Source: a virus
Lineage: Duplodnaviria; Caudoviricetes
DNA length: 47,097 bases
Direction: 5' to 3' (one strand)
Virus record (IMG/VR): IMGVR_UViG_3300020016_000012
Span: 1 to 47,097 of that record
Shown here: in pieces, positions 1-47,097 of the stretch
Layout: every line of letters starts with the position of its first letter
Numbering within the stretch: position 1 is the stretch's first letter
Position numbers and translations under genes: made by a program
The notes under the pieces: generated by a model
Told to the model about the DNA's origin: nothing
Databases searched by the model: none
The model's input: only the letters and a program-made list of their open reading frames with translations

Positions 1-153
1 ATCGGTGGTACTGGGGGAAATAGCCGTAATCACCCAGGCAGACGTTTGAATCGTCGCCGTGGGGCTCAAGTTATCGTCGTAATCCCACGTATACACCCGG
101 CTGGCGTCTGGATCCTTCCGAATCAGGCTGCCATCGTCGACCGTCAAAGCCAT
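1..153 (-). CDS. Partial phage fibre-adaptor-like protein (runs off the left edge)
   Basis: ATG at 153 after GAGGG; MALTVDDGSLIRKDPDASRVYTWDYDDNL has the KDP-x5-Y-x2-D pattern of small phage virion proteins. Confidence 0.6.
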   Translation of the reverse strand, partial: MALTVDDGSLIRKDPDASRVYTWDYDDNLSPTATIQTSAWVITAISPSTTD

Positions 154-168
154 GGACGTTCCCTCATT

Positions 169-1782
169 TTAGACGAGCACACCACCCGCATCTTGCCGAA
201 TATGTATGGTGTCCACCTGGGGACGCACATGCACCACGACGTCTGGAACCGCAGGCGTCAGGACGACATCGCGGATGTGGAGCACCTCGGACGTGATGGT
301 GACCGACAACAGGTCAACACCGAGCGAGACAACGTCCTGAACTTTTAGAGATTCCGTCGCCGAAACCCGGAGGACCGTCAGTAGGGTCGTCAGCGTGTCT
401 TGGACGCGGCAGCTGTCTGGCGCGACCACGACGAACAAGTCCAGAATCGCCAAAACGGTATCCTGAACTTTCAGGCTTTCTTGCGTGACCGCGATCGAGC
501 GCTCTAACACCGAAGTGACTGAATCTGCGAGTTTTAGCGATTCAGTGATGTTGACGAGCAGGGTATCGAACTGCGCGCTAACGGCGTCTTGAACCTTGAG
601 CGACTCTTGCAGCGTGACTTCGCCGGCACCAGTACGAGTGACGGTCAAGTCCGTATCGAGCACCCGAACGGATTCCGTCTGGACCGTGAGCAGGAGCACC
701 GTCAGTGACGTGGTAACGACGTCCTGAACCTTGAGATTCTCATCGCCAGGGATCGCCACCAGGCCGCCACTTGACGCGATGACCGTGTCTTGGACTTTCA
801 GCGATTCCGTCAGGGAGACGAGCAACGTGTCAAGGGAGGCGGAGACAGTGTCCTGAACTTTCAGAGATTCTTGAGCAACGGTCAGCAGTAGGACCGTGAG
901 AGACGCACTGACCGTGTCCTGGACCTTGAGCACCTCGTCGGCGACGACCACAACGAGCCCACCCGTCGAGGCGATCACCGTGTCTTGGACTTTGAGGTTT
1001 TCCGTCGCTGGCACCGCAAAAAGCGGGTTCTCGCGCGCCGTGACCGCGTCCTGCACCTGCAGGAGTTCGTCAGCCACGGCGACAGCGAGCACACTCATCA
1101 ACGCACTGACGGTGTCTTGAACTTTCAGAATCTCAAACAGGCCGGTCGTGAGATCGGTGGAGAAATCCGACAGGAATAGGACTTCATCAGTGACCGCGCG
1201 TGAGAGATCGTTCCCCACCGCGATGGCTGCAGTGACGGTGTCTTGAATCTTGAGGCGTTCCTCAACAAACGGCGGTTGGTCGCTAATCCTGATGCCTTCC
1301 GAGGCGACCTGGACTGAGAACCCAGTCGTCGGCAGGCTGGCCGTGACCGTGTCCTGCACCTTGAGGGATTCAGTCAGCGGTAGCGCCAGCTCAGGATTCA
1401 GAAGGACGGTAAGAATGTCCTGGACCTTGAGTGATTCGGCGGGCAGGACGAAGCCGACAGAGGCAGAAACCGTATCGACGACGCGCAACCGTTCTTCAAT
1501 GAACGGCGATTGATCGTTGAGACGCAACCCTTCAGCGGCCACCACCACCGACAAGCCGAGCGCGACCGTCAGTGCGCTGTCATCAACCTTGAGGGGTTCC
1601 GTCGCAACCGCAATCGGCTGGGGATTCAGTCGAGGGAGCGGCGGGCTATCAGCGAGATGGAGGAGGTTTTCTTGGAGACCCGCACTGCGGGCGTTCTGAC
1701 TTTGGACCGACCGCGTGATGCCATAAATGACGTCGCGGGCTTCGGAGATTTCTTGATCGACCAGAATGGAGAGATCGGCCAT
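169..1782 (-). CDS. Repeat-rich virion fibre/decoration protein
   Basis: 537 aa; many ~20-aa repeats with core E(S/N)LKVQD(T/A)V; Val/Thr/Ser rich. Confidence 0.65.
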   Translation of the reverse strand: MADLSILVDQEISEARDVIYGITRSVQSQNARSAGLQENLLHLADSPPLPRLNPQPIAVATEPLKVDDSALTVALGLSVVVAAEGLRLNDQSPFIEERLRVVDTVSASVGFVLPAESLKVQDILTVLLNPELALPLTESLKVQDTVTASLPTTGFSVQVASEGIRISDQPPFVEERLKIQDTVTAAIAVGNDLSRAVTDEVLFLSDFSTDLTTGLFEILKVQDTVSALMSVLAVAVADELLQVQDAVTARENPLFAVPATENLKVQDTVIASTGGLVVVVADEVLKVQDTVSASLTVLLLTVAQESLKVQDTVSASLDTLLVSLTESLKVQDTVIASSGGLVAIPGDENLKVQDVVTTSLTVLLLTVQTESVRVLDTDLTVTRTGAGEVTLQESLKVQDAVSAQFDTLLVNITESLKLADSVTSVLERSIAVTQESLKVQDTVLAILDLFVVVAPDSCRVQDTLTTLLTVLRVSATESLKVQDVVSLGVDLLSVTITSEVLHIRDVVLTPAVPDVVVHVRPQVDTIHIRQDAGGVLV

Positions 1783-1988
1783 TACTGGTCACCACAAGGA
1801 GGAGGATCGCATCCAGTCTGAGTCAACGTCGCCTGCGCCGCCTGTTGTGTGGGGGAATCAGTCCCAGCGATCTCTGTGGCTTGCACCGTGACCGCGAGTT
1901 CAGCCGCGGCGCTCACGTCAGGCACGCAGTCGACGAGCTCCGCGGTGACATGGTCCGTGACGCCGAGGCCGGATTCTTCTGTCGCCAT
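1782..1988 (-). CDS. Small hypothetical protein with a similar repeat unit
   Basis: ATG at 1988; EESGLGVTDHVTA resembles the repeat unit of the downstream gene; TAATG overlap with it. Confidence 0.45.
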   Translation of the reverse strand: MATEESGLGVTDHVTAELVDCVPDVSAAAELAVTVQATEIAGTDSPTQQAAQATLTQTGCDPPPCGDQ

Positions 1989-1992
1989 CTGG

Positions 1993-2664
1993 TTAGGTCT
2001 GTAAGATCGCGGCGGGACTCCGCCCGACATTCAAGTTCCCGACCACACCACCACCGCCGGCACCTGTGACAAGAAAGTTGTCGAAGGTTGATTGCACATA
2101 CGGGGCGCCGGTATAGGCGTAGAGCCCGAACAACGTCGAGGTGTTCACCGACGCGTTGGCATGCGCCGTCGACCACGTCGTCAGCGTGGCCGAGCCGTTG
2201 CCAGAGATCGAACAATCGATATCGTTCCCATTGGTGACGACGGTCAGCGTCACGACATTCCCGAGAAAGGCCCCCGTGATCGTGGCCGTGCGCCGGATGG
2301 TATTGGACCCGCCGTTGCGTTCGATCAAGTCGATCCGATGCGTATCACCACCGCCCCCACCAGCATCCGCCTCCATCACCACGGTCCAGTTATTGTCGAT
2401 GTCCACGATCCGCACTCCAAGCCCGAGGGCATAACTCCCCGTCGCAGGAATGACAATATCGCAAGTAATCCCCACGTTTCCTGCCCCAGCATCGGCTGAG
2501 GCACCCGAGTTCACGACGCCGGACGGCGGTTGCGCGACGTCCGTCGCCCCGACCACCGTCCACGTCCCCGAGAACGAGGTCCAACCGGGCCCGACATTCA
2601 TCGTGTGCGCCGACAGATTGACGTTGCCCGCTTCCGTGAAGCTATCCGAGAGGAGTATGGCCAT
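1993..2664 (-). CDS. Putative beta-sandwich/lectin-like virion protein
   Basis: 223 aa, Gly/Thr rich; DSF near the N-terminus and FDNF near the C-terminus; lies in the fibre module. Confidence 0.55.
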   Translation of the reverse strand: MAILLSDSFTEAGNVNLSAHTMNVGPGWTSFSGTWTVVGATDVAQPPSGVVNSGASADAGAGNVGITCDIVIPATGSYALGLGVRIVDIDNNWTVVMEADAGGGGGDTHRIDLIERNGGSNTIRRTATITGAFLGNVVTLTVVTNGNDIDCSISGNGSATLTTWSTAHANASVNTSTLFGLYAYTGAPYVQSTFDNFLVTGAGGGGVVGNLNVGRSPAAILQT

Positions 2665-2862
2665 TACTTCCCCAGCAGATAAGTGCCGGCCGGGAAAAAG
2701 ATCGTCCCCCCACCAGCCGTGACGATGGTCTGTAACGCCGCTTGAATCGCCGCGGTGTCATCCGTGACTCCGTCGCCGACGATGCCGTAGTTCTTGGCGT
2801 TGTGCCAGCCCATCATCGTCGCACTTCCGTGAAGCTATCTGAGAGTAGTATGGCCATTACTT
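2631..2862. repeat. 39-bp direct repeat of a gene junction (2631-2669 / 2824-2862)
   Basis: Both copies encode K*/MAILLSDSFTE; 2 mismatches, both synonymous. Confidence 0.9.
2664..2816 (-). pseudogene. Internally deleted, diverged copy of the tailspike gene (50 aa)
   Basis: MMGWHNAKNYGIVGDGVTDDTAAIQAALQTIVTAGGGTIFFPAGTYLLGK*; 2673-2822 matches 3859-4008 at 139/150 nt and ends GK* like the full gene. Confidence 0.8.
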
Positions 2863-4122
2863 ACCAGCCACCGTCCAGTTGGTGCCGTTGTACACGGCCA
2901 ACACTGGATTCGCGCCACCACCCGCAATCGTGGCACCCCACGTCACCGTGTTGCTATCCGTCACCGGGATGACCATGCCCGCCTTCGGCGTCGTCGGCAG
3001 CGCCGAGACCGCAACTGGCATGACGAACCCACGCTGGTTTGAACAAATGAGATTGGCGCCACCACTTTTGGTAAACGTGTCCGTCTCGCTCGAGTTCGCA
3101 TTGACAACGTGATAATTCAACGTCCCGTAGAGCTGCCCACCATCATCGATGTGGTTGATCTTGTCCATCCAGCCAGCGAACTGACCGTTCGCGTTCTCAA
3201 TGTCTAATTGGCCAATGTGCAGACCGGCCGACCCACTGGCCACGGACTTAATGACACGGGCACATTCCAACGCCGTAAAGGAATGCAGCCAGTTCGGATG
3301 GGTGTTGTCGGGTTGCTCGATCGCTTCGAGACACGCGCTCGCCGTGAGATTGATCCCGTCGGTCAGGAGTTCGCCCAGGTAGTAGCCGATCGGATACCCC
3401 CAGACCATCATGTTCTGCGCACTGACGCCGACCGCTTTGTGTTGCTGCGGAAAGAGAAACGCGGCGGCACTATGCGTCGGCTGCGTGACCGTCGAATACG
3501 CCATCCCGCCGGCATGGGCCAGGAGATGGCGGAAAATCGTGTCCTGCTGATACCGGCAGTCGAGTGCGTGGTAATTCGGGTTCGCGGGGCACTGGAAAAT
3601 ACTGTCCCGCCAATCAACATGCAGATTGTTGCGCCCGGTGCCAGGACTGCGAAACACGCTGGTGTGCGTGCCCGTGGTCATCGTCGACTTAAAGATCGTG
3701 TAGCCGTCCACCGGGAGGGCTGTGAGTTCGCCAGACGTCGGCGGCGGCAAGGCCCCCAGGATCCGCAGCGTGACTTGTTGCGTCGTCGAAATCCCCGCGC
3801 CGTCACCGACGACCGGAAACTCCACTTGCGCCACCCCAGTGCCGCCTTGAGCCGTACTCAGCAGATAAGTGCCGGCCGGGAAAAAGATCGTCCCCCCACC
3901 AGCCGTGACGATGGTCTGAAACGCCGCTTGAATCGCCCCGGTATCATCCGCGACGCCATCGCCAACGATGCCGAAGTTTTTCGCATTGTGCCAGCCCATC
4001 ATCGTCGCGAATAAGTTGTCCAGCGTCAGCTTGCGATCGAGCGCGCCAGGGATCTCGACATAGGCTAACGACAAGGGCGAAGGCGCGGTCGTCGCCACTA
4101 AATCGTGGATAAGGCTAGACAT
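2857..4122 (-). CDS. Tailspike-like beta-helix protein (pectate lyase 3-type N-terminus), putative depolymerase
   Basis: NAKNFGIVGDGVADDTGAIQAA...IFFPAGTY motif; C-terminal VYNGTNW motif; likely start MSSLIHD at 4122. Confidence 0.8.
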   Translation of the reverse strand: MSSLIHDLVATTAPSPLSLAYVEIPGALDRKLTLDNLFATMMGWHNAKNFGIVGDGVADDTGAIQAAFQTIVTAGGGTIFFPAGTYLLSTAQGGTGVAQVEFPVVGDGAGISTTQQVTLRILGALPPPTSGELTALPVDGYTIFKSTMTTGTHTSVFRSPGTGRNNLHVDWRDSIFQCPANPNYHALDCRYQQDTIFRHLLAHAGGMAYSTVTQPTHSAAAFLFPQQHKAVGVSAQNMMVWGYPIGYYLGELLTDGINLTASACLEAIEQPDNTHPNWLHSFTALECARVIKSVASGSAGLHIGQLDIENANGQFAGWMDKINHIDDGGQLYGTLNYHVVNANSSETDTFTKSGGANLICSNQRGFVMPVAVSALPTTPKAGMVIPVTDSNTVTWGATIAGGGANPVLAVYNGTNWTVAGK

Positions 4123-4273
4123 AGAACAGCAGTCCGAATTGAAGGAGCCAACAGAACGGAATGCGCAACACCCGCAGCCGCGCCCGAACTGGATCCGCCC
4201 CATTGTTCAGGAGCAGATTCCCGCCGCTGTTGAGGGTCAGCGTGCCGCCGCTATTGAGAAGGAGATCGCTCAA
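4115..4273 (-). CDS. Small protein with LxLNxG repeats
   Basis: TTG start overlapping the upstream stop; SDLLLNSGGTLTLNSGGNLLLNNG. Confidence 0.5.
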   Translation of the reverse strand: MSDLLLNSGGTLTLNSGGNLLLNNGADPVRARLRVLRIPFCWLLQFGLLFYV

Positions 4274-5109
4274 TACTGCATCCCCGTGACGCGGTCGATG
4301 TGTTTGAACACGAGCGCCGTATCGATGATGTACGGAAAGTCTTTCTTCGCAAACCGGCCAAACCCAGCCTTCGTCAAGATGTCGCGCTTCATCGTCTCGG
4401 CGGACCACCACAGATCCGACGTCCCAGATGCCACATGCACGCCGCCGTTTTCAATCCAGACCCGTGACGGCTGTTGAAAAATCTTCTTGAGTGGAAACGG
4501 ATAGCCAGGCAAGGAATACGTCTCGACATCCGGTTCGCGCGCCCACGCCTCGAGGATGCTACGATGAATCAGGAGCGCCCCAGTCGGGACGCCAGACACC
4601 CAAATCACATCGCCCGGCGTCCAGTCACGGAAGGCTCGAGAGCCTGAGCCCCGGTACGCGAGGGGTTCCGGGCCGAGCAGCTTGATCCCGCCCTTCTTGC
4701 CCTTCCGTACTTCCGCAGAGCCTTTGATGTGGTAGAGACCAGACACGACGGGCGGCGCGTGTTTCCGTTCCATCTTCCAGAACCAGCGATCGAACGCGAG
4801 GAACGCATCGGCTGGAGGCACGGTGTCATCTTCAATCAGCAGCAACGCACGAAAGGCGCCGCGGAGCATCGTGTCGACGAGCATGTTCTGGGCATCGGCG
4901 ACGAGATACCCCATCGGCGTCGACCGCACCAGTGCCCAGTTCGGCGGTGACACGCATCCGACCATGGCGTTGTGCCATTCAATCCGGATCGTGCCTAGCG
5001 AGGCGGTGCCTAATAGGATGTCGACGCGATCCGCGCCAGGCTTCGGATGCACCGGCGACAGTGCCAACGCGCCGTCAGTTAACGGTCGGATCTTCGCCAT
5101 AGGTGACAT
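4270..5109 (-). CDS. GT-A fold glycosyltransferase-like protein
   Basis: VADAQN, LLLIEDD (DxD-like), VVSGLY, GVPTGALLIHRSIL, SDLWW, YIIDT..FKH match GT2-like phage enzymes. Confidence 0.75.
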   Translation of the reverse strand: MSPMAKIRPLTDGALALSPVHPKPGADRVDILLGTASLGTIRIEWHNAMVGCVSPPNWALVRSTPMGYLVADAQNMLVDTMLRGAFRALLLIEDDTVPPADAFLAFDRWFWKMERKHAPPVVSGLYHIKGSAEVRKGKKGGIKLLGPEPLAYRGSGSRAFRDWTPGDVIWVSGVPTGALLIHRSILEAWAREPDVETYSLPGYPFPLKKIFQQPSRVWIENGGVHVASGTSDLWWSAETMKRDILTKAGFGRFAKKDFPYIIDTALVFKHIDRVTGMQY

Positions 5110-5263
5110 CTATCGGCCGGCACAGATGCATCGTGGTGGACGCGTGACAATACGGACAACTACTCACCGCATCGCGAATCTGAAACGAGCGGCCATCCGG
5201 TAACGTGATGATGTACGAGCCATCGCCGCAATCATGGAAGGGACGGACGGGCGGTTTATCCAT
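5075..5263 (-). CDS. Small Cys/His-rich hypothetical protein
   Basis: ATG at 5263; HDCG...CPYC...HLC; overlaps both neighbours. Confidence 0.45.
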   Translation of the reverse strand: MDKPPVRPFHDCGDGSYIITLPDGRSFQIRDAVSSCPYCHASTTMHLCRPIDVTYGEDPTVN

Positions 5264-6017
5264 GCTTGCAGTCCGCCACACGCTGCAACCAACCCCCCGG
5301 GCACATGGTCAGAAGCCATCGCTCGGCCAACACGTCCTGACTGAACTCGCAGGGATGTTTGGCGACATAGTCTTCAATGCCGCCGCGCGCGCCGCGGTCA
5401 CCTTCAGGACCTGGCCACGAGATGTTCGTGTCCTCGACGACGAGCCAGTCGCCGACGCCGACGAGTGGCGCGTAGAGCTCGAGCTCCCTGCGCACATGGT
5501 CTGCGCTATGGTCGGCATCCAAAGAAATCAGCGTCTTGGTACCAGCTAATCCGAGCTCATCTATATCGTCGACAATGGCATTTTTCACTGCAGCATCAGT
5601 TGAGTCACCAGCAAGGAAGGTAATCTTCGGATGACTCTCAACGCGGCGGTGATCCTCAAAGTCCACACTGTAGACGTGCCCATCAATGCCCAGCATGTCC
5701 ATCAACATCGCGAACCAGAGCGCCGAGCCGCCGGCATACGTCCCAGTCTCAATCACCACACGCGGCTTATGAGAGCTCATCAATTCCTGGTACATCCACA
5801 AATCGTTGGGACACTTCATCATCCCCACCCCGAGGAAGTGGAGGTAGTGCCACGTATGCGGCGCGTTGTACCAGACGTCGTGGTATTGCTGCAGGAGTTC
5901 GGCGTGGTCTGCGCGGGTCTTGTGGACGCGCCGCGCCATCTCGGCATCGGTACAACCAGCATCTGTCTCGACAATCGTGAGCGGCTTCACACCTGGTACG
6001 ATAGCCGGGGCACTCAC
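5256..6017 (-). CDS. CmcI/cephalosporin hydroxylase-family (rhamnosyl O-methyltransferase-like) protein
   Basis: FLGVGMMKCPNDLWMYQELM, KPRVVIETGTYAGGSALWFA, LDADHSADHV..ELELYAPLV, LVVEDT; GTG start at 6017. Confidence 0.9.
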   Translation of the reverse strand: MSAPAIVPGVKPLTIVETDAGCTDAEMARRVHKTRADHAELLQQYHDVWYNAPHTWHYLHFLGVGMMKCPNDLWMYQELMSSHKPRVVIETGTYAGGSALWFAMLMDMLGIDGHVYSVDFEDHRRVESHPKITFLAGDSTDAAVKNAIVDDIDELGLAGTKTLISLDADHSADHVRRELELYAPLVGVGDWLVVEDTNISWPGPEGDRGARGGIEDYVAKHPCEFSQDVLAERWLLTMCPGGWLQRVADCKHG

Positions 6018-6538
6018 TTGCCGTGTCCATTCATAGGCTGCTTGGCCAACATCACGTTGTAGCTGATACTCCCCTGCGTGCCTGGCACCCGCGCCATCTG
6101 CAACGGCCACCACGGCTTCGGCGTCGGCCGTCCCAAATGCTTATGCAGTTCGTACATCGGCGTGCGTGGATCCAACCACGCAAACGAGGCTTCCAGCACA
6201 CGCGTCTTATGCTGTGGATCCGTCAGCCACCCTTGCGACTCGTCGCCACCATACGGCCCACTCACGTAACACACCCCACCCGGTTGCGTCACCCGCCAGA
6301 GCTCATCCCACCACGCGAAGAACTGCGCCGGTTCGACATATTCGAGGACGTGTGTCACCACAGCCGTATTGACACAGGCATCGGGTAACGGGAACGGCAA
6401 GAAACATGGGTGATGCGGCACGTCACCGGTTGGCGAGAGCACCACACTACGCGGTTGCGGCGTGCCACCGAGGCTGATGTCGAGCAGGAGGCCTTTTTTC
6501 TTTTCGACAAGTGTCTTGATCTTCGGCGACAGCTTCAC
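6014..6538 (-). CDS. Short class I SAM-dependent methyltransferase-like protein
   Basis: LDISLGG, PFPLPDACV, HVLEYV, ELWRVTQPGG, DPQHK (DPTH-like). Confidence 0.75.
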   Translation of the reverse strand: MKLSPKIKTLVEKKKGLLLDISLGGTPQPRSVVLSPTGDVPHHPCFLPFPLPDACVNTAVVTHVLEYVEPAQFFAWWDELWRVTQPGGVCYVSGPYGGDESQGWLTDPQHKTRVLEASFAWLDPRTPMYELHKHLGRPTPKPWWPLQMARVPGTQGSISYNVMLAKQPMNGHGK

Positions 6539-6819
6539 GCCTGGACCTCTTCAACCAGACGCATGGCCGGCGCGTCAGCTTGGCAACTCCAGTATTTCCC
6601 GACAATGACGGCGTGTTCGTAGCAGAACGTGCAATGACACCGAGCACAAGTTACGTCCCAGCAACCAGACATCACCTTCCCGCACCCTAGATGCTGGCAG
6701 ACCGCATCGCCGCCCCAAACCGGAATGCGGCTTCCGTCCGGATTCACATGGACACAACGAGACGTCTGATCATCGGGATCGAGTCTAGTAATCCGCCCTT
6801 GTGCGTCGCGCTCGGTCAC
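6535..6819 (-). CDS. Cys-rich zinc-finger-like hypothetical protein
   Basis: CQHLGC, CARC..FCYEH; coupled to both neighbours. Confidence 0.55.
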   Translation of the reverse strand: MTERDAQGRITRLDPDDQTSRCVHVNPDGSRIPVWGGDAVCQHLGCGKVMSGCWDVTCARCHCTFCYEHAVIVGKYWSCQADAPAMRLVEEVQA

Positions 6820-7064
6820 GCTTGCGTCTTCTTTCCGTCCGCCATATCCGCGTAGTGCGTCAACTGTTTCGCCACCGCTCGCGCATCATCCGGACTGAAG
6901 ATCAAACACGGCGCCGCCACCGAGAACTGCAACAACACTTTCTGTTCGTCGGCGTTGTAGCCGAACACGATCTGGCAGGCTTCGCCGTCCTGGCCAAGCC
7001 GCGCCGGCGCTTTCAACGTGCGCTCGACAGGGCTGAGTTTACGATTCGCTTGGGAGCGGGCCAT
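6816..7064 (-). CDS. Hypothetical protein
   Basis: 82 aa ORF in operon orientation, overlapping neighbours. Confidence 0.55.
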   Translation of the reverse strand: MARSQANRKLSPVERTLKAPARLGQDGEACQIVFGYNADEQKVLLQFSVAAPCLIFSPDDARAVAKQLTHYADMADGKKTQA

Positions 7065-7821
7065 GAAGTGCCTTGTACTGGTCGAGTTCGCTTAGCAACT
7101 GTTCCGCTTTCTTCCTTCCGATGAACACGCGATTCCTCATGTTCTCGTCTCGCGTGATCCAGCGCATATTGCCAGGTTCGTAATTTCCGTTATTGTCGAT
7201 GCGATCCAGTTGCAGTCCTGGCTCCGGCCGTCGTCCAACGCTCTTAATGAATGCTTCAAACGATGCCCGCCATTCGTCGCAGACCTTGATCCCGCGCCCA
7301 CCGTAATGCACGTAGCCAGGGTTGTTGGGATTCGTGCAACGTTGCACGATGGCTGCCCAAATCTTGTACTCAGGCCACCGCACACCGCCATGCTTTAGTG
7401 CCCGAATAGCCATCGTTTCCTGTTGATAGCATCCACAGGATCGCGTTGCATGACTCGTCAATGCCGCCCGCTGAACGATCGTCATCGCCCCGCATTCGCA
7501 TCGACACTCCCAGTAGCCGAACCACTTCCGCCCAATCTTCTTGGACGGCGCCTTCGCGACGACGGTCAACCGTCCAAACGTGCGACCGACCAGATCGATC
7601 TGCCGTGCCGCATGAACGGCCGCAAGATTCTCCCGTTGGAGACACCCACACGATTTCGTCCGACCTTCACGTAACGTCGCGAGTCGCACGCCTACGCTAT
7701 TTCCGCAATCACATCGGCAGGCAACCCACCGATGCTTTGTACGGTCACCTTTCGGCGCATCACCAACGACGACTAACCGCCCAAACCTCTGACTCGTAAC
7801 GTCTCGCTTCGGATATGGCAT
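7039..7821 (-). CDS. Free-standing HNH-type homing endonuclease
   Basis: Two FGRL...CRC(D/E)CG...SCGC repeats, then QRCTNPN..YGGRGIKVC..W and LDRIDNNGNYEPGNMRW. Confidence 0.9.
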   Translation of the reverse strand: MPYPKRDVTSQRFGRLVVVGDAPKGDRTKHRWVACRCDCGNSVGVRLATLREGRTKSCGCLQRENLAAVHAARQIDLVGRTFGRLTVVAKAPSKKIGRKWFGYWECRCECGAMTIVQRAALTSHATRSCGCYQQETMAIRALKHGGVRWPEYKIWAAIVQRCTNPNNPGYVHYGGRGIKVCDEWRASFEAFIKSVGRRPEPGLQLDRIDNNGNYEPGNMRWITRDENMRNRVFIGRKKAEQLLSELDQYKALHGPLPSES

Positions 7822-7838
7822 CCCTCACCTCTACGGCG

Positions 7839-7847
7839 AGTATACCA
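7839..7847 (-). promoter_or_regulatory. Extended -10 promoter for the HNH gene
   Basis: TGGTATACT followed by GAGGTGAGGG and the ATG at 7821. Confidence 0.55.
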
Positions 7848-7866
7848 TACAAGAGCACAGTTCTAC

Positions 7867-8791
7867 CTACGTGCTGAACACCCAGTTATATGTGACATTG
7901 TGGTACTCTAACTGACCCTATAGTCACTTAGGTTGTTTGTTACTGGCACTCGCCAGGGTTGGTCATTTCTGCCAACCTCTCACGGTTCGCGTTCCCGTGA
8001 GCCCGGAACATCGCATCTCCGTTTTGCGGAGCCTCTGGGCTTGTTCTCTCAGCCTGCACAGCGTCGGTCGCTTGCTTGGCCCTTGTTCCCGTTTCAGGAT
8101 TCAAGTCAATCACCAGAGGTTTTTCTGACCCTTACGCTGCTGCCAACAGCGTCGCCATCAGGCCCCCATCGTCGTCAAGGGCCTGGGTCGTCCCCTTCGT
8201 CGAGGACGCAAACGTCGCCAGCGATAGCGCCGTGCCGCTGCCCACCGTGGCGTTGTGGTACTGCGCGATGCAGTTCAGCGTGACGGCGTTAGAGATGGCC
8301 GTCGAGACGTACTGGAAGGACTGGGAAAGGGTCCACGTCGCCGCGAGGGACTGGACACCTGCCGAAACAGTCGCACGCGCGCCGCCGGCCGTAGAACCAG
8401 ACGTGGAGGCTGTGCCCTGCTCACTCGAGTCAATCGCCGACTTCGTGGAGAAGTTGGACGACTGCGCTTCCGTCATGTGGCCGATGCCCCAGAACCGCGC
8501 GAGGCCCAGATCCGACAGGACCGTGGCCGCTGAACTCGCGGTGGATCCCTGCGAGGACTGCAGGCCGACGAACGCACGAATCACCGCGCCGTGGCCGTAC
8601 GTGGTGATGACGTTCTCGTACCAGTCGCCGAGCTGCCGTTCGCCGGACTGGCAATCCACGAGCTCGCCGCGGACAAAGCCACGAATGCGCGAGACGTCCG
8701 CCCGGCGCATCTTTGGGACTTGGTCCTTCTTCAGAACACGATGCACCTTCCCATCATGGGTATGGATCTTGTCACCTGGCTGAAAACTCAT
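7867..8791 (-). CDS. Intron-split fibre-module structural protein (exon 1 8791-8178, exon 2 7900-7867; 215 aa spliced)
   Basis: Joining gives ...STKGTTQAL-NVTYNWVFST*, a plausible terminal strand for ENVIT-type phage fibre proteins; unspliced ORF stops at 8132. Confidence 0.75.
7901..8177 (-). ncRNA. Group I intron with no internal ORF (277 nt)
   Basis: P1 CAGGCCCU/GGGGCCUG with U.G; P2 ACGCUG/CAGCGU; P3 CCUCUGG/CCAGAGG; P7 G(A)GAACA/UGUUCC with intact G-binding pair; P8 CUCCG/CGGAG; P9 CUCACGG/CCGUGAG; GGUUGGCAGAAAUGACCAACC hairpin. Confidence 0.88.
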
Positions 8792-8809
8792 CGGCGTCTC
8801 CTTGGTCGG

Positions 8810-11581
8810 TCACTTCATTGTGATTTCGTCGCACGTCCCGGTCGGGCCACAGAACCGATAGCGCGGCTGCGCCATGGTGCCAATCATCAAACGCTCGATC
8901 CGATTGCCGGTAGTCGTCCCCAGGAATAACACCCAGGTCTCGACCGGCGGCGGTGGGGTCGCGACGCATTGTCCGTTCACGAGGATCATCCCTGGCGGCA
9001 CGCTCGTCTGCACCCCGTCAATATTCGGACAGACATCCACCGGCGGCGAGACGCACACGCCATTGACAAGCACCGCCGGCGGCACACAGACCGGCGGCGT
9101 CGTCGCCCCGACCGTGTAATGAAAGACCATTTCCGAGCCGGCGATCTTGGGAAACGGCGTCGTCGAGGAGACGCGCCACGTTTTGATCTCATGGCGTCCC
9201 GCTGTCGTCTGCGATCCTTTGGCTTGGAACCGACGCAGATCCGGGCGCGCCCCGTTGGCATCCACGAAGAACTCCGGCGCCCCGTCGATACTCACCAGCG
9301 ACACCACACTTGCCCCGGTGGCCGTCCCCGTCAGCACACCCGAGAAATCAATCGTCGCGGCCGCACCAGTGCCGTTCACGAGGATCGCCTGCGTCTGTTC
9401 TGCGGGGTAGGTGACGATGAAGCGTGGCGGCCCGAGCGTCGAGGTCGCTCCCGGCGCCACGAGTCCGATAATGACACCGGGGAGTCGACCCTCGTCAGCC
9501 GTGCGGAGCACCTCGCCGTTGTACGCCTGCCCAAACCGATCCCAGCACTGCCCCATCGTCAGACCGACAGCTGGCGCGTTCCACTGCTGCTGCCCATCCG
9601 AGGACGGCCAACACGCCGCACTTTCACGCTGCGCGGGTTCAAACAGGCGGAAGTCTTTCCCGGTGCCTTGCCAGTTGTTGATGATGTAGCGTGAGCCTTG
9701 CTGGAAGAGCCAATGACTGGCGCCCTGAGCCGGGAACGGCGCGGCACCACCCGGCCAGACCGTGCCGTTGCCGAATACGATGTATTGCGACGGGAAGCCC
9801 GGCAGATCGCGATGCGTGATGTTGGTGTGGACGAGATTGTCCGACATCAGCACGCCGTAGTCGATGTTGACAGCGTTCTGCATCTCCACACCCGTCAAAC
9901 GGACGTAGCCGATCGCGCCGCCATCCCGCACGCCAATGGCACAGCCGACCAGGCGCCCGCCTTCGACCGTCAAGCTCCCGGTATAGGCCGCGCTGGAGTG
10001 AATGCAGAACGATCGCCCACCGACACCGACGAGAATCGGCCGACGAAGATAGGGATCCTGGGGATCGGAGACCGGCGCAAAGACTTGCATCCCTTGGTTG
10101 TAAGAGGCGACGTGATCGTCATTGGGGAACAGCGGCGCCCCCCAGAACTCCAAGCCGAAATGGACGTTACTGAGCGTCCGGTTCTTCGTCATCGAGACGG
10201 GTTTCGCGGTGGCTTGCCGCATCGCGGTATCGAGATCGCCGCCCGGCACACTCGGATAGGATCCTGCCACATGATTGATGTTAAACAGGTTCATCCCGAC
10301 TGAGTTGTTGATCGCGACGTTCCCCTCGATCGTCTGCGTGATACCGTGGAGCCAAAACCCTGTCCCCTCGGTGCCAGGGCTCTTGCCGACGATATTGTTC
10401 AGCGCTTGCCCTGAGCCCGTTTCATTCCCAAAGACGTAGGCCGCAAAGTTCTGGCGGAACGTGTTCCGCACTTCGTAGCCGTCTTCCGTGACGAAACACG
10501 CTGCCGCAAAATCCACACAGATGTTGCGCTCGATCAGGGCATCGTGCGTGCCGTGCAGAGCCAGTGCCCATTTCGGTTTCGTGAGGCCGGGCCCACTCCC
10601 GCGATAAACGTTCCCGATCGATACCGAGCCGAAGCCCTGCGCGTGATGCTTATGCCCACCGCCATAGCGGCCGACTTGCTTCGTCCCGATATGCGTGATG
10701 GTCCCTTGATCCGCCGTCGTGCTGTCGAGGACATCCGCCGGCGTCCGACCTAAGCCGATGAACGCCGAATAGCCTTCGCGCCAGGTCGCGTCGTGACCGA
10801 CGTCTGCCGCGTGCCCGCGCGTGCCGTTCGGATTCTCGGAGCGCAAGATGATGTTGCGGGTCAGGTTCGCGACATAGGGCAAACTGATGATGTTGCCGTC
10901 GGGATCGAACTGCGCGAAGTGATCGAAGTCGAGCGGCTTGGAGAGTGTCACGCGGCGGCCGGAGATACTCTCGACCGTCACCAGCGGTTCACGACGCGGA
11001 CCGCCACCCGCTGGCACGTCCATATCAGGAAACAGGAGCTCATCGCCGACCCGCCAGCCCGTGGGGTCTTCGGACAGCGTGACGGTGCGCTGCGTAGCGC
11101 CGAGACTGTCCGTCAGCGTGGTCCAGGTCAGTTTGGGCGCCCCCCAGACATCGCGACGGCCGAAGTTCAGCAGGCCGTTGCCCCACTGGAATGGATCGAG
11201 TGTCACGTTCAGCGGCACATCGTTGACGATGAATTCCACGCGCCGAGTCGTCGGGATCGGGTCCGCCTGAGTGCCAATGTCGAGCACCCCACCGGGCAAC
11301 ACAAACAGATGCGTGAAGCGCAGGACCGTATCGCGCGTCCGCGACACTTTCAGGGTGCCCGCCACTTCGACACAATCAAACGTCGAATCCGCGGCCGGTT
11401 CGATCGTTTGGCCGACGGGAACCGTCAACACCCGCGGCAGCGTGAGACAGCGCGGCACGAAATCCGGCGAGCCGATTCGGATGACCGTCGGCTCTACCGT
11501 GATCATCATGCCGTGGTTTTGAGCGACGACCGGCGCCGCTAGGAAGGACAGGCAGACAAGGAGCGTGAGTATTTTAGTAAT
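8810..11581 (-). CDS. Secreted G8-domain + beta-helix protein (TMEM2/CEMIP-like architecture), possible glycan hydrolase
   Basis: G8-like VAGTL...VLPGGVLDIGT..DPI, DPFQWGNGLL, WRVGDEL, VANLTRNI, LHGTH, FVTEDGYE; C-terminal DVCPNIDGVQ; in-frame signal peptide from ATT at 11581 (first ATG 11509). Confidence 0.8.
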   Translation of the reverse strand: MTKILTLLVCLSFLAAPVVAQNHGMMITVEPTVIRIGSPDFVPRCLTLPRVLTVPVGQTIEPAADSTFDCVEVAGTLKVSRTRDTVLRFTHLFVLPGGVLDIGTQADPIPTTRRVEFIVNDVPLNVTLDPFQWGNGLLNFGRRDVWGAPKLTWTTLTDSLGATQRTVTLSEDPTGWRVGDELLFPDMDVPAGGGPRREPLVTVESISGRRVTLSKPLDFDHFAQFDPDGNIISLPYVANLTRNIILRSENPNGTRGHAADVGHDATWREGYSAFIGLGRTPADVLDSTTADQGTITHIGTKQVGRYGGGHKHHAQGFGSVSIGNVYRGSGPGLTKPKWALALHGTHDALIERNICVDFAAACFVTEDGYEVRNTFRQNFAAYVFGNETGSGQALNNIVGKSPGTEGTGFWLHGITQTIEGNVAINNSVGMNLFNINHVAGSYPSVPGGDLDTAMRQATAKPVSMTKNRTLSNVHFGLEFWGAPLFPNDDHVASYNQGMQVFAPVSDPQDPYLRRPILVGVGGRSFCIHSSAAYTGSLTVEGGRLVGCAIGVRDGGAIGYVRLTGVEMQNAVNIDYGVLMSDNLVHTNITHRDLPGFPSQYIVFGNGTVWPGGAAPFPAQGASHWLFQQGSRYIINNWQGTGKDFRLFEPAQRESAACWPSSDGQQQWNAPAVGLTMGQCWDRFGQAYNGEVLRTADEGRLPGVIIGLVAPGATSTLGPPRFIVTYPAEQTQAILVNGTGAAATIDFSGVLTGTATGASVVSLVSIDGAPEFFVDANGARPDLRRFQAKGSQTTAGRHEIKTWRVSSTTPFPKIAGSEMVFHYTVGATTPPVCVPPAVLVNGVCVSPPVDVCPNIDGVQTSVPPGMILVNGQCVATPPPPVETWVLFLGTTTGNRIERLMIGTMAQPRYRFCGPTGTCDEITMK

Positions 11582-11617
11582 GGCCTAGAATGCGCCGGAA
11601 TCGACCAGGTGCAACGT

Positions 11618-11803
11618 CTACGCATGCTTATTTTGCAAAATCTCGCGTAGAGCCGCTACGTCTTGGGCTGACACTCGGCACTGACCATTCTCAGCGCGGA
11701 AGGCTTCGAGTTTCTCGGCCTTGATCCAGTTCCGGATGGTTTGCGCAGACACTTGGAGGAATCGAGCAGCCGTACCAACGGTGATGAGACGCTCAGGAGG
11801 CAT
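11618..11803 (-). CDS. Excisionase-like/MerR-type HTH DNA-binding protein
   Basis: LITVGTAARFLQVSAQTIRNWIKAEKLEAFR...GQCRV; ATG at 11803. Confidence 0.85.
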   Translation of the reverse strand: MPPERLITVGTAARFLQVSAQTIRNWIKAEKLEAFRAENGQCRVSAQDVAALREILQNKHA

Positions 11804-11863
11804 TTCGAATGGGCCAGCCGCACCAGTGCAGCAGCCAAGCAAAGAGGAGCGCGATCGGCCACG

Positions 11864-12112
11864 TCACGATTCGGTGTCCTGTTCCGTGATGGCCGTGCCT
11901 TCAGGATCGTGCAGAGGCTCCGGAGGTTGAGCGCCGAGGCTGTCGTATTCAGCACGACGAAAACGGTCGAGTAGTGCGTGGAGATCATCCCAACGGTCTC
12001 TCTTCATCCGAGGCCGTTCTTTGTGCGTCTCTGAACAGGCCAACTCGCCCATAATCACTGTACACACCACGCGAATTTCGTGGGTGCTCAAAGTTAATCG
12101 CGTATCGCTCAT
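11864..12112 (-). CDS. Hypothetical protein
   Basis: 82 aa ORF in operon orientation. Confidence 0.5.
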   Translation of the reverse strand: MSDTRLTLSTHEIRVVCTVIMGELACSETHKERPRMKRDRWDDLHALLDRFRRAEYDSLGAQPPEPLHDPEGTAITEQDTES

Positions 12113-12157
12113 GGCTGCCCTGCTCTCTCGACCACAATGTCAGACAGATAAAGACTT

Positions 12158-12559
12158 CTAGTCGCGCGTGGACGGTTCTACGCTACTCGCGAGGACAGGA
12201 TCTACCGCGCCCTCGGCCTTTGCTGATTTGCTGCGCTCTTTAAGAACGTGCAACGCGTCGTAGGACTTCTGAAGATCAGCGCGACAGGCTCTCAGGGTGG
12301 CAATTTTCGGACGGGTGTTGTCGATTGCGTCGATGGACGATACAACGTGATCAAGCGCTTCACCGAGCACGGCCTGTTGCCCTCGCTGGAATGCCATATC
12401 AAGAAACCGTTCAATATGCTTCACCGACGCTTCTGATGGCGCCGTGAGGTGCAATCCACCAACAGGATGCCCCTGCGACCACGGCTGAAGCTGTTCGCTG
12501 ATGAGCGCCTCGATTCTGAGGAGGTAGAGCGTCCACGCCAGATTTCTAGCCTCGGTCAT
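12158..12559 (-). CDS. Hypothetical protein bracketed by sites B and A
   Basis: 133 aa; GGGAG RBS follows site B; C-terminus reads through site A. Confidence 0.6.
   Translation of the reverse strand: MTEARNLAWTLYLLRIEALISEQLQPWSQGHPVGGLHLTAPSEASVKHIERFLDMAFQRGQQAVLGEALDHVVSSIDAIDNTRPKIATLRACRADLQKSYDALHVLKERSKSAKAEGAVDPVLASSVEPSTRD
12163..12209 (+). repeat. Bipartite site A
   Basis: CGCGCGT-N28-GGATCTACCGCG. Confidence 0.85.
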
Positions 12560-13061
12560 CGGTCACATCTCCCGTTGGTGGCTGCGATAGATCCTGCCCG
12601 TGGCGATTGATTCCATTGTCCACGCGCGTACGAAACTCTTTCTCTTTGTCTGGCGGCGTGGGGGCCAGAACCGGAGGCGCCGGCACATTTAACCGCACCC
12701 AGGCTTTGACGGCTTCGAATGCCTCGCAGACTTGAGCCGGTCGCGTGGGTGGGGCGTGTCGATACGTCTGCATTAGTTCGTAAAACTCTCGCGAGTCCAG
12801 GCTGGGTTGCCACGCGTGCGGATCGCTCACGAGAGAGCCTAGAGCCGCACGAGCACGCACCAGCCAACAATCAGCCTTATGTGGTTCTGGGTCGATGTCC
12901 ATCCCGTTCACGTCGCGGTTACACCACCAGCAGTAATTCATCGTCGTGCTGTTGCCGCCTTGAGTTTCAATTTCTTCTTTTAACAACTCCGCGAGTGGTC
13001 GGGAGACACCCCCAGAGCCGCCAGCAGCTTTCGCTTTCTCTTCAGAAATCTTTTCTGCCAT
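12546..13061 (-). CDS. Mosaic hypothetical protein
   Basis: 171 aa; CWWC...HKADCW and FYELMQTYRHAP segments; C-terminus reads through site B. Confidence 0.6.
   Translation of the reverse strand: MAEKISEEKAKAAGGSGGVSRPLAELLKEEIETQGGNSTTMNYCWWCNRDVNGMDIDPEPHKADCWLVRARAALGSLVSDPHAWQPSLDSREFYELMQTYRHAPPTRPAQVCEAFEAVKAWVRLNVPAPPVLAPTPPDKEKEFRTRVDNGINRHGQDLSQPPTGDVTDDRG
12583..12628 (-). repeat. Bipartite site B
   Basis: CGCGCGT-N27-GGATCTATCGCA on the minus strand. Confidence 0.8.
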
Positions 13062-13073
13062 GTCGTTTCCTGC

Positions 13074-13102
13074 TTGACTAACCTAAACGCTTGGGTTATT
13101 CT
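13074..13102 (+). promoter_or_regulatory. Sigma70-type promoter with palindromic spacer; probably leaderless mRNA
   Basis: TTGACT-17-TATTCT, ATG at 13109; the spacer holds the imperfect palindrome AACCTAA-ACGC-TTGGGTT. Confidence 0.7.
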
Positions 13103-13108
13103 CTCTTC

Positions 13109-13291
13109 ATGGTTAAACAAATCACGGTCAACGGCGCGGCGGCAAAGGTTATCAACACCCTGTCCTGCGGCCCAGGCTCTGAACCCCACACGTTCGAACT
13201 GTCTGGCGGCTCCTACGTCTACCAAATCGCCGATGTGTGGTGGCTTCAAGAGCGCGGCCAGTTCAAGCGAGCGGTCAGGGTGGCCCAATGA
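13109..13291 (+). CDS. Small hypothetical moron protein
   Basis: ATG just after the -10 element; ATGA overlap with the next gene. Confidence 0.6.
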   Translation: MVKQITVNGAAAKVINTLSCGPGSEPHTFELSGGSYVYQIADVWWLQERGQFKRAVRVAQ

Positions 13292-13434
13292 GGGCCGCCA
13301 AGAACCCGCATGCCGTCGCCCTCGGCCGCAAGGGCGGCAGCGCCACGTCTAAAGCGAAGGCCGACGCTTCCCGCACCAATGGCGCCCTCGGTGGCCGTCC
13401 TCCCAAGCCAAAGCCTCACGATTTGTGCTCCTGA
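13288..13434 (+). CDS. Small basic KNPxAVALGRKGG-type protein, likely DNA-binding
   Basis: KNPHAVALGRKGGSATSKAKADASRTNGALGGRP. Confidence 0.75.
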   Translation: MRAAKNPHAVALGRKGGSATSKAKADASRTNGALGGRPPKPKPHDLCS

Positions 13435-13757
13435 GCGGCCACGACCGCCGCCCGCAACCACGATTCAACTTCGGCGTATGTACTTCTAAACACCGCTTCT
13501 CCGGCTGTGAACTTCACCGCCAACCATTGCCCGTCGTGCAGTTTCGTCACCAAATACAGACGCGTGTCCGGTTGGGGAACGCAGGAGGCAGCGCCCTTCT
13601 CCGCATAGTGCCGTCGCAATTCAAGTTCTTCGACTTCCGGACTGAGCGCCGGGAAGTCATAGCCCAGAGCCGCCTTGATCTGATCGAGCGATTTACCTTG
13701 TGGGGGGACGCTGGAGCCGGCCGCCCACACGTCGTCAGCCATCACAAATTCACTCAT
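13416..13757 (-). CDS. Hypothetical protein
   Basis: ATG at 13757 overlapping the upstream stop (ATGA). Confidence 0.5.
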   Translation of the reverse strand: MSEFVMADDVWAAGSSVPPQGKSLDQIKAALGYDFPALSPEVEELELRRHYAEKGAASCVPQPDTRLYLVTKLHDGQWLAVKFTAGEAVFRSTYAEVESWLRAAVVAAQEHKS

Positions 13758-14002
13758 ACGCGCGTCGCACCTTTCTGCCCTATTCCATCGACTGGATCTA
13801 CCGCGTCGAGCGCCGTTGCTGATGCGCGACGTTTCTCGGAAGCCACGGCCACGTCCAACATCGGTAGAAGGTTCGTGCGAATAGAGTCCGCGATCTCGGC
13901 GTTCGTGTGGCCGTCTTTGATGTTCGTTAGCCGATAGCGACAGCCATCCTCGAACCAAATGTGACAATCCCACGCGCCGCGTTTCTTATGGCCTCTTGGC
14001 AT
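13754..14002 (-). CDS. Hypothetical protein bracketed by sites D and C
   Basis: 82 aa; GGGGAG RBS follows site D; C-terminus reads through site C. Confidence 0.6.
   Translation of the reverse strand: MPRGHKKRGAWDCHIWFEDGCRYRLTNIKDGHTNAEIADSIRTNLLPMLDVAVASEKRRASATALDAVDPVDGIGQKGATRV
13759..13805 (+). repeat. Bipartite site C
   Basis: CGCGCGT-N28-GGATCTACCGCG. Confidence 0.85.
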
Positions 14003-14008
14003 CGGTGA

Positions 14009-14317
14009 CTACTCCCCACTGCTGCGACGCGGTAGATCCTGTCCGTCGGCGCCTGCCTTCAGTGGTGCGACGCGCGACTGATCGTCTGGTGTTTCTATCT
14101 GGTGTGGCCCTTCGGGATCGCCGAGGAGGCCCGCGCGTCGTTCGTCGCAATCGAACCAAAGGCACCCCTTGCTGACCCATTCATCTCGTAGCTGTTGGTG
14201 TGTTAGAACCCTGTCGTCATAGCCGAACTCAGTACCACAGCATGCACAAATACTGTGGTCGCGTGGAGGAAACTCCAGTGCGTTATAGCCACAGACTGGG
14301 CAGGTGTGTTCGTTCAT
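14009..14317 (-). CDS. Cys-rich CPxCG...CxCCG protein (CPCC-like)
   Basis: TCPVCGY...ICACCGTEFGYDD...LRDEWV..G..WF; ATG at 14317. Confidence 0.7.
   Translation of the reverse strand: MNEHTCPVCGYNALEFPPRDHSICACCGTEFGYDDRVLTHQQLRDEWVSKGCLWFDCDERRAGLLGDPEGPHQIETPDDQSRVAPLKAGADGQDLPRRSSGE
14028..14076 (-). repeat. Bipartite site D
   Basis: CGCGCGT-N30-GGATCTACCGCG on the minus strand; 17-nt exact inverted match to site A. Confidence 0.85.
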
Positions 14318-14346
14318 GGTTGCTCCTGCGCGGGATCGCCGAGGAG
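14113..14346. repeat. 16-bp direct repeat CGGGATCGCCGAGGAG (14113-14128 / 14331-14346)
   Basis: Exact match; both copies encode LLGDP and flank the Cys-rich domain. Confidence 0.8.
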
Positions 14347-14703
14347 ACGGGCCAGCTTGGCGGCGCACTCCGTCAACGTCTCCGCAACCGCCGCGTGTTC
14401 TGATTGACACTCCAAATGGCACTCAACCGAATACTGACCTGCTACCAGCGCTGAATCCTGAAACTCGTCGCGCAGGGCGCGGATCGCCGCGTGCGTGGCC
14501 GCGAGTTGCGTCGACAGTTTCTCGGCGCGTGCGTGTTGTGCTTCGCATTCCTGTTTCAGCCACAGCAGTGCGCCGGCTGCGAACGGTGCGTCGAGTGGGG
14601 CGCGATAGACTTCATCGGCCGCAGGCTTCATCGTTCGCCGTAAAGGCGGATCCCAATCGAGCTCATTCAGCTCGTTGTTAATATCCTTTAGTGGATCGCT
14701 CAC
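14314..14703 (-). CDS. Coiled-coil hypothetical protein
   Basis: 129 aa; GGAGG RBS. Confidence 0.55.
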   Translation of the reverse strand: MSDPLKDINNELNELDWDPPLRRTMKPAADEVYRAPLDAPFAAGALLWLKQECEAQHARAEKLSTQLAATHAAIRALRDEFQDSALVAGQYSVECHLECQSEHAAVAETLTECAAKLARLLGDPAQEQP

Positions 14704-14763
14704 GCCTGCCTCCGTGTCCCAAAACAGAACGAAGAATCTCTATCGCGCAGGGACAGCACGGGT

Positions 14764-14967
14764 TTACCCATCGTCTCCAGTCCTCCGCGACGACCGCCCA
14801 ACCCACTCCGACAGCAATTGAAGAACCAGAGCCCGAAGAGAAATCCCTTCACGTTTTGCTTTCGCACTCACGGCGTCGTAGAGCGTGGGCGGAATGCGAT
14901 CGACTTCGATCCGCACCCGCCGTTCCGTCTTCGGTGTGAACTCGCGGGAGTAACCTCGTTTGGCCAT
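14764..14967 (-). CDS. Ribbon-helix-helix DNA-binding protein
   Basis: RIEVDRIPPTLYDAVSAKAKREGISLRALVLQLLSEWV; ATG at 14967. Confidence 0.8.
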   Translation of the reverse strand: MAKRGYSREFTPKTERRVRIEVDRIPPTLYDAVSAKAKREGISLRALVLQLLSEWVGRSSRRTGDDG

Positions 14968-14990
14968 CCCGCGAGTGTATCCCTGCTCCA

Positions 14991-15251
14991 TTAAGGCACC
15001 TGCACCGTTCCGCAAAACGCACAGAACCATCCGAGCTTGTGTTTGCCCGCGTGGATGTGTGTATCCTTCACGAACTGATTAGAGAACGACATCTTGTGCG
15101 TGAGGCACACCCATTGGCCCTGATTGTGTTCGCACTTCGCGCTAACGATAAACTCCATCTGCGGATCAATCTTGCCGATGTCGCCCGCGTAGTTGCTCTT
15201 CGCGATCACGGCCCGTTCACCCTCTGACGCACGCTCTAGAACCTGTGCCAT
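14991..15251 (-). CDS. Small Cys/His protein co-transcribed with the RHH gene
   Basis: GGAGG RBS; WVCLTH...HIH...HKLGWFCAFCG. Confidence 0.65.
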   Translation of the reverse strand: MAQVLERASEGERAVIAKSNYAGDIGKIDPQMEFIVSAKCEHNQGQWVCLTHKMSFSNQFVKDTHIHAGKHKLGWFCAFCGTVQVP

Positions 15252-15268
15252 CTCTCACCTCCAGAGAT

Positions 15269-15315
15269 AGCCTACAACAATACCGGTATTCATGTCAAGT
15301 TTACCGGTATTCATG
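15269..15315 (-). promoter_or_regulatory. Sigma70-type promoter with duplicated operator
   Basis: TTGACA-18-TAGGCT; palindrome AATACCGGTATT at 15279-15290; 14-mer CATGAATACCGGTA present twice. Confidence 0.75.
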
Positions 15316-15514
15316 CGCGTGTCCTCTTGCGTGGCATCGGCTCTGGCTTGGCCGCATTCCGCCGTAGATGATCGTCAAAGTCCAGCAAGGAGAGGGCTTG
15401 CGCGCGTAACGTCTCCGGCACCAGGCCGGCCGCAAGATCACGCAGATCCTCGACGCGCAAGGCTTCCACGCGGTAGTCAAACCCGTCCTGGTTATCACCG
15501 GCGGCGACTCTCAT
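15311..15514 (-). CDS. Hypothetical protein (starts MRVAAGDN)
   Basis: 67 aa; ATGA overlap with the upstream gene. Confidence 0.55.
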   Translation of the reverse strand: MRVAAGDNQDGFDYRVEALRVEDLRDLAAGLVPETLRAQALSLLDFDDHLRRNAAKPEPMPRKRTRA

Positions 15515-15762
15515 GTGAACTTGTCTCCCTGAAATGGAGATTCAATGCACGGCGCTTGCGGCTGTAATGCTTGTCCGAAATTCATTTGCCGAAGCCAGAG
15601 ACGCCCGAACCACAGCACGAGGAAACGTTCCCGCCACGTCAGCGCCCAACAACTGATCGTTTCGCGCTCATCGGAGTAGGCTGGCAATGGGAGATAAGGC
15701 TTCTGGTCCTTCGCCCACACCATCGTCTGCTCTGGAAATTCGATCGGCGTCACGATTGCCAC
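15511..15762 (-). CDS. Conserved-looking small phage protein
   Basis: PIEFPEQT..AKDQKPYLPLPA...ISCWALTWRER...GRLWL...QP. Confidence 0.7.
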   Translation of the reverse strand: MAIVTPIEFPEQTMVWAKDQKPYLPLPAYSDERETISCWALTWRERFLVLWFGRLWLRQMNFGQALQPQAPCIESPFQGDKFT

Positions 15763-15974
15763 CTCCTACGGTCGTTGTCGCGCTGGCGCTCTGACGGTGA
15801 GCGTTCGTCTAAGTCGCCCATGCGGTCGTAGGGCTGTGTGGCGTCACCGTCCGTGTTGCGCGTGCCTCGGCACTTCGGATAATTCGCACAGCCCCAGAAC
15901 CGCTGCCCCGTAGTTTTATTCGCCCGACTCTTCATCGGCCCGTCGCACTGTGGGCATTTGACGTTCTCGATCAT
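15750..15974 (-). CDS. Stand-alone topoisomerase-type C4 zinc-finger protein
   Basis: CPQCDGPM..R....GQRFWGCANYPKCRGT. Confidence 0.85.
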   Translation of the reverse strand: MIENVKCPQCDGPMKSRANKTTGQRFWGCANYPKCRGTRNTDGDATQPYDRMGDLDERSPSERQRDNDRRRWQS

Positions 15975-16000
15975 CGTTCACTTATCTCCCGTTGCGGATG

Positions 16001-16048
16001 TCGCGTGGATCCTGTCGTGGTAGCCATCCGAACGACTGTAAACGCGTA
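16001..16048 (-). repeat. Bipartite site E (degenerate)
   Basis: TACGCGT-N29-GGATCCACGCGA, followed by CAACGGGAGAT as after site B. Confidence 0.65.
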
Positions 16049-16434
16049 AAAGTCTTCGTCCTCGTTGGGTTATCACCGGCGGCGACTCTCATCGCATCCC
16101 AATCGCCGCGAGCCATCGACGGACCACGCGGAGTGCCCGAATCGCGCAGCAATCCACACACCGACAGGGCCGAGTTCGGCTGTGTCGATAAGGAACCTCT
16201 GGAAACATTCGTGGACAGAACCGTGTCTGATAGGTCAATGTGATCATGAACTCGCTCCAATCTCTTTCAAAGTGGGCGGGTTCTGCCGAATGTCTCGACA
16301 GCGTCGCCCGCGGTTCGTTTCCCGATAACACTCCGTGTGCGCCAACTGCGGCCGATCGTCACCCATTGGCCGGCGGCAGATGTAGCACAGGCCGCGGGCC
16401 CGGATCTGCGCGTGCCACTCCGGGTTCTTACACT

Positions 16435-16695
16435 TCATCGACTCGCTCCGATCTCTTTCAACACCTGTTCGGGCGTCCGCCAGATCGGAAAGTCGCCCTG
16501 GTTCTTGGTTTCCGTCCCCCCCCTCGACTTCACCTCGCCGGCGTAGTAGAAGCCCCGCCAGCGCACGAGGAGATCGGGATTGCCGTGGCCCCCGCCGATC
16601 AACCAGAACTCTGCGCCTACGGCCTTCAGGGCGTCTGTAATGGGCTTCTCCGCGGTGTCCCGCTTCCCACCGCCGGCGCGACGTCGGTAACTCAC
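16435..16695 (-). CDS. Small PD-(D/E)XK nuclease (VRR-NUC/resolvase-like)
   Basis: KRD..E..I..AL..VG, GNPDLLV, GEVK. Confidence 0.8.
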   Translation of the reverse strand: MSYRRRAGGGKRDTAEKPITDALKAVGAEFWLIGGGHGNPDLLVRWRGFYYAGEVKSRGGTETKNQGDFPIWRTPEQVLKEIGASR

Positions 16696-16917
16696 CGCGG
16701 CACCAGCCGGTACTTCGCTTTCGGCGCCCCCGATCCCTTGCCTGGCCCACGCGGATACAGCGCCTCGATCTCCACAGAGCCCTGAGCCTTCAACGCCGAG
16801 AGCGCCACCGCAATCGTCCCGTAGGCATAACTCGTGAGCCCGCAGAGTTCGTCCACCGTGAACAGGTGATCCGGCGCATTAGTGAACTGCTCGAGGACCC
16901 GTTCCACGGCGCTCATG
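16692..16917 (-). CDS. Small winged-helix-like protein
   Basis: FTVDELCGLT..AYGTIAVALSALKAQGSV...YRL (ORF track 16692-16916). Confidence 0.6.
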
Positions 16918-17149
16918 CGGGCTCCTTTGGTGAGTAGCGATCCACGTCAGCCGAGGCAAGACCATCAAGGAATTCGTCAGCCGAGGCGAGACACTCAAGT
17001 GAACAGAACTTGATCAAGCCACCCACTCTCGTGAAATTCGCCCCACCAAGCGGCAACGCCAGCCGACACCACCCGCACCGGTTCGCGTGATCCCGCCTGC
17101 CGAGCTCCGCATTCCGTTCTCGCCGCGCCGCCAGATCCTTCCGCTTCAT
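16913..17149 (-). CDS. Zinc-finger-like hypothetical protein
   Basis: CGWC...FCSLEC; ATG at 17149. Confidence 0.5.
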   Translation of the reverse strand: MKRKDLAARRERNAELGRRDHANRCGWCRLALPLGGANFTRVGGLIKFCSLECLASADEFLDGLASADVDRYSPKEPA

Positions 17150-17511
17150 GACGCCCGCGCTTCCCGCAGGATCTTCTCCGTGCAGTCCTTGAACCGCTGA
17201 CACGTCGGCGTGTGCGGACACCGCATGCCGCCGTCAGACCGTGCCGACCGCGGCTTCTCTAGCGCCTCATCCAGCCAGCGACCTTGGTTCAGCCACGTCG
17301 CCGGGTGGCAGAAGTCCGCATACGCCGGCTTGTTCAAGAGGTAGCGCGCGATCCCTGACAGCAATTCCGCTGCGCTCGCCGTCTTCCGCGCTTTCACGTA
17401 TGCCTTTTCTGCAGCGAGTTTCCCGACGCGGTTCGGATACGCGCGCCAGAAGGCTTCGAAGTCCGCCTTCAATTGACCGTCTCCGGCTTTGACCACATTG
17501 GCCGATTCCAA
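17146..17511 (-). CDS. Stand-alone C-terminal domain of a phage replication initiator
   Basis: FEAFWRAYPNRVGKLAAEKAY...HPATWLNQGRWLDE; start may be TTG at 17472. Confidence 0.8.
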   Translation of the reverse strand: MESANVVKAGDGQLKADFEAFWRAYPNRVGKLAAEKAYVKARKTASAAELLSGIARYLLNKPAYADFCHPATWLNQGRWLDEALEKPRSARSDGGMRCPHTPTCQRFKDCTEKILREARAS

Positions 17512-18065
17512 TCTTCCGGAAGCGACGGCTCAGTCTTTTTGTCCTCTGGCCGCCAATCGGTTTGATCCCAATTACCTTTCCCGTGATTACACGCACTACA
17601 AAGTATCTGTAGATTAGATTCAGTTAGCGCCAATTTTGGGAATAGTCGCCGCGGCTTAATGTGATCAACATTGATCACTGTCACACCATCTTTAGGAGAA
17701 GCACCGCAACATTCACATCGAGCTCCACGCTTCGTGATCACAACCATACGGAGTCGGCGCCATTCCGCAGTCTGAAGAAACGAGTTATCAGCCGCAGTTT
17801 TAAGGACCGACTTGCTAATGTGATGCTTGATGCGTGGCGACAACTTCGGTGGGTCATAGTGCAGCGACGAATGGTGCATCTTTGGCAGTGGAGCTGCGGC
17901 GATCCGAACAGGAAGCGGCCACTTGGCGCCATGTTGATCGGCCCATAGCCCGGCCCAGTGACCACGAGGAATACCTTTTGGCCGTTCCTTCATGTGCTTT
18001 TTAAAGCCAAACTCCGCGCGCAACTTTCGCGGGATATGACTCAGAACTGTCTTCCATTGCTTCAT
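17469..18065 (-). CDS. HNH endonuclease
   Basis: EWRRLR, CECCG, VDHIKPR..FPKLAL..SNLQILCSACNHGK. Confidence 0.9.
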   Translation of the reverse strand: MKQWKTVLSHIPRKLRAEFGFKKHMKERPKGIPRGHWAGLWADQHGAKWPLPVRIAAAPLPKMHHSSLHYDPPKLSPRIKHHISKSVLKTAADNSFLQTAEWRRLRMVVITKRGARCECCGASPKDGVTVINVDHIKPRRLFPKLALTESNLQILCSACNHGKGNWDQTDWRPEDKKTEPSLPEDWNRPMWSKPETVN

Positions 18066-18361
18066 AAACACATCTTCCAGATAAACCCCGGACTCTCCGG
18101 CTCCCCCCTCCGATTCCCAGTCCCTTGCCGGCAATTCGTTTCCGAGCCCTTTCGAAGTACCAAGGCCAAGTCCAAATTGATCAACAACGCGTGTATGAAA
18201 ACGAGACGCGCCGTAGTGCCGTATAAGGTCTGTTCAACCGCTTGGTGATCGCCGCCGCACCAACGAGGCCACGCCTAGCCGTTCGTCCCGGCCCCACCGC
18301 CCACCTCAGCAACCTCGCAAGTGTCCAGGTATTTATCACCGCCCCTGACAGGCGCTTAGTT

Positions 18362-18601
18362 CTACGCTCTCAATCGAAACGCTTCGCCGTTGAATCTGTA
18401 TTCCGAGATCACAAATGAACTGCCGTCTTCACGCTTAACGTGCCGCTGCCGATTCTCAATGTCCATGCCGAGCTGCGTCCGGCAATCACTCACCCGGCTG
18501 CGCCACGCGTATCGGCCTCCAATCGTTTCGAGCTCGCGCCCGTCGATCCAGCGGCCGGCGTTGGTTCCAAAGTAGGCCGCGACTCGTTTGGTAAAGGTCA
18601 T
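18362..18601 (-). CDS. Small winged-helix-like phage protein
   Basis: WIDGRELETIGGRYAWRSRVSDCR..LGMDIEN...SEYRF. Confidence 0.65.
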   Translation of the reverse strand: MTFTKRVAAYFGTNAGRWIDGRELETIGGRYAWRSRVSDCRTQLGMDIENRQRHVKREDGSSFVISEYRFNGEAFRLRA

Positions 18602-18853
18602 CGTCGCCGCTGCTCCAGACGCCAGCCCTCAGACACGTAGACGTCATGGCGGGTGTATTTCCAGAAGTAGTAAAGGCGACGGAGGTACTTCACTTCTTGC
18701 TCGGCTTCGCCGTGATCGTGATGGCACCGTTCGCCATCAGGAAATCGCGCAAGTCTTGAGCCTCTGCCACTGTTAGATATATCGTCTCGGCATCTTTTTT
18801 GATCTTGATCAACGTCTCGGTAATCAATTCGTCCTCCACGACTACAATCGTCA

Positions 18854-19231
18854 TCAGCACGCTAATGCCAATTTGTCACCACACCGCACGAACAGCGGCC
18901 CGTCTGCACCGTCCGTCGTGATCGGATCCATATCGATCTCGCCAGCGTCGTACGCGCGATGGTGGCCTGTGCAGCCCATAAAGCTACCCGCGGTCGTGTG
19001 CCGTTCTTCCGGCGCCATCCCTCGCGTTCTGGCTCGCTTTTTGTCGCCCATGTGGCACCATTCGCTAACACCCGAACACGGCCCGCACCCGGTAAGCCGA
19101 CAAAACCCGTCACGTTTGACACACTGCGCCCGAACGATCCGTTTCTGCTTGTCTTCAGCCCGACGCTTCCGTCTTTTGATCCGCTTGCGCGTCTCTGGCT
19201 TCGGACATTGAACGCCAAATCCAATTGCCAT
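18854..19231 (-). CDS. HNH-like Cys/His nuclease-fold protein
   Basis: RDGFC...C.G..EWCH...CTGHHRAYD; ATG at 19231. Confidence 0.55.
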   Translation of the reverse strand: MAIGFGVQCPKPETRKRIKRRKRRAEDKQKRIVRAQCVKRDGFCRLTGCGPCSGVSEWCHMGDKKRARTRGMAPEERHTTAGSFMGCTGHHRAYDAGEIDMDPITTDGADGPLFVRCGDKLALAC

Positions 19232-19355
19232 CACGCAGCCTTGAACTTCCGGTGCGCGCTGAACAATCGCTCGAGACGCAACTTCTCCGTGAGCGTCTGT
19301 GCTTCGCGATACTTCTTCGATCGCTTCAACCATTTGCGATTCGCTTTACGCCCCA

Positions 19356-19673
19356 TCACCTGATCGCCTTATCCGTCCGCCGAAACCACGACGCCACCGC
19401 GCGGAGGTAAATCTCATCGTTCTGCTCGCGCTGGTGTTGCACTTTGAGATCGTCCTGATGCCTCTGCCAGCAACGCAGATGGCCCCAGCGCTGCGCCGCC
19501 TCGATCCAGATCGGCGCACGCGCGTTGATGCCTTTTGTGGTGGACCAGGTATAGCTACACCAAGGACACGTCCTGGCTTCGATGGCATCATGCTCTCGCC
19601 GGCCACGATCGATCGCGCTATCGAGCTCCGCGCGTTCCTTCGCGATCAAGTCTGACAGTTCACTCACACGCAA
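19356..19673 (-). CDS. Hypothetical protein
   Basis: 105 aa with CPWC and HLRC. Confidence 0.5.
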   Translation of the reverse strand: MRVSELSDLIAKERAELDSAIDRGRREHDAIEARTCPWCSYTWSTTKGINARAPIWIEAAQRWGHLRCWQRHQDDLKVQHQREQNDEIYLRAVASWFRRTDKAIR

Positions 19674-20100
19674 TCTCCACAGCGACGAGATCGCGGCCGA
19701 ACTTTATTTCGGCTGATTTCCTATGGCGCCATTCTTTCCGCCTTGCACTTGCACACGTCAGGCACTCCGAAGCAAACCCGCTGTATTGAGATCTGTTTCG
19801 CTTGAAATCTGTAATCATCCGCAGGCTCTTGCAGGTTCCACAGACTTTTTGAGTATTAGGGTCACCGCCAGCGCGTTGAGTCCGCATCCGATGATGCAGA
19901 AACGTGTGGTATGCCTGGTCCTGGCAGATGACTAATCGAGGTGTGAACGACCACTTATCGCGGTCAACATGATGAACTTGTGACCCTGGCGGCAACGGCT
20001 TGCCGAGTGCTTGTTCAGCCAAGAGCCGGTGGCACCTCATTCGTTCACCATTAATCTTGACTTCGCGGTAGGTTTTGATCACTGCCTTCGGTTGACTCAT
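19660..20100 (-). CDS. HNH endonuclease
   Basis: HRLLAEQALGKPL....VHHVD.....LVICQDQAYH..LH followed by CGTC/CLTC; ATG at 20100. Confidence 0.85.
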   Translation of the reverse strand: MSQPKAVIKTYREVKINGERMRCHRLLAEQALGKPLPPGSQVHHVDRDKWSFTPRLVICQDQAYHTFLHHRMRTQRAGGDPNTQKVCGTCKSLRMITDFKRNRSQYSGFASECLTCASARRKEWRHRKSAEIKFGRDLVAVEIACE

Positions 20101-20342
20101 TTGGCTAGTTGAACCCCAACTAAATCCCTGCCGAATTTGCTGTCTTTCCATGTCACCTGGACCGGGAGTCGAGTCTCTTTTGCCCGTTCACAGAGGGACG
20201 CCTGAAACGGATTCACGGTGGAGTACTGCTCCGTCGTGCTGGGATACGCCACCGTGGTGCCCGTGATCAGAAATTGCGTCCAACCAGGCCGACGCGTGGG
20301 CATACTGAACACGCGCGTCACGCTGACGATGTCCGTCGGCAC
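20097..20342 (-). CDS. Hypothetical protein
   Basis: 81 aa; ATGA overlap with the HNH gene. Confidence 0.6.
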   Translation of the reverse strand: MPTDIVSVTRVFSMPTRRPGWTQFLITGTTVAYPSTTEQYSTVNPFQASLCERAKETRLPVQVTWKDSKFGRDLVGVQLAK

Positions 20343-20345
20343 GTC

Positions 20346-20747
20346 TTAGAACCCCACCTCATCGCCATCGTCTTCGCCCACTTCGCGCACAGGAGGAGGC
20401 GACGGTGGTGGCGCAGCGGGATGGTTGTTCGCTGAACGGATGCGTAAACCTCCCACCGTCTTGCCGCCAAACTTCACGTTCGGATCGACATACAGCACCA
20501 CGCTGTGCCCAGGCCATGATGCGTAGTCGTCTGTGCCACAGATCTCCTCGAGCGCCTCGCAATTGGTTCGGTTGAGGATCATGGCTTTGTCTTTGCCAAC
20601 AAAGTGCAGGACGAGCTTTTTCTTGATGCTGCCGTCGTCGTCCTTGACGTCTTCCAATTCCACAGCACCAATGATGGCTTTCGGGGACTTCCCCTGGAGG
20701 TCTTCCTGTTTCAGAAAGGAACCAAACGCGGATTTATAACTGGGCAC
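20346..20747 (-). CDS. Putative ssDNA-binding/recombination accessory protein
   Basis: FLKQEDL, ILNRTN, WPGHSVVLY, GLRIR core, Pro-rich linker and acidic SSB-like tail EDDGDEVGF. Confidence 0.65.
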   Translation of the reverse strand: MPSYKSAFGSFLKQEDLQGKSPKAIIGAVELEDVKDDDGSIKKKLVLHFVGKDKAMILNRTNCEALEEICGTDDYASWPGHSVVLYVDPNVKFGGKTVGGLRIRSANNHPAAPPPSPPPVREVGEDDGDEVGF

Positions 20748-20952
20748 TGAGTCTCTCCTTCATCCCACAGAGAACATCGGCTCGATTGTGAGCGGCTAGA
20801 TCGATAGCTTGTAACTCGGTGACAAGTGTCTGGACTCGACTAGCGATGACGAGTGCCTCCTGGGGTGTCATCGCTTCCACGATCCCTCGCTCAAAATCTT
20901 TACAGGCGTCGAGTCCGTGGAACATGGCGTGGTCCAATTCGTTGCGCGTCAT
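20734..20952 (-). CDS. Hypothetical protein
   Basis: 72 aa; AGGAGG RBS. Confidence 0.55.
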   Translation of the reverse strand: MTRNELDHAMFHGLDACKDFERGIVEAMTPQEALVIASRVQTLVTELQAIDLAAHNRADVLCGMKERLSAQL

Positions 20953-21334
20953 CGCGTCCTCCTATCGTTGATAGGGCCGCACGATCGCTTTGAGTTCCTG
21001 TTCCGATGCATGTCGCGCTTCCTGCCGCCAGAAGCGATCCCCGATGCGCTCCATCAGCACATAGCAGCAATAGAGCATCAAGGTGGCAAGGGTGAGGAAC
21101 GACATCCAGTCCAGGACGTTCCAGAACCCGAACAGCCAACATTCCAAAGAGAAGAACCACCTGTCTTCGCAACTCATTGCGAACCGCTGCACCGCCGGCA
21201 CGAGTACTGCGATCACCATCGGTCCTCCTGGCGTCTCCGCCAGCGCACATAGATAAACGCCGCCACCGGAATCAACATGAAAAAGCCGAACGACAAACAC
21301 ACCCAGAGGAACAGCAGCAGAACGGCGTCACCGA

Positions 21335-21673
21335 TCACCGCCGCATCCCAATCGACACGGCGATCTCTTCCGCGTTTCGTTTTGCCACGAGGTAGATCAA
21401 GGACGGCGACAACCAGAGCCAGAAGCGATACGGCAACCGCAGCAACCGCGTGAGGCTGATGTGATGCGACGGTTCCCCGCGCAGCTGTTTCCGGAAGTTC
21501 GATTCGTCGAGGTGCATGATCGCCGCGGCTTCTTTCACCGTGATCTGCGCGCGATCGAGCGAGTCAAGAACCGCTTGCCCGAGATCCTTCTCGAGCTCGT
21601 CGGTCGACACGGCTGAGAGCTTCAAGAGGAAGCACGCGCCGACGACATACAGGAGTTGGCCAGCGGTCATCAC
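21335..21673 (-). CDS. HTH regulator in the CII position
   Basis: ITVKEAAAIMHLDESNFRKQLRGE; downstream of cro. Confidence 0.7.
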   Translation of the reverse strand: MMTAGQLLYVVGACFLLKLSAVSTDELEKDLGQAVLDSLDRAQITVKEAAAIMHLDESNFRKQLRGEPSHHISLTRLLRLPYRFWLWLSPSLIYLVAKRNAEEIAVSIGMRR

Positions 21674-21939
21674 CAGCCACCCATCAGAGCGGAACCAATC
21701 AGGGTCACGGCGACGACGACGAAGAGGGCGAGGATCATCGGCGCGCCTCCTGTGGGTTACTTATTTCAGGTATAACTGTTGAGCTGAAGGACTCGCTACA
21801 GTGCGTCGGTATGACGCTGACGGACATGATGCTGGAAGCGATTCGAGACGTGGCCGATAAGCGGACTGCTAATCCAAGGTGAGCGTAATAGTAGATGTTA
21901 TGATAACCTGTGTGTTTAGCCATTAACGTGTTGTTAATA

Positions 21940-22185
21940 CTACGGTTCAGTTGTGTCAACAGGAACAGGCTCGGTCGTGTTGGGAACAGATGTTAACAGC
22001 CAGCTTTCCACGGAGACGCCAGTGAGCTGCTCGAGCTTCACAGCGTTTTTTAGATCAGGAGTGCGACCACCGGAGAGCCACTGAGAGAGAACGACGTCGC
22101 TGATACCGAGGATTTTTGCCGCCTGCGTCTGATTCACCTTGCTACGGGTGATCCAGTCGCGGAGGCGCTCACGTCCGTTTTTCAT
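21940..22185 (-). CDS. Cro-like XRE-family HTH protein
   Basis: NQTQAAKILGISDVVLSQWLSGGRTP; divergent from the repressor. Confidence 0.88.
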   Translation of the reverse strand: MKNGRERLRDWITRSKVNQTQAAKILGISDVVLSQWLSGGRTPDLKNAVKLEQLTGVSVESWLLTSVPNTTEPVPVDTTEP

Positions 22186-22192
22186 GTCGTTA

Positions 22193-22220
22193 AGTTTACT
22201 CTCCGTTAACGATTTGTCAA
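22193..22220 (-). promoter_or_regulatory. Lytic (cro) promoter with operator-like palindrome; probably leaderless
   Basis: TTGACA-16-TAAACT, 7 nt before the cro ATG; CGTTAACG in the spacer. Confidence 0.7.
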
Positions 22221-22277
22221 GCCCATCCGGAGATTATTTTGACCGTTCCGCTAACCACAACCGTGCTAAAGACTTAC

Positions 22278-22808
22278 ATGCCTCACATGAAAGCCGCGCG
22301 GATTGTGGCGGAAAATGTCTCGGCGCTCCTGAAGCGCGAAAACTACCACCAAACCGATCTGGCGCAACATTGCAAGCGCTCGGACCCGTGGGTGAGTCAA
22401 TTCTTACGCGGAGAGCGAACCTGGCAACTCGACGATCTGGATAAGGTCGCCGACTTCTTCGGGATGGACACGTTTGAGCTCTTCCGTCCAGGAATAGCAC
22501 AACGCAGCGAGCGCCGAGGCGTGCAACGCCGTGCCGGCGTGGACCGGCGAGTCAGGCATGACCTTCGCAACGCTCAACAGTTACATGGCCAAATCGAAAC
22601 AGCGCGACCCAGGAAGGACTCAGACGGTGCGGCTACGTCAGCCCATGCCAAACAACTCCATGCCCTTGTTGCCGACTTCGCCAGGCGCGTCGGTGTACTG
22701 CTTCCGCCGGCCGACGCTGGGAGACAAACTGCAAGTCCTCGCCGCGGTCGCCCCAAGGTATCTGTCCGTGATCGAGCAGTTCGTCGATCTGATCCTGAAA
22801 CGGCTTAA
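22278..22808 (+). CDS. CI-like XRE-family repressor without an S24 peptidase domain
   Basis: QTDLAQHCKRSDPWVSQFLRGERTWQLDDLDKVADFFG; divergent from cro. Confidence 0.85.
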   Translation: MPHMKAARIVAENVSALLKRENYHQTDLAQHCKRSDPWVSQFLRGERTWQLDDLDKVADFFGMDTFELFRPGIAQRSERRGVQRRAGVDRRVRHDLRNAQQLHGQIETARPRKDSDGAATSAHAKQLHALVADFARRVGVLLPPADAGRQTASPRRGRPKVSVRDRAVRRSDPETA

Positions 22809-22831
22809 ATAGGAAGGGTGCTAAGATAACC

Positions 22832-22866
22832 GGGACCGGCGGACGTATTCAGCGCTCGCCGGTCCC
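22832..22866 (+). promoter_or_regulatory. 10-bp perfect hairpin in the leader of the next gene
   Basis: GGGACCGGCG...CGCCGGTCCC just after a TAAGAT -10-like hexamer; no U-tract. Confidence 0.5.
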
Positions 22867-22903
22867 TCACCAGTCGAACGCGGGCCTAAGGAACCGCGCA
22901 CGC

Positions 22904-23392
22904 ATGGCTAAGTTTTATAGTCTCACGATTCTCGCCGTCCTCGTCTCAGCCATCCCACTATACGCCGCCGATCCCGATCGCCGACTCGCGACCGTGCGTA
23001 AAGCCTTCGTCGTGCCCGTGGACGAACTCGGCGACGATAAAGGCGTCGCGACGTGTCTCGCCAGCCATCTGAAAGACTTGACGCCGATCGAAGCCGTCGC
23101 CTCCAAAGAGGAAGCCGATGTGATCTTCCGCGTCAGTTCCCATCTCCCAAGCACCACGACAAAAGTGTTCGCCGGCCCAATGGGTGGTTCCCCCAGCGCG
23201 CACCTGTTCGCCGAACTCCCAGACGGCACGAAGCTCTGGGACGATGGCGCAAAGTACCGACGGTCGATGATGCGACAGGGCGCCTTCGGATCGAGTTCTG
23301 GCGATACAGGAAAAGGGATTGAGTGCGGGCTCGCCGACGAACTCGCCAACACTTTGCGCGACGCGATGCGGAAAGCGCGAGACAAGAAGTGA
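22904..23392 (+). CDS. Secreted/periplasmic protein, possibly expressed in lysogens
   Basis: Signal peptide MAKFYSLTILAVLVSAIPLYA; lies behind the repressor. Confidence 0.7.
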   Translation: MAKFYSLTILAVLVSAIPLYAADPDRRLATVRKAFVVPVDELGDDKGVATCLASHLKDLTPIEAVASKEEADVIFRVSSHLPSTTTKVFAGPMGGSPSAHLFAELPDGTKLWDDGAKYRRSMMRQGAFGSSSGDTGKGIECGLADELANTLRDAMRKARDKK

Positions 23393-23766
23393 TGGAGTCT
23401 CCAGACTTCAAGCAGCCCGCCATCGGTATTGACCAGTACGACGGCAAGTCGGTCACTGTTCTCGTCTTGAAGCCGACCGGCCAACAATATACAGCGCAAA
23501 CGCACGGCGTTGGATGCCGGCATCCGGTCGCAGAGGGACAGCCATTCGTCATCTCCGTCGAGACTCCTGTCCCGCACGTCGGGTGCTGGGGCTACGTGTC
23601 AGAAGCGGACGTCCTCGTACTGCGCGAGTGGCTCAGCGCCACCTTGCCGTTCGTTGAGCTCGACGAGGATAGACTCAGGGCCGGTGGCGATACCTTCGGA
23701 GAAGCATGGCTCCCGGTTCGAATCGGCGGGCTCGAGGCGATCCTCGTGACAGAAAACTGCGACTAG
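23392..23766 (+). CDS. Hypothetical protein (starts MESPDF)
   Basis: TGATG overlap; QTHGVGCRHP..EG, EAWLPV, LVTENCD. Confidence 0.65.
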   Translation: MESPDFKQPAIGIDQYDGKSVTVLVLKPTGQQYTAQTHGVGCRHPVAEGQPFVISVETPVPHVGCWGYVSEADVLVLREWLSATLPFVELDEDRLRAGGDTFGEAWLPVRIGGLEAILVTENCD

Positions 23767-23776
23767 ATCATGAAGG

Positions 23777-23853
23777 GGCGGTGTAGCTCAAATCCCTCAG
23801 AGCACCGGCTACGGCCGGAGGTTGTGGGTATGGAGTCCCACTGCCGCCATCCA
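23777..23853 (+). ncRNA. tRNA-like RNA with no anticodon (4-nt UACG loop)
   Basis: Acceptor GGCGGTG/TGCCGCC, T8-A9, D stem GCTC/GAGC, stem CCGGC/GCCGG, variable loop AGGTT, T stem GTGGG/CCCAC, 3' A-TCCA. Confidence 0.75.
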
Positions 23854-23882
23854 CTCCAGCCCCACTCCCGGAGAATTCGCTG

Positions 23883-24131
23883 ATGGAGTCTCCAGACTTC
23901 GAGCAGATCGCTAAACATGTTCTCTCGAATGGCTACGAGCGCTTACTGAAAAGCGGGCCTGACTATCCCCCAGGTATTGTACTGGACGCCATCGCAAAGG
24001 GGCTCCGTCAGGTCTGGAACGCCCGCGGCGCCGCCGACATCGAAGCGGCTTTCCGAGGAACGAAAACCATGGCGATCAAGAATCAGTCCGACTTGACGAT
24101 CGCCATCGCGATCAAGAAGCTCGATCGCTGA
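23883..24131 (+). CDS. Hypothetical protein (starts MESPDF)
   Basis: GGAG RBS; LRQVWNARGAADI motif. Confidence 0.65.
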   Translation: MESPDFEQIAKHVLSNGYERLLKSGPDYPPGIVLDAIAKGLRQVWNARGAADIEAAFRGTKTMAIKNQSDLTIAIAIKKLDR

Positions 24132-24227
24132 ACTGAGGGCGGACGCGGATCTCAGCACCGCCAGCCACGATAGGGGACCATCGCAGCACCCAGCGTTAGC
24201 CCGAGACCGCGCGCCCGCCTCAGACTC

Positions 24228-24554
24228 TTACATCCCGCCGCCAGCCGGTGGCGACAGTGCCGCCAAGATCGAATCCGCCTGCGCATCCAGCGAATCGAGA
24301 TCCGCCTGCGTCACCGGCGACCCCGCCGCGATCTGCGCTTTGAGTTCCGCGATAAGGTCGATCTGCTGTTGTGACGTCACCTTGGCTTCGTCCACCTTGG
24401 TTTTGATGTCCGTGAGTTCGTCGCGCAGTTCTTGCAATGTCGCCATGATCTGCTCTCCTTGCGTGGTTAAGACCGTGAGCTGCGTGAGGATGTCCGCGAG
24501 CAGACGCGTCACGCGCGCATCTGGGTCGTTGTGAAAGTAGTGGTGAATATTCAT
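24228..24554 (-). CDS. Coiled-coil hypothetical protein
   Basis: 108 aa; possible internal start MATLQEL after AGGAG. Confidence 0.6.
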   Translation of the reverse strand: MNIHHYFHNDPDARVTRLLADILTQLTVLTTQGEQIMATLQELRDELTDIKTKVDEAKVTSQQQIDLIAELKAQIAAGSPVTQADLDSLDAQADSILAALSPPAGGGM

Positions 24555-24555
24555 A

Positions 24556-24816
24556 CTAGGGCAATTTCTTCACGACGTCTTGCACCGGCTGCGGTGTCGA
24601 CTGCGCTCGCGCGAGATCCTTCGGCTGCATCGCCTCGAGCGTGGCCGCGGACGTCACCTGTGACCGAGTGAACAATGTGAGAACCGCCTCCAGCGCCGCC
24701 ATCGACGAGACGAGCTGGGTGTTCGTCAGGTCTAATCCGAACGTCATCGCCGCCAGTGCCACGAGGCGCACAGCATTGACAATCGCAACGGGTTCAAAAT
24801 TGAGTGGGTTGATCAT
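24556..24816 (-). CDS. Holin-like small membrane protein
   Basis: EPVAI...FGLDLT..Q...RSQVT pattern with two hydrophobic segments at the end of the late operon. Confidence 0.55.
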   Translation of the reverse strand: MINPLNFEPVAIVNAVRLVALAAMTFGLDLTNTQLVSSMAALEAVLTLFTRSQVTSAATLEAMQPKDLARAQSTPQPVQDVVKKLP

Positions 24817-24953
24817 CGAGGCACGACCTGGAGCAGTTCCAAAATGATCAGGAATAAGACAGCCACCCAGAGCGGCGCCCGCGAGGGATTCAACGCCGAC
24901 AACAGCGTGATAATGAACGCCGAAACGAGCAAGAGGAGCGTGACGGTCAACAT
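24813..24953 (-). CDS. 46-aa two-TM membrane protein
   Basis: MLTVTLLLLVSAFIITLLSALNPSRAPLWVAVLFLIILELLQVVPR; AGGAG RBS; ATGA overlap. Confidence 0.65.
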   Translation of the reverse strand: MLTVTLLLLVSAFIITLLSALNPSRAPLWVAVLFLIILELLQVVPR

Positions 24954-24962
24954 ATCGACTCC

Positions 24963-25463
24963 TTAATCACACCGAATGAGTTGGCTGGCCATCTCCGCGC
25001 CAGCCCCAAGCAACAGCCCGGCAACTACCTGTGGTGGTGTATGACGATGTGCCACTTGCCGCAGACCAGCCGTCGCACCAGCCGCTCCGAAGCCTACCGA
25101 GAGCCGCAACACAAAGCTACGCGCCGGCCATGGTTGCGCGAGGCCGATCATCCCGGTCGCAGCATGCCCCGATGGCATCCCGTTGCCAGGACAGCAGGGA
25201 CGCGGCGACTCGATGACGTGCTGTAGCGTCAGTGCAGTGCCCAGCCCGACGCCAGCGCTGAGCGCGAGTTGCCCGAGGTGACACCCAGGCCGCTCTGTTT
25301 TAAACGCCGAGACGGTGCCCCAGATTGGATTGACGAGTGCAGTCCCCCAGCTCGTCCAGTCCGCCCACTTCACGACCGGTTCCTGTGCCGCGAGTGGGAT
25401 AGCACTGATAAAGACCAACAGCACGAGCACTGGCAGGGTAGCGAACGAAGATTCACGCGTCAT
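24963..25463 (-). CDS. PAP2-superfamily membrane phosphatase
   Basis: Motifs PRP, PSGH, RQVAHRHTPPQV; signal peptide and hydrophobic helices. Confidence 0.8.
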   Translation of the reverse strand: MTRESSFATLPVLVLLVFISAIPLAAQEPVVKWADWTSWGTALVNPIWGTVSAFKTERPGCHLGQLALSAGVGLGTALTLQHVIESPRPCCPGNGMPSGHAATGMIGLAQPWPARSFVLRLSVGFGAAGATAGLRQVAHRHTPPQVVAGLLLGAGAEMASQLIRCD

Positions 25464-25745
25464 GCTAGACTGCCTCGGCTCTTTGCAGCGTGGAAGGGCA
25501 CGCCCGTTACGTGAAGCGATCTGCCGGTCGTTTGACGGCGCGCGGTCACAGGCGGCAGCATAAATCCGAAGTCAGTATCAAGCCTGACCAGGGAGCCACT
25601 CATCGCTTCGTCCACCGAATCCTGATGGCCGCGGCATACATGTCTTCATCCAGATAGGCCCAGTCACCGTACACAGACGACGTCTGCCATTGCCAGCGGC
25701 CATCAGGGAGACGGCGCATGAACCAGCCATTCACCAGGATCGTCT

Positions 25746-26363
25746 TCACGGCTTGCGGTCCATGAACACCGTGCCCGTGCCCAGGTACGGCATCCGGACT
25801 GTGCCCTCGTAATGCTGGGGTGCCAGGACAATAGCTTTCAGCTCCACCAGCTTCGCGTCAATCTGCTGGAACGCATTGAGAATCTCTGGCATCGTCGACA
25901 CGATCATCCCGACCTTCGATTCGATGCGGTCCAGTTGTCCCTGAATATCCGGCAGCGGTGGGTCTGGAGGATCGGGCGGATCGGGCGGGTCCGGTGGATC
26001 TGGCGGATCAACCTGGCCACCGTCCCACGGCATGTACCAGTCGTCCTGGCTGGACCCAGGGAAATCCACCATCAACACGCCGTCATCGTTCCAGATCGGC
26101 GCATTCGTCGTCGGGATGTCGGTGAGGATCTTATAGAGCTGAGTCCCTGGATCGCAGACGCGGCCCACTTTCACCGTCTCGTGGTTGTATTCGATGGTGT
26201 TCTCACCACTCTTGGTGAGATAGCCCCATTTCTCGCCTGGGAAGTCTTTCGCGAGACGAGCCAGGACGCGTTGCTCGAATTGGAAACACGAGTTGAGATC
26301 GCCCGACACAGGCGGCTGTTTGGCGTGTTCGTCTTGGACGATGTCGAGATGGTTCACCTTCAT
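25746..26363 (-). CDS. Hypothetical protein with (DPP)5 linker and coiled-coil tail
   Basis: 205 aa; globular N-domain (WGYLTK...PIW), then DPPDPPDPPDPPDPP. Confidence 0.65.
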   Translation of the reverse strand: MKVNHLDIVQDEHAKQPPVSGDLNSCFQFEQRVLARLAKDFPGEKWGYLTKSGENTIEYNHETVKVGRVCDPGTQLYKILTDIPTTNAPIWNDDGVLMVDFPGSSQDDWYMPWDGGQVDPPDPPDPPDPPDPPDPPLPDIQGQLDRIESKVGMIVSTMPEILNAFQQIDAKLVELKAIVLAPQHYEGTVRMPYLGTGTVFMDRKP

Positions 26364-26441
26364 ACCGTCAGCCTCGATTCACAGGTTTCACCACGAGTAA
26401 CAGCCCAAGGACCGCGAGCCCAGCCAGGTGCAGCGCCTCAC

Positions 26442-26612
26442 TCACGGCTTCTTCTCACCCACCTCAAACGTCCTACCGCACTTATTGCAATAGCCCTTCC
26501 CCTGCTCGTCGATCTCGATCATCTCTTTCTTGTTCGGACTGTTCTGTTCGCCGCAGTCTGGGCAACACAGAGACGCAAGGAGTCTGCGCTGCCGTTCCCC
26601 TAGGACGCCCAC
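26442..26612 (-). CDS. Small zinc-ribbon protein
   Basis: 56 aa; CPDCG...CNKCG; GTG start. Confidence 0.55.
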   Translation of the reverse strand: MGVLGERQRRLLASLCCPDCGEQNSPNKKEMIEIDEQGKGYCNKCGRTFEVGEKKP

Positions 26613-26613
26613 G

Positions 26614-26877
26614 TCACGGGTCCTTTCTCAACGCCGCCGACTGCGCCAACAGCGCCGCCGACTGTTTCATCTCCGTCAGGGTCACGTTCAGCGCCACGAT
26701 CGTTTTATCCGCCGCGTCCAACTTCGCCTGCGCCGCCTGCGCCGCACTGTTCACATGCCCTTCGATTGTGGTCACCTTCGTACTCGTCTTCCACGCCACG
26801 ATCACATTGACGATTTGCGCGCCGATCGCCGTGATCACGAGGACCAGGACACCACCCATTACCACCGGATCTGTCAT
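26614..26877 (-). CDS. Single-TM, coiled-coil membrane protein (holin candidate)
   Basis: Hydrophobic N-terminus, HVNS motif, then coiled coil. Confidence 0.55.
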   Translation of the reverse strand: MTDPVVMGGVLVLVITAIGAQIVNVIVAWKTSTKVTTIEGHVNSAAQAAQAKLDAADKTIVALNVTLTEMKQSAALLAQSAALRKDP

Positions 26878-27098
26878 GGGTTTTCGCGCGCCAGCTTGGC
26901 AATCGACTGTTTAAACGGCGTCAACGTCCCACGCGCAGCCAAGTCAAACCGCTCGTACACCCATGCGGCACACTTGTCGGCATACTCCTTCGAGATGTTC
27001 GTATCCCGCACAAGGAGTTCGCTGAACGCCTGTTGCGCTTGTGCCGTCCGACAACACACCTCAAGAATGCAATTCGCTTGACCATTCAGTTCTGCCAT
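26874..27098 (-). CDS. Hypothetical protein
   Basis: 74 aa; AGGAG RBS; CILEVCC. Confidence 0.6.
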   Translation of the reverse strand: MAELNGQANCILEVCCRTAQAQQAFSELLVRDTNISKEYADKCAAWVYERFDLAARGTLTPFKQSIAKLARENP

Positions 27099-27100
27099 CG

Positions 27101-27541
27101 CTATCTCCTTGGTTGACGTAGCACTGTGTCCTTCAGCGACCCGAATTCAAACTGCAATAATTCAAAGCGTTTCCGGAGTTCATCCTGGGACGACTTCTGT
27201 AAGTTGTATCGCTCGTCCTGAATCTTGGCATTCTGTTCGATCTGCGCTTTCAGATTGGCTTCAAGCTTCGCATTGAGCGTGATTTGGCCAACCGCCAACC
27301 CAGCACAGGCAACCACAATCGTGACGACGGTCCGCGCCCCAAACTGCAACTTCGTGACGTCTTGGGGCGTGTTCTCAATCTTCGTAAACCGCACATCGGC
27401 CACGCGGGTGGCTGCTTCGAGCGTTTCGACGCGCCGTTCCAGTTGGCGCCAATCAGTCCGCAACCGGTGGTGGCCTTCTTCGGCCATCCGGTGGTTCTGA
27501 TCGACCATCTGTAACACAGCACCCATCCTCCGCTCAGCCAC
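27101..27541 (-). CDS. Coiled-coil protein with a central TM segment
   Basis: VVTIVVACAGLAVG flanked by coiled coils. Confidence 0.6.
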   Translation of the reverse strand: MAERRMGAVLQMVDQNHRMAEEGHHRLRTDWRQLERRVETLEAATRVADVRFTKIENTPQDVTKLQFGARTVVTIVVACAGLAVGQITLNAKLEANLKAQIEQNAKIQDERYNLQKSSQDELRKRFELLQFEFGSLKDTVLRQPRR

Positions 27542-27562
27542 GCTGACATCCCCCGATCAGCA

Positions 27563-28135
27563 TTACCTCGGAATCGCCGCCTGTAAGGCATTCGCCGCTG
27601 TTTGCAGTGTCGTCGTCGCCGTGATCAACGCTGAGAAATCCAATGGCGCCGACGTCGTGCCAGAGCTACTCGTCAGCCCCAATAAGGTCGAGAGACACGA
27701 CGCGGGAAATTCCCAGCCCAACGCCATGACATACATCGTCCCGCCGTTCGGCATCGAATTAGACCGCGCACTCAACCGCTCGCCAGCTTCCAGAATGATC
27801 GGCCGTGTCAAGGCAAGCACGGGCGTCCCGCGCATCAAGGGATAAACTTCGATGGCGGTATACCAGAACGTGAGATCGGTCCAGATGTGGTCAATCTGAA
27901 GTCGATACTCAATCGCCACGCCGGGGTCCGCACCCTGCCCAATCCCAGCCGCCTTGATCAGCCACACCTTCCCGGCCGGCACCAGATTCGACGTCTTGTC
28001 CTCGTTAGGTGGCACGATCGTCTGGCCAGGCGTGCCCCAGATCAGCGTGCGGATCGGCGTCGGCGTACATGGTTCCGCAGTGGCCGATGCGGAGGCCAAC
28101 ACGACGAGCGCACCAGCGAACAGGAATCGTGTCAT
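27563..28135 (-). CDS. Secreted hypothetical protein
   Basis: Signal peptide MTRFLFAGALVVLASASATA; VPAGKVW motif. Confidence 0.65.
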   Translation of the reverse strand: MTRFLFAGALVVLASASATAEPCTPTPIRTLIWGTPGQTIVPPNEDKTSNLVPAGKVWLIKAAGIGQGADPGVAIEYRLQIDHIWTDLTFWYTAIEVYPLMRGTPVLALTRPIILEAGERLSARSNSMPNGGTMYVMALGWEFPASCLSTLLGLTSSSGTTSAPLDFSALITATTTLQTAANALQAAIPR

Positions 28136-28136
28136 A

Positions 28137-28808
28137 TCAAATCTTCAGCAAATACGCCGACCACATGCGCGCCTGGATGGCTGCGTTGGCGGTATCCCAT
28201 TGGAACGTCACCGTAAAGTTCTTCGCCGCCGTCGAATCTTCTGCCACACCATTGTGGACGCTGTAGGACGCCACGCCGCCAGCTAACGACTGGCCGCCGC
28301 CGCCGCCACCACTAAACGTCTTCGTCACCGCGATGCCACTGTTCGCGTCTCCTTCGGCAATCCCGTCGAAGAACACTAATCCTCGAGCCTTCTGGGCATT
28401 CGTGGCCGTATAGGCAAACAAATCGAAATTCAGGATCAGTGGGTTGGTGAAATTGCCAGTATTGACGCTCGTCCAGACGCCCTGGTAGATCGTCGTCGCG
28501 CCGTACTTGCAGCGCACCACGAACTGCACCGACGACCCGCCGGAGTTGTTAGCTGTGTCCCCCACGCCGACAAACTTGAGCGCGTGGGTCGTGCCTAACG
28601 TCCCGCCAGGGACGCTGAATGAAAACATCGTCGTTTCGACTGTCGAATTCGCAACCGTCGTCACCGACGTCAACCGGCTGAGCGAGAGGACAGCCGTATC
28701 GACAATGTCTTTGAGGTAGTTCGTATTCTGGCTGACATACGTATCCATGTCAGCTTCAGTCAGAATCGCGCCCGCAGCAAAATTCTTAACCGCAGTCCAG
28801 ACGCTCAT
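28137..28808 (-). CDS. Tail-tip/receptor-binding-like protein
   Basis: WTAVKNFAAGAILTEADM..YV..N..YLK N-terminus typical of minor tail proteins. Confidence 0.7.
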   Translation of the reverse strand: MSVWTAVKNFAAGAILTEADMDTYVSQNTNYLKDIVDTAVLSLSRLTSVTTVANSTVETTMFSFSVPGGTLGTTHALKFVGVGDTANNSGGSSVQFVVRCKYGATTIYQGVWTSVNTGNFTNPLILNFDLFAYTATNAQKARGLVFFDGIAEGDANSGIAVTKTFSGGGGGGQSLAGGVASYSVHNGVAEDSTAAKNFTVTFQWDTANAAIQARMWSAYLLKI

Positions 28809-28814
28809 AGCATC

Positions 28815-31109
28815 CTAAATCGGCGCCAGAAGGCCGGTGTCAAGGTGACTCACATCGAGAATGAAGTACAACCCGGCCAGCGGGTCGACCGCCGGTGCTA
28901 AGACATAATCAGCGAGCGCATGGCCCGTTGCAGTCAATCGCAGCGTTTCGCCATTGATGAAATAACTACTATTCAAGCCGGTGACCGTTTCACTCACCGT
29001 GATCCGATCACTGATATCGCGCGCCAACACCTGCGCGAGTAACGTCGACGACGTCGCCCACACCCGAATCCGCCTAGCCTGCGCGAACGCACTAGAATAT
29101 TTGTTCAGCAGATACGTCGCCACAGACTGGCCGATGTTGATATCCGACTGATAGGGCATATCGAGTGCGACGGAATGCTCACCGACGGTCGCAATACTGA
29201 CGCTGTCGGAGTCTGAGAGCTGGAGTTCGCCCGTGTCACGAATCGCCCGACCAATCAGACGATTGGTCACCAAATAGCCATCGGACCCGCTGCTGTTATT
29301 GACCGTGAAGCGCCCACCTGAGGCGCCCGTGGTCAGCGTGAAGAGGAACAGCGAAGTCAGATCCGTACCAGACCCGTCGTCATTGGTGTTGGCGGTGTAG
29401 TCCGTGCCAGGAATTTGCGTTTGGATCTCCGTAGCGCCGATCTGGTCATTCGTGACCGGATCGATAAAGTCAAAGGTCAGCGCCACGGTTTGGGCGGCAC
29501 CGACGAAAACGGGAGAGGTCAATTCATACACGGCCGTAATCGGCGCCGTGTCCACGTCTTTGGGATGGACCGTGACGCGCACCGTATTCAGAATCTCATC
29601 GCGCGTGGATGGGAGACTCAAGTCCTGAAGATTATTGTCCGTGATCGTCCAGACGCTCGACGTATTGAGTAATCGTGTGTGACGATTCTCATACCGCAAC
29701 GTACCGGCCGCCTTGGTATAGATCGGCCCGATCTCGCTCGCCGCCAGTTTGACGAATTCGGCCAGCGCGGGTTGCCCCGAGTTGTTACTGGTATCTAACG
29801 CGTACGCGTACGTTTCCGATCCGACATCAAACGACGTTGCCACCGGCTGACGAGGCATTTGCGCGACAATCGCCGTCATGATCTCGTCGCCACGTTTACT
29901 GACCTGCTCACCGACATCAGGCGTCAGCGACCACCGGGCCGCTTCGTCCATCCAATCCGTGATCGTGACGGCCACTTGTCGATCCCGATGGCTCCCTGGC
30001 GACGGGTCGATGGAATCGATGCGCCCGACCATGCGGGTGTAATAGGTGCCAGTATTCGGATCTTGGAAGCGAATCCGACACCCAATACCAAGCCCCCAGC
30101 CGGCCCGTTTGTTCGCATGGTACGGCGAGTAATAGCCCAGCAACCCGGCACTATTCCGCGCGCTGTTGTTTAACGCGAACCGACCCGTTCCTGCGGGTGC
30201 CACGAGATCGCCAGGACCACTCCCTTGCATGCCGTGGCGAATCTCAATCCCCACATCGCGCAGGACATCGGCTGTCACACTCGTCCAGCCGCCACCCACG
30301 CCAGACAACTCTGCTTCGACCAACGCCGTCGGCTTGATGGATGTCGACGCGGATCCGCTCGCGGTCGTGAACGACCAAACCGATCCGGTCGTACTCCCCG
30401 CACTGTTGATCGCGACGATCTTCCAGAAGTACGTCGTCAGGCCACTGAGCGCAGCCGGTATATAACTCGCACTGGCCTGTCCAGAATTGACGAGCGGTGG
30501 AGAGCCGGCCGTCCCGAAATACACGTCGTAGGAGGTCGCCCCGGAAGACGTCCATGTCAGCGTCGGCGTTAAACTCACGCCAGTGGCAGCATTAGCGGGG
30601 CTAGGCGAGCTCGGCGACCCAGGGCCGGACGGGGCCGTCCATGCTTCAAGTTCTACAACACGACTGTACCCATCCTGAGATGCATGGGTCAGGACACGGA
30701 CTTTACTGGTCGTGACAGGTGAGAACGTGAACTCGGTCCAGACATGATTATTACCGGTGACATTGCCACCAGAGACAGTCGACCATGCGGAGCCGGTCCA
30801 GTATTGGATCTCAAAGTCTCTCAGTCCGAAGAGAGAGGACGTCATCACTAACGTCGGTGTCGTCGGCGACGCGTAGTTATCCTGTAACCCGAAGAGGTCT
30901 ATCTGGTTGATGGAATAACTGGCGTTGAAATCGACTTGTAACCAGTCGTCGAAGGTGCCTTGGTTGGCATCCAACCAGCCACCATTCGTCCCCCACACCG
31001 CGCCGGTCCGGTCCCCATTGTTCGCTCGGCTCGCTTCATAACCCGCGCCGAATGTGGACGAGGCTGACGCCGTCCCACCGTTCGCCGAGGCCGCGACATT
31101 GGTCGCCAT
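28815..31109 (-). CDS. Tail hub protein with N-terminal discoidin (F5/8C) and FN3-like domains
   Basis: NVA..NGG.ASASS, WLQVDF, ELEAW; PSPANAATGV..TPTLTW...YFWKI...VWSFTT; follows the tape measure gene. Confidence 0.8.
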   Translation of the reverse strand: MATNVAASANGGTASASSTFGAGYEASRANNGDRTGAVWGTNGGWLDANQGTFDDWLQVDFNASYSINQIDLFGLQDNYASPTTPTLVMTSSLFGLRDFEIQYWTGSAWSTVSGGNVTGNNHVWTEFTFSPVTTSKVRVLTHASQDGYSRVVELEAWTAPSGPGSPSSPSPANAATGVSLTPTLTWTSSGATSYDVYFGTAGSPPLVNSGQASASYIPAALSGLTTYFWKIVAINSAGSTTGSVWSFTTASGSASTSIKPTALVEAELSGVGGGWTSVTADVLRDVGIEIRHGMQGSGPGDLVAPAGTGRFALNNSARNSAGLLGYYSPYHANKRAGWGLGIGCRIRFQDPNTGTYYTRMVGRIDSIDPSPGSHRDRQVAVTITDWMDEAARWSLTPDVGEQVSKRGDEIMTAIVAQMPRQPVATSFDVGSETYAYALDTSNNSGQPALAEFVKLAASEIGPIYTKAAGTLRYENRHTRLLNTSSVWTITDNNLQDLSLPSTRDEILNTVRVTVHPKDVDTAPITAVYELTSPVFVGAAQTVALTFDFIDPVTNDQIGATEIQTQIPGTDYTANTNDDGSGTDLTSLFLFTLTTGASGGRFTVNNSSGSDGYLVTNRLIGRAIRDTGELQLSDSDSVSIATVGEHSVALDMPYQSDINIGQSVATYLLNKYSSAFAQARRIRVWATSSTLLAQVLARDISDRITVSETVTGLNSSYFINGETLRLTATGHALADYVLAPAVDPLAGLYFILDVSHLDTGLLAPI

Positions 31110-34039
31110 TACACCGCCGCGCCCATCGCCGCATCGCGGAACGCTCGTGGCTGCGCACGGAGGGCGTCCAGGATCTGCGACAACATCCCAGCGGTATCGC
31201 CACCGCCACCCACCGCATCACCAAAAGCAAATGGCTCTGGCCCATTTTCTCCAGCAACGAACACGGTCGGCTTGTTCACGACGCCGCGCCCGCCGCGCGC
31301 CATCATGATCGGCTCGCCGAACCGCGCCAGATCAGGATTGTCAACATTGAAATGGACGCCGACGGTCACATCGCTGGGAATATTCGCAATCGCCGTCCCG
31401 AGCTTGCCGCTGATGGCTGCGGCGAGTTTCTCAACCGCCTCGACGACGCTCTTAAAGCCGGCCGTCATCGTTGTCGAGAACGTCACGCCAGAGCCGGCCA
31501 AATCTTCGATCTTGTTCCCATCCTTATCGGTCAACAACCCGAGGTCGATCATCTGTTGGAGCATCAGCTCCATTGAGGCCGGCACTTCGGTGCCCATCGC
31601 CGCCGCGTTCTGGATGTAGGTATTGACACCCTCAGCCATCCGCGTCAGCACCGCGATATGATCTAGCCCACCAGCCGTCAACACTTGGAAGTCCTGGTAA
31701 ATCTCTTCCGCTTGTTTGCCGAGTTCCTGTCGCTGCAGCGCAGGCCCGAGTTCCTCGAGCGTGAAGCCGTATTTCTGGGCTGTGGCCAAGAGCGTGGCCA
31801 TCGCGTCATCTTGGAACTTGAACGCCGCGTTCAGATCCTCGATCGCTTTCTGATATTGCTCAGCATTCTTCGCGTTGAGCATCGCGTCCAGCGTCACGCC
31901 GGCATCATGGGCGTGGGCATTCAACTGTGCCAGACCGCCATTGATTTGGACGAAGGCTTCGCGGAGAGGATTAATTTTCTTCTCGGCATCGTTAAACGCC
32001 TTCTTGGCGATGCCCACAATGGCGCCAACGCCCGCACCGATTGCCGTGCCCCACCCTGGCAGGATCATCGTGCCGATCGCCGCTCCGCTCAATGTGTTGG
32101 ACAAGATGCCCGATGTCGATTTGCCCAACTCTGCGCCAGCAATGGCACCAACTGGACCCATCGCTTTCCCAAGAGTCCCGCCGAGTTTCTTGCCAAAGGC
32201 CTCGCCGACCATGGCCCCAAGCCCTGTCCCGGCCGCCTGGACAGCACCAGCCACCCCACCACCACCCGTGAAGGCTTGGGCCAGCACGCTTGGAATTTTG
32301 GCTAATTGATCCTGCAACCCAGCCACAAGGGATTGGCCGAAACTCAGGAGCGGCATCTTCTCCAGCGCCGCACCAAGCCCCCAGAGATTTTTTGTCAGCT
32401 CGGAGACGCTATCAGCCCCCTTGGCCGCGTCGAGTTCGAACTGACCAAAATCTTTCAACTTGGGGAGTGCTTCGCCTAACCCATGCAGACTCTTCACGAG
32501 GAAATTGACGTTCTCACTGGCCGCGCGTGCGACACCTTCCTCGGCGTGCATCTGTTTATTGAATTCCTCTGTGGCCTTCGCCGCGGCATCGGCGGCCTCC
32601 TTGGCTTCCTTCGCGGCCTTTTTTTGAGCGTCTCCCGTCGCCTTCAGGACGCCGGCATGGATCTCGTTCGCACGCGTGAGATCAATGATCGCCATCCGCG
32701 CATCATGCTCGGTATCGATCGTTCGTCCGAGAATCTGCGCGCCATCTTTTAGACTGAGTGACCGCTTAGTAATAGACGTGTTATAGGCATCAAGAGACCG
32801 CTGGGAGTCGGCCGCGATCGCGTTGGACTGGAGTTGCTCACCACGGTATGTGGAGATGCCCTCTGCGGCAAATCGCCACGCCTCGCCGAGCAACTTGACC
32901 GCCTTAATGGCGAGCCCGAACTTGGCATCAATAAAATTGGACGCCGCATTCTTCGACACGTCGATAAACTTCTCAACCCACGGGATAAGATCGCGTCCGA
33001 GACTCGCGCCAAAGGCCTCCGCGTGGACCTTTAGTGACGCAAGCTGCATCTCAAACTTCTCAGCATTCGCCGCCTGCTCAGGCGTCCAGAGCGTGATGTC
33101 TTTCGACAGCTCGAGCGCCGCCGGGAGGTCTTTCAGAATCGCCGCAACGTCTTTGTAGCCCTTCCCGAAGATCGCCGCGCCGGCCGCCGCACGTTCGGCC
33201 GGATCGTTCAACCCGTCGAGACCAGCGGCGATCAGTTCTAGATAATGATCAGGACCGGCCTGCTTCAACTGTTCCGTCGAGATCCCAATCTTCCCGAGTG
33301 CCGCCTCAAACTTCTCGCCGCCTTCACCCATTCGCTGTTCAAGTTTGAACACGACGTCCGTGAGTTGGGTGAGGTCTTTACCCAACACTGCCGACGCGTT
33401 GCGCAGGCGATCAAGCGCAGGCACAGACAGCCCAGTCGCGTCTGACAAGTCATCGAGCTCGGCACCGACGGCCGCCGCATCGACGGACATCTTAAACAGC
33501 ACACCACCGAGGGCGACAACGCCGGCCACGGCGGCGGCACCCGCGAGCGCGACACCGGTAAGGGATTGCGTAAAGCCCAGAGATGCGGTCTTGGCCGCGG
33601 CTAACGGATTACTAATCGCATTCTGGATGTCAAAGCCTTGTGTGAATTTCTCCCAGGATGTGCCAGCTGTTTTACCTGCGTCTCCGAGTCGCGACGCTTC
33701 CTCGGCCGCACCACGCGCTAGGTCAGAGACCTTCTGGAGCCCAGGCGGAACGTCCTGACCGATTCTCTTCATCTTCTCGATGGCCTCGTCTGCTTTGGCT
33801 CCGACGCGCTCGAGTTCAGATGCGGTCAATTTCGACGCGCCACCGGCCAGCTCGAGAGCCGTCGCCATTGCAATGGAGTCCTGGATCAACCGACGACCAG
33901 AGAATTTGTCCACCATGTTGTTAAGTTTGGTCTGCACGTTAAATGCAGCCTCACCTAAGTCATGGAGCTCTAGGTCAGCCTTCCGGATCGCATCATAAAA
34001 CGATGAGAAGTCCGCGCTGAATTTGGCGGTAACGGCCAT
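31109..34039 (-). CDS. Tail tape measure protein
   Basis: 976 aa, Ala/Gly-rich helical; follows the chaperone; C-terminal MARGG...VAGENGPE. Confidence 0.9.
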   Translation of the reverse strand: MAVTAKFSADFSSFYDAIRKADLELHDLGEAAFNVQTKLNNMVDKFSGRRLIQDSIAMATALELAGGASKLTASELERVGAKADEAIEKMKRIGQDVPPGLQKVSDLARGAAEEASRLGDAGKTAGTSWEKFTQGFDIQNAISNPLAAAKTASLGFTQSLTGVALAGAAAVAGVVALGGVLFKMSVDAAAVGAELDDLSDATGLSVPALDRLRNASAVLGKDLTQLTDVVFKLEQRMGEGGEKFEAALGKIGISTEQLKQAGPDHYLELIAAGLDGLNDPAERAAAGAAIFGKGYKDVAAILKDLPAALELSKDITLWTPEQAANAEKFEMQLASLKVHAEAFGASLGRDLIPWVEKFIDVSKNAASNFIDAKFGLAIKAVKLLGEAWRFAAEGISTYRGEQLQSNAIAADSQRSLDAYNTSITKRSLSLKDGAQILGRTIDTEHDARMAIIDLTRANEIHAGVLKATGDAQKKAAKEAKEAADAAAKATEEFNKQMHAEEGVARAASENVNFLVKSLHGLGEALPKLKDFGQFELDAAKGADSVSELTKNLWGLGAALEKMPLLSFGQSLVAGLQDQLAKIPSVLAQAFTGGGGVAGAVQAAGTGLGAMVGEAFGKKLGGTLGKAMGPVGAIAGAELGKSTSGILSNTLSGAAIGTMILPGWGTAIGAGVGAIVGIAKKAFNDAEKKINPLREAFVQINGGLAQLNAHAHDAGVTLDAMLNAKNAEQYQKAIEDLNAAFKFQDDAMATLLATAQKYGFTLEELGPALQRQELGKQAEEIYQDFQVLTAGGLDHIAVLTRMAEGVNTYIQNAAAMGTEVPASMELMLQQMIDLGLLTDKDGNKIEDLAGSGVTFSTTMTAGFKSVVEAVEKLAAAISGKLGTAIANIPSDVTVGVHFNVDNPDLARFGEPIMMARGGRGVVNKPTVFVAGENGPEPFAFGDAVGGGGDTAGMLSQILDALRAQPRAFRDAAMGAAV

Positions 34040-34566
34040 CTAATGCTTGTGCGCCTCTCGGTTTAGTTCTTCGACAAGGACGTCATACACATCCACGTCT
34101 AGTTCAGCGACCCACTCATATCGCCAGTTAAAGCGACGGGCGATGGCGAGATCGCTGACGATTCGTTCACGCCACCCGTCCCGTTTTTTTCAGCCTCGCG
34201 CTCCTTATCCATCGCCTCTTCATGGTCCTCGACCGCCTTCAGTATTTCGCCAAAGCTGTCTGGGTCGATCGAGTTGAGTGACGCCGTCATCACATCGACA
34301 GCGAGCTCACCTCGGCCGTTCCGTAACGGCAGCACGACGCCTTTGTCATCAGTCAGTGACCAATCGAGGAGGTAGGCGAGGATCCGGCTGATACCGACTT
34401 GCATCGACGACAGCGTGGGGCGTTCCCCGCCAGGCGCGTCTTTGACGATGCGGGCGAATTGTTCGCGAGCTTCTCCGGCGGTTAGGCGCTTCTTGACACG
34501 CAGCCAATCGCCATCGGAGAGCGGGAGGGTAACTTCCTGAGGACGGACGACACGACAGCGACCCAT
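34040..34566 (-). CDS. Tail assembly chaperone pair (G stops at 34099; GT by -1 frameshift stops at 34040)
   Basis: Slippery A AAA AAC; the -1 frame reads KRDGWRERIVSDLAIARRFNWRYEWVAELD...KH* and stops next to the tape measure ATG. Confidence 0.85.
34183..34190 (-). promoter_or_regulatory. -1 ribosomal frameshift site
   Basis: GAA AAA AAC GGG on the minus strand. Confidence 0.85.
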
Positions 34567-34570
34567 GACT

Positions 34571-34837
34571 TCACTCCTGCGGGCCTAGAGTTGCGGTCAA
34601 CTCGCCGCCCGCGATTTGCAACAACTCCACCGGCCAGCGCCAGGTCTGGCCAGATGGTCTCGACACCACAAACGTCAGAGGCTGTTGCGCCACTCTGAAC
34701 GGGTCGGACTGCACCACGGAGCCGGTCAATACGCGGTGACCAGCTTCGTTGGCGACACTCCATGAACCAAGACGGACCGCCGGTTGATAGCCCCACCGGA
34801 TGACCGCCTCTGGTCCACGGATGATCGCTTTGTTCAT
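34571..34837 (-). CDS. Small tail-region protein
   Basis: 88 aa between the tube and chaperone genes. Confidence 0.65.
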   Translation of the reverse strand: MNKAIIRGPEAVIRWGYQPAVRLGSWSVANEAGHRVLTGSVVQSDPFRVAQQPLTFVVSRPSGQTWRWPVELLQIAGGELTATLGPQE

Positions 34838-34840
34838 ACG

Positions 34841-35239
34841 CTAGGGCTTTTTTCCCCAGCTACCGTTCGCTGCGAAATTGGCCGTCATGGCAATCGCGCC
34901 ACCGACAGACGTATCGATCGAGTAGTCCAGCCACGCCGGACCGTACCAGTAGATCGTCGCCGCATCGCTCGACGGATACAGATACAGCTTGCAGCCGTCG
35001 ACGGAGTCCGCCGCGGTGAACGGCTTCGTTTCCGTGTCGTCGAAGAACCCCGCAAGGGTGCCCTGGATGTCCTTGAGTCCCTGGACATACGTCTTGTTCG
35101 CATCACCAAACGAGGTGACTTCAATCTTGTCGGTGGACGCGTTGATGGTCCACTGCGACAGATGCACGACGTTAGCCGCCGCACCAGACCCAGTAGTCGA
35201 CAGATAGACGACACCCTTTCTTCCTGCATACACCGCCAT
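34841..35239 (-). CDS. Major tail tube protein
   Basis: GRKG.VY, WTINASTDKIEVTSFGD..KTYVQGLKD..GT..GF.D. Confidence 0.85.
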   Translation of the reverse strand: MAVYAGRKGVVYLSTTGSGAAANVVHLSQWTINASTDKIEVTSFGDANKTYVQGLKDIQGTLAGFFDDTETKPFTAADSVDGCKLYLYPSSDAATIYWYGPAWLDYSIDTSVGGAIAMTANFAANGSWGKKP

Positions 35240-35258
35240 GGGAGACTCCCGACCGCAG

Positions 35259-36329
35259 TCACGCGGCCCTCTGCGTCAAGAGCGTCTGGAGATCCCCGAT
35301 GACCGTTTTGGCTCGAGTAATCCAGGACGCCTCAGCCACGCAGGCCGGGAGTTGAGCGGCGACGCGCCGGCGTCCTTCCGCATCGGCGAGCCACACACGC
35401 ATGAGTGCAGCCGCCTCTATCGGTGTTCGAAAGGTGGGTACAAGATCCCCGAACACTTCTCGGACTTCGGTCCGGTCGTCTGACAGATGAAACGCACCAC
35501 AAGCCGCGAGCTCATATGCTCGAGGACTGAGGGATTCAGCATGGGTGATCGAAGGCGCTCGCTTCCCCCAGCCCTTCGACGTACGGTAGAGATTCAGGCC
35601 TATTTTGGCGCGGCGATACAGCGCACTCGCGCGGGCGTTCGAGATCGACTCCCCAGCGAGCGGCACCGACTTCTTTAGGCCACAGCCTTTCCAACTGCCG
35701 TACAGCCCAAGATCGATCCCGGTCCAGTTGATCGCATTGAACAACGCCACGCGCTCACGAAATCCCGTCCCAACAAACACCACATCGTGACTCTGATAAT
35801 CCGCGTCGTCAGACTTCGCGGTCACTTGATGCTGTTCTGGATTCCACGCATGCGGCAGATAGCCAGCGTGTCGATTCACTTCCTGAAACGCACCCAGGAC
35901 TGACCGCTCGCACGTCCAGCAGCCATCCACATCGCGCGCGATCCGCATCTCTTTTTCGTGGTCGTAGGGTGACTCAGTAAAAAGCACCGTCACACGAAGG
36001 CCTGCCCGTTTCATCATCACGATGATGTCGGGATGGAACAACATGCTGCTGACAATCAGGACCACGTCGACCTGATGGCGCAGCGCCATCTCTAACGCCC
36101 CGATGCCAGCTTGATACATGATGTCGGCATCGTTCGGCTTCGTGAGATCGGGTCGGTCTTTCTTCTTCTGCCGCCACATGGCGTGGAGGAACTTGTGCGA
36201 GACCTGGATCCGTTCATCTAAGCGATACGGCACGATCTGGACGCCGTGATATTTCAAGCCATAGCGCAACCCGGCTTCGACATCAGCCGTAGACCAGGAC
36301 GCGCCAGGATGCGCGAGGAGAATTCTCAC
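35259..36329 (-). CDS. GT-B glycosyltransferase (CgeB-like)
   Basis: TESPY, YLPHA, DVVFVGTGF.ER, LYRRAKIGLN, PRAYELAACGAF; GTG start at 36329. Confidence 0.88.
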   Translation of the reverse strand: MRILLAHPGASWSTADVEAGLRYGLKYHGVQIVPYRLDERIQVSHKFLHAMWRQKKKDRPDLTKPNDADIMYQAGIGALEMALRHQVDVVLIVSSMLFHPDIIVMMKRAGLRVTVLFTESPYDHEKEMRIARDVDGCWTCERSVLGAFQEVNRHAGYLPHAWNPEQHQVTAKSDDADYQSHDVVFVGTGFRERVALFNAINWTGIDLGLYGSWKGCGLKKSVPLAGESISNARASALYRRAKIGLNLYRTSKGWGKRAPSITHAESLSPRAYELAACGAFHLSDDRTEVREVFGDLVPTFRTPIEAAALMRVWLADAEGRRRVAAQLPACVAEASWITRAKTVIGDLQTLLTQRAA

Positions 36330-36967
36330 TTGCGCGCCTCGCACAAGTATCCCGTCGTCGCTTTGACTTGGCTGGCGAAGCCCCAGCACTCAAACCGGCG
36401 CAGGAAGTCGTACGCTGCGGCGCCTTCAGACGTCCACGCGCAGGGCGTAATGTCCACTTCCGTAAAAGCGCTCAGGAGGAGTTGCCAGCCCTGTTCCGTG
36501 AAGCGCCAATAGTCCTTGTAATCCTCAGTCCGATGATCCGGCCACAGGAAGGGCGACGTGACGAGCAAGAGTCCGCCCGGTCTCAACACGCGGAACACTT
36601 CGCCAACCGCGGCCGGCGGGTTAATGCAGTGCTCGAGGACTTCTGTCAGGACCACGCCATCGAATGCATTGTCAGGAAACGGCAAGGCGAGCAGATCGCC
36701 CTTGACGTCTTCACCGGTCGATGTGTCCGGTTCTCCGAACGTGATGTAGCCGTCGCCGAGATATGTCCTGGGGTTGTAGACGCCGACGTCGAGGATGTCC
36801 TTCCCTAATTCGGCGCGATGCGACCAGATCCAGTGCTCCAACTGCACGCGGTGATAGTCCGGCGCCGGGAACTCGTGCAGCCCTGGCGTCGTCTGCATCC
36901 AGTTGATCAGGTAGGCGTATTCCTCGGACTGACTGAGGCCGTAGAGCAGCACGTCCCGCCCACTCAT
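36326..36967 (-). CDS. Class I SAM-dependent methyltransferase
   Basis: ILDVG, LPFPDNAFD, EVLEH, EVFRVLRPGG, DYWRFT. Confidence 0.9.
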   Translation of the reverse strand: MSGRDVLLYGLSQSEEYAYLINWMQTTPGLHEFPAPDYHRVQLEHWIWSHRAELGKDILDVGVYNPRTYLGDGYITFGEPDTSTGEDVKGDLLALPFPDNAFDGVVLTEVLEHCINPPAAVGEVFRVLRPGGLLLVTSPFLWPDHRTEDYKDYWRFTEQGWQLLLSAFTEVDITPCAWTSEGAAAYDFLRRFECWGFASQVKATTGYLCEARK

Positions 36968-37380
36968 CGCGACACCTTGAAGCCTTCGCGCTCGAGCAAG
37001 GCGATCAAGTCTTGAATCATGCGCGCCCGCGCACGGATGACGGTCGGAATCATGGCCTGTTCAGGAGACGCCGCCGGCATCCGTCCACGATTCGCGCCGC
37101 GGTCCGTCCGACGCAGACGCGTGCCTTTCTCGAAAATCACGGCATGAGGCGCCCGACTCTCAACACGCGCCGAGACTGACGCGCGGTCACGTTTCTGCGT
37201 GACTCGTACCCCACGTTTCAGGTTGCCCGTCTTGGCTGGGTAATTCGTCTGGACCGTGGTCCCAGCGGCTTGCGCCGCACCGACGACTACGCCAGCCGCT
37301 TCGTTCGCCAGATGCTCTGGCAGATTACGCAGAGCTTCCTTAAACTCTTCCATGCCAGACCACTGGAGACGCACACCCAT
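36964..37380 (-). CDS. HK97 gp10-like tail component
   Basis: GMEEF..AL, P.KTGNLK, HAVIFEKGT, GRMPA. Confidence 0.85.
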   Translation of the reverse strand: MGVRLQWSGMEEFKEALRNLPEHLANEAAGVVVGAAQAAGTTVQTNYPAKTGNLKRGVRVTQKRDRASVSARVESRAPHAVIFEKGTRLRRTDRGANRGRMPAASPEQAMIPTVIRARARMIQDLIALLEREGFKVSR

Positions 37381-37697
37381 TACGGCGTCACCTCTTCGCA
37401 GAGCAACCGCAGTTCACGGTGCCGCTCGTCGACGTCCTGCACCCCCTTGACAAACAGCTCGCGAATGTAGCCTTTGAGCGGATCCATGTATTGAAGCCGT
37501 GTGTCCATCGTCACTTGTGGGTGATACCGGATGATGACTTGATGCGTCGTCGTCCGTCCGTCACCGGCCGGCGCCAACGGTTGGATCGCCGCCGCGACAA
37601 ACTCCGGCGTCAACGGCTCCCAGAATCCGTCCGCGTCGTTGGTGGTGGTCGGTGAATTCGCCAACGCCACCCGTTTGTCCATTTGCCCGACGTTCAT
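37380..37697 (-). CDS. Head-closure protein (SPP1 gp16-like)
   Basis: GQMDKRV, THQVIIRYHPQVTMDTRL, ELRLLCEE; ATG at 37697. Confidence 0.88.
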   Translation of the reverse strand: MNVGQMDKRVALANSPTTTNDADGFWEPLTPEFVAAAIQPLAPAGDGRTTTHQVIIRYHPQVTMDTRLQYMDPLKGYIRELFVKGVQDVDERHRELRLLCEEVTP

Positions 37698-38206
37698 GCG
37701 AGTGCCGGATCTCTGGACCGCATCAACAACCGGCCCACGGCTTGCCACAACACGTCGTCCGAACTCATGTCGTCGCCGCGTCGTTCATAGAGGTGCGTCA
37801 GGACTAGCAGAGTCGCCGCCTGGATGTGCGCCGGCACCGTGGCATCCGTCCACGAAGGCGTCCCAACAGAACCCGCGGCCGTTGACTGCCCAGCCGTGAC
37901 ATTGACGGCCACGCTAAACGTGGTCGGGCTCAACACCGTGACCGCCTGAGACCCATTGACGGTCGGCGTCGTACTGGTCCCGGTCAGGGTGTACGTCGTG
38001 CCAGTCGTCAAACTGTGTGGCACCGTCGTCGTGACGATGGCGGGGTTAGCAGCCGAGATCGACGCGATGGCAATCTGGCGATTCTTCAAATAGTCCGCAA
38101 TGATGGCGGTCGCCTGGACCAGCTTCATGTAGATGTCGGCGTTCTGGTTCTCGTCGTCGACGCGGAGATGCCGCTTCGCGTCAGCCAAGGTCGCATAGGT
38201 CGCCAT
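37694..38206 (-). CDS. Head-tail connector (HK97 gp6-like) with an inserted Ser/Thr-rich beta domain
   Basis: TLADAKRHLRVD...YLK and VPAHIQAATLL..HLYERR..RDPALA flank ISAANPAIVT..HSLTTG. Confidence 0.85.
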   Translation of the reverse strand: MATYATLADAKRHLRVDDENQNADIYMKLVQATAIIADYLKNRQIAIASISAANPAIVTTTVPHSLTTGTTYTLTGTSTTPTVNGSQAVTVLSPTTFSVAVNVTAGQSTAAGSVGTPSWTDATVPAHIQAATLLVLTHLYERRGDDMSSDDVLWQAVGRLLMRSRDPALA

Positions 38207-38994
38207 CAGCGACGTCCCACCGAAACCACAGGCACCGGGTCAACCGCGTCACGGCCGTCCTTGCCATCGCGCCCGCGCTTGACCGTCAACGTCCACGCCT
38301 TCGAGCCCTCACCAGGCTTGGTAGTCGTCGACTCATTGGCGTGCCACATGGACCCGCCCCAGGTGACCAGGTTCCCGACGTCGTAGGACTTCCCGTCCTG
38401 GTACACGCCTTCGTAGGAGAGCCCAGCGAGCCCTGGCGCCCCATCCTGACCGTCCTTGCCAGGTTCACCTGGATCACCCTTAGGGCCTGGCACTGGTGGC
38501 CGAGTTTCGACCACGGCTACGCGCTCGCTGATACGAGCCACATTTTTGGACATGTCGTCGTATCGCATGCTCCCAACAGCCGCGACATCTAACCGCCCCT
38601 CAACCGTGCGTAGACGTTCGCGGAGATCAACAATCGTCGTTTCGTGATCAAGCTTGAATTCTGGCGCTGGAATGGCCGACTTAGCTTCAACAGTCACCAC
38701 GCGGTCGCGCAGATCGCCAAGCGTCGAGAGTCTGGCTTCACACGCCGCCACACGCTCGAGCACTGGCGACATGTTTACTGGCGTCGGTTCGACTGGTATA
38801 GGCACCTGAACAACGGACTTGGCTTCCATCACCGCTACACGTTCCCTGAGTGCCCCCAAATCGTTCCAGCGGGCTTCCCAGCCGGAGACTTGCGCCTGCA
38901 AGGTCTTGACATCTGACAGCACCGGAGCCAGTGTCAACTTGATGTGGTCTTGCACCACATCAGCAACCGCCATGACGATGTCTTGTTGATTCAC
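38206..38994 (-). CDS. Portal-adjacent coiled-coil/collagen-like head protein
   Basis: LRERVA repeats, G-X-Y run, YEGVY...VTWGGSMWH...WTL.VKRGRDGKD. Confidence 0.75.
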   Translation of the reverse strand: MNQQDIVMAVADVVQDHIKLTLAPVLSDVKTLQAQVSGWEARWNDLGALRERVAVMEAKSVVQVPIPVEPTPVNMSPVLERVAACEARLSTLGDLRDRVVTVEAKSAIPAPEFKLDHETTIVDLRERLRTVEGRLDVAAVGSMRYDDMSKNVARISERVAVVETRPPVPGPKGDPGEPGKDGQDGAPGLAGLSYEGVYQDGKSYDVGNLVTWGGSMWHANESTTTKPGEGSKAWTLTVKRGRDGKDGRDAVDPVPVVSVGRR

Positions 38995-40364
38995 GCGGCT
39001 CGCCTCGTAGATAACTCTTTCCGTAACAGAGCACTTAGACCGGCCGCCTGGTCCATCTCGGTGCCATCAGGCTGTTTCACTGGAGGCGTCCCCTGTCCAG
39101 ACATGTTCGTCGGGGCGGGAATGTCACGTTCCGCCAGTTGTTTGAGTGGCCACATCTGCTGTTGCATGTAGACTTCATTCCCGCCGGCGACGGGGCCCCT
39201 GCCAAAGTATTGGCGCCGCGTGTCGTTCGGAGACAAACCCGCAGAAATCGCCGTCTTCGCTGAATTCACACGCGTGGTCCAATCCATCCAGATCAGATCG
39301 TCAATGTCGAATTCCGTCCCGTAGACGTTCCCAAACTGCTTTCCAAGTCCCAGCCCTTCATCCAAGCAATGCTCGAGCGCCGTCAAGAGACTTTGAATAC
39401 ATTGCGAGTAGTACTGCTGGATGAGCGGATCGACGTTCGCATACGGTGGTGGAGGGCCAACGCCGACCATGTAGGGCGGCACATGGAAACAGGAACAGAC
39501 TGTTTCAGCCGTCCATTTCAACTGGTCGATGAGCTGCGCATCGACCGCACTCATCGTGAACTGCTCGTATTTCAACCCGTCGCCGCCGACCAGTGTTTCG
39601 CCAATCTGCTTGGAGTTGACCGTGGCGAGCAGGCGTTGCGCCGTTTCGTCCGAGATCGCTCCAGGGGCCGTCAACATGCCGCCAGGGTTCGACCCATTCG
39701 TAAAGAAGGTCTTCGAGTTGTTCTGAATGGCGAGGCCTTGGAGCGCCGCATTCCCGCAGGCGTAAATCGGTGTCACTCCAATCAATGGGTGATACAGCGC
39801 GCACATGATGTCGTGAATGATTTCGCTCGCCGGCACCACGATGCGTTCCGCTTTCACTTCAGCGAGATCGTCGCGTTTGATTTCGTAATACACGGCGCCA
39901 TCGGGCGTCACGAGCGGGACGACGCGCGTGGAATCGAGGACATACAGGGCGACGACGACGCCGCGCTGATCGCGTTGCTTGAGAATGTAAGCATTCCCTC
40001 GCGTCAGCTTCTGGATGATCCACTGCTCAATAAACTTGATGATCGTCTGGTAGCGATTGGGCTTCCGCAGGACAGGCGAGAACGCGGGCGACTCTGTTTC
40101 CGTCCAGATGCCGTCATCGGACTCCTGCATTAATCGGAGACACAGCTTCGCGATGTCCCCAGAAATGAGTGACACGCAGGCATACACGGCCGAATACGTC
40201 AAGACGTCCTGCGCGCGGATCTCGACGTTGTTCTGCCAGGCACCGGTAAAACTCTCGCGGATGATCGGCCACCAGCCGCCGGTACTTGGACTGAGCGGAC
40301 GCAGATTGAGCCCCTTCGTCGTGAGCTCCATCGTGCGTCCGAACAGTTGCAGTTCGAGTTTCAT
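38991..40364 (-). CDS. Portal protein (HK97 family)
   Basis: AVYACV..I, PNRYQT, GNAY, EIIH, FFTNG.NPGG, FHVPP. Confidence 0.95.
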   Translation of the reverse strand: MKLELQLFGRTMELTTKGLNLRPLSPSTGGWWPIIRESFTGAWQNNVEIRAQDVLTYSAVYACVSLISGDIAKLCLRLMQESDDGIWTETESPAFSPVLRKPNRYQTIIKFIEQWIIQKLTRGNAYILKQRDQRGVVVALYVLDSTRVVPLVTPDGAVYYEIKRDDLAEVKAERIVVPASEIIHDIMCALYHPLIGVTPIYACGNAALQGLAIQNNSKTFFTNGSNPGGMLTAPGAISDETAQRLLATVNSKQIGETLVGGDGLKYEQFTMSAVDAQLIDQLKWTAETVCSCFHVPPYMVGVGPPPPYANVDPLIQQYYSQCIQSLLTALEHCLDEGLGLGKQFGNVYGTEFDIDDLIWMDWTTRVNSAKTAISAGLSPNDTRRQYFGRGPVAGGNEVYMQQQMWPLKQLAERDIPAPTNMSGQGTPPVKQPDGTEMDQAAGLSALLRKELSTRRAA

Positions 40365-40561
40365 TCGACCGGTGCAGCCATCCCGTTGGCGACCAGGTTG
40401 TCGACCTTCGACGCGTCGACGTCGTAGGTGTCGCCTTCTTGGTATTCCTTGCCTTCAGCGGTGTGATATTTCAGCGCCTTGACGGTGACGGACGCTTCAG
40501 CCTTGCCCGGTTCGGCGACCGGTTCAGGTGTGGATGAGCCGTAATACGTGTCGTCAGACAT
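40361..40561 (-). CDS. Small head-associated protein
   Basis: GAGGAGG RBS before ATG 40561; VKAL..H...G..Y..GD.Y...LV..G.A pattern. Confidence 0.65.
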   Translation of the reverse strand: MSDDTYYGSSTPEPVAEPGKAEASVTVKALKYHTAEGKEYQEGDTYDVDASKVDNLVANGMAAPVE

Positions 40562-40636
40562 GATGTCGTGCCTCCTCGTAGTGGTTCGCGGTCGCAGCGT
40601 GGTTTTGGCTAGAGGAACACGCTTCTTGGCCATGGG

Positions 40637-41272
40637 TCAGCTTTCTATCTGTGCGTACACCAACTGAATGCCATCAGGATCAGGCGGGTCGGATTGATAG
40701 CGCGTCAACGTCAAGCCGTGCGCGTCGGCGAATTCGTCCCACGCCTGCTTCACGCCTGGGAACAGGTGATGGCCGTAGTCGTCTCCGAGAATGATTCCGC
40801 CCGGCTTGACATACGGGCCCCAAGCCTGGAGATCCGCCTTCACCGCCTCGTAAGAATGATCGGCATCGACGTACAGGTAATCGATCGGCTGCGTCCAGCA
40901 CCGCGCCGCCTCAATCGAGGTCGCATGGACCAGACGCACATTCGCACTCACCCCGGATGACGAGAGGTTGCGCGCACACGCCACGAGCATCCAGGGCGAG
41001 TTCTCACGCACTTCATGGATGTCTCCGGACCAGGTATCCACACAGGTCAACGTCCCACGCCAGCGACGAATCGCACGCGCCACGGGGATCGCCGACGCAC
41101 CGAGCCACGTCCCGAGCTCCACACAGACCGCCGGCCGATGCTGTTCCACCAGTTCGAGGATCTTCGAGCCGTGATGGAACCAGCCCGGCGTCTGTTGATC
41201 TGGCGCAGGCCACGAACCCTCTTCCCTATAAGAAAGGGTTGGGCTAACTGGGCCGCCGCTCATGGCCATCAC
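40637..41272 (-). CDS. Class I SAM-dependent methyltransferase (Methyltransf_24-like)
   Basis: VELGTWLGAS, VDTW, IDYLYVDADHSYEAVKAD, VKPGGIILGDDY. Confidence 0.9.
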   Translation of the reverse strand: MMAMSGGPVSPTLSYREEGSWPAPDQQTPGWFHHGSKILELVEQHRPAVCVELGTWLGASAIPVARAIRRWRGTLTCVDTWSGDIHEVRENSPWMLVACARNLSSSGVSANVRLVHATSIEAARCWTQPIDYLYVDADHSYEAVKADLQAWGPYVKPGGIILGDDYGHHLFPGVKQAWDEFADAHGLTLTRYQSDPPDPDGIQLVYAQIES

Positions 41273-41408
41273 TTAGTCGCCAGCACGATCCACCCGCGTA
41301 TACCCACGCTTGAGCAGCTCGTCGATCAACCCTGACTGCTCCACCGCCAGCAGCTTGGCCGTGCCACTGAACCCGGAATCAGGTGGCGGCTTGAGTTCCA
41401 CGACGCCG

Positions 41409-42026
41409 CTAGGCAGGGACGACTTGGGCTTTGGGGAGTTGGTAAGTGTGCTGGCCAATGTGTCCAATCTGTTTAGAAAGGTCGTGATCGATGTAAATCG
41501 TGTAGCCGGCATTCGTGAGACCGCGGCAGAACATCACGTCCTCCCCGATGTCGCCGCCTAAGTCATTGAGCCCATGACGAAACCACGGGCGCCCCAGTCC
41601 AGACACCACATCGGCCCGCATCAACATCGTGCCCATGCCGACATATTCCACCGCCTCGAGACCGGTCGACGTCTCCGTCGTTGGTACTCGCTGCCCATCC
41701 CGATACGCCGTGAACAAACCAGACGCCTGTCGCACCAGGTAATTGCACGCCACGATCGGCTGGTCGTGCATCGCCAACAACACCGCTGTTTCCCGTGGCA
41801 GGCTCATATCCGTATCCAGCCACAGGATGTGTGTCGCCCCTTGCTTCAGTGCCGCTTCAAGAAACCATTCCCGCCCGACGTGGATATACGTACTCGCAAC
41901 AAACCCGACCGTGACATCCGACCCCCACGGCCCCCGCTCGCGCGTGTAGGCGTAGAGTTGCGCGACATCGACGGCGAAGGCGGCCGGCACGGTATCCCGT
42001 GTCGGCCCACCAATCGCTAACCGCAT
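41409..42026 (-). CDS. GT-A fold glycosyltransferase
   Basis: THILWLDTDM, IVACNY, GMGTML, GEDVMFC, IYIDHDLS..IGHIG; starts immediately after the capsid stop. Confidence 0.85.
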   Translation of the reverse strand: MRLAIGGPTRDTVPAAFAVDVAQLYAYTRERGPWGSDVTVGFVASTYIHVGREWFLEAALKQGATHILWLDTDMSLPRETAVLLAMHDQPIVACNYLVRQASGLFTAYRDGQRVPTTETSTGLEAVEYVGMGTMLMRADVVSGLGRPWFRHGLNDLGGDIGEDVMFCRGLTNAGYTIYIDHDLSKQIGHIGQHTYQLPKAQVVPA

Positions 42027-43943
42027 TTACGTCCCGACGTACGCCGCCGCCGTGATGTACCGCACCGCCGCCGTGCGCGCACGGATCCAGGTGATGAACC
42101 GCTCGGCCTTCAACCCGACGAGGTTGCGCTGCCAGAGCGACAGATACACCGTGGTCGCGTCGACCGTGTCCGTCGGCGCCGAGTCCATCTGGACCGACGC
42201 TTCACGGCTGACATCGATCCGCACGCCACCCTCATCGGCGTAGAGAATCGATGGCGCATGCACCAGAATCACGCGGGTGGACACGTTGTTACTGACCACG
42301 ACCGGCATGCCAAACAACGTCCCACCTTGTGCCGTCATGCCAGGGAACAGCGGCTGTCCGAGGGCATTCACCGAGATGCTCAACCCGAAGGCATTCGAGT
42401 CGCTCATCAGCCACACCGAGCCGGCCAGCGGCACGTTCGCCGCCGTGAAGACCGCGATCGAGGCCGCAATGTCCGCCTTCGCCGCCGCCGACGTCACACC
42501 AGACGCCGCCGCGGTGGACGCGCCCACCGTGATCGCCGCGGGGTTGACGTTCGCGACCGCCGTGACCGCCGGATCGTTGAACTGCTGGTCCAGGAACGTG
42601 CCCATGCCCTGAATCATTTCCTCGCGAACGAGGTTTTCCGCCGATGGCGTGGACAGCATCACGAGTTCTTCCGACAGCACAATGATCCCGGCCGCCTTCG
42701 CAAACGGCACCGTCACCGTGGCGAAATCAGCCTTCGTCACCGGCTTCGGTTTGTTCTGGCCCACCCATCCATACGTGCCCCCCGTGGTCTGCGTCGGCAC
42801 CGACACGTTGAACGGCACTTGACGTAGGCCAGGAATCCGCCCAAGGAGCGTCCGCGGACGGAGCATCTCGAGGAACTCATTCAATGGCTGGGTGACAACA
42901 AGCGGGCCGGCCCAGGTCGAGTCGGTCGTGGTGCCAACAGCCACAGCGGCTTTGGTCCGCCACATGTGCTCGACCATCTGCTCGACTTCCGGCGTGGAGT
43001 CCTTCCACTGCTTCGCGTACTGCAGCGTCTGGTAGGAATCACCTTTACCAGCGGCCATTGCCATACACATCCGCGTGAACGACGTCCCAGGCGGGACATT
43101 CGGCCTGACGGTGATGACCGGCATCGACACGCCGCCGCGGAGCAGGCTAGCCTTTTCCGTCTCGGTCGCCGTGGTCGTAATCCTTGTCGCCGCTGCGACG
43201 TTGCTTTTCTCGAGATCGCGGAGCCGCGCGAGATGCGCATCAATACTCTTGATCTCGGCGTCGAGGCTGTTGTATTCGTCCGTCTCTTCCGCGTCGAGCG
43301 TGCGGTTCTCTTCGGCGGATTTCTGCATCAAGTTGTCGCGCAACCGAATCTGCGCCAAGCTCTTGGTTTCAAACTGGGTAATCTGTTCTTGAATCGTCAT
43401 CGCTCGCGCGGCTTTCTGTCCGCGCTGGGGGGTTGACGGGCCCGTAACGCCGGGCGAGTTCTGGCCTGACGCGGCCTGATCGAGTGTTTTCACGGTCAAA
43501 ATCGTCGCTTCCGCATTCATCGGAATCGTGACGAGTGACAGTTCGTAGACGTGAGATTTCAGGAAGTGCAACCCGCCGGAGGCGAGTTCTTTGACGTGTT
43601 CCCGCGCGGCTTTGAACCCAATCGACGCGCCCGTAATTAGCCCGGCCTTGACGGAATGAAACGCCTCGTCGACACGGGTTTTCACGACGCCTGGCTCCGC
43701 CACGGACGGGATCTGTGCTTCAAACATGATCCCGTCACGCGTCGGCGGGAAGAATTTCACCGTCCCGACGGGCAACTTGTGATCGTGATGGAGCAGGAGC
43801 GGGAGGGGATTCTTAAAGGTGACGCCGAGTGGTTCGATGATGTCGCCAACGCGATCAGGAGTAGGCGTCGTCGCGATCCCGGTGATCACACGACGCTCCA
43901 CATCAATCGACTTGATGGTCAGTAAGCTATAAGCGCGGTCCAC
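42027..43943 (-). CDS. Prohead protease-major capsid protein fusion (HK97 fold)
   Basis: N-domain GIATTP..DRVGD, LLHHDH, SIGF, ELSLVTIP.N; then coiled scaffold region and capsid domain ending SLWQRNLVGLKAER. Confidence 0.95.
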   Translation of the reverse strand: MDRAYSLLTIKSIDVERRVITGIATTPTPDRVGDIIEPLGVTFKNPLPLLLHHDHKLPVGTVKFFPPTRDGIMFEAQIPSVAEPGVVKTRVDEAFHSVKAGLITGASIGFKAAREHVKELASGGLHFLKSHVYELSLVTIPMNAEATILTVKTLDQAASGQNSPGVTGPSTPQRGQKAARAMTIQEQITQFETKSLAQIRLRDNLMQKSAEENRTLDAEETDEYNSLDAEIKSIDAHLARLRDLEKSNVAAATRITTTATETEKASLLRGGVSMPVITVRPNVPPGTSFTRMCMAMAAGKGDSYQTLQYAKQWKDSTPEVEQMVEHMWRTKAAVAVGTTTDSTWAGPLVVTQPLNEFLEMLRPRTLLGRIPGLRQVPFNVSVPTQTTGGTYGWVGQNKPKPVTKADFATVTVPFAKAAGIIVLSEELVMLSTPSAENLVREEMIQGMGTFLDQQFNDPAVTAVANVNPAAITVGASTAAASGVTSAAAKADIAASIAVFTAANVPLAGSVWLMSDSNAFGLSISVNALGQPLFPGMTAQGGTLFGMPVVVSNNVSTRVILVHAPSILYADEGGVRIDVSREASVQMDSAPTDTVDATTVYLSLWQRNLVGLKAERFITWIRARTAAVRYITAAAYVGT

Positions 43944-43997
43944 TGCACATTCACTGTGCCGTGGAATCTGAAAAGCGAATTAATTTAGTAGGAAAAA

Positions 43998-44171
43998 CTA
44001 GCGGAGTTTCAGCTTCAACAACGCGCAGACCGTCTTCGAAATGCTCTGTTCTTCCTTGGCCGCGAGCTTGATCAGACGGTCATGCGCACTGGCCGGCAGC
44101 CACACGGACACACTCGAACGTGGCTCAAGCACGCGCGTGGACCCGGCTGGACGTCCAGGCGGACGTTTCAC
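43998..44171 (-). CDS. 57-aa ribbon-helix-helix protein
   Basis: GTG overlapping the TerL stop; KRPPGRP...SVSVWLPASAHDRLIKLAAKEEQSISKTVCALL. Confidence 0.7.
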   Translation of the reverse strand: MKRPPGRPAGSTRVLEPRSSVSVWLPASAHDRLIKLAAKEEQSISKTVCALLKLKLR

Positions 44172-44827
44172 CGCGCACCCAGGATGATCATCTGGTAGCC
44201 AGGGGTTTTCACGGCGCTATTATGTTCGGCACGATCCAAGGCCATCACCAGCGCCACGACGCCGTCAATTCTCTTGGTTGAGGCGACTTTGGACGGCTTG
44301 ATATTCCCGGCCGCGTCCTTTTCCACCACGACATTCCTTACGCAATCGCGCAAGACGGGATGGCCGTCGTGATGGATGCGCTTCGACAGGACGAGCGTCT
44401 CTAGCGATTTGGATGGAGCCGAGAGTGAGGCAAACCCTTGGCCGATCGGCACCATCGTGAACCCGTCAGCCTCTTTCAGACGCGTGACGAGGTCTGTAGC
44501 ATTCCATCGGTCATACGCAATCTCACAGATATGAAATTCGGCCCCCCAATCCTTCAACGTTTGGCGGACGGCTTCATAATCGATAATATTCCCAAGTGTG
44601 GCAACGAGATGCCCTTCGCGTGCCCACTGGTCATAGGGCACCCGGTCTTGATTCGACTTCTCTTTGATGTTCTCTTTCGGGAGGAAGAATTCCGGCAGCA
44701 CATCGTACCCGCCATCGCCATCGGGAAAGACCGCGACGAGCGCCGTCAAATCCTTGACTGTGGACAGGTCCATTCCGACGTAACAGCGACGGGCTTTGAG
44801 CGCGCGCCGGTATTCAGAGCGAGTCAC
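44168..44827 (-). CDS. terL: Terminase large subunit, nuclease domain
   Basis: CYVGMDLS..DLTA, IAYDRWNA, IGQG, HDGHPVL, KRIDGVVA. Confidence 0.92.
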   Translation of the reverse strand: MTRSEYRRALKARRCYVGMDLSTVKDLTALVAVFPDGDGGYDVLPEFFLPKENIKEKSNQDRVPYDQWAREGHLVATLGNIIDYEAVRQTLKDWGAEFHICEIAYDRWNATDLVTRLKEADGFTMVPIGQGFASLSAPSKSLETLVLSKRIHHDGHPVLRDCVRNVVVEKDAAGNIKPSKVASTKRIDGVVALVMALDRAEHNSAVKTPGYQMIILGAR

Positions 44828-44990
44828 TAAACGCCTTTTTCACAGATGCTTCCACATCAACAGCCGAATCTCGTATGAGTTCGTCGCTGACATAGACTGC
44901 TATCGGCCACTGACCAGTGGCCCATTTCCACGCGGCGAACCAGTGGCCAGTGAGGATAAATCTGACTATCTGACGAAATCTCCACGTCAT
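44814..44990 (-). CDS. 58-aa ORF between the two terL halves
   Basis: ATGA overlap with the ATPase stop; MTWRFRQIVRFILTGHWFAAWKWATGQWP... Confidence 0.5.
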   Translation of the reverse strand: MTWRFRQIVRFILTGHWFAAWKWATGQWPIAVYVSDELIRDSAVDVEASVKKAFSDSL

Positions 44991-45883
44991 GCGCTCACCA
45001 CACAGCACGCATCCCACGCCGGCATCGGAATCCACCGCGCCGACGATTCTGTCCACTGATTCAGATACAACTGGCGAAAGGTCATTTCCTGCGCCGGGAT
45101 CTGCTGCGCCCGCTGACAGAGAATCCGCATATCCACGAGACTGCGGAAGTCGCCGAGCGCCGGGTTGCACCGCTTCCACACGGCCTCACTCGTCCAGTCT
45201 TCCTCCGGTTCCGCTTCATACAGAATCGGGAGAAAGGTCGGGTCCAGTGAGGGATCTTCTTTGACGTTCCGGGCATGCGCGTAGAGTTCCCAGAGAATCG
45301 AGTTACGGTCGTACCCAGCCGTCGAAATCACAATCATCAACGGCTGTAACCTGCCGCCCTGACTCGTCACCAGCACGTCATACAAGTCCCGATTTGGCGC
45401 GCAGTGGAGCTCGTCGTAAATCACGACCGAGGCATTGAACCCGTGTTTCGAATACGCCTCGGCCGAGATGGCTTTACAGAAACTTCCCGACTTGCGGTGG
45501 ACGATCCGTTTCTGCGACTCGACGATTTCTACGTCGGCCTCGAGTTCAGGATCATTCCGCAGCATGGCGACCATCGCCCCGAACACCTTCCCAGCCTGCT
45601 CCCGGTCCGCCGCCGCGAGGTAAATCTCGCCCTGTTTGGAGTCGAATAAGAGACAGTAGATGGCAATCGCCGCCGCGAGCTCCGTCTTGCCGTTCTTCCG
45701 CGGCAGCATCAAGAGGCAACTCCGATAGATCCGTAGCCCATCCTTGCCCGTCTTGAACAACGGCCGGATGATGTCTTTCTCCTGCCAAGGACGCAGATCA
45801 AACGGCCGGCCGGCAAAGTCTCCGGTATGGGTCAGCCGCGAGATCACCTCGACGGCCTTTTGTGAACCGGGATTAGGTTTCAC
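44987..45883 (-). CDS. terL: Terminase large subunit, ATPase domain
   Basis: LRPWQ, Walker A PRKNGKT, Walker B IYDELH, ISTAG, NPALG, YLNQW. Confidence 0.95.
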   Translation of the reverse strand: MKPNPGSQKAVEVISRLTHTGDFAGRPFDLRPWQEKDIIRPLFKTGKDGLRIYRSCLLMLPRKNGKTELAAAIAIYCLLFDSKQGEIYLAAADREQAGKVFGAMVAMLRNDPELEADVEIVESQKRIVHRKSGSFCKAISAEAYSKHGFNASVVIYDELHCAPNRDLYDVLVTSQGGRLQPLMIVISTAGYDRNSILWELYAHARNVKEDPSLDPTFLPILYEAEPEEDWTSEAVWKRCNPALGDFRSLVDMRILCQRAQQIPAQEMTFRQLYLNQWTESSARWIPMPAWDACCVVSA

Positions 45884-46377
45884 TTAATCCCCGCCCATTT
45901 CGACACCGGCTCCGCTTCCTTTTTCGGCATGTGCAACCGCGCCCGCCCAGACGGACACATCCCGAAATACTCGTAAAACGGCCGCAGCTTCACCGACGTC
46001 TCCAGCTCCACCTTGATCGCCGGATGCACCTTCACGTTCTGGTGCTCATTCCCCGCCGAGTCCACCATCGTCGTGTACAGGAACAACGAGAATCCCGGCT
46101 CCCCCTTCTGCCGCGCCGACTCGTCCGCCGTCGCTTGCAGTTCGCAATACCGGACAAACGTCTCGACATCCCCAGTCGTCAGGGTGCCCATATACAGCAC
46201 AACCGGCGATACCCGGTCCCATACCACCGACGCACCCGGCGATAACATGCCTGGCTTCACCACCGGACCCTCCGGGGTCTTCGGCTCGTCCATATTGAGT
46301 TTGGTCTTACTGGGATTGCCCCGTAACATCTTCAAAGCGGTCGGTTGCGGACGCCTGCCTGAGTTCTCGTATCCCAT
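45880..46377 (-). CDS. terS: Terminase small subunit (P27 family)
   Basis: GRRPQPTALKMLRGNPSK, VHPA, FGMCPSGRARL. Confidence 0.92.
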   Translation of the reverse strand: MGYENSGRRPQPTALKMLRGNPSKTKLNMDEPKTPEGPVVKPGMLSPGASVVWDRVSPVVLYMGTLTTGDVETFVRYCELQATADESARQKGEPGFSLFLYTTMVDSAGNEHQNVKVHPAIKVELETSVKLRPFYEYFGMCPSGRARLHMPKKEAEPVSKWAGIK

Positions 46378-46996
46378 GTGGTTGTCCTAATTTCGTCAAT
46401 GAACCTCTACGCGCATTACACGTAAAATGCGCGGCTTTACAGTTCCAATCCTCATCAGTGCCACCCTCCGCCAGAGGGATGACATGGTCAACTGTGCCAG
46501 ACCAACGATCCGGGAACTTCAGCGTTGAGTCAATCGCGGCATTGCAAACCCAACAAACCCAGCCGTCACGTTCCGCAATTAGCCGCCATCTCCCAACAGC
46601 TTTCCGGCCGCTCATCGCGCGGCAGTTCCGCCACCTGGAGCGTTTAGATCGGCGCTTTCTCAGCCTGTCCTTCGTGTCTGTGAGCCGCGGCGCGTTCGCC
46701 GTGTTAGCACACCTGGGCGAACAGAACCGTCGCCGCCGCTTGAACGTGGTGGACCATTTTGGCGTGAAAACAACCCCACAATGACCGCAAACCGTCTCTA
46801 CTTTTGTCTCAGACGGCTTCCTCGCGGCAATAGCGCAGGCCCGACACTGCCTAGAGATCGCTGTCTTGAACCCCCCACAGCCGCCGCACACGCCAGGGTA
46901 TTTTTCTAGGAATTCCGCCCAGGCTTTTTCCGAATCTTTTCCCGAAATCTTTTTCGACTCTCCGGAGGCGGTTTCCGCTGGTTGGGCTCCAAACAT
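46307..46996 (-). CDS. HNH endonuclease adjacent to the terminase
   Basis: CGHCG, FCSPRC, RDGWVCWVC, TVDHVIPLAEGG...N...AH..CN; start uncertain. Confidence 0.85.
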   Translation of the reverse strand: MFGAQPAETASGESKKISGKDSEKAWAEFLEKYPGVCGGCGGFKTAISRQCRACAIAARKPSETKVETVCGHCGVVFTPKWSTTFKRRRRFCSPRCANTANAPRLTDTKDRLRKRRSKRSRWRNCRAMSGRKAVGRWRLIAERDGWVCWVCNAAIDSTLKFPDRWSGTVDHVIPLAEGGTDEDWNCKAAHFTCNARRGSLTKLGQPHGIRELRQASATDRFEDVTGQSQ

Positions 46997-47010
46997 CTCA
47001 GCGCCCCCCC
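46921..47010 (-). other. Possible cos/packaging-site region
   Basis: G7 run followed by AAACCGCC and three GAAAA(A)G repeats upstream of HNH-terS, resembling cos regions of HK97-like phages. Confidence 0.35.
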
Positions 47011-47097
47011 TGGCTGTGAGCGCGCCGCTGTTGAGCAATCGAGCACTCTTGAATGTGAATACGTACGCGTTCTTGTTCAAGAGGGACAGCCTCACCA

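Follow-up and report, generated by a model that had tools for sequence, protein, structure and literature searches.

The stretch of DNA analysed here (the window; 47,097 nt) comes from a soil phage contig, IMGVR_UViG_3300020016_000012, and carries a series of two-armed sites that bracket small genes as inverted pairs. Site A (12163..12209, + strand, 47 bp) lies at the 3' end of cargo gene 1 (12158..12559, − strand, 133 aa, no family), and site B (12583..12628, − strand, 46 bp) is followed by the ribosome-binding site and start of the same gene. In the same way, cargo gene 2 (13754..14002, − strand, 82 aa, no family) is enclosed by site C (13759..13805, + strand, 47 bp) at its 3' end and by site D (14028..14076, − strand, 49 bp). 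The positions and strands that the initial annotation had given for A to D were exact, and the two ORFs were correctly assigned to the B/A and D/C enclosures. The ribosome-binding sites and starts downstream of B, D and E, as well as the tails common to unrelated proteins (AVDP.., GQDL), are likewise present in the sequence. The pattern CGCGCGT-N25-32-GGATC matches the window four times, where 0.26 matches were expected, and four matches were reached in none of 100 shuffles. The proposed length of about 47 bp holds for the core, but the full extent is longer and includes an outer purine tract and a weaker consensus beyond the inner arm; outside site A, the purine tract and a T-rich linker (12145..12162, + strand) are part of the family consensus.

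The earlier count of five copies stands for A to D only. A sixth site, G (14744..14789, + strand, 46 bp), had been overlooked; it overlaps the 3' end of an Arc-like repressor gene (14764-14991, − strand) and scores 27.2, whereas shuffles yield about 0.5 matches above 23 per Mb. A weak candidate, F (15360..15406, − strand, 47 bp), is possibly a decayed partner of G, its score of 10 not being significant alone. Site E, previously read as a degenerate copy at 16001-16048, falls below the threshold of the main profile and is better read as a divergent 54-bp site (15993..16046, − strand, running from 16046 to 15993) that resembles a second subfamily, of which another locus (L321) has a matched pair. 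It is located about 20 bp inside a perfect 25-bp direct repeat, with the upstream copy at 16068..16092 and the downstream copy, with the gene start MRVAAGDN, at 15490..15514 (both − strand). The duplication surrounds two genes (15511..15974, − strand), namely a zinc ribbon gene (15750-15974) and the gene at 15511-15753. No right-hand site was found between these genes and the 25-bp repeat, which leaves the unit of E without a right end. Just outside D lies a gene-end motif consisting of LLGDP codons (14113..14128, − strand; second copy at 14331-14346), which occurs without a site in L321 and L322 and is followed by sites twice in L232. The outer flank of D is common to sibling phage contigs, but beyond it these have either another variant of the site or no site at all; this comparison of siblings is confined to the listed pieces and seven joints, and variants adjoining A, B and C are not among them. 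For cargo gene 1, the protein search returned no homolog other than the protein itself. A homolog in L049 is 39% identical, shows no detected site at either end and stops two codons beyond the point where cargo 1 enters site A. Rfam gave no match in the window.

The sites are real and are members of a large phage-borne family. The scan of phage collections with a profile of the sites, proposed at the outset, gave results far above chance, with 81 real matches and 1 shuffled match at a score of 17. Altogether, 288 distinct sites were collected from the fetched viral and metagenome contigs. IMG/VR contributed 85 loci, with a length of 46-47 bp in 69 of 87 distinct matches, and the metagenomes contributed 128 loci from 34 of the 64 parts scanned. 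The GTDB genomes contained a single match, on a phage-like contig, and no chromosomal copy was detected in 150 other genomes of the phylum of that match. The site-bearing phages have different virion types (HK97-like and P22-like); the best GenBank matches of the capsid are only about 43% identical, and no DNA match was found among GenBank phages. The one provirus stretch that was read (20 of 25 kb plus L050) contained phage genes only.

The family has a fixed anatomy, in which a purine tract is followed by CGCG, a variable stretch of about 35-39 bases, TACCGCR and a weak inner consensus. The purine tract outside the outer arm has A at about −18, −15, −12 and −9, and the consensus runs about 20 nt inside the tip of the inner arm, which is the most invariant part of the site. 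The core measures 43-54 bp, with 23-24 bp or more, of variable length, between the arms. The site logos contain no conserved −10-like box at sigma-70 spacing and no RYYYAAC/GTTRRRY cores, in line with the earlier remark that site A has no GTTRRRY core. The sharing of the outer arm between partners is evident in the window but modest across the family (5.04 versus 4.75 of 7 positions), where the outer arms are identical in 20 of 89 partner pairs.

Inverted pairs around varied genes, as the initial annotation had envisaged, were found in many phages. Among 112 pairs of neighbouring sites, 77 were convergent, 27 divergent and 8 in the same orientation, that is, the orientation was opposite in 104. 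The cargo lay on the operon strand in all 53 callable cases (n = 77; 0 opposite, 24 unclear), with genes called by a hexamer caller that is approximate for short ORFs. Upstream-type sites had a gene start at +64..74 in 25 of 55 cases and downstream-type sites had a stop at +9 or −5 in 21 of 68 cases. At gene 3' ends the sites point antisense, with 68 such sites compared to 44 sense ones. The cargo mostly enters the site reading A-V-D-P, and 42 of 46 callable cargoes enter it in one frame; since the CGCGGT background in genes is 68%, a large part of this one-frame entry can be put down to joining at a CGCG that was already there. Genes for DNA methylases and for an Acb2/Tad1 anti-defence sponge are among the cargo. 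Some units hold two or three genes, and many sites are unpaired.

Relatives keep both sites while their contents differ, with a break at the inner arm. L012 and L028 have different contents in the same slot, and the contents are also swapped at one slot between L270 and L063 and between L208 and L260, where the identity stops at the inner arm on the left. Several other alignments of relatives also stop at +45/46, although the swap boundaries are not at the same base in every comparison. Such different genes between the same pair of sites suggest that the pairs are likely to mark the ends of small mobile cassettes. The distribution is patchy, since only 2 of 32 records that had been selected through other homology contained the strict pattern and a relaxed model was positive in 4 of 23 records. 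Homologous cargo also occurs between different sites and flanks, and without sites. Two further signs of mobility had been named at the outset, empty-site alleles and inverted junctions. Among the fetched loci, none was a clean empty allele corresponding to a unit flanked by a duplication. Inversion was likewise not seen, with 0 of 53 callable cargoes opposite and a strand change in 0 of 7 listed sibling joints, in contigs that show presence only. The microhomology between cassette tail and target flank was in no clear excess (3.55 versus 3.31 and 3.35 versus 3.0).

Direct repeats with a score of at least 12 flank 20 of 70 site pairs and 10 of 494 ordinary neighbour genes, and such duplications are thus about 14 times commoner around site pairs. 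Of the 20 positive pairs, about three are related to another one in the set. The first set gave 12 of 38 pairs against 0.16 expected, and an independent set gave 8 of 32 against 0.32 expected; of the lone sites, 7 of 52 had a duplication scoring at least 13, against 0.5. The repeats are mostly 12-22 bp long and lie 6-53 bp from the outer arm, with no conserved terminal bases at this gap, unlike a transposase end. In 50 of the 70 pairs, including both pairs in the window (scores 6 and 7), there is no duplication scoring at least 12. The long repeats around pairs point to an insertion process in which the target is duplicated over a long and imprecise stretch. A fixed short target duplication was also considered, but no convincing fixed offset of 2-8 bp emerged; the best candidate, a 2-bp match with asymmetric offsets, became weaker once the pairs were oriented.

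The view that no enzyme moving these sites is recognisable in the window agrees with our results, and the anticipated co-occurring recombinase was not encountered either, none being common to the site-bearing records. Neither a transposase nor a serine recombinase nor a reverse transcriptase was present among the 142 shared-cluster representatives or the cargo scanned, and a Y1 transposase was absent from the proteins scanned. A cognate autonomous element with the same ends was not seen among the 142 cluster representatives or among 72 genes of other loci that are cargo or lie next to it. One genome has an IS1595 transposase, and a tyrosine integrase is present in 9 of 27 site-bearing records and absent from the window. 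A small HNH-fold protein (18854..19333, − strand, in the window) may be a candidate helper for the sites, albeit a weak one. Its family occurs in 22 of 27 site-bearing records but also in 4 of 11 site-free ones, the p-value of 0.005 is the best of many clusters tested, and the association weakened with a sensitive profile. With the model of the protein, nothing in the PDB matched at E ≤ 0.001, and the viral matches, of the HNH/NinG type, were only weak. Annealing-type proteins (ERF, YqaJ, AAA_24) occur in the site-bearing phages.

On balance, we consider it likely, by a limited margin of confidence, that the sites are the ends of non-autonomous mobile cassettes of one, and sometimes two or three, accessory genes that are moved in trans. 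The proposal of the initial annotation, mobile cassettes that mostly hold one gene, is supported by the inverted pairs around varied genes, the swaps, the flanking duplications and the patchiness. A protein would recognise the two arms, set at a given distance from each other, on double-stranded DNA. The whole unit, loosely ended in the purine tracts, would be copied or released and then enter a gene junction through a reaction of the repair type, in which about 12-25 bp of the target become duplicated. In a separate step, the cargo could be captured or replaced via inner-arm crossovers, with short homology at CGCG. That the phage's own recombination module (the small HNH-fold nuclease plus annealing proteins) does this work is a guess to which we assign a rather low probability. 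A bolder version, which is possible but held only tentatively, is a dedicated and undescribed system for gene capture and delivery: a sequence-specific protein, with subfamilies matching the site subfamilies, would add an adaptor to either end of ordinary phage genes at the inner arms, the two adaptors being inverted, and would then insert the resulting capped unit at gene junctions, where the target duplications would be long and imprecise.

These readings have to be weighed against others. The sites might instead be regulatory boundary elements of the PeSL kind, serving as promoter or operator, with the cargo being shuffled by ordinary short-homology recombination at sites and gene-end linkers. 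The start of cargo about 20 nt behind the inner arm would fit this, as would the variation in the base at which swaps break, the gene-end motifs that recur, in the form of direct repeats, where there is no site (L321 has three copies) and the annealing-type proteins of these phages. However, antisense sites at 3' ends outnumber sense ones (68 versus 44), the logos lack a −10-like box at sigma-70 spacing, the sites are missing from most relatives, and duplications are about 14-fold commoner at site pairs than at neighbour genes. We regard regulation as an unlikely explanation, though the likeliest of the alternatives to mobile cassette ends. A further view turns the ends inside out: the inner arm would be the true tip, an enzyme would join the tips to a donor gene, the slot would be owned by the phage, and the outer duplications would stem from later module exchange. 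The invariance of the inner arm, the stop of relatives' identity there and the entry of cargo 1 into site A at the gene end of its homolog all speak for it, as does the one-frame entry of 42 of 46 cargoes, much of which is explained by the 68% CGCGGT background. Against this, none of 8 matches was an abutted or symmetric inner-arm junction of the site family, the consensus extends about 20 nt inside the tip, and the outer duplications are not explained by such a reaction itself. We hold this view to be quite improbable.

Smaller probabilities attach to the remaining views. If a host site-specific recombinase acted on alternating asymmetric sites and swapped modules between co-infecting phages, as for pdif, this would account for the alternating orientation, the single-gene modules, the replacement at one slot and the lack of a phage-encoded enzyme common to all. 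Such a scenario is improbable, as the spacer of at least 23-24 bp varies in length and is unmatched between partners, inversions are missing, no chromosomal copy was detected in GTDB (one phage-like match) or in the 150 other genomes of the same phylum, and a crossover within the site would not create outer duplications; a diverged site in the host is nevertheless conceivable. A pair could also represent attL and attR of a serine integrase, or each site could act as an attC-like folded single strand, the arms being loosely complementary with one bulged base. Indeed, the fold-back suggested earlier for site A is its predicted minimum structure, but it is no better than in shuffles (z 0.72), and the same was true of all 10 strands folded. 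In 316 sites, two stem positions showed 46 and 73 deviations, with a compensatory change in 0 and 1 cases, respectively; folding, mutual information and pair counts were all negative, so that the attC-like fold shows neither an excess over shuffles nor covariation. No symmetric hybrid appeared in family context: 39 outer-outer matches were chance and 8 inner-inner ones an unrelated phage hairpin. A central overlap common to partners was also not observed, as the one of 216 cells that stood out did not hold up. These integrase and hairpin views are thus largely refuted and very improbable. Lastly, conservation at the protein level only, which had been named as a possible refutation, would be in line with the A-V-D-P reading of the cargo. 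It is ruled out by the conservation of the same bases at sites that run antisense to that frame, by the 46- and 47-bp forms that place the arms in different frames and by the stop codons inside the site. Chance is excluded by the window shuffles (0 of 100) and the profile (81 versus 1), and the probability left for a shared peptide tail or chance is negligible.

How phages gain single accessory genes at exact gene boundaries is a long-standing question, usually answered by illegitimate recombination and selection. In phages of different virion types, such accessory genes are marked by a defined and searchable DNA signature. Because this signature is defined and the process leaves a footprint of duplications, it can be tested, for example for a binding protein and the positions of the joins. 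By means of the bracketing sites, candidate accessory and anti-defence genes could also be mined. If a new enzyme lies behind the cassettes, it may become a tool for single-gene insertion. Were the dedicated capture system to exist, it would represent mobility outside the DDE, tyrosine, serine and HUH chemistries, and would spread methylase and anti-defence genes across different phage lineages.

Several known systems come close to the cassettes. Integron attC cassettes resemble them in having one promoterless ORF per unit, a stop often within the site, and conserved ends with a variable middle; they differ in that each phage unit has two inverted sites, while RYYYAAC/GTTRRRY cores, a supported hairpin and an integron integrase are all missing (PMC5027507). 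REPINs and RAYT share short sequences, inverted pairs and movement in trans, but REPINs are host-chromosome hairpins without gene cargo, whereas our sites are phage-borne, fold no better than shuffles and have no Y1 transposase among the scanned proteins (PMC3337134). The PeSLs of T4-type phages are likewise conserved intergenic elements edging small phage genes that are gained or lost. They combine promoter and stem-loop and excise mini-circles by mutual recombination, from which a direct orientation can be inferred, whereas the present sites are inverted, show neither a promoter nor a hairpin signal and cannot be excised by crossing over with one another (PMC2839356). The IS1202 group makes comparably long target duplications (16-28 bp), but with a DDE transposase and short terminal inverted repeats, neither of which is seen here (PMC10132070). 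The pdif (XerC/XerD) modules of Acinetobacter plasmids have a 6-bp spacer that must match, and inversions result, in contrast to our unmatched and variable spacer of 23-24 bp or more and the lack of inversions; moreover, the phage sites have long outer duplications and no chromosomal copy was found in the genomes scanned (PMC13141974). The likeness lies in the asymmetric two-part sites that alternate around small accessory modules, in the replacement of one module at a slot and in an enzyme that the module does not encode (PMC13141974). Compared to MITE-flanked units and the integron mobilization unit (IMU), which are non-autonomous transposable cassettes, the phage ends are imprecise (6-53 bp gap) with no conserved terminal bases, the duplication length is variable, the sites are internally bipartite, the cargo is also replaced inside the ends and no cognate transposase was found among the proteins scanned (PMC3575428, PMC10969869). 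With these units, the phage cassettes nevertheless share inverted ends, the carriage of cargo with no enzyme of their own, and a target duplication that flanks the unit and fades with age (PMC3575428, PMC10969869).

The four sites A (12163-12209, +), B (12583-12628, -), C (13759-13805, +) and D (14028-14076, -), recognised in the initial annotation as two-armed elements that bracket single genes, were recovered at these positions, and their number in the window is beyond chance (4 pattern matches versus 0.26 expected). The enclosed ORFs (12158-12559, - strand, between B and A; 13754-14002, - strand, between D and C), the RBS and start motifs and the shared protein tails are likewise all present in the sequence. 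The window spans an entire virus record of 47,097 bp. Its phage, which encodes HK97-type portal, capsid and tail proteins and is contained in soil metagenome runs, carries these sites downstream of its replication genes, amid small accessory genes. A fifth proposed copy, E, diverges too far to be recognised by the main profile, but a relaxed model reads it at 16046-15993 (-), where it resembles a second subfamily. This model also identified a further site, G (14744-14789, +), and a weak candidate, F (15360-15406, -). E and two genes are enclosed by a perfect 25-bp direct repeat (16068-16092 and 15490-15514), with E about 20 bp in from the repeat; no right-hand site was found in this repeat-bounded unit.

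The site family is real and widespread. A 19-base exact pattern retrieved 85 loci from IMG/VR, where 69 of the 87 distinct matches are 46 or 47 bp long, and in metagenomes 34 of the 64 parts scanned yielded 128 loci. The only match in GTDB was on a contig packed with phage genes, and none was found in 150 other genomes of the same phylum. Profiles detected 288 distinct sites and the relaxed model 316; at a score of 17, the profile gave 81 real matches and 1 shuffled match in 26 records. The carriers include P22-like and HK97-like phages. From the outside in, a purine tract in which A recurs at three-base intervals (-18 to -9) is followed by a T-rich linker and the outer arm CGCG(CGTRGWC); beyond a variable middle region come the inner arm (GGATC)TACCGCR and a weakly conserved inner stretch. 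Subfamilies exist: nine sites of a type of their own lie at 3362-18847 of one phage (L431, genome record G450), whose other genes include an IS1595-family transposase (L431:8342-9265) as well as a tyrosine integrase, and a matched pair of a 53-bp subfamily surrounds a short ORF at about 950-1390 of contig L321 (G472), behind an outer flank shared with window site D.

Among neighbouring sites within 1.5 kb (n=112), 77 point towards each other, 27 point away from each other and 8 share one direction. Facing sites enclose a median of 387 bp. The cargo is coded on the same strand as the operon in 53 of these 77 pairs and on the opposite strand in none, the remaining 24 being unclear, which speaks against the suggested inversion of cassettes. 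Among upstream-type sites, 25 of 55 have a start located at +64 to +74, and among downstream-type sites, 21 of 68 have a stop at +9 or -5. In 42 of the 46 pairs that could be called (31 of 77 could not), the cargo gene runs into its downstream site in the A-V-D-P frame; since the gene background of this frame is 56% for CGCG and 68% for CGCGGT, codon usage explains part of the bias, but not all of it (p = 2e-4). The cargo and adjacent genes that could be named encode mainly DNA methylases, besides Acb2/Tad1, SLOG, zinc-ribbon and HTH proteins; the majority of all cargo and adjacent genes belong to no family. The Acb2/Tad1 anti-defence sponge was identified by a Pfam match at L062:3608-3826; L251:1974-2207 is 92% identical to it, and L023:3200-3412 appears similar. 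A 342-codon ORF at L007:3542-4570 contains an entire site pair in frame, the pair being flanked by a 13-bp duplication. The gene behind a lone upstream-type site at L050:4001-4426, located between those for head protease and capsid, is oriented against its flanks.

Comparison of loci revealed that content changes within fixed ends. L012 and L028 have both sites and flanks in common, and differ in the DNA between them (144 versus 685 bp); L208 and L260 likewise share sites and flanks around different content, and here identity runs out with the final base of the left inner arm. In a third case, L270 versus L063, one site has decayed. Homologous cargoes were also found between unrelated sites and flanks, and a homolog of the cargo gene enclosed by B and A, in L049, has no detected site at either end and stops two codons past the point where its counterpart enters site A.

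Direct repeats scoring at least 12 flank 12 of 38 pairs, as opposed to 0.16 expected with shuffled partners, and 8 of 32 pairs in an independent metagenome set (0.32 expected). Altogether, 20 of 70 pairs have such repeats, about 3 of the 20 being relatives of another positive; 7 of the 77 facing pairs lay too close to a contig end to be counted. As a control, repeats surrounded 10 of 494 ordinary small genes within 5 kb. The flanking repeats are 12-22 bp long (one alignment extends to 32) and are situated 14-53 bp from the outer CGCG on the left and 6-40 bp on the right, mostly at gene starts or ends. Neither window pair has a flanking duplication. Elsewhere in the window, a 31-bp direct repeat (20 bp exact; 23390-23420 and 23881-23911) at gene starts surrounds about 460 bp in which no site was detected; this is a duplication-flanked insertion that lacks the ends of the family.

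Empty-site alleles had been anticipated in related phages, and no clean one was present among the loci fetched and compared. The nearest is a gene-end motif just outside D that is site-free in L321/L322 and has sites following it twice in L232. For the D slot, contigs from four runs of two studies were compared, all single and of low depth: the outer flank of D is common to three runs, but continues into an L321-type site, while in one run it leads directly to an RBS and start. A relative in one study, again a single low-depth contig, joins 12169 to 13699. The strict pattern is present in 2 of 32 records picked by other homology, and the relaxed model finds sites in 4 of 23 such records fetched, some in part. 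The family is therefore patchy, not core, in relatives.

Several other features were noted, most of them in the window. A 150-bp segment (2673-2822) is a copy, at 93% identity and with scattered differences, of a stretch of the tailspike gene (3859-4008), and lies between the two units of a 42-bp direct repeat (2631-2672 and 2824-2865) that duplicates a gene start; the arrangement resembles a partial duplication of a gene and bears no trace of the site family. The terminase large subunit (44168-45883) occupies two ORFs, an ATPase (44987-45883) and a nuclease (44168-44827), with a short ORF between them, possibly owing to an intron, an insertion or a frameshift. A 537-aa ORF of 21-22-codon repeats (169-1782) has no Pfam or PHROG match. 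L186-L188 and L190-L193, from a group of related phages, have in common an inverted repeat at 2501-2550, close to the repressor region, that is unrelated to the site family.

No recombinase or transposase was found among the window ORFs scanned, the window has no tyrosine integrase, and no protein cluster was common to all 26 records first compared. Tyrosine integrases occur in 9 of 27 site-bearing and 2 of 11 site-free records. The strongest association is that of a small HNH-type family, present in 19 of 27 versus 2 of 11 of these records by clustering and in 22 of 27 versus 4 of 11 with a profile (E <= 1e-6); window ORF 18854-19333 belongs to it. Its predicted model (pLDDT 81) gave weak HNH/NinG-type matches only. 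On these counts the family is neither necessary nor sufficient for the sites; that it acts as a helper enzyme would be a guess.

We lean towards regarding the sites as ends of non-autonomous cassettes. Comparative evidence backs the mobility in the original proposal of mobile cassette ends. Anatomy, swaps and duplications were observed, and we infer binding, cutting, an intermediate and an enzyme: a protein would recognise the two arms in double-stranded form, the unit would insert at gene junctions by a join that is imprecise and duplicating, and replacement of the cargo would take place at the inner arms. A wholly new mechanism is possible, if doubtful. A regulatory boundary element combined with ordinary recombination is an unlikely account of the sites, and it is distinctly improbable that the inner arms are the true tips.

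A pdif-like site served by a host recombinase seems very unlikely; no central overlap or matched spacers were found between partners. Sites of the att or attC type are highly improbable: no symmetric att-type hybrids were found, and the attC-like fold suggested for site A received no backing from a folding signal or from covariation (two stem positions deviate in 46 and 73 cases, compensated in 0 and 1 of them). Nor was there an Rfam match or a fixed short target duplication. Finally, conservation at the protein level is practically negligible as an explanation, because the anatomy is identical in sites sense and antisense to transcription; the sites are conserved at the DNA level.

This family of cassette ends is apparently undescribed; no description of the element was found in the openly accessible literature. 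The sites failed a defining test for each of attC cassettes (PMC5027507), attL/attR, PeSL (PMC2839356) and REPINs (PMC3337134); the IS1202 group (PMC10132070) was also among the systems compared. They failed one each for pdif modules (PMC13141974) and MITE/IMU units (PMC3575428, PMC10969869) too, but the former come closest to the present elements in layout and the latter in footprint.
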